Shown: positions 1 through 64,000, counted from the stretch's first letter. The stretch: DNA of 64,000 nt from Candidatus Megaera polyxenophila (GCF_029982035.1 NZ_CP104167.1:65974-129973); one strand, 5' to 3'. Program-made: numbers and translations. The notes: a model not told the origin generated them from the sequence alone.

Positions 1-1015
1 TCATTTGCTTCTTCCTTACTTTGTTTAAACAAAACTTCTTTTTGTTCTACTTCTAATATCTTAGCAGATAATTGTTGGGCTAAATTCTTAACTTCATCAT
101 TTAGCTTACCATTATCATTTCCAACTTTTTGTGCTTCTAACCTAGCATTCTCTAGTTGCGAGTTAAGTAATCCCTTTGTATCTCTTAGAGCCAGTAAATC
201 TTTCTCTATATCACTCAACCTTAAAGCTTTTAATTCAGACTCCTTCTCAGCTATTTCTACTTTCTCCCGTAACGCCTCTATTACCCTATCGGATTCTATC
301 TTCGCAAGTGCCTTTGCTTTCTCCGCTTCCTCCTTACCCTCTCTTAACAACTCCCGTTGCTTCTCTACTTCCATATTTTTATCAGATAGTATTTTTGTTA
401 AACGTTCAACTTCAGTATTTAATAAATCATTTTTGCCTCCAGCTTCTTCAGCTTTCAAATGAGTTTTCTCTAGTTCCGACCTTAATAGTTCCTTATCAAG
501 GTTTAGTGCTAATAAGTTATTTTGAACGTTTGCTAAATCTAGTTGTTTTTGTTGTAATTCCTTCTCAGCTTTTGTTGCACGCACCTCTAATGCCTCTATC
601 ATCTTATCAGATTGCATTTTCACTATTCGTATTGCTTCATTTGCTTCTTCCTTACTTTGTTTAAACAAAACTTCTTTTTGTTCTACTTCTAATATCTTAG
701 CAGATAATTGTTGGGCTAAATTCTTAACTTCATCATTTAGCTTACCATTATCATTTCCAACTTTTTGTGCTTCTAACCTAGCATTCTCTAGTTGCGAGTT
801 AAGTAATCCCTTTGTATCTCTTAGAGCCAGTAAATCTTTCTCTATATCACTCAACCTTAAAGCTTTTAATTCAGACTCCTTCTCAGCTATTTCTACTTTC
901 TCCCGTAACGCCTCTATTACCCTATCGGATTCTATCTTCGCAAGTGCCTTTGCTTTCTCCGCTTCCTCCTTACCCTCTCTTAACAACTCTCGTTGCTTCT
1001 CTACTTCTGTTTGTA
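1..1015. repeat. Tandem direct repeat, 636-bp unit, about 1.6 copies (1..636 identical to 637..1015)
   Basis: Identical strings at 1..90 and 637..726. Divergence after about 1015. Unit equals a 212-aa repeat inside the coiled-coil CDS. Confidence 0.85.
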
Positions 1016-1727
1016 ACTGAAATAAAGACTTTTCTTTAACTATTTCATCATTCAAAGTGCTTCTTAATTCTTTTATTTCTTCAAAACGTTTTTTTTCTTG
1101 TTCATAATCAATTTCTAACTGCTCCTTTTGTCCTTGTAAGTCTGCTAAATTTTCTTGTATTTGAGCAATATCATTCCTTAACTCTGCTACTTCCAAAAAG
1201 TTTGTTGATTTTTCCTGTAAATTTGTTTCTTCTAATTGATCTACAGATACAGATTGTTCGTCTAAAATATTTTCTTTTGACTTTGAAGTACTGCTAGATT
1301 TAGGACTACTAGAAATTTCTTTTGATAACTCTTCATATTCTAGATTGGTATTATTACTTGTTTTTTTATCTTCCATTTCAGATATAGAACTATTTCGTGA
1401 ATTAGTAATTCTCATGCCACTATATTGTTCTGGCTCATTAGCACCGATTGTATTTTGTATAGAATTATTACCTAAATGGGTTGAGGAATTATTACCTTCT
1501 CCAGAAGAACTTGCAGAAATATTATTTTCTAATTCTTGTAATTTTTTCTGTTGTGCAGATAATTTATTCTCTAATACAGACCTTTTTTTAGCCAAATCTT
1601 TTATTTTAGCTGCTTGAATTGTATTTATCTTCTTGATCTCAGCTATATTATCATTAGAACCCGATGCGTAAGCAAATTCAAAAAAAAATATTATAAATAT
1701 AAAAAATATTTGTTTTTTTCTGTTCAT
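1..1727 (-). CDS. Secreted coiled-coil repeat protein, partial (C-terminus beyond window start)
   Basis: ATG at 1727..1725 on minus strand. Signal-peptide-like N-terminus MNRKKQIFFIFIIFFFEFAYASGS. Continuous E/K/L/Q-rich heptad frame to window edge. Plus-strand ORFs 176..664 and 812..1039 are antisense low-complexity artefacts. Confidence 0.55.
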   Translation of the reverse strand, partial: MNRKKQIFFIFIIFFFEFAYASGSNDNIAEIKKINTIQAAKIKDLAKKRSVLENKLSAQQKKLQELENNISASSSGEGNNSSTHLGNNSIQNTIGANEPEQYSGMRITNSRNSSISEMEDKKTSNNTNLEYEELSKEISSSPKSSSTSKSKENILDEQSVSVDQLEETNLQEKSTNFLEVAELRNDIAQIQENLADLQGQKEQLEIDYEQEKKRFEEIKELRSTLNDEIVKEKSLFQLQTEVEKQRELLREGKEEAEKAKALAKIESDRVIEALREKVEIAEKESELKALRLSDIEKDLLALRDTKGLLNSQLENARLEAQKVGNDNGKLNDEVKNLAQQLSAKILEVEQKEVLFKQSKEEANEAIRIVKMQSDKMIEALEVRATKAEKELQQKQLDLANVQNNLLALNLDKELLRSELEKTHLKAEEAGGKNDLLNTEVERLTKILSDKNMEVEKQRELLREGKEEAEKAKALAKIESDRVIEALREKVEIAEKESELKALRLSDIEKDLLALRDTKGLLNSQLENARLEAQKVGNDNGKLNDEVKNLAQQLSAKILEVEQKEVLFKQSKEEAN

Positions 1728-2169
1728 ATTCTATCCCTTAACCTAAGATTATATTTTTTAAATTTCTAAAAGGTAAATAGCTCCTAATTTCAGGATTATT
1801 TATTTAAGTAAATTACCGATCCTTTTTTGATTTACAGTGATAAAAACATCATACTATCATAATCGACTGGTATAATAACTATTATTAATGATAATTCAAA
1901 AAAAATGCAAATAACAGCAAAGTTTTTATCTAAAACTGATGCAGAGTTATTAATATGAATCTAGTATCAGGTTTCAATACAAAAAAAAGAAATATATAAC
2001 AAAGAATTAAATTTAATAGAGGGTATAAAATTTACATATCGAGAAATAGATATAATTGCATGTATTTTACATAATAGAGGAGAAGAAAAAAAAAGAGTTT
2101 CTCAATAAAATAAAAACAACTGAAGAATTTAATATTATTAAAGAAAATCCTGGCATTACTAAAAAATTA

Positions 2170-2421
2170 TTAACCCACCAATTAAATACCCGACTTAGGC
2201 GGCATATTTTACTTCTTTCGCCTGAAATAATCTTTTGATATGTTCTGGGTTATTTTGCAGAGTCCTTAGGTAAGATTTTAAATTCCCTTGGAGTTCAGAT
2301 TTTGTAAGAGGTATATGTTTCCTATTTACATTTCTTTTTAAATCGTTGTTTAAATATTCATCCGGATTATGTTGCGGAGTATACGGAGGCAGAAAAAATA
2401 AAGAAATTTTCTTTTTATGCA
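2170..2421 (-). mobile_element. IS630-family element fragment: terminal 25-bp inverted repeat plus 3' end of transposase gene, truncated at 2421
   Basis: Identical to the 18914..19165 end of the full IS630 copy (TTAACCCACCAATTAAATACCCGAC...). Homology stops abruptly at 2421/2422, where group II intron-derived sequence begins. Confidence 0.8.
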
Positions 2422-3926
2422 ATCCTTATCCCGAACTGGGGTAATACATGATTTTCTTTTGATATAAAACTTATCATTTTCTTTGTATGACTTATTCTTT
2501 TTTCAAAATATATCTTCCAATCAGGATCATATGGATTGGCATCTGCCCTGATTTTTGTATGACGTCTTATAGGTGTATCACTCATCTTGAGTAAAGACAC
2601 TCTCTCGTTGCTATTTGTGTGAGTTGCAAACACCCATGACCTACTGGTCGTTGTGAAGTAGCGATCCTTTACCCACTTCACACTTTTATAGGGATGCCTT
2701 CGTTTTGCCCACCTCCATAGCGCACACCAAACTTCATGGTCAACCTTACTAAAGGTCTTTTTCGCGCATACATATCTATAATAATTTGACCACCCCCTGA
2801 GCTTAGGGTTCAGGAGCTTAATTATTATCAATTGTGTGTTTGATATGTTGTCCTTTATTAGCTTACGTAAATTTAGAAGTAATTTACAAATACTATCTTT
2901 AGATGGTTTTGTAATATATTTTCCGTTGTATTTACGTATATTATGACCAAGGAAATCAAATCCGTCATTAATACTTGTAATCCTGGTTTTCTTGCTTGAT
3001 AGCTCTAACGACCTCTCTTGCAAGAATTTTGATATGAGTGGTTTTACATCGTTTTCCAGAATTTCTTTTGTCTTTCCAGAAATTATAAAGTCATCTGCAT
3101 ACCTTATCATATGTACTCCATTTTTTGCCCTTTTTCGACTTCCTAGTTTACCAAATTCCCTTTCTAGCATCTTCTCAATACCATTTAGGGTCATATTGGC
3201 TAACAATGGAGACAACACGCTACCTTGTGGCGTGCCTGCCGTTGTTGGATAGAGTGTTTTTGATTCCAAGATTCCAGCATCTAACCAACTATGGAGAATA
3301 TTTTTCTCCATAGGGATATTTTTCATCAACCATTCATGGCTTATGTTATCAAAGCATCCTTTGATATCTCCTTCTAGAATCCAGCTTGGTCTACCCCCTC
3401 TTGCTAATAACAAATAACATGCTTGGATGGCATCCGCGCAAGATCTTTTAGGTCGAAACCCATAAGAATGCTTATCACTTATCGTTTCTGAGACAGGATC
3501 TAAGGCTTGTAGATACAATGCCTGCATCGCTCTATCTCGTATCGTGGGTATTCCAAGAGGTCGCTTTGTACCGTCTTTCTTACCAACATAAACTCTTTTG
3601 AGTGGTTTTGGTCTATATCCCCTTTGCTTTAACTGCTTGATTCCTTGAAGTTTCATGTTAGGAGTGAACCACACCTGGCCGTCAACTCCCGCAGTTGTTT
3701 TGCCTTGATTCTCAGTGACCCTTTTAACAGCTAAGGCTTTGCCGCTAAAAGATCTTGTTAACAGACGTTGTAGAACTTTGACCTTATCCCATCTGTTTTC
3801 TTTTACTGCCTTGACAATACGCCTTTGTAGCTTAAAAACAACTTCGTTGCATTTGTTCCACTTAATGTGGTTCCATGCCTCATGATTGTTGATAGGCGCA
3901 CTTACATCATTTTCTGGTGTAATCAT
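2415..3926 (-). CDS. Group II intron reverse transcriptase/maturase (503 aa)
   Basis: RT motifs including YADD (IRYADDFIISGK), a maturase X region, and a C-terminal basic region. Confidence 0.85.
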   Translation of the reverse strand: MITPENDVSAPINNHEAWNHIKWNKCNEVVFKLQRRIVKAVKENRWDKVKVLQRLLTRSFSGKALAVKRVTENQGKTTAGVDGQVWFTPNMKLQGIKQLKQRGYRPKPLKRVYVGKKDGTKRPLGIPTIRDRAMQALYLQALDPVSETISDKHSYGFRPKRSCADAIQACYLLLARGGRPSWILEGDIKGCFDNISHEWLMKNIPMEKNILHSWLDAGILESKTLYPTTAGTPQGSVLSPLLANMTLNGIEKMLEREFGKLGSRKRAKNGVHMIRYADDFIISGKTKEILENDVKPLISKFLQERSLELSSKKTRITSINDGFDFLGHNIRKYNGKYITKPSKDSICKLLLNLRKLIKDNISNTQLIIIKLLNPKLRGWSNYYRYVCAKKTFSKVDHEVWCALWRWAKRRHPYKSVKWVKDRYFTTTSRSWVFATHTNSNERVSLLKMSDTPIRRHTKIRADANPYDPDWKIYFEKRISHTKKMISFISKENHVLPQFGIRIA

Positions 3927-4354
3927 CTGCTTTCCTTATTTAATTAAGTTTTACAAACTCTCTTGTCATTCGGAACCTAATGGAAGTCTGCCTACTTTCG
4001 TATGAGTTAATGTTACATTGTTTTTGTTCAAACTCTATCTATCTCATTACAAAATAGCATTCGCTTTTTCCATCCTCCTTTACCTACACCTTTTCAGCTT
4101 TCATTACTGTCAGCCTACCTAGCAAAACCTTGCAAGGACAAAATACAGGCTTACCCTGTTGCCTATGGTATACATCAGTGGGTTAGGTGTTTCCTCTACG
4201 CCGGTGGCTTTTACGTTTGCGTACGCCTCGAAATGAAAGACGTATCCTCGCCACGCACCTTTTGGTTTAAGCTTATCAGCATCTTTAGCTTATTCAATCG
4301 TTACGACGCTTTTTAGAACTTCACTTTTGTTCACCTTACCACTAGCCTAGCCCC
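2422..4354 (-). mobile_element. Group II intron remnant (5' GUGCG candidate at 4354..4350 minus; 3' end apparently truncated)
   Basis: About 430 nt of non-coding sequence lie upstream of the RT ORF (domains I-III candidate). The ORF stop abuts the IS630 fragment, so no room is left for domains V/VI. Boundaries are approximate. Confidence 0.4.
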
Positions 4355-4440
4355 CAAACCGCACGATGCTTGCAGTTTCTCACTTCTTTTGTGATTTACT
4401 AATGTTAGTGGGTAGCATTGTTCCGATCGCTTAGCACAAA

Positions 4441-4830
4441 CTAGTTACCCGGTTTGCGCCGATCGGTAGGCTCAACTGGCAAAACAGCAGGTTCAATGAG
4501 GCTAAGTATTCTTCTTTTTGTATATTCTATGAATTCTTCGCCACTTGAACAATACACCATAGACCTTTCAGGTCGCACCATCTCTACTATGATTTGTATA
4601 CCATTCTTTGCCTTACAAAGTACATCTACTATACTTTGTTTCTTAGAGGCAATTTCTGGGTTTTGAATAGGTGATAAAAACTCAACATTTTCTATTTGAT
4701 CGTTGTCTTTAAGTTCAAGAATATCGTTAATAAAATGAATGACTATATCCTTATGCTGTTCAGAACCAAAGACTTTCCGAAAAGCCACATCATTTTTAGG
4801 ATCAAGAAACTTCGATAATGCCATAATCAA
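4441..4830 (-). pseudogene. Rpn/YhgA-like PD-(D/E)XK nuclease (transposase-like) N-terminal fragment
   Basis: N-terminus MIMALSKFLDPKNDVAFRKVFGSEQHKDIVIHFINDILEL parallels the full-length paralog 26540..27487. Similarity is lost about 110 aa in, where the frame runs into intron-adjacent sequence. Confidence 0.5.
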
Positions 4831-5207
4831 AAATACAAAACAATTTAATTAAAATATAGTAGTATTATACCATCTATATTGCATTCATACTAATTCTAAA
4901 AAACAAAAAAGCAATTTTAACCTATTTTGGTTATGCTTTTTTAACTTAATCATCGAAAATCCCCTTGATGTACTACCCATGTCTAAATGTCACTGCTAAG
5001 ATAAAAGATACCGTGTTTGGATGTAAATAATTTTTATAAGAATTTTTTAATAGCTTGTTAATTAGTTAGATTAAATGTATTTTTATTATAGTAGTATTAC
5101 GTCATTGACGTAGTACTAACAGAGAAAAAACTATAATGGTACCCAAAAACTGGACTGCTAAAAATGAAGAATGAGATATAATTTCACAACAAGGAAATGG
5201 AAATTAT

Positions 5208-5507
5208 ATGTCTAAAAAAGCGAAGCAATATAGTGCGACGGAAAAAACAAAAATTGTTATAGAAGCAATAAAAGCTGAAATGACAATAGCACAAATAAGC
5301 AGTAAGTACGGGGTTCATGCAACTCAAATACAAGCATGGAAAAAAAGAGGTATAGAAAATTTAGTTAGTGGTTTTCAAGTTAAGCCGGCAACAAAAGATC
5401 CAGACAATCAAGATTTGATAAAACAATTATATGAACAAATAGGACAGTTAAGCGTTGAGCGTGACTGGCTGAAAAAAAAATCTACATTGTTTGGACTTGG
5501 AAACTAG
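5208..5507 (+). CDS. IS3-family OrfA (HTH), A9 variant
   Basis: 99 aa, HTH-like. Ends after an A9 run at 5472..5480. Confidence 0.75.
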   Translation: MSKKAKQYSATEKTKIVIEAIKAEMTIAQISSKYGVHATQIQAWKKRGIENLVSGFQVKPATKDPDNQDLIKQLYEQIGQLSVERDWLKKKSTLFGLGN

Positions 5508-6333
5508 GAAAAGTATGATTGATAATAATTGTATAAATCTAAGCATTGTTAGGCAATGCGATCTACTTTTAATTAATAAATCTACTTATTATTACAAGGC
5601 AAAAGGAATAACTACAAGAGACTTAGAAATAATGAAAGTAATTGATGAAATCTATACAGAGCATCCGTATTTCGGGGCCAGAAGAATGTCCAAGCATCTT
5701 GTACCGTTTGGAATTGTTATTGGTCGCAAAGCGGTAAGTCGTTATTACGGAATAATGTCAATAGAAGCCATTTATCCTAAAATGAATTTAAGCAAGCGCA
5801 ACCAAGCTCATAAGGTATATCCTTATCTTTTAAAAGGCGTTGAAATTACTAAGACAAATCAGGTATGGAGCACCGATATAACTTATATTAGAATGGCACA
5901 AGGATTTGTATATCTAGTAGCCATTATTGATTGGTTTAGCCGTTATATTCTGAGCTGGAAGGTTTCTATTAGCTTAGAAAGTGATTTTTGCATCGACGCA
6001 CTAGAAGAAGCCCTAGAAAAGCACGGTCAACCTGAGGTTTTTAATACCGATCAAGGTTCTCAATTTACGTCAAAAAATTTCATCTACGAACTTGTTAAAC
6101 GTGAAATCAAGATTAGCATGGACGGTAAAGGTAGGGCTTTAGATAATGTATTTATTGAAAGATTTTGGCGTTCATTAAAACAAGAAAAAATATATTTGAT
6201 AATTTTAAATACTGTCAAGGAGGTAAAAAATGCTATAACAGATTACATAACTTTTTATAATAGTAAAAGGATGCACCAATCCTTGGAATATTTAACTCCA
6301 GAACAGGTGTATTTAACAAAAATTATTGGCTAA
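5491..6333 (+). CDS. IS3-family OrfB (DDE integrase core, rve)
   Basis: 280 aa, rve-type DDE core (WSTDITYI...NTDQGSQFTS...E). Lies in the +1 frame relative to orfA in this copy. Confidence 0.8.
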   Translation: MDLETRKSMIDNNCINLSIVRQCDLLLINKSTYYYKAKGITTRDLEIMKVIDEIYTEHPYFGARRMSKHLVPFGIVIGRKAVSRYYGIMSIEAIYPKMNLSKRNQAHKVYPYLLKGVEITKTNQVWSTDITYIRMAQGFVYLVAIIDWFSRYILSWKVSISLESDFCIDALEEALEKHGQPEVFNTDQGSQFTSKNFIYELVKREIKISMDGKGRALDNVFIERFWRSLKQEKIYLIILNTVKEVKNAITDYITFYNSKRMHQSLEYLTPEQVYLTKIIG

Positions 6334-6417
6334 TATTATAACGCAAATTATATCTCATAATTTCTGATTTTTAGTCTAGACAAATTGGGCCACCTTAAAC
6401 ATTACCAAAAATTAAAG

Positions 6418-6687
6418 ATGCATAAATGGCTAGAAAAGGAAACAGATGAATTATTAGATCAAGCTAAAGAAATGAGTCCTAAGAGGATTAAGTCTATTAG
6501 AGCCTCATATGGTTTAACACAAGTAGCTTTTTCCATATTACTAGATATATCTTATGATACTTATAGAAACTGGGAAATTGGGCATCGTAATCCTTGTACT
6601 TCTGCAGTATCTCTACTAACTCTTGCAGAGCAAAATCCAAAAGTTTTTTTAAAACAACAAAAACAGTACAAAAATGATAAAAACTAG
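6418..6687 (+). CDS. XRE-family HTH protein (HigA-like antitoxin candidate)
   Basis: YGLTQVAFSILLDISYDTYRNWEIGHRNP HTH motif. Upstream partner region is occupied by the IS3 copy. Confidence 0.5.
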   Translation: MHKWLEKETDELLDQAKEMSPKRIKSIRASYGLTQVAFSILLDISYDTYRNWEIGHRNPCTSAVSLLTLAEQNPKVFLKQQKQYKNDKN

Positions 6688-6875
6688 CAGCTTAACTACA
6701 GAAGAAAAGAAAATTATAATCCATAAGGGGACAGAAACTTGCTACACAGCAACTTCTGAAAGATGGAGCTTATCTTTGTAGAAATTGTGGTATAGGATTG
6801 TTTAGCAGTAAAGATAAGTTCTATTCTGGCACTGGTTGGCCTAGCTTTGATCGAGAATTAGACAACATTATGATA
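6674..6875 (+). pseudogene. msrB: msrB (peptide methionine sulfoxide reductase B) fragment with frameshift and truncation
   Basis: [15 protein letters not shown], then in another frame [30 protein letters not shown] (the CxxC ... GWPSF core). The C-terminal about 60 aa of MsrB are missing. Confidence 0.5.
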
Positions 6876-7117
6876 ATTTAAGAGACTAGCTAGATACGAA
6901 GGTTTTAAAAGTCAGAATTTTGAATTTAACAATGTAAAGGGTAATAAAGCAGAGATTGTGATTGAAATTATTTCTAATATAGCAAGCGTATACCACGAAC
7001 TATTTGCGAGGAGTCTAATTAGTAAGATATTATCAAGAGAAATGGATAGTTCACAAGCACTATTGGCAGAGCAATCAGATGATGAAGGAGAAGAAGTAAA
7101 TGCAGCGTTACTTCACG

Positions 7118-7309
7118 CTAGGGCCTTAGTAAAATCACCTGATGCCGAATATGCTGCTGGCGTGCCGTCGGAAGCATAGGAGAAAAAGCAGAAGGACTGG
7201 AAGGGTTTCTTACACCTTGCTCCCATTTTTGATAAGTAACAAGTTTTATACCCAATAGATCAGCGAATTTAACTTGTGTAACACTATAAAAACCTCTGTT
7301 ATTAATCAT
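7118..7309 (-). pseudogene. XRE HTH fragment
   Basis: GFYSVTQVKFADLLGIKLVTYQKWEQGVRNPS HTH motif only; no further domain follows. Confidence 0.3.
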
Positions 7310-7346
7310 AATCTTATGTTAAAGTGATTAATAAAAAAAGAATCTA

Positions 7347-8462
7347 TTGATCATGAAATGGAATTGGCAGCAGAAGGATTGGCCTAGTTTTTCATATGAT
7401 ACAACAAAGCTTTTAGAGCTTGAACAACAGCTATTACATCAGTCGGGAATATTATTTGGAGCATATAAGCATTTAACTAGCGAAGATAAAGAATGGTTGA
7501 AGGTCGAGCTTATTAGTAATGAAGCTCTCAAAACATCAGAAATAGAAGGTGAATATTTAGATAGAAGTAGCTTGCAATCATCTATTAGACGTTATTTTGG
7601 GCTTCAGGTAGATACCAGTAAAATTAAGCCTGAAGAAAATGGTATCGCAGCTTTAATGATTGATTTATACAAGACTTACAATACAGCTCTCACTCATGAA
7701 AAATTATATGATTGGCATAGTAAATTATTGGGCCATAGAAACGACTTAGAATATATAGGTTGTTACAGAGGGGGTGAAGAGCCAATGCAGGTTATTTCTG
7801 GCCGTATTGGAGAGCCTACAATACATTTTGAAGCCCCTCCATCTGAAAGGGTAAAAAATGAAATGGAGATTTTTATTGAATGGTTTAATGAATCACAAAA
7901 TAGATTTAGAAAAACTGTTCCAACTCTAACTAGAGCTGGGATCACACACCTTTATTTTGAATCTATACATCCCTTTGAGGATGGCAATGGCCGTATTGGT
8001 AGGGTTTTATCAGAAAAAGTGCTTGCGCAAGGATTAAGGCAACCCACACTATTAGCTTTATCTACAATTATCAACAAGTATAAAAAGCGGTACTATGATG
8101 CTTTAGAAAGAGCAAATAAAAATAATGAAATTACAGAATGGCTTATATATTTTGCAAATACTATATTAGAAGCACTAGCTTATACTCAAAAAGCAATAGA
8201 GTTTTTGATAGAAAAAGCAAAAATATTAAATAGGCTAGAAGGAGAGCTTAATAGCCGTCAGAAGAAGGCATTACTTAGAATATTTGAAGCAGGGCACGAG
8301 GGTTTTCAAGGTGGTTTAAGTGCAAATAATTATATAAGTATAACTAAAGCTACCCAACCTACAACTACAAGGGATTTAGTTGATTTAGTACAGAAGGGAG
8401 TATTATACAAAATAGGCGAACGCAAACACACTCGGTATTACCTCAACTTTACGAGGAATTGA
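7347..8462 (+). CDS. Fic-family protein (AMPylase) with N-terminal inhibitory helix and C-terminal winged-helix region
   Basis: Fic motif HPFEDGNGRIGR. Inhibitory-helix motif TSEIEG, (S/T)xxxE(G/N) class. Confidence 0.85.
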   Translation: MIMKWNWQQKDWPSFSYDTTKLLELEQQLLHQSGILFGAYKHLTSEDKEWLKVELISNEALKTSEIEGEYLDRSSLQSSIRRYFGLQVDTSKIKPEENGIAALMIDLYKTYNTALTHEKLYDWHSKLLGHRNDLEYIGCYRGGEEPMQVISGRIGEPTIHFEAPPSERVKNEMEIFIEWFNESQNRFRKTVPTLTRAGITHLYFESIHPFEDGNGRIGRVLSEKVLAQGLRQPTLLALSTIINKYKKRYYDALERANKNNEITEWLIYFANTILEALAYTQKAIEFLIEKAKILNRLEGELNSRQKKALLRIFEAGHEGFQGGLSANNYISITKATQPTTTRDLVDLVQKGVLYKIGERKHTRYYLNFTRN

Positions 8463-8805
8463 TGATATTAGATCGGATTAGATCAGTACAAAATACCAGA
8501 TTAGTATGCTAGTACATGAAAGTTCAGAGAGGTATGAACAAAGTACAATCAGACTTACTTAGATTTAAAAGTAATGCCACGGTGAAGGTGGTCTAGCGAA
8601 TATTAGGAAGCTGGGATAAACTACTCTTTTTTTACAATTGAAAAAGTATGAGACTCTATATACCAAACAAAAAGGTAAGGTCAGAATTAAAAAACATGAT
8701 AATTGGGTATTATGACAAGTAGAGGCCAAATCCGACATTAGAGTGATTATTTGGGTGGTTTTTAGGAATTTAAGTATTGTTAATATAATTTATTAGAGAA
8801 ATAAC

Positions 8806-9310
8806 ATGAGTAAGAGCGATCAAGAAAAAATAAAGCAAGCGGTAGATTTGTTAATAGATAAAGACACAGATTTAACAAGTTTTTTTGCTAAAGACGGGAT
8901 GTTAAAAGAGCTTACAAAAAATCTATTTGAAAGGGCTTTAAAAGCAGAAATGGACGAGCATCTTGGCTATAGCAGGTATGGTAGAGGAGAAACGGAGAAC
9001 AGCAGGAATGGGAGTATGCCTATTCAAAATTGGGGAGAAGCTATGGCCCATTTTTTGATAAAATTTGAGGGTAGAATTTAAGTGGAGTAGTTGAGATTTA
9101 ATCTCCTTTGTTTTAATGAGTCTGTAATATAGTTTGTGTAAGTTGCAAAAGGGTATAGTAGAAAATACTATAAAAAAGCAACTTAAACACAGAGGAAAAA
9201 ATGGCTAAAAAATTAGCAGAAAAAGAAGTAGATATAAATACTAAATTAGTCGAAGAATTACTATCAAAAGCAGATCCATCTGAATTATTTGGTCGCGGTG
9301 GATTATTTAA
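8806..9310 (+). pseudogene. IS256-family (Mutator-like) transposase N-terminal fragments, truncated by IS91-like insertion
   Basis: LKELTKNLFERALKAEMDEHLGY...NSRNG motif, plus a second partial N-terminal repeat at 9201..9310 that runs into the IS91-like end. Confidence 0.45.
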
Positions 9311-11118
9311 TAGTATAGGAAATTCAAAATTTGCAACCAGAAAAATCATCAATCAGCTTTTTAAAAATTCGTTTAATAAATATGTAGTTACCAGCCACAA
9401 TATTAGAAATTATCAACACTTTTACAAAAATCTCTGCCAGAATCTATCTAAAAATAGGTTCAGTTTTACAAATTATGTGGCCAAGACGTGAAAGAAGTGT
9501 TCGCCATAATGATGTTATCTAGGCGTTGATAATAATTCATTGGTTCTTATTAATAACAATGGCGGAGATAAACCGTAATAAACTTGCCGCAGATTCATAC
9601 ATTTATTGCAATTATAGCAAAACAGAGGATCTATTTTAAAATTCAACCAAATCATTAATCTCCAACTAATGAGCTTAGTTTTCTTATGAACGATTTGATT
9701 AATTGCCTTATATACGATAGGTAATTGTACGCCCCTAGTTCTATTAGATAAAAAACCGTAATACCTAATCATTCGAAAATAACGATCTGGTATATGCATA
9801 ATCAGACTAGCTATGAACTGCATCACGGGCATAGTTATGCGATCAATTGTATTATTATAGTGATCAAGAAATTTAAACGTTACCTGCTTTCCGTCGTAAT
9901 TTTCTATTCTTGTCTCGGAAATAGGGGGCGTTTTATATACCGCCCTAAATATTCTATGTTGCGTTTATGATCATCCGATGGTTTTTGTAAATAAACATAC
10001 CAACTGATTTCGTATAAACTACTCATCCAGTTATTAAAATTCTCAGCATTTTGATATGCGGACGGCAACTTCAAATTACTTGAGATATATTGAAAGCGAA
10101 ATAACTCAAGGACTCTATGTCTCCACATTTTTTTAATAGGTTCGGCAGGAAAAAATAATTTTTGCCACTTGCCTTTGCTATTTATACCGCCGCAAGTAAC
10201 CGATAAATGGATATGAACATTGCGTTTTAAATCTCTACCGAAAGTGTGTAAGGCAGTAAATATACCAACCACAAGATCTTCTTTGTAGCTATCTCCTTAA
10301 TAATTCCTGCTGCAATACCGGAAATCAATCCAAACAGATCACGATTGAGCCAAAATATCGGCCATAAAGAGTCCGGCATTGTAAATGTAATGTGCTGCCA
10401 TCGTGTTTTTGGTAGAACATTGCTAGCCTTACTCACCCATTGATCCGTTTGTTTCTTACCACAACGAGAACAAAACCTACCTTTACAGCTGAATGCTACC
10501 GATTTATTGCGGTTACAATCACGGCAGCTATAACGTTTAAATCCTAAATATTTCGTTCCACACGATATAACTTTAGTGACGTTGAAAATAATGCCGTATC
10601 TTAGCTTGCCGTATTTTTTAGCGAAATCGAGACCAATTACCACGGTCTAGAAAAATATGTTTTATAGATATTCCTTTACCGACTATTTCCATAAATTACT
10701 TATAGTTAATGTTTTCTTACCAAGGAATCTTTCTTCCTTTGCGTTCTAAATCAAATTCTTTACAATCAGGGCAATAGTAAACAGAATTATACTTATGATT
10801 GGGAGATATTTTTCGCAACATTATCCAGAAAGCCTTGGCTATTTCCTTATCTCCTTCGGAAAAAATCTTTTGATCCTGCTGTAAGGAATTGCTTGCTCTT
10901 TAGAAATGGCCTTAAGAGTTTTTACCGCTAATTCATTGACCAAATGCTGCTCAGAGTGCAAGTTACTCATAACTCAATTATATATTATCTTATGTATGTC
11001 TAACATTCAGTCTTTATAACTCAAGTTAAAACAAATCAAATACCAGTATTATAATCCTCCATAAATATTTATCGGTCAAGGGTATCTTCTTTTAAGCTGC
11101 CACCGATAGGTGGCTTAT
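9311..11118 (-). mobile_element. IS91-family (rolling-circle, HUH Y2) element, copy 1, degraded
   Basis: Same 1.8-kb unit as 28050..29850. Ends GGCTTAT|CTTG (plus strand 11112..11122) and TAGTATAGG (9311). Extra 1-bp deletions in the transposase (10262 region) and in the small ORF. Confidence 0.8.
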
Positions 11119-11155
11119 CTTGAAAATATTTTAATAAAAATAAACCAATTAATTT

Positions 11156-11485
11156 ATGGTACAAGAAGAATTTGTTAATACAATACTTGATATATTATCA
11201 CCGATATCAAATATTACTACAGTAAAGAGCCAAGGATTTGTAGGTCTATATAAAGATAACGTTATCTTTGGTAGGATAATCGAGCAAAGTGTTTACTTGT
11301 TAAGTAATGGTAATAAATTTATTGAAGTAGAAACTGAGCTAATAACTAGGTTACTTAGACCTAAAAATCAACTGAATCAATATGACCTTGATACGTTTTT
11401 ATTTGAGGTTACTAAGGCGTGGTGGTTAGCTAAAGGAAGAACTATAACTATTTCAAATATAAAAGAAATTTTAACAAAAATTTAA
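11156..11485 (+). CDS. Hypothetical protein, paralog of 35127..35453 (TfoX-N-like fold suspected)
   Basis: 109 aa, about 60% identical to the 35127..35453 product. Function not established. Confidence 0.35.
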   Translation: MVQEEFVNTILDILSPISNITTVKSQGFVGLYKDNVIFGRIIEQSVYLLSNGNKFIEVETELITRLLRPKNQLNQYDLDTFLFEVTKAWWLAKGRTITISNIKEILTKI

Positions 11486-11662
11486 TATCCAGTAAATCTG
11501 TTATAATAAGTATCTTTGTGTATTACTATACATTATGATATAATAAAGCAATAAACTTTAGCAACGATTATACAAAAAAGTATCTAAAATTACCAGCTTA
11601 AGTTTAGAATAAACAGAAGGGATAAAATAATTATATGTAACGTAATGTAATGTATAATATTA

Positions 11663-12061
11663 TTATGATTTGTTTTTTGTAAATGCTAAAATTGCTTTTT
11701 CCATTATTTTTCTTCTATTTCTATTAGGTAAACCTTGCCAAAATTGTTTTTGCTTGTGGGTAACTCTAACAATTATTTCTGTGTAATCTGTTTCTTTATC
11801 GTTAATTATTTGATCAGTACTAAATCCATTTTCTTCTATTTGTACTATAATATACCTCAATACATCTGATATAGAACTAAACGTATAGTCAGATACATTA
11901 TGCATAGCTGATAAATAGTTATGTAAGGTATTGTATAGTAATGTGTTGATACGTAGTGAGATAATACAATTTTTTTTATTATTAATATTCTCAGTATTGC
12001 TGGATAAACCTATTTTTGGAGATTTTTCTAGAGACTTGTTTTTTGCGGATAGTATTTCCAC
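11663..12061 (-). CDS. Hypothetical protein downstream of parA-like pseudogene
   Basis: 132 aa, GTG start. Possible partition partner by position only. Confidence 0.3.
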   Translation of the reverse strand: MEILSAKNKSLEKSPKIGLSSNTENINNKKNCIISLRINTLLYNTLHNYLSAMHNVSDYTFSSISDVLRYIIVQIEENGFSTDQIINDKETDYTEIIVRVTHKQKQFWQGLPNRNRRKIMEKAILAFTKNKS

Positions 12062-12664
12062 TAATTTTTACCGTATAATAATTCATGTATAACTGAAAAA
12101 TCATTATTAATTTCATCAAATACTTTTTTATCTTTCAATGTAATAAAATAGTTCTCTAAAAGAGCGTTAAGTAAAGTGGGGTATACCGCTGGTCTATTAC
12201 TTAGTCCATTTAGTAAAATTCCTCTTCCTTGTTCTTTTATAATTTTTGATACTTGTGAGATGCCTTCTTTTTGTTCATTAGTTCCTTCTTTCCTATTAGG
12301 AATAAAAATAACTCTTTATTTGTAAAGATTCATTAATTGATAAAAACCATCCAATAACAATTTCCAAATCAGCAATATGTGGTTGAAATGGAACAACAAT
12401 AATGTCTGCTTCTCTTACATACCTTATAAGGCTAGATCCAGCGGTACCAGCCGTGTCTATAACCAACAGATTTGGCTCTTTTGTATTACAAAAGTCATAA
12501 TTATTGCCTTTACATTTTTCTAACCATGTATAAATAGTTCTATTAGGGTCAGCATCTAGAATATTTACAGTATAATTTTTGAATTCAAACCACTGCGCCA
12601 ACAACCCAGCGACAGTAGATTTACCTACTCCACCTTTATCTCCTGTTACTGCTATTGTTTTCAT
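12062..12664 (-). pseudogene. ParA-like ATPase with frameshift
   Basis: Walker [11 protein letters not shown] at the N-terminus (12296..12664 frame). The C-terminal about 80 aa continue in another frame (12062..12300). Confidence 0.5.
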
Positions 12665-12757
12665 AAATAATTTTTATATAATGTACCTAACATTACCACA
12701 CTTTGCAATATACTACAATACTATACAATACATGTTTCTGTATATTATATATAATAT

Positions 12758-13192
12758 TTATTTAAAAATCTTTAAAATCTCGTGAAATGATTTAAATTCA
12801 CTAATTTTAAACTCTTCAACTACTACTCGATAATCACTACCAAGCTTCAAGAAAAGTTCGGTGTATTTGAAGTTATTATTCTGGTCAGAAACTTCCGTGC
12901 AGTAAAAATCATCATCGAAATTATATTGAGGGAATTTTCTTTTAAGAAAGGTACAAATTTCCTGCCATTCTTCCTTACTGATTTTTAGTTCATATTTCTT
13001 GTATTTCAGAAGAAAGACGGCAAGGATGTTCAACAAAATTAAGGCATAGAGTAAGCTGGCATTAAAATTGTTTAATATATGGTATTCTAAAATATTATTA
13101 ACAAATAGTAATCCTCCTATAAGGCAAATCCAAAAAGGGGGGAATGGCAAATATTTTGATAAAAGTATTTGCATCTTAAAACTTAAATTCAT
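12758..13192 (-). CDS. Membrane protein (144 aa), paralog of 32588..33022
   Basis: Two N-terminal TM segments. 75% identity to the paralog. Confidence 0.5.
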   Translation of the reverse strand: MNLSFKMQILLSKYLPFPPFWICLIGGLLFVNNILEYHILNNFNASLLYALILLNILAVFLLKYKKYELKISKEEWQEICTFLKRKFPQYNFDDDFYCTEVSDQNNNFKYTELFLKLGSDYRVVVEEFKISEFKSFHEILKIFK

Positions 13193-13299
13193 AAATATAT
13201 TCTATAATTAAACACTGCGTATTATATACTGAAAGTTGAACTTTAACAACAGGTTTTCTAATGCGCGATAGTTATATTCGGTCAATTTAAACTGGCCTT

Positions 13300-14136
13300 A
13301 TATCCCCATGGATATTTACGGCTTTCGTTGGTAAATATTTAAATCTCCTAATTTTAACCACAAAATAGCATGGTCAGATAGCCTTGCAGAATTCAATTCT
13401 TTATTCACGATATTAGTGATTTCTTTTTCAATTTGTTCTTTTTGATTAGAAAAATTACTTAAGCTGAGTGTTTGACTTAATTGATTAAGAGAGTTTTGTA
13501 TATTAGGTTGGACTACTTTTTTACAAGTGTTTCTAAGTCTGATTTGTGAGTTATTAGCAATTCCAAAGCTTTATCTTTTGTTAAAGTAATATCAAAAATT
13601 AGATCGATGTAAAAAAAATATTCGGATTGCTGTTGACTATTTAGTAAGGTATCCTTATCCGGTCTAATACTTAATTTCCAATTATAAGTTTCCTTTTGAG
13701 GAAAAGTATATAAGTTACGTAGTAAATTTTTTGATAATGGAAGAAAGTGATCTCCAGCAGATAAGTCCTTGATTTCATTATGATTGTCTGGATTTCCTAC
13801 AAAGGTGATTTCTTCTGGTTTTACAGTATAATAACCGGTATTGACAATAGAAACTATGTACCAAGTGGTAATTCCGCACATAACTAGTAATAATAAAAGA
13901 TTTTGGATTATAATTGTTATACGATCTTTGCTGATTAGTAGCTCTATAAACCCTATAAATAGAATAATAGTCAAAAATATTAATACCATTGATAATATTA
14001 TTAATAGAGGGGTTGGAAGAAATGAAAAAATAGAAGATACAAAAACCAGCAACAATATCCCACCTAGGGTTTCTATGTATGATATTGGTTCTTGAGGTTT
14101 TTTGATGTTCTTTGTTTGAGTATTTATGGCTTCCAT
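13300..14136 (-). pseudogene. Membrane protein paralog of 31574..32428, frameshifted in a poly-A run (A6 versus A7)
   Basis: N-terminal 207 aa are near-identical to the paralog. Stop at 13513 is caused by one missing A. Downstream frame continues LNQLSQTLSL... Confidence 0.55.
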
Positions 14137-14164
14137 AATAATATTACCTATTTAGATTAATTGA

Positions 14165-14518
14165 TTAATTTTTTAAATTCATAGTTTTTGCCGTCATAGT
14201 TTTTACAACACTTAAAATAAATAAGGTTATTACTAATATAAACATACCTAAACCGCTTGCTACTAAAGAGATATATATGCTAAATGTTAAAAAAAGATTT
14301 GCAGCACCATCTAAAACTTTTAGCTCATTACAAATGATATATAACAGAATCAAGCCTGCGGTAATGATAAAATTAAATGTTGTGGGATAACTAAAACTTA
14401 GCTTACATGTTTTTAGAAAAAATATTTCACTAAAAAAAAGTCCTATTATTATAAATGCTCCGAATACATGAACAAATAACCCTCGCAAACTATCGTTCAC
14501 AGCGCCTGTTATTTTCAA
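14165..14518 (-). CDS. Hypothetical membrane protein
   Basis: 117-aa ORF with hydrophobic segments. Confidence 0.25.
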   Translation of the reverse strand: MKITGAVNDSLRGLFVHVFGAFIIIGLFFSEIFFLKTCKLSFSYPTTFNFIITAGLILLYIICNELKVLDGAANLFLTFSIYISLVASGLGMFILVITLFILSVVKTMTAKTMNLKN

Positions 14519-15113
14519 TCAACCACTTTCATCTGAGAGATGAAAGTTTGATCTTTGCGACTAGAAGTCGCTTATCAAGCTAAAGCTCATTCTAGCCTAA
14601 TATTTGAAGTAAAGTCGGTCTCATGAGCGTCAGTGTGTTTGTTGATATATTCGTTAATCATATCATCTGTAACATTACCGCTAGTTGAACTGAAGTATCC
14701 TCTGCCCCATAAATGTCTACCCCAGTATTTCTTTTTTAGTATCGGAAATTCTTCCTGTATTCTTTTAGATGATCTTCCCTTAGCTTTCTGAACAAATTCA
14801 CTAATTTTAATATGCGGAGGAATATTTGCAAATATATGGACATGGTCGCTTGATACAACGCCATTTTCTATCTTTATACTCATTTCCTCAGCTACCTGTA
14901 ACACTAGTTCCCGAACACGTTTTTTTATGTCGTAAGTAAGTACCTTATAGCGATATTTCGTTATCCATACTATATGATAACGATGATAAAAAACTGAATG
15001 TGATCTTTTGTTATAGTAAGTCATAGACTTATGATGCTACCGCATCATGGCGCATTAGACAAGCTAAAGCTTTTCCATCTGGAAGATGGAGGTTTTCACC
15101 ACCAAAGGGACTA
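14519..15113 (-). mobile_element. IS200/IS605-family element (tnpA only), copy a, first unit of tandem dimer
   Basis: 595-bp unit identical to 15114..15708 and 46364..46956. Subterminal hairpins CTTTCATC-TGAGA-GATGAAAG and ATGATGC-TACC-GCATCAT. Confidence 0.8.
14587..15024 (-). CDS. tnpA: IS200-family Y1 HUH transposase TnpA
   Basis: 145 aa, HVHIF HUH motif, catalytic Tyr region RGYFSST. Confidence 0.85.
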   Translation of the reverse strand: MTYYNKRSHSVFYHRYHIVWITKYRYKVLTYDIKKRVRELVLQVAEEMSIKIENGVVSSDHVHIFANIPPHIKISEFVQKAKGRSSKRIQEEFPILKKKYWGRHLWGRGYFSSTSGNVTDDMINEYINKHTDAHETDFTSNIRLE

Positions 15114-15708
15114 TCAACCACTTTCATCTGAGAGATGAAAGTTTGATCTTTGCGACTAGAAGTCGCTTATCAAGCTAAAGCTCATTCTAGCCTAATATTT
15201 GAAGTAAAGTCGGTCTCATGAGCGTCAGTGTGTTTGTTGATATATTCGTTAATCATATCATCTGTAACATTACCGCTAGTTGAACTGAAGTATCCTCTGC
15301 CCCATAAATGTCTACCCCAGTATTTCTTTTTTAGTATCGGAAATTCTTCCTGTATTCTTTTAGATGATCTTCCCTTAGCTTTCTGAACAAATTCACTAAT
15401 TTTAATATGCGGAGGAATATTTGCAAATATATGGACATGGTCGCTTGATACAACGCCATTTTCTATCTTTATACTCATTTCCTCAGCTACCTGTAACACT
15501 AGTTCCCGAACACGTTTTTTTATGTCGTAAGTAAGTACCTTATAGCGATATTTCGTTATCCATACTATATGATAACGATGATAAAAAACTGAATGTGATC
15601 TTTTGTTATAGTAAGTCATAGACTTATGATGCTACCGCATCATGGCGCATTAGACAAGCTAAAGCTTTTCCATCTGGAAGATGGAGGTTTTCACCACCAA
15701 AGGGACTA
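15114..15708 (-). mobile_element. IS200/IS605-family element, copy b, second unit of tandem dimer
   Basis: Perfect head-to-tail repeat of copy a with no spacer. Confidence 0.8.
15182..15619 (-). CDS. tnpA: IS200-family TnpA
   Basis: Identical to 14587..15024. Confidence 0.85.
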   Translation of the reverse strand: MTYYNKRSHSVFYHRYHIVWITKYRYKVLTYDIKKRVRELVLQVAEEMSIKIENGVVSSDHVHIFANIPPHIKISEFVQKAKGRSSKRIQEEFPILKKKYWGRHLWGRGYFSSTSGNVTDDMINEYINKHTDAHETDFTSNIRLE

Positions 15709-16008
15709 TAAATCCATATCCTTGTCCCAAAATAATATAGTTATCATGGGTAACCAGACTGCAAGTGTTACGGCTATAGAAACATTTTTAGCTATTTTCG
15801 TGTATAAGGTTTTGTTTTGTACAAATTGCTTATGGATAAGGTCGCTCCATAAAAGGATAAAAAACATCCCGCTGAAAACTATAAAAGCAACTTTTTCTGC
15901 TGTAACATCTGTTTTAATAAAACCAGTCAGGCATACCAATAACATGACGACTTTAAGGAATTTCAAAACAAGAGGTTTTAATGGTTTTTTAATTTTATTT
16001 ATGTTCAT
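15706..16008 (-). CDS. Hypothetical membrane protein, 3' end abuts IS200
   Basis: 100-aa ORF with TM segments. The C-terminal residues may be IS-derived. Confidence 0.25.
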   Translation of the reverse strand: MNINKIKKPLKPLVLKFLKVVMLLVCLTGFIKTDVTAEKVAFIVFSGMFFILLWSDLIHKQFVQNKTLYTKIAKNVSIAVTLAVWLPMITILFWDKDMDL

Positions 16009-16037
16009 GCTATTTTTTCTATTTAATCACTTAAAAA

Positions 16038-16514
16038 CTAAAACGGAATAAGGTCATCAATGAGTGCTTTAACTAAGCTCCTATCAAAATTATATCTTTT
16101 TAAGTTAATTTCCAGTGCTTTAACTAAGATCATCCTTGATGTATATCTTTGTGACTTATCTAAATTTTGAGATACTTGCTGCAGTAATGATAATTCATAT
16201 TCATTCAGCGGTACTGGAAATGATTTATTAGGTTTTGCTTCAATTTTATGTTTATCTGGTATATCTACAAAGGTTTGGATTTTTATATTTTGGGCAGTTG
16301 AAAAATATGGCGTCAAATTTAATTTATATCTTTTTAATTCAATTTCCAGTGCTCTAACTAAGATCATCCTTGATGTATATCTTTGTGACTTATCTAGATT
16401 TTGAGAGACTTGTTGCAGTAATGATAATTCATATTCATTTAGTGGGACTGGAAATGATTTATTAGGTTTTGCTTCAATTTTATGTTCATCTGGTATATCT
16501 ACAAAGTTCTGCAT
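16038..16514 (-). CDS. Tandem-duplicated ribbon-helix-helix (CopG/VapB-like) protein
   Basis: Two 72-aa repeats (216-bp period). Motif VDIPD...SR.I..AL also occurs in the RHH antitoxin at 42527..42781. Confidence 0.45.
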   Translation of the reverse strand: MQNFVDIPDEHKIEAKPNKSFPVPLNEYELSLLQQVSQNLDKSQRYTSRMILVRALEIELKRYKLNLTPYFSTAQNIKIQTFVDIPDKHKIEAKPNKSFPVPLNEYELSLLQQVSQNLDKSQRYTSRMILVKALEINLKRYNFDRSLVKALIDDLIPF

Positions 16515-16569
16515 TTTTATATTTTGTTCATGATAAGTTTTTATGTTAACTATGCGAAAAATTCCTTAC

Positions 16570-16866
16570 TTATTCTTTTGAGCTATACTTTTCAATTAAT
16601 AACTCAATTGCTTCTTCCATTAGCTCTGGAGCTTTTTTCCCTTTTGTTATTTTCTGTTCAAATACTAGTTTGTCAAAAGCCAAGCCGTGCGATTCTTGAA
16701 TATAGATACTTCTAATACGACGAATTGGAGTCGGTTGTTTTGTATTTTTTATTAATAGCGGGGCTCTACTGTTTGTAGTATTACCTGTCTTTACTAATTC
16801 GGTTGCTCTTGCGTTCTCTTCATCTATCCAGTTATTAGTTATCATTTTTTGTTTCCTCATTTTCAA
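16570..16866 (-). CDS. Small partition partner protein (ParB/ParG-like candidate)
   Basis: 98 aa, overlaps the parA stop by 32 nt. Assigned by position only. Confidence 0.35.
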
Positions 16867-17437
16867 TTAATATTGCGGCTAGAATTTTATTAATTTCCAT
16901 TCTACGTTCCCTTATTTTGTAAGCTTTATTCATCTTTTGATCAAAGATTGTTATATATTCACTAGCGGCACGGCTAAATACCCCACTAGATGGAATAACA
17001 CAAGCCCCTTTGCTTTTTAAATAATCAATAGTATCTTTTTCGTTAGCTCGATGTTCCTGTCCATCAGTTACTACAGTAATGATTTTTTTGCCTAACAGCT
17101 CAGCTCTTCTATAAGCATCAATGTAAGTAGCATACTGATCTCTTGCAGGTTTCAATGGCATTACGATTAAATGGTTTTTAGGTACTTCCCAATCGCTAGC
17201 CTGATGATCGAATATGACTATATCTGCGTCAGGGCGATCAGTGGGTACGCTATCAACAACCTCAAAAGGTAAGTTGCCTGATTTATAATATAACAGGGAA
17301 GTTCCTTGGGGGTCTTGACAAATAATGAGAGGTTTTAATCCTAACTCTACCGAAGCAGCTGCAAGGTTAATTGCAAGTGTACTTTTACCTTGTCCCCCTT
17401 TGGGATTCCATATACTAACTAATTTAATTATTTTCAT
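16835..17437 (-). CDS. parA: ParA-family partition ATPase
   Basis: Deviant Walker [11 protein letters not shown]; 200 aa. Confidence 0.8.
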
Positions 17438-17696
17438 AATTATTGTTTTATTGCATTTAATAATGTATATATTTAATAATACATAAAGTCAATAGTAATT
17501 AAAATAAACTACTTAATAATTAAATAATAAACAAATACATTATTAATTAAATTATTAAAATAAATAATACAACAGTAGTGTAACTAATTAGTTATTAAAC
17601 TTAATAATTATTAATATATAAAAATATGTACATTATATAGTACAACAAAAGTCACCTATTACTGTACTACCACAGTAGAAAACAATAGTAGTACTA

Positions 17697-17745
17697 TTGT
17701 AAGTTTTATAATTAAATGGCGTAAATTTTATATAAATAAATGGCA
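17697..17745. repeat. Left terminal inverted repeat of Tn552-like element
   Basis: TGTAAGTTTTATAATTAAATGGCGTAAATTTTATATAAATAAATGGCAC. Its reverse complement matches 24544..24590 apart from a 2-nt indel. Confidence 0.6.
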
Positions 17746-17788
17746 CATAAGGATATTTGGATAATACTATTTTTATAAATATGAGAAG

Positions 17789-18178
17789 CTAACGAATCAA
17801 TTTAATATTAGCATTATCTATTTGCAGTTCGCCCCATATTTTATCAGCAGTATAAATTGGAATCTGTAATTTCATCCCCAAAGCAATACAAGCGCGATCA
17901 GCTAAAGAAAGGCCTTGAGGTTGAACAAGAGGATGTAGCTTCGCTACTTGTTCAGCTTGTTCTAAGTCAAAAGGCACAATAGTTGTAATAATATCCGTAA
18001 TTAGGGTACGTCCTTCTTCTGGAGAAATATTTGTTCGCTGTAATACGCTTAGAGTTTCCGTAACATTTACAGCAGACATAACAGAAAATTTTAACAATGG
18101 TTTTATGATTTCTGCACCGGTTTCTTCTTGAATAAGGGCTAATAAAGCAGAAGCATCTAGTATGACTTTATTATTCAT
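17789..18178 (-). CDS. vapC: VapC PIN-domain toxin
   Basis: N-terminal Asp (ILDASAL) and PIN acidic residues. Overlaps vapB by 8 nt. Confidence 0.8.
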   Translation of the reverse strand: MNNKVILDASALLALIQEETGAEIIKPLLKFSVMSAVNVTETLSVLQRTNISPEEGRTLITDIITTIVPFDLEQAEQVAKLHPLVQPQGLSLADRACIALGMKLQIPIYTADKIWGELQIDNANIKLIR

Positions 18179-18428
18179 ATTTAGCCTCGTTTCGTCTCAT
18201 AGTTATTAATTCGTCAACAAGCGAAATATTCCGATCAGTGGTTTTTATATAATTCCTTACCTTTTTTTGTAATTTCTGTAAAGTTTGCTCTGCTGTAGTA
18301 AGGTATAATAGATTATCTTCCATATGCAATATAATGTCATCTCCGGTTTCTAGGTGTAGATTTTGACGAAAAGCTGTAGGAATTATTACCCTTCCACCTT
18401 TTCCTAATTTTGTCCTTATAGCTTTCAT
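18171..18428 (-). CDS. vapB: VapB antitoxin (AbrB/SpoVT-like)
   Basis: 85 aa; GGRVIIPTAFRQNL swapped-hairpin motif. Confidence 0.75.
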   Translation of the reverse strand: MKAIRTKLGKGGRVIIPTAFRQNLHLETGDDIILHMEDNLLYLTTAEQTLQKLQKKVRNYIKTTDRNISLVDELITMRRNEAKYE

Positions 18429-18913
18429 ATGACCTTATTATATATTAGTTAATAATATAAAGAATTGTACCATATTATTTAATTTATGTCACTAATATAA
18501 ATTAGTGTATACTAATTTAATATTGTCAAAAACCATAACCTTATTACCTCTTAAAAACCCTCGTTTTAAAGAGATACTTATTGTAGATAAAAAAATTGAA
18601 AATTTTTTGCTAAATTGCTCAATTTTCATCTTAAAACTATCTCTTGAAATAAAGTCTCTTAAAATGTATAGTAGCTAATGAGTTATAAGAAAAAAAATAG
18701 AGAAAATGTTAATAGGATATGCCAGAGTTTCAACACAGGAACAAAACTTAGAATTACAAATAAATGCTCTACAAGCAGCAGGATGTAAAAAAATATTTAC
18801 AGAAAAAGCTTCAGGGGCACAACGTGATCGCCCTGAATTAAAAGCAGCATTAGAATATATGCGTACTAATGAAGATGATACTTTAGTAGTATGGAAACTT
18901 GATAGGTTAGCTA

Positions 18914-20042
18914 TTAACCCACCAATTAAATACCCGACTTAGGCGGCATATTTTACTTCTTTCGCCTGAAATAATCTTTTGATATGTTCTGGGTTATTTT
19001 GCAGAGTCCTTAGGTAAGATTTTAAATTCCCTTGGAGTTCAGATTTTGTAAGAGGTATATGTTTCCTATTTACATTTCTTTTTAAATCGTTGTTTAAATA
19101 TTCATCCGGATTATGTTGCGGAGTATACGGAGGCAGAAAAAATAAAGAAATTTTCTTTTTATGTTTCCGAGTCCATATTTGTACTTTTTTGCTATGATGA
19201 ACCTTGAGATTATCTAGGATTAAGAAGATTTTTTTCTTGGAGTATTTTACCAACCTCCGTAAAAATTCTATAAATACATTTGTTTTTAGTGTCTCTTCGT
19301 ACAGCATAAACCTTAGCTTACCGTTATTTGTAACAGTGGATATCATGTTTATACTAAATCTCTTCGATTTATGAATCACAACAGGGGTTTTTCCTTTTAA
19401 AGAATAGCTTTGTAATACCTGACACTCTTGTTTTATCCCTACTTCGTCGCACCAATGTATTTCTGCCTTTTCATATTCTGCTTGCTTGGCTATTGACGGA
19501 TATTCTTCATCTAACCAAAATTGAACCCTTTTGGGTTGCTGCTCATATGCTAACTTCTTTGGCTTTTGTGCAGTATACCCCCATCTTCTTAAATATTCGC
19601 CTATTGTACTTAGGGGAAGAAAAAATCCACAATGTTTTTTGATGAGTGCATTAACTGATTTTCTTGACCATAATGCTGATTTGATATTGTGATCTTCTGG
19701 TCTAGAGATATTTACGTACCCTTGTATTATTTTACTTTGATCTTCGGTTATAAGCCTTTTCTCTCCTATCTTTCTACCTCTTAACTTCCCACTAATTGCG
19801 TACTTGTCGCCTCTCTTTTCCCTCCTTACCCATTCATTTACTGTCTGGCGACTCACTCCTATTAATTCACCTACCGACGATTGACTCTCTCCTCTTTTTA
19901 CTAGTTTTAGAGCAATCTTTCTCATCGACGCTTGTGCGCTTATTGATAATTTCCTAAAATCTTCACTTTTTGACATTATTGCATTATACAAATTCCTTCC
20001 TTCTTGGCAATAGTTATGTCGGGTATTTAATTGGTGGGTTAA
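18914..20042 (-). mobile_element. IS630-family element, copy A (1129 bp, 25-bp inverted repeats, TA duplication)
   Basis: Inverted repeat TTAACCCACCAATTAAATACCCGAC at both ends; TA at 18912..18913 and 20043..20044. Confidence 0.9.
18939..19976 (-). CDS. IS630-family transposase (about 346 aa from MSKSEDF)
   Basis: Intact ORF identical to the 56263..57300 product. The ORF-track N-terminal extension beyond the element is spurious. Confidence 0.8.
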   Translation of the reverse strand: MSKSEDFRKLSISAQASMRKIALKLVKRGESQSSVGELIGVSRQTVNEWVRREKRGDKYAISGKLRGRKIGEKRLITEDQSKIIQGYVNISRPEDHNIKSALWSRKSVNALIKKHCGFFLPLSTIGEYLRRWGYTAQKPKKLAYEQQPKRVQFWLDEEYPSIAKQAEYEKAEIHWCDEVGIKQECQVLQSYSLKGKTPVVIHKSKRFSINMISTVTNNGKLRFMLYEETLKTNVFIEFLRRLVKYSKKKIFLILDNLKVHHSKKVQIWTRKHKKKISLFFLPPYTPQHNPDEYLNNDLKRNVNRKHIPLTKSELQGNLKSYLRTLQNNPEHIKRLFQAKEVKYAA

Positions 20043-20429
20043 TAGATCACTTAGGCAATTAATAGATACTATTGAGGAATTAGAAAAAAAAGGAATAGGC
20101 TTTAAATCACTTACTGAAAACATTGATACTACAACTTCAGGTGGAAGATTAGTTTTTCATATATTTGGAGCATTAGCTGAATTTGAACGTATTTTAATTA
20201 AAGAAAGAACCATGGCAGGACTAAAAGCAGCAAAAGCTATGGGAAAAAAAGGAGGAAGACCGCAAGCTCTAGAAGCTGAAGATTTAAGAGATGCTAAAGC
20301 TTTACTCAGAAATAAGAAAATAACAGTTAAGGAAGTCGCTAAAAGATTAAAAGTTGATCCTTCTACTCTGTATCGATATTTACCGGGGGGGCGAAGCTCG
20401 GTACAGGAAGATTCTACAAGTATTGAATA

Positions 20430-21866
20430 ATGTTCAAAGATAGTTATACTAGGTATAAAATTATCCAACCTTTTTTTGAAGATGGAGTATCCATTAGCAG
20501 TATATCATCTGCTCATAACATTCCACTACGCACACTACAAAGATGGTGTAAAAATTATAGGATCAAAGGGCTTGAAGGGCTCAAACAACAACAGCGTTCT
20601 GATAAAGGGAAATATCGTAATATACCTCAAGAGCTCTTACATTTTATAGAAGGACTTGCTTTAAAACAACCTAAATTATCAATTGCTACAATATGCGACA
20701 AAGCTAATGAAATCGCAAAAATATTAAATGAACAAAGTATAAAATATAATACAGTTCTCAAAATCATAAATAACCTACCAAAAAGCATGATAGTTTTAGC
20801 GCAAGAAGGCGATAGAATTTACGAAGAGACTTTTGATTTATTATATAGACGCGATGCAAACCATCCTAATGAAATTTGGCAAGCTGATCATACACTACTA
20901 GACATATATTTAATTGACAGTGACGGTAAGCCAGTAAGACCGTGGTTAACTATTATTATAGATGATTATAGCAGAGCAATAGCGGGTTATTATCTTTTTT
21001 TTGAAGCTCCTTCAGCATTACAAACAGCTCTTGCACTTAGACAGGCCATATGGAGTAAAAGTGAACTTGAATGGCAAATATGCGGTATTCCTGAGCAATT
21101 ATATGTTGATCACGGGAGTGACTTTACGTCTAAACATATAGAAATGGTATGTGCAGATTTGAAAGTTCAACTTATTTTCTCAAATGTGGGAAAACCTAGA
21201 GGACGTGGCAAGATAGAACGGTTTTTTAATACAGTTAATCAAAAACTACTTTGCAGGTTACCTGGCTATATAACTAAAAATCATCTAATAGAAACTAAAT
21301 CTTTATTAACGCTCACTCAATTTGAAATTCAACTGAAAAATTTTTTACTTAAATATTATCATAAGAAACCTCATAGTATAACCAAAGAATCACCTGTAGA
21401 TCGATGGAGTCACAATGGTTTTTTACCACAACTTCCTGCATCTTTAGAGAAATTAGATTTATTGTTATTAACTGTAGCAAAACCTAGGAAAATTCACCAG
21501 GATGGCATTTATTTTCAAAGCTTACGTTATCTAGATCCAGTATTAGCAGCATATGTCGGAGAATCAATCGTGATTCGCTATGATCCAAGAGATGTAGCAG
21601 AGATTAGAGTTTTCTATCAAAATAAATTCCTTTGTCGTGCTATTTGCCAAGAACTTGCTGGAGAAGTTATTAGTTTAAAAGATATAATTCATGCACGCAA
21701 CCAAAGAAAAAAAGAATTAAAAGAAGTTATTGCTAAGCGCAGATCATTAGTAGATCAGTTATTAGGCGTCCAACCTACTGCCTCTGGTGAATCAAGCCCC
21801 TCAAATATAGTAAAACAAGAGGCTCCTGTTAAGATTACAAAGTTAAAATTATATGAAAACGATTGA
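20430..21866 (+). CDS. tniA: TniA/Tn552 p480-like DDE transposase (Mu/Tn7 superfamily), 478 aa
   Basis: N-terminal HTH and rve-type core (WQADHT...IIIDDYSR...E). Confidence 0.75.
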   Translation: MFKDSYTRYKIIQPFFEDGVSISSISSAHNIPLRTLQRWCKNYRIKGLEGLKQQQRSDKGKYRNIPQELLHFIEGLALKQPKLSIATICDKANEIAKILNEQSIKYNTVLKIINNLPKSMIVLAQEGDRIYEETFDLLYRRDANHPNEIWQADHTLLDIYLIDSDGKPVRPWLTIIIDDYSRAIAGYYLFFEAPSALQTALALRQAIWSKSELEWQICGIPEQLYVDHGSDFTSKHIEMVCADLKVQLIFSNVGKPRGRGKIERFFNTVNQKLLCRLPGYITKNHLIETKSLLTLTQFEIQLKNFLLKYYHKKPHSITKESPVDRWSHNGFLPQLPASLEKLDLLLLTVAKPRKIHQDGIYFQSLRYLDPVLAAYVGESIVIRYDPRDVAEIRVFYQNKFLCRAICQELAGEVISLKDIIHARNQRKKELKEVIAKRRSLVDQLLGVQPTASGESSPSNIVKQEAPVKITKLKLYEND

Positions 21867-22725
21867 TGATGACGGTGAAGACCAATTTTTAGTTACCAAA
21901 GAGTATAAACGTTTTAGAGAATTTTGTGAAGCTTGCATTCGTTATAAATATATTGGTTTATGTTATGGGCCGCCAGGTGTCGGTAAGACTTTATCAGCTA
22001 AATATTATAGTAGATGGGGTTTAATAGAAGAATATTCCAGATTGGATTATCAACGTAGTCAGCCAACTAAACCTGTACCTTATGAACTTAAAGAGCATGA
22101 TACAATCTTTTATACTGCAGAAGTTGCAAATAGCCCTTCAAGGATTTTAAGTTCATTAAATGCCTGCGTAAATAAAGTGCAGCAAGTTAGATACGACGCT
22201 AAGTTTTGTCAATCAGTAAAAGAAAAAGAATATCAGGAAAGTGAATACAATCACAAGAGAATAGAAGACTATATTAACCATCTTTCCAACCCTTTTATCA
22301 AGCTATTAATTATTGATGAATCAGATAGGTTAAAATTGACTTCTTTAGAGCAAATCAGAGATTATTATGACCAGAAAGACTGCGGGTTAATCTTGATAGG
22401 AATGCCGGGTATGGAAAAGAAACTATCCAGATATGCCCAATTATACTCTAGAGTGGGCTTTGTACATGAATTTAAGCCGCTATCTAAAGACGAAATGTTA
22501 TTTATTATGAGCAATTATCTTACGAAATTTGGTATTAATATTGACCCAAAAGATTTTACAGACCATGAGACTATAGCTGCTATTATGCAAGCTACAAGGC
22601 ATAATTTCAGATTGCTCAATAGGTTGCTGAAACAAATTGAGCGTATAATGAAAGTTAACATGGTAAATACTATAACAAAGGAAATAGTACTTGCAGCAAG
22701 AGAATGCTTGGTTATTGGAATATAA
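21853..22725 (+). CDS. tniB: TniB/Tn552 p271-like AAA+ ATPase, 290 aa
   Basis: Walker A GPPGVGKT; Walker B LLIIDESDRL; overlaps the tniA end. Confidence 0.75.
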   Translation: MKTIDDDGEDQFLVTKEYKRFREFCEACIRYKYIGLCYGPPGVGKTLSAKYYSRWGLIEEYSRLDYQRSQPTKPVPYELKEHDTIFYTAEVANSPSRILSSLNACVNKVQQVRYDAKFCQSVKEKEYQESEYNHKRIEDYINHLSNPFIKLLIIDESDRLKLTSLEQIRDYYDQKDCGLILIGMPGMEKKLSRYAQLYSRVGFVHEFKPLSKDEMLFIMSNYLTKFGINIDPKDFTDHETIAAIMQATRHNFRLLNRLLKQIERIMKVNMVNTITKEIVLAARECLVIGI

Positions 22726-22772
22726 TGCCAGTCAAGTACTGCCTCCCGCTGATAAATTGAGTGTACAAGTGA

Positions 22773-24109
<1,337 letters not shown>

Positions 24110-24543
24110 TAGCTAGAGTAAAAGATGGGGACGTAATTCTGGTCACAAGATTAGATAGGTTGGGAAAGGACACTATAGATATGATAAACCTAATAAACAA
24201 ATTTAACGCATTGAATGTAGGTATCCGTTTTCTTGAGAACAGCATAAGCACTGAAGGCGCTACAGGAAAAATGGTAATTACAATTCTTGCAGCTGTAGCA
24301 GAAGCAGAAAAAAGCAGGCTAGTTGAACGCACTAGTGAAGGTAGAGTAGAGGCAAGGTTCAAAGGCATTACATTTGGTCGTAAGCGCTTTATTAATAGGG
24401 ATATATTGCTAGGCCTAAAGCTTTCTGGGCATGGAGCTACTACAATTGCTAGAGAAATGAATATTAGCCGTGCTGCTATATATAAAATATTAAAAGAAGA
24501 AAACGTTACACCTTTAAGAAAAGATTAAAACATCTAATTTTGG

Positions 24544-24590
24544 CAAAAAATCCGTCATTTATTTATATAAAATTTACGCCATTTAATTAT
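24544..24590. repeat. Right terminal inverted repeat of Tn552-like element
   Basis: GTCATTTATTTATATAAAATTTACGCCATTTAATTATAAAACTTACA. Confidence 0.6.
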
Positions 24591-24683
24591 AAAACTTACA
24601 TACTATTAATATAAAGTATTAGACTTCTTTGTACTATCGTAGTACAATTAAATTTTTTAGACTAAATAGTACGGAAGTAACTT

Positions 24684-25279
24684 ATGAAAATTGGATATGC
24701 AAGAGTCAGTAGTATAACTCAAGATATTGAACTGCAAAAAGACGTATTGGAAAAAGCAGGGTGTCAGAAAATATTTAGCGAATCAGTTAGCGGTAAAGAT
24801 AATAATCGAACCCAGCTAAAAGCAATGATTGAATTGCTTAGAGAGGGTGATATCGTCGTCGTATATAAAATTGATAGAATGCCAGATCATTAAAAGGCCT
24901 TATAGAAATTGTAGAATCACTTAACGAGAAAAAAGTACATCTTGTCTCTCTTGATTCAGGGGATAGAGTTAATACTACTTCTCCTATGGGTAGGGCATTC
25001 TTTCAGATAGCAGGTGTTTTTGCAGAACTAGAAAGAGGTATGATTGAATCAAGAACCAAAGCAGGAATAGAAAAAGCAAGGCTTGATGGAGTAAAGTTTG
25101 GTAGACCTGTTGGTAAAATAAATAAGAATAGTATATACAAAGCTGAGAGAATAAAGATCTTCTTAAAGGCGGGAAAAAGTTACGATTGGATTAGCAAAGA
25201 ATTATCCGTAAGCAAAAAGACGATATCGGATATTAAAAAATCCTTATCGTCTTCCAGCTTATCAAATGAAGTTAGCTAA
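24684..25279 (+). pseudogene. Third serine recombinase (resolvase) gene, frameshifted at the DRLGRS region
   Basis: N-terminus MKIGYARVSS...YKIDRMPDH* then, in another frame, RSLKGLIEIVESLNEKKVHLVSLDSG...GRAFFQIAGVFAELER. Confidence 0.65.
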
Positions 25280-25664
25280 GAACTCCAGCTTTGGTCTCTC
25301 CTTTAGCTGTGGATGAAGAAAAATCTACTAATATACCATCTTTAAAAATTAGAACTAATTTTTTAGTGGTATCATCTGTACCTGCTGAAAACCAGTTTAC
25401 AACAGGTACATAGTTTCTAGCCATTGCAGAACGTTTGATATGAGAGTATACCCATTTTACTTGGCCATCACTCATTATATCTGTATCGTTAGGCTCTCCA
25501 AATGCTTCTTTAACTTCCGCCTGCGTTGTTTTTCCTTTTACAAAAGCAGAATTGATTTGCTCATTATTAGTTTTAGCCAGTTTTGTATTACCTGAATCAG
25601 CTGCGCAGCCTGAGAGAAAAACACTTACACTTAAAATCATTAGTAAATTGAATTGCTTTAACAT
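25272..25664 (-). CDS. Lipoprotein (BamE/SmpA-OmlA-like fold suspected)
   Basis: Lipobox LSGC. 130 aa. Confidence 0.45.
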   Translation of the reverse strand: MLKQFNLLMILSVSVFLSGCAADSGNTKLAKTNNEQINSAFVKGKTTQAEVKEAFGEPNDTDIMSDGQVKWVYSHIKRSAMARNYVPVVNWFSAGTDDTTKKLVLIFKDGILVDFSSSTAKGETKAGVLS

Positions 25665-25685
25665 ATTATTACTCCTTAAATATTA

Positions 25686-25964
25686 TTATTTTTGATTTAC
25701 TGCATCCTTTAGTTTCTGACCGACCTTAAACTTTGGTTGATTATAGGCGGCTATTTTTAGCTCCGCCCCAGTCCTTGGATTACGTCCGTTTCTTGCTGCA
25801 ACTTTACTAACAGTAAAATTACCGAAGCCAAGAAGGGATATTTCCTTACCTTGTCCCATAGCATCAATTACCGATGAGGTAAACATGTCTATTACTTTCT
25901 CAGCTTCTACTTTTGTACATTGGTGTTGGTCTGCGATGTGGGTGATAAATTCTGATTTGTTCAT
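25686..25964 (-). CDS. hup: HU-family DNA-binding protein
   Basis: 92 aa; GFGNFTV...RNPRTG arm motif. Confidence 0.85.
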   Translation of the reverse strand: MNKSEFITHIADQHQCTKVEAEKVIDMFTSSVIDAMGQGKEISLLGFGNFTVSKVAARNGRNPRTGAELKIAAYNQPKFKVGQKLKDAVNQK

Positions 25965-26047
25965 GGTTTTAAGCCTTTAATTAGTTAATTGGTGATTATG
26001 TCTAGTATTAGACATAATTAGCTATTCTTTACAATATATTTCTGTGT

Positions 26048-26398
26048 TCAATAATAAGGATCTCTTAAATCCTGTAGTGTTCTTGCTTCCTTCTTTCTAG
26101 CCAGTATTTCTTGGAATCTCCCTACAGGGTCTTCAATTTCTCGAAAGATAGAATTGTCAACCGACACTTTCTTTGGTTTCTTGTTTCCTATATTGTTTTT
26201 ATTTAATGGTCTTTGTCCATTTTTGTGTATATTAGAAAGCCTATAATGCTTTATGTAATTATTCAAAACATACTTGGATACCTTCAATTCCTGATACACT
26301 TCTCTTTTAATTTTACTGTTATTTAAAAGTTTTTGTATTTCGCTGGGTTCATAGTTTTTTTTAAGGTATTCAAAGTCACGGAGGGTCTTGCAGCTCAT
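26048..26398 (-). CDS. Hypothetical protein
   Basis: 116-aa basic ORF downstream of the Rpn-like gene. Confidence 0.25.
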   Translation of the reverse strand: MSCKTLRDFEYLKKNYEPSEIQKLLNNSKIKREVYQELKVSKYVLNNYIKHYRLSNIHKNGQRPLNKNNIGNKKPKKVSVDNSIFREIEDPVGRFQEILARKKEARTLQDLRDPYY

Positions 26399-26539
26399 AT
26401 TTTTAAGCTTTACTTTTTAGCTTTGATATTTCTTCTAAACTAAGTCCTGTTACGGAAGAAATCAGTTTATCATCTAGCTTCTGGTTTATCATATTAATTG
26501 CTGTTTTAATCAAAATGGGATGTGCATCGTTACTCATGG

Positions 26540-27487
26540 TCATTTTAACTTTTCTATTTCTTCAACAGTTAAGCTGGTAAATTCTACTATTTCTTCCATA
26601 GGTTTATTTTTTATTAGCATAGCTTTGGCGATTTCTATAGCTTTTTTGGTTTCTCCTTTCTCAATACCTCTAGCTTCACCGATAGAGATGCCTTCCTGTT
26701 TACCGATGGAGATACCTTGAACAATTCCCTCTTCCTTAGCTTTCTCTGTAGCTTTTTTTAAAGTATTAGCCTCTATTCTTAGCCATTTAAGGTGATCTTC
26801 GTAAAGTTCCCTTTCCTCTTCGCTAAAGTTCAACACATCTAATACATGCAAAGCTTTCTTCAGTGTGTCGTTATCCAGTTCCTTCGGTAATCGATCTGCT
26901 GTTAGTAAATCGTGCCTAGTTAAAAAAGCAACCCATATATCAAGGGCATTCTTGGTTTTTGCAACTATATCCTGTAATTCCTCATTTGAATCGCTAGTAA
27001 ATTTATTCAGCTCTATAGTATGTAATTCCAAATCCTTAAAATAGGCAAAACCGTTATCTTTTTCCGTAATATGGAAAACATTATGATAATTCTTTGCTTC
27101 GACTATTGAGGTGAAATTTAAAATATGAATGCCGATAGCTTTTGAAAGCTTGGAGTAATCTTCGGCTACTTTTAGCTGCTCCGTGTATAATTTTGCCCAG
27201 TAATACAAGGCTCGCTTATCATAGTCTGCCTCATCGCTGATCTGAATTTCAATGTTAAATCTTTTGCCGTCTATACCTTTTGCTTTAATATCGAGTATCG
27301 ATAATTTGTCCTGTCTGAAGTTTTTAGGATTATAGGGATTCAGTAAAGTAATATCTTCTACCTGATCATCTTGACCAACGATAGAGTTTATAAGAGAAAT
27401 AAGTAAATCCTTATTCTCTTCTACTCCGAAGATTTTCTTGAAGGCCAAGTCAACTCGAGGTGATATTTTTTCCATAATCACTATCAT
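26540..27487 (-). CDS. Rpn/YhgA-like PD-(D/E)XK nuclease family protein (transposase-like)
   Basis: N-terminus DLAFKKIFG; D...E.Q core (LDIKAKG...NIEIQ); 315 aa. Confidence 0.65.
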   Translation of the reverse strand: MIVIMEKISPRVDLAFKKIFGVEENKDLLISLINSIVGQDDQVEDITLLNPYNPKNFRQDKLSILDIKAKGIDGKRFNIEIQISDEADYDKRALYYWAKLYTEQLKVAEDYSKLSKAIGIHILNFTSIVEAKNYHNVFHITEKDNGFAYFKDLELHTIELNKFTSDSNEELQDIVAKTKNALDIWVAFLTRHDLLTADRLPKELDNDTLKKALHVLDVLNFSEEERELYEDHLKWLRIEANTLKKATEKAKEEGIVQGISIGKQEGISIGEARGIEKGETKKAIEIAKAMLIKNKPMEEIVEFTSLTVEEIEKLK

Positions 27488-27592
27488 AAATACTTGTAAG
27501 TATTATATCACAAAACCTTTAGAAGTTCCATAGTTTTATTGGTGTTTAAGGGTTTTTATAACAATTATCGTTATTAGTTTTCTTTTGAAGTG

Positions 27593-28039
27593 CTACAAAG
27601 CTACATTCCAAATAATCTGTATCTTTTGTAAATAAGCAAATAAAGCAGATTCTGTTAAGTTACCTTGATCTAAAATTTCATAAGCTTTCGTTAAAAGGTT
27701 AAGTTCTCTAGGAGTAACAGTCTGTTGTTCTTGATTTTGTTTATATCTACTATGCGCAGCTTCACCATTTTCAGCTATATTGTGCATTTCCCTAGTGCGT
27801 ATTTGTATTTCAACAGGTAATCCATATGAACCTAAAAGAATAACAGTATGCAGGGATCGATAACCATTAGTCTTTGGATTGTCAATATAATCTCTATACT
27901 TTTCTGGTATTACCTTGTAAATTTCCTGAATGAGTTTTAGTGTTGTATAGCATTCGTCTTCTTCCCTTACTATAATTCTAAAGCCAACAATGTCAGTTAG
28001 TTCTTCAATCTTAACTGATTTTCTAGTTAATTTTTGCAA
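27593..28039 (-). CDS. RelA/SpoT-family (p)ppGpp synthetase domain fragment protein
   Basis: GYRSLHTV...PVEIQIRT..MH..AE.G.AAH motifs. 148 aa only. Start abuts the IS91-like end. Confidence 0.55.
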   Translation of the reverse strand: MQKLTRKSVKIEELTDIVGFRIIVREEDECYTTLKLIQEIYKVIPEKYRDYIDNPKTNGYRSLHTVILLGSYGLPVEIQIRTREMHNIAENGEAAHSRYKQNQEQQTVTPRELNLLTKAYEILDQGNLTESALFAYLQKIQIIWNVAL

Positions 28040-28188
28040 GATAAGCCACCTATCGGTGGCAGCTTAAAAGAAGATACCCTTGACCGATAAATATTTATGG
28101 AGGATTATAATACTGGTATTTGATTTGTTTTAACTTGAGTTATAAAGACTGAATGTTAGACATACATAAGATAATATATAATTGAGTT

Positions 28189-28443
28189 ATGAGTAACTTG
28201 CACTCTGAGCAGCATTTGGTCAATGAATTAGCGGTAAAAACTCTTAAGGCCATTTCTAAAGAGCAAGCAATTCCTTACAGCAGGATCAAAAAGATTTTTT
28301 CCGAAGGAGATAAGGAAATAGCCAAGGCTTTCTGGATAATGTTGCGAAAAATATCTCCCAATCATAAGTATAATTCTGTTTACTATTGCCCTGATTGTAA
28401 AGAATTTGATTTAGAACGCAAAGGAAGAAAGATTCCTTGGTAA
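28189..28443 (+). CDS. IS91-family accessory small ORF (84 aa, CxxC zinc ribbon)
   Basis: YYCPDCKEF. Conserved across copies. Confidence 0.5.
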   Translation: MSNLHSEQHLVNELAVKTLKAISKEQAIPYSRIKKIFSEGDKEIAKAFWIMLRKISPNHKYNSVYYCPDCKEFDLERKGRKIPW

Positions 28444-28516
28444 GAAAACATTAACTATAAGTAATTTATGGAAATAGTCGGTAAAGGAATATCTATAAAA
28501 CATATTTTTCTAGACC

Positions 28517-29646
28517 GTGGTAATTGGTCTCGATTTCGCTAAAAAATACGGCAAGCTAAGATACGGCATTATTTTCAACGTCACTAAAGTTATATCGTGT
28601 GGAACGAAATATTTAGGATTTAAACGTTATAGCTGCCGTGATTGTAACCGCAATAAATCGGTAGCATTCAGCTGTAAAGGTAGGTTTTGTTCTCGTTGTG
28701 GTAAGAAACAAACGGATCAATGGGTGAGTAAGGCTAGCAATGTTCTACCAAAAACACGATGGCAGCACATTACATTTACAATGCCGGACTCTTTATGGCC
28801 GATATTTTGGCTCAATCGTGATCTGTTTGGATTGATTTCCGGTATTGCAGCAGGAATTATTAAGGAGATAGCTACAAAGAAAAATCTTGTGGTTGGTATA
28901 TTTACTGCCTTACACACTTTCGGTAGAGATTTAAAACGCAATGTTCATATCCATTTATCGGTTACTTGCGGCGGTATAAATAGCAAAGGCAAGTGGCAAA
29001 AATTATTTTTTCCTGCCGAACCTATTAAAAAAATGTGGAGACATAGAGTCCTTGAGTTATTTCGCTTTCAATATATCTCAAGTAATTTGAAGTTGCCGTC
29101 CGCATATCAAAATGCTGAGAATTTTAATAACTGGATGAGTAGTTTATACGAAATCAGTTGGTATGTTTATTTACAAAAACCATCGGATGATCATAAACGC
29201 AACATAGAATATTTAGGGCGGTATATAAAACGCCCCCTATTTCCGAGACAAGAATAGAAAATTACGACGGAAAGCAGGTAACGTTTAAATTTCTTGATCA
29301 CTATAATAATACAATTGATCGCATAACTATGCCCGTGATGCAGTTCATAGCTAGTCTGATTATGCATATACCAGATCGTTATTTTCGAATGATTAGGTAT
29401 TACGGTTTTTTATCTAATAGAACTAGGGGCGTACAATTACCTATCGTATATAAGGCAATTAATCAAATCGTTCATAAGAAAACTAAGCTCATTAGTTGGA
29501 GATTAATGATTTGGTTGAATTTTAAAATAGATCCTCTGTTTTGCTATAATTGCAATAAATGTATGAATCTGCGGCAAGTTTATTACGGTTTATCTCCGCC
29601 ATTGTTATTAATAAGAACCAATGAATTATTATCAACGCCTAGATAA
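28517..29646 (+). CDS. IS91-family HUH Y2 transposase, two overlapping frames joined by a -1 shift at CGCCCCCT (about 29233)
   Basis: Zn-binding N-terminus CxxC...CxxC; HUH HIHLSV. The second frame supplies PISETRIENYDGKQVTF...RYYGFLSN (tyrosine motif). Confidence 0.7.
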
Positions 29647-29875
29647 CATCATTATGGCGAACACTTCTTTCACGTCTTGGCCACATAATTTGTAAAACTG
29701 AACCTATTTTTAGATAGATTCTGGCAGAGATTTTTGTAAAAGTGTTGATAATTTCTAATATTGTGGCTGGTAACTACATATTTATTAAACGAATTTTTAA
29801 AAAGCTGATTGATGATTTTTCTGGTTGCAAATTTTGAATTTCCTATACTATAAAATAAATAAAACAGAAGGAACA

Positions 29876-30742
29876 ATGATAAATTTTATAGACAGTTTAA
29901 GTATTAAGACACAATTAACTATTTTACTAAGTGCAATTTTTTTGGTTCTTATTGTTTTATTTACAGTATACAGAATTAATCCCGGACAAATAGGAATAGT
30001 AGTTAATTTACTTGGAGAAAACAAAGGCGTAGAAGAAAAATCATTAAAAGTAGGTGTTAATTTTATTGCACCTTGGAAAGAGGTGTATAAATTTCCTACT
30101 TTTGATCAGAACCATACTTGGGAAGATATTAAATTCCAAACGCAGGAAGGGCTACAAGTATCAAGTAACATAGGTATTACTTTTTCATTAGAACCGGAGA
30201 AAATACCTATTCTTTTTGCTAAGTATAGGCTAGGAATACAAGAAATCACAGATACATTCATAAAAAATAATGTAAGGGATGCTATTAATATAGTTGCCTC
30301 AAAGATGAGGGTAGAAGATTTATACGGGGAGAAAAAGGAAGAATTTTTTTATAAGGTCAAAAATATCCTTCATGAGGAATTAAAGCCGATAGGTTTTAAT
30401 TTACATAAAGTTTATATTATTGGCAATTTTGATGTTCCATCTATTGTCACAGAAGCTTTAAATAGAAAAATTGAAGCTATACAGAGAGCAGAACAAAGAG
30501 AAAACGAGTTAAGGGAAGCGGAAGCCGAAGCAAAAAAGCAGATAGCAACAAGTGAAGGATTAGCTAAAAGCAGACTTATAGCTGCTCAAGCAGAGGCAGA
30601 AGCTAACGAAAAACTCGCTAAATCTCTTACTCCTGAGTTAATAAAACTTAAATTCCTTGAAAGATGGGATGGTGTTTTACCTAAAGTTACTGATGGTAAA
30701 AACTTTATTTTAAATTTAGATCAAATTGATCAGAAAAGGTAA
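29876..30742 (+). CDS. SPFH/band-7 (prohibitin/stomatin-like) membrane protein
   Basis: N-terminal TM, SPFH core, C-terminal coiled coil AEAEAKKQIA. Likely ATG at 29876; the ORF-track start 29825 lies inside the IS91-like end. Confidence 0.7.
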   Translation: MINFIDSLSIKTQLTILLSAIFLVLIVLFTVYRINPGQIGIVVNLLGENKGVEEKSLKVGVNFIAPWKEVYKFPTFDQNHTWEDIKFQTQEGLQVSSNIGITFSLEPEKIPILFAKYRLGIQEITDTFIKNNVRDAINIVASKMRVEDLYGEKKEEFFYKVKNILHEELKPIGFNLHKVYIIGNFDVPSIVTEALNRKIEAIQRAEQRENELREAEAEAKKQIATSEGLAKSRLIAAQAEAEANEKLAKSLTPELIKLKFLERWDGVLPKVTDGKNFILNLDQIDQKR

Positions 30743-30795
30743 TTTCTTAACCCTCGCTCAACCTTTTAATTATATAAAAAAACAGGAAACTTATA

Positions 30796-31556
30796 TGAAC
30801 ATTATACTAGGTCTGATTTCTGCTTATATTACGATTTGTATTGTATTATGCCTTACATACTTGATTCCTCATACAATACCGCAAAATCTGGCACGCTCTC
30901 TAGAAGATGCCCCAAAAAACCGAATTGTAAACGTTGAAATAGGAGATAATGACCTAAGTTATGTCAAACTCTGCTCATCAGGTAAAATTCGCCACATTGA
31001 AAGTATAAATCCATCCAGTTTAATATTTAAAGAGTACAGGACAGAACCTAATAACCATGAATCCATAATATTCTTTCATCCTAATTCTACTCAAAATACT
31101 GAGTTCCCTTTAAAAATAATTACTGAAAATGGAAACATTAATTTGAATATTAAGATTGTTCCTAACAAAGAACTAGAAGCAATTGTAGGAGAACCTTTGA
31201 TTATGGAAATGGCTACCCCTACCCCCAGATTTTTTAACTCATTTGTTGAAAAAGTAAAAATGAAATACGATTTAAAAAATGAACAGATGCCCTGTTCTAT
31301 TTCCTTTTTTGCTGATGAAATAGATAACAGAACAAAAAATTTTATTAAAAAATTTGAACCAAATACAAATCCGACCAATTCGCTTAAACTAGCAGAACTA
31401 AGAACTAAAGATCAGGAATTCAATTCATCATACTACACTAAATACTACTGTGATTTTAAGTGCCGCAAAAATAAGAGAAATCTAACCAACATCAGTGACC
31501 TGATAACTGCATTTATACTTTACCCTCTTGATTTGCGTCCGCAATTAATCAATTAA
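30796..31556 (+). CDS. Membrane-anchored hypothetical protein
   Basis: N-terminal TM; about 253 aa from MNIILG. Confidence 0.4.
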
Positions 31557-31573
31557 TCCAAATAGGTAATATT

Positions 31574-32428
31574 ATGAAAGCCATAAATACTCAAACAAAG
31601 AACATCAAAAAACCTCAAGAACCACTATCATACACAGAAACCCTAGGTGGTATATTGTTGCTGGTTTTTGTACTTTCTATTTTTTCATTTCTTCCAACCC
31701 CTCTATTAATAATATTATCAATGGTATTAATATTTTTGACTATTATTCTATTTATAGGGTTTATAGAGCTACTAATCAGCAAAGATCGTATAACAATTAT
31801 AATCCAAAATCTTTTATTATTACTAGTTATGTGCGGAATTACCACTTGGTACATAGTTTCTATCGTCAATACCGGTTATTATACTGTAAAACCAGAAGAA
31901 ATCACCTTTGTAGGAAATCCAGACAATCACAATGAAATCAAGGAATTATCTGCTGGAGATCACTTTCTTCCGTTATCAAAAAATTTACTACGTAACTTAT
32001 ATACTTTTCCTCAAAAGGAAACTTATAATTGGAAATTAAGTATTAGACCAGATAAGGATACCTTACTAAATAGTCAACAGCAATCCGAATATTTTTTTTA
32101 CATCGATCTAATTTTTGATATTACTTTAACAAAAGATAAAGCTTTGGAATTGCTAATAACTCACAAATCAGACTTAGAAACACTTGTAAAAAAAGTAGTC
32201 CAACCTAATATACAAAACTCTCTTAATCAATTAGGTCAAACACTTAGTTTAGGCAATTTTTCTAATCAAAAAGAACAAATTGAAAAAGAAATCACTAATA
32301 TCGTGAATAAAGAATTGAATTCTGCAGGTTTATCCGAGCATGCTATTTTGTGGCTAAAATTAGGAGATTCACCAAAAATCAAATTGACTAGACAGAAGAT
32401 AAAAGATGAAGTAAATAAATATTTTTAG
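31574..32428 (+). CDS. Membrane protein (3 N-terminal TM), intact paralog of 13300..14136
   Basis: 284 aa. Confidence 0.5.
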   Translation: MKAINTQTKNIKKPQEPLSYTETLGGILLLVFVLSIFSFLPTPLLIILSMVLIFLTIILFIGFIELLISKDRITIIIQNLLLLLVMCGITTWYIVSIVNTGYYTVKPEEITFVGNPDNHNEIKELSAGDHFLPLSKNLLRNLYTFPQKETYNWKLSIRPDKDTLLNSQQQSEYFFYIDLIFDITLTKDKALELLITHKSDLETLVKKVVQPNIQNSLNQLGQTLSLGNFSNQKEQIEKEITNIVNKELNSAGLSEHAILWLKLGDSPKIKLTRQKIKDEVNKYF

Positions 32429-32587
32429 GTTATGCTGTATAGTTCTCTGTTATTTTTCTTCATTAGTTATGATATTATTAAGCAAGAAGCCAAACGCTCT
32501 TTAAGGCGTTGGGTAATTCATGAAAAACTGTTGTTAGAGTTCAACTTATAATATATAATGTGCAGTGCCTAATTATGGAATACATTT

Positions 32588-33022
32588 ATGAATTTAAGTT
32601 TTAAGATGCAAATACTTTTATCAAGATATTTGCCATTTCCCCCCTTTTGGATTTCCCTTCTAACAGGATTATTATTCTTTAACAATATTTTAAAATACCA
32701 TATATTAAACGATTTTAACGCTGGCTTACTTCATGTTTTAATTTTGATGAATATCTTTGCCTTTTTCCTTTTAAAATACAAAAGATATGAACTAAAAATT
32801 AGTCAAAAAGAATGGCAAGAAATTTGTACTTTTCTTAAAAGAAAATTCTCTCAATATGATTTTAATGATGATTTTTACTGCACCGAAGTTTTTGACAGGA
32901 ACAATGACTTTAAATACACTGAACTTTTTTTAAAACTTGGTAGTGATTATCGAGTAGTAGTTGAAGAGTTTAAAATTAGTGAATTTAAATCCTCTCCTGA
33001 GATTTTAAAAATTTTCAAATAA
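32588..33022 (+). CDS. Membrane protein (144 aa), paralog of 12758..13192
   Basis: Two TM segments. Confidence 0.5.
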   Translation: MNLSFKMQILLSRYLPFPPFWISLLTGLLFFNNILKYHILNDFNAGLLHVLILMNIFAFFLLKYKRYELKISQKEWQEICTFLKRKFSQYDFNDDFYCTEVFDRNNDFKYTELFLKLGSDYRVVVEEFKISEFKSSPEILKIFK

Positions 33023-33026
33023 CCAT

Positions 33027-33257
33027 ATGCAGCATATAGAAAATTATTTTAATAACGTGGACCAAATAATTGGTAAAAAAATCTATTCCTTGCGATTAGA
33101 TAATAATATGTCTCAGAGTGAACTAGGCAAAAAGATTGGTGTTTCCGCTCAACAACTGCAAAAATACGAAAATGCTAAAAATAGAATTAGCGCAGCACGA
33201 TTATCCTTAATAGCAAAAGTTTTAGATAAGGATATCTCGTATTTTTACCAAACTTAA
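33027..33257 (+). CDS. XRE-family HTH regulator
   Basis: YSLRL...QLQKYEN...YFYQ signature shared with 49414..49791. Confidence 0.6.
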   Translation: MQHIENYFNNVDQIIGKKIYSLRLDNNMSQSELGKKIGVSAQQLQKYENAKNRISAARLSLIAKVLDKDISYFYQT

Positions 33258-33454
33258 ACCAGAAAGTTAAAAATTGAAGTTGACGCCAGATTTTTCAACT
33301 GCCTAAAATATAAGCAACACTTCTTGAACTTATAGAGTCTCTCCGTCAAAACTCTCTACCCCTGAATTAGAAGGGGTTTCATGTTATAAATGGCTTACGA
33401 AATCCATAAGAAAATGTTATAATTAGCGCATAAAGCTTATGGATTTTAAAGTAT

Positions 33455-34768
33455 ATGCCTATAGAAAATATTAGTTTTTCTCAAAAACAAGAAAGATTAT
33501 TTGGTGAAAAATTATCTATACAACTAAATCGCAAAAACAAATTATATAAACTGAGAGATTTGGTAAATTGGTCTGAACTTGAAGCGCTGGCATTAGCTAA
33601 GGTTGAAATCAAGCAATTCGGTAGAAATAAGAAGGATCATAGAGTAATGCTAGGACTATCAATGCTGCAAGCTATGTATAACGGTTCTGATTCGTTTACG
33701 GAGGAAGAATTAAAGGAAAATATATATTGGCAATATTTTTGCGGCTATGAGTATATGCAACAAGATATTGACGTATCGGAGGCGACTATACGTAGATTCC
33801 GCAATGCTCTGGGAGAGGAAGGATATAAAGAGATTCTAAAAGAGCTTTTGCGTATAGGACTGAAGGTCGGAGCACTCAAAAAAAAAGACTTGGAATCGGC
33901 GATTATAGATACGACTGTACAGATTAAGAATATCAAACATCCACATGACGTACATTTAATGGAGACCGCAAGAGCAAAAGTAGTAGATCTCTGTAAACGA
34001 CTTGGTATTTCGCTTAACGAGACATACGCCAAGAGTTTTAAATATAAGACGATCAAGCTTTGGAAGTACAAGGAAGATAGTAAAGCAAGGCAACGTAGAA
34101 AAATAATGATAAGCTTAAAAGTCCGCTTAGGTAGGTTGATCCGTATATGCTGGAGAGGTATAGAAAAATCAAAATTAGAACTATCTGCTGAGGATAGCGC
34201 CATTTTTACGAGAGTTAAAAATATTCATGCCCAGTCTGTGCTTAAGAAAAAGGACAAGGATATTTATAAAAAAGAGCATAAGATAGTCTATAGCTTTCAT
34301 GCTCCGGAGGTAGAGTGTATCGGCAAGGGTAAAATGAATAAACCTTACGAATTTGGTAACAAAGTCGGGATTGCAGTAAGCGGCCGAGGCAACTTTATTC
34401 TTGGGGTTAAATCTTTTCACGGTAACCCCTACGACGGACATACTTTAGATCAAACGGTATCGGAGCTGCGCAAGCTAAGTCCGGAGACTAGCAAAATTTT
34501 TGTAGATCTTGGTTACACCGGCCATAACTTCAAAGAAAAAGGCAAGGTTTTTACCGCCAAGACCAAGAAAGCTTTATCAACCGATGACAAAAAGATGCAA
34601 AAGCGGAGAAGTGCAATTGAACCGATAATAGGTCATCTAAAGAATTTTGGTCGTATGGGTAGAAACTACCTTAAGGGAATAATTGGAGATATCGTTAATC
34701 CGCTTATCTCTGCCGTTGGCTTGAATTTGCGTAGAATCACTAATATTCTCAAAGAATCCACCGCATAA
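33455..34768 (+). CDS. IS5-family DDE transposase (437 aa)
   Basis: DDE_Tnp_1-like motifs (IIDTT..., ...DLGYTG..., ...EP.IG.LK). Element ends not resolved. Confidence 0.65.
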   Translation: MPIENISFSQKQERLFGEKLSIQLNRKNKLYKLRDLVNWSELEALALAKVEIKQFGRNKKDHRVMLGLSMLQAMYNGSDSFTEEELKENIYWQYFCGYEYMQQDIDVSEATIRRFRNALGEEGYKEILKELLRIGLKVGALKKKDLESAIIDTTVQIKNIKHPHDVHLMETARAKVVDLCKRLGISLNETYAKSFKYKTIKLWKYKEDSKARQRRKIMISLKVRLGRLIRICWRGIEKSKLELSAEDSAIFTRVKNIHAQSVLKKKDKDIYKKEHKIVYSFHAPEVECIGKGKMNKPYEFGNKVGIAVSGRGNFILGVKSFHGNPYDGHTLDQTVSELRKLSPETSKIFVDLGYTGHNFKEKGKVFTAKTKKALSTDDKKMQKRRSAIEPIIGHLKNFGRMGRNYLKGIIGDIVNPLISAVGLNLRRITNILKESTA

Positions 34769-35126
34769 TAATTTTCCGAAAATCTTAATAATTTAAGCAA
34801 TTAGCATTGCTCAAGAGAGAATCATGAGTAAATTGTGAATTTTTGCCATCATAGCACCTAAATTTTATATTTTTGGTAAAAAAATACCCCAAAAAAATAA
34901 AAATGCGATGATTGACTTTTAAAATTATTAAAACTACATCAAAAATTTAGAATTTTGACGGAAAGACTATAGAGATTCCGTTAACGAAGGTTTTCTACAT
35001 TTTTATCAACAAAATTGTTGATAACTTATTTGTTAAAACTAATTCCTATTTTTTAGCTTTAGTATTTCCTATAAACTTAGGCTTGTTACGGAAGAGATAG
35101 CTGGAGTTATTGAAATTTAATACCGG

Positions 35127-35453
35127 TTAGGTTTTTATTAAAACTTTTCGCATATTTGAAATATTTATAGTTTTTCCTTTAGCCAACCACCACGCTTTGC
35201 TAGCTTCAAATAAAAACGTATCAAAGTCTGATTGGTCAAGTTGATTTTTAGGCCCAAGTAGTCTAGATATTAGTTTACTTTCCATTTTTATAAATTTATT
35301 ACCATCACTTAAGAACAAAACACTTTTTTTAATTATCTTTCCAAACATAGCTCCATCTTTGTATAAAACTATATGCCCTTTATTTTTTATCACATTAACA
35401 TTAGACATTGGCGATAATATCTCAAGTATTACATTAACAAATTCTTCCTGCAT
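35127..35453 (-). CDS. Hypothetical protein, paralog of 11156..11485
   Basis: 108 aa. Confidence 0.35.
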   Translation of the reverse strand: MQEEFVNVILEILSPMSNVNVIKNKGHIVLYKDGAMFGKIIKKSVLFLSDGNKFIKMESKLISRLLGPKNQLDQSDFDTFLFEASKAWWLAKGKTINISNMRKVLIKT

Positions 35454-35920
35454 TACAAATTAATTAGTTTATTTTTATTAAGGAGGTTTAAATTTAGTAT
35501 TTTAAGAAAGAGTTGTAAAGTTAATATTATTCTTATTTAATTATTAATTTTTTGCATATATATTTTAGCTACTCCTCTAGGTTAAATCACTTAGAGGAGA
35601 CTAATTGTAAGGAATTTTATCAAAGTAATTTATATATACTTGTTTTTGGTAAGGCCACATCAAAAACACAAGTGTATGGATTTATTTTAAACTCTTTTTG
35701 ATTATATTCTCAACTGCTTATGACAATATATAGTTTCACTAACCAAACAGGACTGTTTTACCATGAACAATAAGGATTTTACAATACCCAAAAATATGCT
35801 TTTGAACTGGCTCTATTCAACTGAAAGAAATGTCTCACTGGATGAACTGGGAAAATGGCTTGAAAATAACACAAGCGGACAGTATAAACTTGTTAAAAAT
35901 AATATAAAGACGGAAGCCGC

Positions 35921-36517
35921 ATGAGTGAAGAATCTACATTAAGTCTTGGCGACAAGTTATCTCCTGAGGTACAAAACAAATTGCGACAATTAGCAGGGAC
36001 ACCCGGTACAACAAAAAGTGAATTACCTAAGGTCGATAATACTAACGTAAAAGCCGGTAATAATAATACCAACAAACCACATAAGCCAAAACTGAATCAA
36101 AACGAATCAGAAAAAAAACTCAAAGCAATTGAATTGCATAAACAACAGAAAGAGCAGGCTATTACTTTTTACAAACAGCATTTCTCTTATTTTAGTAAAC
36201 TATATCCAAATTGTTTTAATGAAACACCCAAACCTCTTGCTATCGGTATTGATAAAGCAATAGTAGCGGAAGAAGCTACAAAACCGGAAGAAGAACGTAT
36301 AAACCAAAAAGTAGTAAGACGTTTTCTTGCTAAGTATACTCGTAGCGTAGCATATAAAGAAGCCATGCAATCCGCAGGTAGTACTAGAATTAATTTACAA
36401 GGCGAAGAAGTTGAAAAAGTCACTCCCGAACACGCTGAAATAGCTAGAAAATCTCTTAAAGAGTGGCAGGCTAAAAAAGCTGCAAGAGAAAATAATAAGC
36501 AGAAAACTTGGAAATAA
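35921..36517 (+). CDS. ProQ/FinO-family RNA-binding protein
   Basis: PLAIGIDKAIVAEE...VVRRFLAKYTRSVAYKEAMQSAGSTRINLQGEEVEKVTPEHAE matches the FinO/ProQ core. An unlisted 53-aa ORF at 35763..35924 overlaps the start by ATGA. Confidence 0.6.
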   Translation: MSEESTLSLGDKLSPEVQNKLRQLAGTPGTTKSELPKVDNTNVKAGNNNTNKPHKPKLNQNESEKKLKAIELHKQQKEQAITFYKQHFSYFSKLYPNCFNETPKPLAIGIDKAIVAEEATKPEEERINQKVVRRFLAKYTRSVAYKEAMQSAGSTRINLQGEEVEKVTPEHAEIARKSLKEWQAKKAARENNKQKTWK

Positions 36518-36682
36518 GGGAAAAAGCTATCAATTCAGCTAAATACTAACGGTAAATATAAGCTAGTGGACACTGATGATCAGACTTAAAGTGTCTAAAT
36601 CAGATTTGCAGAAAATTATCTCCTATTAGTGATTAACAACTTATGAAAAATAATTATTATAAAACCCCTTAAACATCAACAA

Positions 36683-38491
36683 GATAAGCCACCTATCGGT
36701 GGCAGCTTAAAAGAAGATACTCTTGACCGATAAATATTTATGGAGGATTATAATACTGGTATTTGATTTGTTTTAACTTGAGTTATAAAGACTGAATGTT
36801 AGACATACATAAGATAATATATAATTGAGTTATGAGTAACTTGCACTCTGAGCAGCATTTGGTCAATGAATTAGCGGTAAAAACTCTTAAGGCCATTTCT
36901 AAAGAGCAAGCAATTCCTTACAGCAGGATCAAAAAGATTTTTTCCGAAGGAGATAAGGAAATAGCCAAGGCTTTCTGGATAATGTTGCGAAAATATCTCC
37001 CAATCATAAGTATAATTCTGTTTACTATTGCCCTGATTGTAAAGAATTTGATTTAGAACGCAAAGGAAGAAAGATTCCTTGGTAAGAAAACATTAACTAT
37101 AAGTAATTTATGGAAATAGTCGGTAAAGGAATATCTATAAAACATATTTTTCTAGACCGTGGTAATTGGTCTCGATTTCGCTAAAAAATACGGCAAGCTA
37201 AGATACGGCATTATTTTCAACGTCACTAAAGTTATATCGTGTGGAACGAAATATTTAGGATTTAAACGTTATAGCTGCCGTGATTGTAACCGCAATAAAT
37301 CGGTAGCATTCAGCTGTAAAGGTAGGTTTTGTTCTCGTTGTGGTAAGAAACAAACGGATCAATGGGTGAGTAAGGCTAGCAATGTTCTACCAAAAACACG
37401 ATGGCAGCACATTACATTTACAATGCCGGACTCTTTATGGCCGATATTTTGGCTCAATCGTGATCTGTTTGGATTGATTTCCGGTATTGCAGCAGGAATT
37501 ATTAAGGAGATAGCTACAAAGAAAAATCTTGTGGTTGGTATATTTACTGCCTTACACACTTTCGGTAGAGATTTAAAACGCAATGTTCATATCCATTTAT
37601 CGGTTACTTGCGGCGGTATAAATAGCAAAGGCAAGTGGCAAAAATTATTTTTTCCTGCCGAACCTATTAAAAAAATGTGGAGACATAGAGTCCTTGAGTT
37701 ATTTCGCTTTCAATATATCTCAAGTAATTTGAAGTTGCCGTCCGCATATCAAAATGCTGAGAATTTTAATAACTGGATGAGTAGTTTATACGAAATCAGT
37801 TGGTATGTTTATTTACAAAAACCATCGGATGATCATAAACGCAACATAGAATATTTAGGGCGGTATATAAAACGCCCCCTATTTCCGAGACAAGAATAGA
37901 AAATTACGACGGAAAGCAGGTAACGTTTAAATTTCTTGATCACTATAATAATACAATTGATCGCATAACTATGCCCGTGATGCAGTTCATAGCTAGTCTG
38001 ATTATGCATATACCAGATCGTTATTTTCGAATGATTAGGTATTACGGTTTTTTATCTAATAGAACTAGGGGCGTACAATTACCTATCGTATATAAGGCAA
38101 TTAATCAAATCGTTCATAAGAAAACTAAGCTCATTAGTTGGAGATTAATGATTTGGTTGAATTTTAAAATAGATCCTCTGTTTTGCTATAATTGCAATAA
38201 ATGTATGAATCTGCGGCAAGTTTATTACGGTTTATCTCCGCCATTGTTATTAATAAGAATCAATGAATTATTATCAACGCCTAGATAACATCATTATGGC
38301 GAACACTTCTTTCACGTCTTAGCCACATAATTTGTAAAACTGAACCTATTTTTAGATAGATTCTGGCAGAGATTTTTATAAAAGTGTTGATAATTTCTAA
38401 TATTGTGGCTTGTAACTACATTTTATTAAACGAATTTTCAAAGTTTTGATTAACAATTTTTCTGGTTACAAATTTTGAAATTCCTATACTA
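36683..38491 (+). mobile_element. IS91-family element, copy 3 (small ORF frameshifted)
   Basis: CAAG at 36679..36682. One-base deletion in an A run of the small ORF (36832..37056). Transposase frames at 37159..37899 and 37971..38288. Confidence 0.85.
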
Positions 38492-38587
38492 CAAGATAAG
38501 CCACCTATCGGTGGCAGCTTAAAAGAAGATACCCTTGACCGATAAATATTTATGGAGGATTATAATACTGGTATTTGATTTGTTTTA

Positions 38588-39716
38588 TTAACCCACCAAT
38601 TAAATACCCGACTTAGGCGGCATATTTTACTTCTTTCGCCTGAAATAATCTTTTGATATGTTCTGGGTTATTTTGCAGAGTCCTTAGGTAAGATTTTAAA
38701 TTCCCTTGGAGTTCAGATTTTGTAAGAGGTATATGTTTCCTATTTACATTTCTTTTTAAATCGTTGTTTAAATATTCATCCGGATTATGTTGCGGAGTAT
38801 ACGGAGGCAGAAAAAATAAAGAAATTTTCTTTTTATGTTTCCGAGTCCATATTTGTACTTTTTTGCTATGATGAACCTTGAGATTATCTAGGATTAAGAA
38901 GATTTTTTTCTTGGAGTATTTTACCAACCTCCGTAAAAATTCTATAAATACATTTGTTTTTAGTGTCTCTTCGTACAGCATAAACCTTAGCTTACCGTTA
39001 TTTGTAACAGTGGATATCATGTTTATACTAAATCTCTTCGATTTATGAATCACAACAGGGGTTTTTCCTTTTAAAGAATAGCTTTGTAATACCTGACACT
39101 CTTGTTTTATCCCTACTTCGTCGCACCAATGTATTTCTGCCTTTTCATATTCTGCTTGCTTGGCTATTGACGGATATTCTTCATCTAACCAAAATTGAAC
39201 CCTTTTGGGTTGCTGCTCATATGCTAACTTCTTTGGCTTTTGTGCAGTATACCCCCATCTTCTTAAATATTCGCCTATTGTACTTAGGGGAAGAAAAAAT
39301 CCACAATGTTTTTTGATGAGTGCATTAACTGATTTTCTTGACCATAATGCTGATTTGATATTGTGATCTTCTGGTCTAGAGATATTTACGTACCCTTGTA
39401 TTATTTTACTTTGATCTTCGGTTATAAGCCTTTTCTCTCCTATCTTTCTACCTCTTAACTTCCCACTAATTGCGTACTTGTCGCCTCTCTTTTCCCTCCT
39501 TACCCATTCATTTACTGTCTGGCGACTCACTCCTATTAATTCACCTACCGACGATTGACTCTCTCCTCTTTTTACTAGTTTTAGAGCAATCTTTCTCATC
39601 GACGCTTGTGCGCTTATTGATAATTTCCTAAAATCTTCACTTTTTGACATTATTGCATTATACAAATTCCTTCCTTCTTGGCAATAGTTATGTCGGGTAT
39701 TTAATTGGTGGGTTAA
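38588..39716 (-). mobile_element. IS630-family element, copy E
   Basis: Inverted repeats and TA duplication (38586..38587 and 39717..39718). The uninterrupted target TTTTAACTTGAG is seen in other IS91-like copies. Confidence 0.9.
38613..39650 (-). CDS. IS630-family transposase
   Basis: Identical to copy A. Confidence 0.8.
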   Translation of the reverse strand: MSKSEDFRKLSISAQASMRKIALKLVKRGESQSSVGELIGVSRQTVNEWVRREKRGDKYAISGKLRGRKIGEKRLITEDQSKIIQGYVNISRPEDHNIKSALWSRKSVNALIKKHCGFFLPLSTIGEYLRRWGYTAQKPKKLAYEQQPKRVQFWLDEEYPSIAKQAEYEKAEIHWCDEVGIKQECQVLQSYSLKGKTPVVIHKSKRFSINMISTVTNNGKLRFMLYEETLKTNVFIEFLRRLVKYSKKKIFLILDNLKVHHSKKVQIWTRKHKKKISLFFLPPYTPQHNPDEYLNNDLKRNVNRKHIPLTKSELQGNLKSYLRTLQNNPEHIKRLFQAKEVKYAA

Positions 39717-41430
39717 TAACTTGAGTTATAAAGACTGAATGTTAGACATACATAAGATAATATATAATTGAGTTATGAGTAACTTGCACTCTGAGCAGCA
39801 TTTGGTCAATGAATTAGCGGTAAAAACTCTTAAGGCCATTTCTAAAGAGCAAGCAATTCCTTACAGCAGGATCAAAAAGATTTTTTCCGAAGGAGATAAG
39901 GAAATAGCCAAGGCTTTCTGGATAATGTTGCGAAAAATATCTCCCAATCATAAGTATAATTCTGTTTACTATTGCCCTGATTGTAAAGAATTTGATTTAG
40001 AACGCAAAGGAAGTCCTTGGTAAGAAAACATTAACTATAAGTAATTTATGGAAATAGTCGGTAAAGGAATATCTATAAAACATATTTTTCTAGACCGTGG
40101 TAATTGGTCTCGATTTCGCTAAAAAATACGGCAAGCTAAGATACGGCATTATTTTCAACGTCACTAAAGTTATATCGTGTGGAACGAAATATTTAGGATT
40201 TAAACGTTATAGCTGCCGTGATTGTAACCGCAATAAATCGGTAGCATTCAGCTGTAAAGGTAGGTTTTGTTCTCGTTGTGGTAAGAAACAAACGGATCAA
40301 TGGGTGAGTAAGGCTAGCAATGTTCTACCAAAAACACGATGGCAGCACATTACATTTACAATGCCGGACTCTTTATGGCCGATATTTTGGCTCAATCGTG
40401 ATCTGTTTGGATTGATTTCCGGTATTGCAGCAGGAATTATTAAGGAGATAGCTACAAAGAAAAATCTTGTGGTTGGTATATTTACTGCCTTACACACTTT
40501 CGGTAGAGATTTAAAACGCAATGTTCATATCCATTTATCGGTTACTTGCGGCGGTATAAATAGCAAAGGCAAGTGGCAAAAATTATTTTTTCCTGCCGAA
40601 CCTATTAAAAAAATGTGGAGACATAGAGTCCTTGAGTTATTTCGCTTTCAATATATCTCAAGTAATTTGAAGTTGCCGTCCGCATATCAAAATGCTGAGA
40701 ATTTTAATAACTGGATGAGTAGTTTATACGAAATCAGTTGGTATGTTTATTTACAAAAACCATCGGATGATCATAAACGCAACATAGAATATTTAGGGCG
40801 GTATATAAAACGCCCCCTATTTCCGAGACAAGAATAGAAAATTACGACGGAAAGCAGGTAACGTTTAAATTTCTTGATCACTATAATAATACAATTGATC
40901 GCATAACTATGCCCGTGATGCAGTTCATAGCTAGTCTGATTATGCATATACCAGATCGTTATTTTCGAATGATTAGGTATTACGGTTTTTTATCTAATAG
41001 AACTAGGGGCGTACAATTACCTATCGTATATAAGGCAATTAATCAAATCGTTCATAAGAAAACTAAGCTCATTAGTTGGAGATTAATGATTTGGTTGAAT
41101 TTTAAAATAGATCCTCTGTTTTGCTATAATTGCAATAAATGTATGAATCTGCGGCAAGTTTATTACGGTTTATCTCCGCCATTGTTATTAATAAGAACCA
41201 ATGAATTATTATCAACGCCTAGATAACATCATTATGGCGAACACTTCTTTCACGTCTTGGCCACATAATTTGTAAAACTGAACCTATTTTTAGATAGATT
41301 CTGGCAGAGATTTTTGTAAAAGTGTTGATAATTTCTAATATTGTGGCTGGTAACTACATATTTATTAAACGAATTTTTAAAAAGCTGATTGATGATTTTT
41401 CTGGTTGCAAATTTTGAATTTCCTATACTA

Positions 41431-42168
41431 GAACATAAAGTAATAGACCAGAAGAAAGAACTAACTAAGCTATACGAAATTAAAAATGAGCTTTTACGAA
41501 ACCTGGAACATGAAACACGCACCCCAATTACCGGTATTACTAGTCTCGGACAGGTTTTATGGGCTAACTACGATAAATTTAATGAAGAACAAAGGCGTAA
41601 TGCAACCAAAGATATTGCTGATAGTTCCGAAAGATTAACCAGTTTAGTAAATAATCTTATTGATTTATCAAAACTTAATAATATTAACTACCAGTTAAAT
41701 AAGTCTCAAGTAAACTTATCTGATTTAGTTTATAAAAGGTTAGAACTATGTAAAAAACTGTATATTCAGGATAAAGATCAAGAAGACTTATGGTTTAACT
41801 TACAAATAGATAATGAATTAACCGCTTTATGTGATCAGTACTACATTTCACGTACTATCGATAATATCATAGTAAATGCTATTCAATACTGTAAGCAGGG
41901 AACAATTACAATTGAGCTGAAACCGGAGCAAAACCACACTATTGTTTTTAGTGTAAAAGATGAAGGAATAGGCATTCCAAAAGATGAACTATTTGAAGTT
42001 TTTGAACCATTTACCGTTAGTTCAAATACTAAAACTCCTGCAGGTGGAAGAGGTATAGGGCTTGCCTTATCTAAAAAAGTTATTGAAGCACATAACGGTC
42101 AGATATGGGCTAAACAGAACCAAGACAAAGGGGTTACTGTTGCATTTACTTTGACAATTAATGACTAA
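41431..42168 (+). pseudogene. Sensor histidine kinase, 5'-truncated by IS91-like insertion
   Basis: HisKA H-box HETRTPITGI and HATPase_c N/G boxes. The first 14 aa of the listed ORF derive from the IS end. Confidence 0.6.
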
Positions 42169-42526
42169 TGACTAACGAACATTAGGAATTACCTACTGTT
42201 AAAAAGCGTGCAAGAATGCCCCCACTTGAGGAAATGATTCTATAACAATCTGAACCCACATTTTCTATATCAAAATCAGAACTTAGAATAAAAAATATTA
42301 TAATACATCTGTAATACTTAAGAAATACAGATGTATTACTTAAGTATTACTAAATAAAATATTATATTTCCCTACCTATAGTAATGATATCCTAGGAAAA
42401 GACTAGTGTTCATGTATGTTCTAATGCGAAACTGGCGTTAGTTAAGATATATAAAGCAATGGGAAGAATGACCGGTGAAATAAGTAGGTTTTTCTTGAAA
42501 GAATTAAGATTATATTATATCAGATA

Positions 42527-42781
42527 ATGATAACAAGTATAATAGGTATTAATATGAGAACTATTGTTGACATACCTGATTCACAAGTAAAAATTCTAGA
42601 TCAGGTATCAAAAAAGAAAAATGTATCAAGAGCAAGTCTTATAAGGGAAGCTCTAACAAAATACATAAATAGCTACAGTAATAGTAAAAAAAGTTATGAA
42701 TTAGCATTTGGGGTTTGGAAAAGGAAAAAATTGGACAGTTTGGACTATCAGCAAAAATTAAGGAATGAGTGGGACTCATGA
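42527..42781 (+). CDS. vapB: VapB-type RHH antitoxin
   Basis: MRTIVDIPDSQVKILDQVSKKKNVSRASLIREAL. Confidence 0.65.
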   Translation: MITSIIGINMRTIVDIPDSQVKILDQVSKKKNVSRASLIREALTKYINSYSNSKKSYELAFGVWKRKKLDSLDYQQKLRNEWDS

Positions 42782-43137
42782 AAGCTGTATTTGATACTAA
42801 TATATTGATAGATTATTTAATTGGTAATCTGTTAGCCAAAAAAGAAATCGAGCAGTATCATTCCCCTCAAATCAGTATAATTACAAAAATGGAAATACTA
42901 GTTGGGGTAACCGATAATGAAGAAATAATAAAGGAGTTTTTGAATGGTTTTAATATAATTCCTCTTAATGACAAAATTGCTGAAATTGCAGTTAATATAA
43001 GAAAGGAAAATAAAATAAAAATCCCAGATGCTATAATCTAGGCTACTGCAAAATACACAGATAGCTTATTAATAACTAGAAATACCAAAGATTTTCAAGG
43101 ATTAGGAGCTGATATTAAGATCCCATATAATGTCTAA
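42769..43137 (+). pseudogene. vapC: VapC PIN toxin with in-frame TAG (43039..43041) inside the conserved DAIIAATA motif
   Basis: FDTNILIDYL at the N-terminus. The frame continues ATAKYTDSLLITRNTKDF after the stop. Confidence 0.6.
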
Positions 43138-43252
43138 GAAGGTTGTAAGATCAACCTTTAACTAATGTAAAATATAAAAATTTTATATTTTTTTTGATAA
43201 GCCCTTGAATTATAAACATCAAAAAGTATTACTACAGTAGTATATTTGTACT

Positions 43253-43282
43253 AGTTAAGTAATACGTTCGTATTACTTAACT
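43253..43282. promoter_or_regulatory. 30-bp perfect palindrome upstream of parA (candidate operator/centromere-like site)
   Basis: AGTTAAGTAATACG-TT-CGTATTACTTAACT. Confidence 0.35.
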
Positions 43283-43417
43283 AACTTATTTATTTTGTTT
43301 TTGATTTGTTTTTTATTTAAAATTAAAATAGTCTTTGCGTAAAAAAAAGTATTTAATATAATACATTAGCATTACCAAAGTAATACAAATGTAACACAAA
43401 AAAATCAAACGTAAATT

Positions 43418-44188
43418 ATGAGCTGTAAAATTCTTGCTATAATAAACCAAAAAGGCGGGGTAGGAAAATCTACAATTTCTGTAAACCTTGCTTATGGCCT
43501 TCATTTAAAAAAGAAAAAAGTTCTTCTTATTGACTTAGATCCCCAATGTCACTCAAGTTGTATTTATTGTCCTACAATACCCGCAGATAAAACTATCTCT
43601 GCCGCTTTTACAAATAAAAAACTTAACTTAAGAGACATAATGTTACCAGCAATAGTTCAAGAACAAACTATTGATACACTAAATATTATACCTTCTAATA
43701 TAAAACTAGCAACCGTGATAGAGCAAATCAGCGGAGCTCTTTATAGAGAAAAAATTCTTAAAAATCATATTGACAGAATTATAAATGATTTTGATTATAT
43801 AATTCTTGATTGCCCACCAACCCTAGGGATATTAGCTATTAATGCTATATATTGCGCTACTTCCATTATTGTTCCTACTAGTTTTGGTAAATATTCGCTA
43901 GACGGAATGGCTGACTTACTTGGGGCAATCAAAGAAATAAAAGAAGGTCAAACATATAATTTTTTTGTTTTAAAAAATTTATATGAACAAAGAAATACTC
44001 AAACAAACAGATACATCCATGAACAATTAAAATCGCTCAGTGACAACACATTTACAACGACAATCAGGAAAAATGAAGCAATTAATCAGGCTCAGATAAC
44101 AAGCTTACCTATACAAGTATTCAACCCTTCTTCAAAAGGTGCTCAAGACTTTAACCTCCTTACAGAAGAGGTTATCCATTATGCTTAA
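43418..44188 (+). CDS. parA: ParA/Soj-family partition ATPase
   Basis: Walker A KGGVGKST; 256 aa. Confidence 0.8.
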
Positions 44189-44498
44189 TAAGAAATTAAA
44201 TCCGCTATCAGAATCAAAACTTTCTAAGACACTTACACAAATTACAGAAGGTAGTAATATAGAAAAAACTGGTTTTATCAAATCGCCTAATAAATCTTCT
44301 TTGTTTAAAACTAAATCGTTTAGACTAAGAGAAGCTGATTTTATAAGTTTATCAACTATTACAACAAAAATTAATAATAGTGATGAAAGAATGAGTTATT
44401 CTGATTCTCAGGTTATAAGGGGTATAATAAATTATATCTCAGATAATATGGACAATAACCTTAAAAAACTTTTGCCTTATATAAAAAGTTCCTCATAA
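44181..44498 (+). CDS. Small partition partner candidate (ATG overlapping the parA stop: ATGCTTAA)
   Basis: 105 aa from MLNKKLNP. Assigned by position only. Confidence 0.35.

Positions 44499-64000: not shown

Follow-up and report, generated by a model that had tools for sequence, protein, structure and literature searches.

A probable one-nucleotide deletion common to five IS91-family copies, and a conserved frame switch at the 5' end of their transposase gene, in Candidatus Megaera polyxenophila

Copies, ends and genes of the element

The window analyzed is a stretch of 64 kb (64,000 nucleotides) from Candidatus Megaera polyxenophila (NZ_CP104167.1, 65974 to 129973), and all positions below are counted from its first letter. 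Multi-copy alignment revealed a repeat of 1,812 to 1,814 bp (ca. 1.81 kb) of the IS91 family, present in five copies in the window, whose boundaries were set from the alignment of the five copies together with two relatives (loci L002 and L007). Copy B (28037 to 29850, plus strand; 1,814 bp) has as its sole lesion a frame break at a run of five cytosines (C5) in the transposase gene tnpA, which is common to all copies. Copy A (9311 to 11122, minus strand) combines this common lesion with private 1-nt deletions in tnpA (near 10279) and in the upstream ORF1 (near 10869). Copy C (36680 to 38491, plus strand), which belongs to a 3'-end variant subfamily, shows the common lesion and, near 36992, the private loss of 1 nt from ORF1, while copy D (38492 to 41430, plus strand) has the common lesion, a 6-nt deletion at the 3' end of ORF1 and an IS630-like element (38588 to 39716) that splits its left end. 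Copy E (61490 to 63302, minus strand), also of the 3'-end variant subfamily, carries the common lesion and has A instead of C as base 1. Private lesions beyond the common one were thus present in four of the five copies, the private differences among copies being mostly 1-nt deletions within A-runs, and no intact tnpA copy was found within the 64-kb window.

The right end of copy C adjoins the left end of copy D, forming a C|D tandem. Segmental duplication was rejected as the origin of the five copies, since their flanks are unrelated, this tandem excepted. Copies A, B and D are separated from copies C and E by 16 differences within the last 235 bp and by a single one in the other 1,579 bp (Fisher p=6e-14), and L007 is a mosaic of the two subfamilies. 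This mosaic 3' block demonstrates recombination or gene conversion among copies, a process able to spread a lesion. The window also contains three IS630-like copies that are 100% identical across 1,129 nt, without indels, and IS3-family copies (5208 to 6333 and 53890 to 55016) whose orfA/orfB overlap contains an A9 run, likely a slippage or -1 frameshift site. Exact-sequence look-ups of the 246-amino-acid (aa) ORF of tnpA, of ORF1 and of the 105-aa C-terminal ORF returned no record.

At the left (terIS-like) end, CAAGATAA, a subterminal hairpin (GCCACC-TATC-GGTGGC, 28045 to 28060) of 6 bp is located 8 nt from the terminus (DNA fold z of -2.5 and -2.35 on the two strands); it is kept in the loci of the clade, with a variable loop. 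The terIS of IS91 has one subterminal palindrome (PMC13181058). The right (oriIS-like) terminus, ...TTCCTATACTA, followed by the flanking target TAAAATA (29840 to 29857, plus strand), has only a weak AT palindrome. No terminal inverted repeats were visible at the ends of copy B, the two of which differ, and the flanks of the five copies have no common direct repeat that would mark a target-site duplication. Right-end flanks in the window are CAAGATA, GAACATA (two copies), TAAAATA and TTAAATA, and those of the clade follow a NAANATA pattern (CAAGATA, GAACATA, TAAAATA, AAATATA). The GAAC/CAAG flank, equivalent to GTTC/CTTG on the other strand, was found in three of the five copies here and in 9 of the 30 flanks from the clade. 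Elsewhere TAAA, AAAT and similar tetranucleotides take its place, ATA always following, which suggests that the target is a relaxed NAANATA that includes the classical GTTC/CTTG read on the other strand. Judged by their ends and targets, the window copies are true IS91-type insertions. Ori-ter junctions appear in the C|D tandem and in four metagenome contigs (L008, L009, L097 and L113), providing indirect evidence for rolling-circle transposition that would proceed via single-stranded circle intermediates.

Upstream of tnpA, ORF1 (28189 to 28443, plus strand) encodes a small CPxC protein of 84 aa. It is called as a gene in five related loci (L002 to L006), and homologs precede tnpA in clade and outgroup loci (33 to 100% identity); no Pfam or NCBIfam family was found for it. 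Homology to Orf121 of IS91 is not supported (BLASTP E value of 0.006, hhalign probability of 6.7%), the CPxC motif being the only likeness.

The conceptual protein obtained by fusing the tnpA frames matched the IS91 family transposase profile NF033538 in a single stretch, from position 3 to 355 of 356 (315.9 bits against a cut-off of 125; 3e-94), as well as PF04986 (164 bits, also a single stretch) and PF14319 (73.6 bits). These single-stretch matches bear out the family proposed in the initial annotation, and every sequence criterion tested places the element in the IS91 family (HUH/Y2), with only the target tetranucleotide apparently relaxed. A PDB sequence search returned no relative, and Foldseek gave only weak matches to HUH nucleases and relaxases (E of about 0.01 to 0.05, TM of 0.2 to 0.3).

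In copy B, the main-frame ORF (28517 to 29257, plus strand; 246 aa) is opened by GTG, covers NF033538 positions 13 to 248 and stops 7 codons past the lesion. It holds the Zn-binding domain, the HUH motif HIH (28946 to 28954; residues 160 to 162 of the fused protein) and both catalytic tyrosines in YLGRY (29210 to 29224; Y248 and Y252). The view that the tyrosine motif is supplied by the downstream frame was thus mistaken. We used TnpA of E. coli IS91 (WP_000937614.1, from plasmid NZ_CP122661.1) as a reference, and YLGRY and HIH align with its Y249/Y253 (YFGSY, 249 to 253) and H159-I-H. Mutation of Y249 and Y253 abolishes IS91 TnpA activity in vivo (PMC5714925). The downstream frame (29236 to 29646, plus strand) provides the C-terminal 137 aa (NF033538 positions 248 to 355), with the motifs RYYGFLSNR and DPLxCxxC and the family-invariant residues R310, Y311, D355, P356, C359 and C362. 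An AlphaFold (AF2) model of the fused protein (pLDDT of 83.7) predicts a well-folded C-terminal domain at residues 259 to 392, joined to the rest by a low-confidence loop (254 to 258). The split into two frames does occur in all five copies, as had been described, except that the 246-aa frame of copy A is itself broken near 10279.

The frame break at the C5 run

The break is located at CG^CCCCCT (29231 to 29238, plus strand; C5 run at 29233 to 29237), one nucleotide shorter than the CGA CCC CCT of in-frame relatives; in the other copies the C5 run is at 9924 to 9928 (minus), 37875 to 37879, 40813 to 40817 and 62102 to 62106 (minus). All five copies read AAA CGC CCC CTA TTT CCG at this point, and a -1 shift, or re-reading of one C, gives KRPPISETRIENYDG, ...GRYIKRPPISETRIENYDG..., ...EYLGRYIKRPPISETRIENYDG... 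in copy B. The stretch from 29200 to 29330 around the site includes CGCCCCCT, and the intact counterpart to CG-CCCCC is CGACCCCC. The two frames abut at NF033538 position 248, and the fused protein aligns to the profile across the break without a gap, so that the junction is seamless and, as described, IS91-like. The window contains exactly five occurrences of a 51-nt string across the break (GGTATATAAAACGCCCCCTATTTCC...) (9891 to 9941, minus; 29220 to 29270, plus; 37862 to 37912, plus; 40800 to 40850, plus; 62069 to 62119, minus), with 0 expected from shuffles, which confirms the same -1 break in every copy. Because these are copies of one repeat, the identical break reflects common descent rather than five independent events.

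To see the site in relatives, we collected 40 related loci (68 to 99% aa identity) from encoding contigs, species-representative genomes and metagenomes, the metagenome contigs by a protein-based scan. The site was in frame in 39 of the 40, with codons [CA]G[AC] CC[N] CCT, and the first proline codon varies synonymously among them (CCC, CCT, CCA or CCG), no C-run being conserved. Nearest relatives read CGA-CCC-CCT or CGA-CCT-CCT. An element from a Lake Erken Rickettsiales metagenome-assembled genome (L007), with 7 differences across its length (ca. 99.5% DNA identity), is in frame (CGACCCCCT), as are L088 and L089 (99% aa identity; CGACCTCCT). In the protein database, intact single ORFs of 375 to 378 aa (70 to 97% identity, grouped in clusters with as many as 226 members) all have KRPPIS at the junction. 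The initial annotation had equated in-frame copies with a C6 run; elsewhere in-frame copies are the majority, and their allele is A plus C5 (CGA CCC CCT) or CCT CCT instead of C6. Compared with L007, the length of the C5 run is unchanged and the missing base is the preceding A; no other tnpA difference sets the window copies apart from both L007 and L001. The base lost could be either this A of CGA or a C from a CGC-CCC-CCT intermediate (L113 has CGC). Metagenome contigs were also scanned at the DNA level for CG[N]CCCCC in the exact window context, with no match for either allele. The sole out-of-frame relative, L111, is a decayed copy that lacks its 5' end and was broken by another lesion (CGACCCC-T). 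This independent lesion marks the C5 run as a probable mutational hot spot, although two breaks at one run could alternatively reflect recurrent selection.

We consider the C5 break to be an ordinary, recent one-nucleotide deletion, spread by descent or conversion from one defective variant, and not a recoding signal (probability of roughly 85%). The ancestor would have read AAA CGA CCC CCT ATT (K R P P I); loss of one base would have produced AAA CGC CCC CTA, with a stop 7 codons on and loss of the conserved 137-residue C-terminal domain, leaving a truncated product that would retain the zinc domain, the HUH motif and both tyrosines. All copies would descend from, or have been converted to, one defective variant, through rolling-circle transposition with transposase provided in trans, gene conversion or both, and would now be decaying further. 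We infer both the route of spread and the loss of activity. IS91 TnpA mobilizes mini-IS substrates from a second plasmid (PMC13181058), and since it acts in trans on such mini-elements, an intact copy could equally well have mobilized a defective one. A helper acting in trans is an assumption here, with no intact copy in the 64-kb window. A disabled master copy mobilized in trans had been one of the two options offered for the split; amplification or homogenization of a disabled copy fits the data, but the support for gene conversion is no weaker than that for trans mobilization.

The other option, programmed -1 frameshifting or transcriptional slippage at C5 as the normal route of expression, as in IS1 and IS3, is favored by a C_CC.C slip that would restore the wild-type peptide exactly (the family consensus KRPPIS), by an arrangement common to all five copies and by a second lineage (L111) out of frame at the same run. 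Against this, the 39 in-frame relatives include near-identical ones, and variants with CCT, CCA and CCG show that the run is not kept. A majority of in-frame copies elsewhere had been set beforehand as the outcome that would refute programming, and this is the outcome obtained. No X_XXY_YYZ heptamer is present at the run, only the C_CC.C tetramer, and folds of 64, 104 and 136 nt revealed no downstream RNA structure (z of -0.06, +0.31 and -0.50 versus shuffles). The SD-like GGGCGG upstream corresponds to the YLGRY codons and is found in in-frame relatives too. Moreover, the catalytic residues are already in the upstream frame, which does not constitute a separate regulatory domain, and the copies bear further inactivating lesions. 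Five cytosines are also far below the length for efficient polymerase slippage, which needs a homopolymer of about 8 nt or more. Taken together, we give this reading hardly any credence. Some leaky full-length product may nevertheless arise from the C_CC.C slip. In E. coli, such tetramers stay near background without a strong pseudoknot (PMC4066793).

A rival to the preferred reading takes the deletion as real but compensated, with rare -1 slippage at CGC-CCC-C allowing attenuated copies to move themselves. The exact restoration of the wild-type sequence would suit it, as would CCC being the rarest proline codon here (3.0 per thousand), the absence of any other tnpA lesion in copies B and E, and the precedent of a "savior indel plus low-level frameshifting" (PMC5009743). 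We find it improbable, given that tetramers without a stimulator do not exceed background, which in E. coli is about 0.06% (PMC4066793), that so low a rate would multiply with an already partial +1 step at the 5' end (see below) and that extra lesions are accumulating in the copies. A sequencing or assembly artifact is still less probable. An identical context (GACCCCCT) could lead to an identical systematic base-calling error in every copy; the resolution of five near-identical 1.8-kb repeats implies long reads, and most of what distinguishes single copies is the loss of 1 nt from an A-run. Yet the three IS630-like copies have no indels over their 1,129 identical nucleotides, and eight long ORFs (11.5 kb) with 121 homopolymers, including A9, T8 and G6, have zero frame breaks. 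With respect to L007, the C5 length holds and the preceding A is missing, and an independent metagenome assembly (L111) has a real lesion at the same run. On the deletion reading, the split gene should be annotated as a pseudogene rather than a case of recoding, and the element is a textbook instance of a defective insertion sequence copied and homogenized in an IS-laden symbiont genome.

The frame switch at the 5' end

The gene has another frame break, 700 nt upstream of the C5 break, which was absent from the initial annotation. An ATG-initiated ORF of 24 codons (MEIVGKGISIKHIFLDRGNWSRFR*; 28468 to 28542, plus strand) lies one nucleotide behind the main ORF in frame, and its first 23 codons correspond to the ancestral transposase N-terminus, being homologous to the N-terminus of outgroup proteins (MEIVSG..IFLDNGNWWKFFLKH). 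In ca. 70 outgroup loci (42 to 55% identity) a single frame encodes both this N-terminus and the remainder of the protein, versus all 40 clade loci covering the region, where the N-terminus is in the other frame. Once the 23 residues were added, the NF033538 match reached position 3 instead of 13, and the AF2 model predicted one continuous helix (residues 10 to 27) across the junction 23|24. The candidate +1 site is CGA-TTT-C (28531 to 28537, plus strand), where UUU in the P site would re-pair as UUC and C 28537 would be skipped. The same site is found at 10623 to 10629 (minus), 37173 to 37179, 40111 to 40117 and 62802 to 62808 (minus) in the other copies.

Upstream of the site, the ATG frame has 0 stops in 27 of 27 unique sequences with the ATG, and the main frame averages 2.2. 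In the 66 nt before the site, pN/pS was 0.23 in the ATG frame versus 1.23 and 1.11 in the other frames (27 unique sequences), and in the 72 nt after it 0.36 in the main frame versus 1.33 and 1.04; positional entropy likewise indicated that the wobble phase moves by +1 at the site. As judged by these substitution patterns, the frame under purifying selection is shown to switch at the site, and the frame switch is conserved.

The shift window is limited by a main-frame TAG (28511 to 28513) on one side and, on the other, by the alternative-frame stop of L108 right after TTT, and CGA-UUU-Y is the only conserved shift-prone element inside it. The motif TGG-NNN-CGA-TTT-[CT] is invariant in 40 of 40 clade loci covering the region. 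CGA and UUU show no synonymous change at all, while neighboring wobble positions do vary, and the main-frame codon after UUU varies synonymously (ACT, ACC or ACG). The A-site codon across the clade is CGC, CAC, CUC, UAC, UAU or UAG; a stop in the A site is found only in L108 (UUU_UAG), most members having the stop one codon later. Low-usage codons here include CGA, CGC (4.5 per thousand) and CAC (4.8 per thousand). UUU-pyrimidine +1 sites are said to have been described by Schwartz and Curran in 1997 in work on E. coli. In some species UUU_U takes the place of CUU_U in the RF2 frameshift (PMC5009743). Around the site we found neither a conserved RNA structure (alifold of -1.3 kcal/mol) nor an SD-like stimulator.

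Other routes to the main frame were considered and discarded. Internal initiation is insufficient as a general mechanism, since no start codon (ATG, GTG or TTG) lies within the open part of the main frame in L011-type loci, L105, L108 and L110. Transcriptional slippage on the A6 run that follows the site would not help, as the T preceding these A's is the first base of the zero-frame TAA, which no change in A-count can remove. A shift by +1 on the CNC codon, the A site then being occupied by a stop, has no re-pairing available, the stop is missing in five lineages (L094, L101, L103, L107 and L114), and the synonymous ACT/ACC/ACG variation of the main-frame codon after UUU speaks against it.

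From these comparisons we infer ribosomal +1 slippage as the mechanism of the switch. The majority of ribosomes would stop once a leader of 24 residues had been made, and in a minority tRNA-Phe would re-pair from UUU to UUC or UUU, so that full-length TnpA would be made and the +1 site would act as a built-in throttle on the transposase level. We regard it as slightly better than an even bet that the whole IS91-family clade makes its HUH/Y2 transposase via a conserved programmed +1 frameshift at CGA-UUU-Y, 23 codons into the gene. Members of the clade come from Rickettsiales-type symbionts as well as from metagenomes of freshwater and marine origin. No report of a recoding signal in the IS91 family or in other rolling-circle transposons was found in the literature searched. 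To our knowledge, the ISfinder summary for IS91 gives a single ORF and no frameshift, and +1 rather than -1 shifts are rare among bacterial IS elements.

The main interest of the gene lies in this conserved frame switch (28531 to 28537) rather than in the C5 split. Gene callers start these transposases at an ad hoc GTG, TTG or internal ATG and miss the true N-terminus. If the +1 shift is true, IS91-type rolling-circle elements would join the mobile elements that ration their transposase by recoding, and CGA-UUU-Y would be a compact natural +1 site, readily testable in reporters.

Relation to known systems

The closest likeness is to IS91 of E. coli and its relatives IS801 and IS1294, which give the same single-stretch profile matches (NF033538, PF14319 and PF04986) and have the same HUH and YxxxY motifs, residue for residue. 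IS91 likewise has unlike ends, a subterminal hairpin upstream of tnpA and no visible target duplication, and a small ORF upstream of tnpA is present in both (orf121 in IS91). However, its transposase is only 34% identical in aa sequence to that of the window, and the clade differs from it in an N-terminus that lies in another frame and would need the +1 shift, in a target that looks longer and AT rich (NAANATA) and in its Rickettsiales-type symbiont hosts.

The short leader (about 24 codons) of the 5' site, the P-site re-pairing proposed for it and the nearby zero-frame stop in most members resemble the +1 frameshift of RF2 (prfB). In contrast to RF2, the 5' site is mostly without an A-site stop and has neither an SD stimulator nor a conserved RNA structure, and, unlike RF2, we know of no autoregulatory logic for it. 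With -1 frameshifting in IS1 and IS3 (A_AAA_AAG plus a hairpin or pseudoknot) the C5 break shares two overlapping frames, the second at -1, but the C5 run comes without heptamer, stimulator or conservation, and the catalytic residues are already in the upstream frame. Common lesions, private indels, nested insertions and mosaics are the same features that characterize the pseudogene decay and concerted evolution of insertion sequences in IS-rich endosymbionts and, with no substantive difference from it, the C5 lesion belongs with this IS pseudogene decay.

Frame switch, C-run and small ORF of the IS91-family element

The N-terminus of tnpA, the HUH/Y2 transposase gene of the five IS91-family copies in the window (A to E), is a 23-codon, ATG-initiated segment that joins the main transposase frame through a +1 switch (28468 to 28542, copy B). 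The frame-switch motif is an invariant CGA-TTT-Y, located at 28531 to 28537 in copy B and at 10623 to 10629 (minus strand), 37173 to 37179, 40111 to 40117 and 62802 to 62808 (minus strand) in the others. The switch was kept in all of the 40 loci that form the clade and was absent from the ca. 70 outgroup loci, and purifying selection shifts to the other frame at the motif. CGA-TTT-Y is a candidate programmed +1 frameshift site.

All five copies are also out of frame at a C5 run in tnpA. A 93%-identical, 5'-truncated copy of the element in a 44-kb metagenome contig (L111, Ga0172373_10001076) loses the frame at the same C-run through a different lesion, CGACCCC-T, which is an independent hit on the same homopolymer.

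Upstream of tnpA, copy B contains an 84-amino-acid ORF (28189 to 28443), with equivalents in copies A, C, D and E and the conserved motif FW..L....P.H.Y..V..CP.C..F.LE. It occupies this position in the clade and in distant IS91-family loci (33 to 42% identity), as a positional analogue of IS91 orf121, a gene described as unique to IS91. Homology between its product and Orf121 was unsupported (hhalign probability of 6.7%).

Mobile-element context

The window (1 to 64000) is a mobile-element graveyard resembling a Rickettsiales amplified genetic element. It encodes TrbI, TraC, TraG and ParA, together with a RickCE-domain autotransporter (47065 to 48777), a Fic protein (7347 to 8462), a group II intron reverse transcriptase (2415 to 3926), a Tn7-like TnsB/TnsC pair (20430 to 22725), a PD-(D/E)XK transposase (26540 to 27487) and an IS5/IS1182-like transposase (33455 to 34768). 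Its insertion sequences have their nearest relatives in a Rickettsiales MAG from Lake Erken and in Candidatus Megaera venefica.

An IS630-like (DDE_3) element occurs five times, four times complete or nearly so and once as a fragment (38588 to 39716, 18914 to 20042, 56197 to 57325 [minus strand], 22983 to 24109 [minus strand] and 2170 to 2419), three of the copies being 100% identical. Copy D is interrupted at its left end by one of these IS630-like copies, with an apparent duplication of TA, and another splits a traC-like conjugation gene (55163 to 56152 and 57331 to 58971). A RelA/SpoT-like ORF (27593 to 28039, minus strand), whose end coincides exactly with the left end of copy B, may have been truncated by that insertion. 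Unlike the C5 run of tnpA, the A9 run (TGAAAAAAAAATC, 5471 to 5479) on which orfA and orfB overlap in the two IS3-family copies (5208 to 6333 and 53890 to 55016) is probably a site of slippage or -1 frameshifting.

Element junctions and target

Copies C and D lie head to tail, with the right end of C joined directly to the left end of D (38484 to 38500; ...CCTATACTA|CAAGATAAGCCACC...). The identical ori-ter junction was found inside four metagenome contigs (L008, L009, L097 and L113), with a period of 1,811 nucleotides in L113, which points to dimers in tandem, to circular intermediates or to insertion beside the initial CAAG of the element itself. Right-end flanks throughout the clade fit NAANATA (TAAAATA, AAATATA, CAAGATA and GAACATA; in the window at 29851 to 29857, 38492 to 38498, 41431 to 41437 and, on the minus strand, 9304 to 9310 and 61483 to 61489), a pattern similar to the left terminus of the same element, CAAGATAA. 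Compared to the classical IS91 target, GTTC/CTTG, the clade version looks longer and AT-rich.
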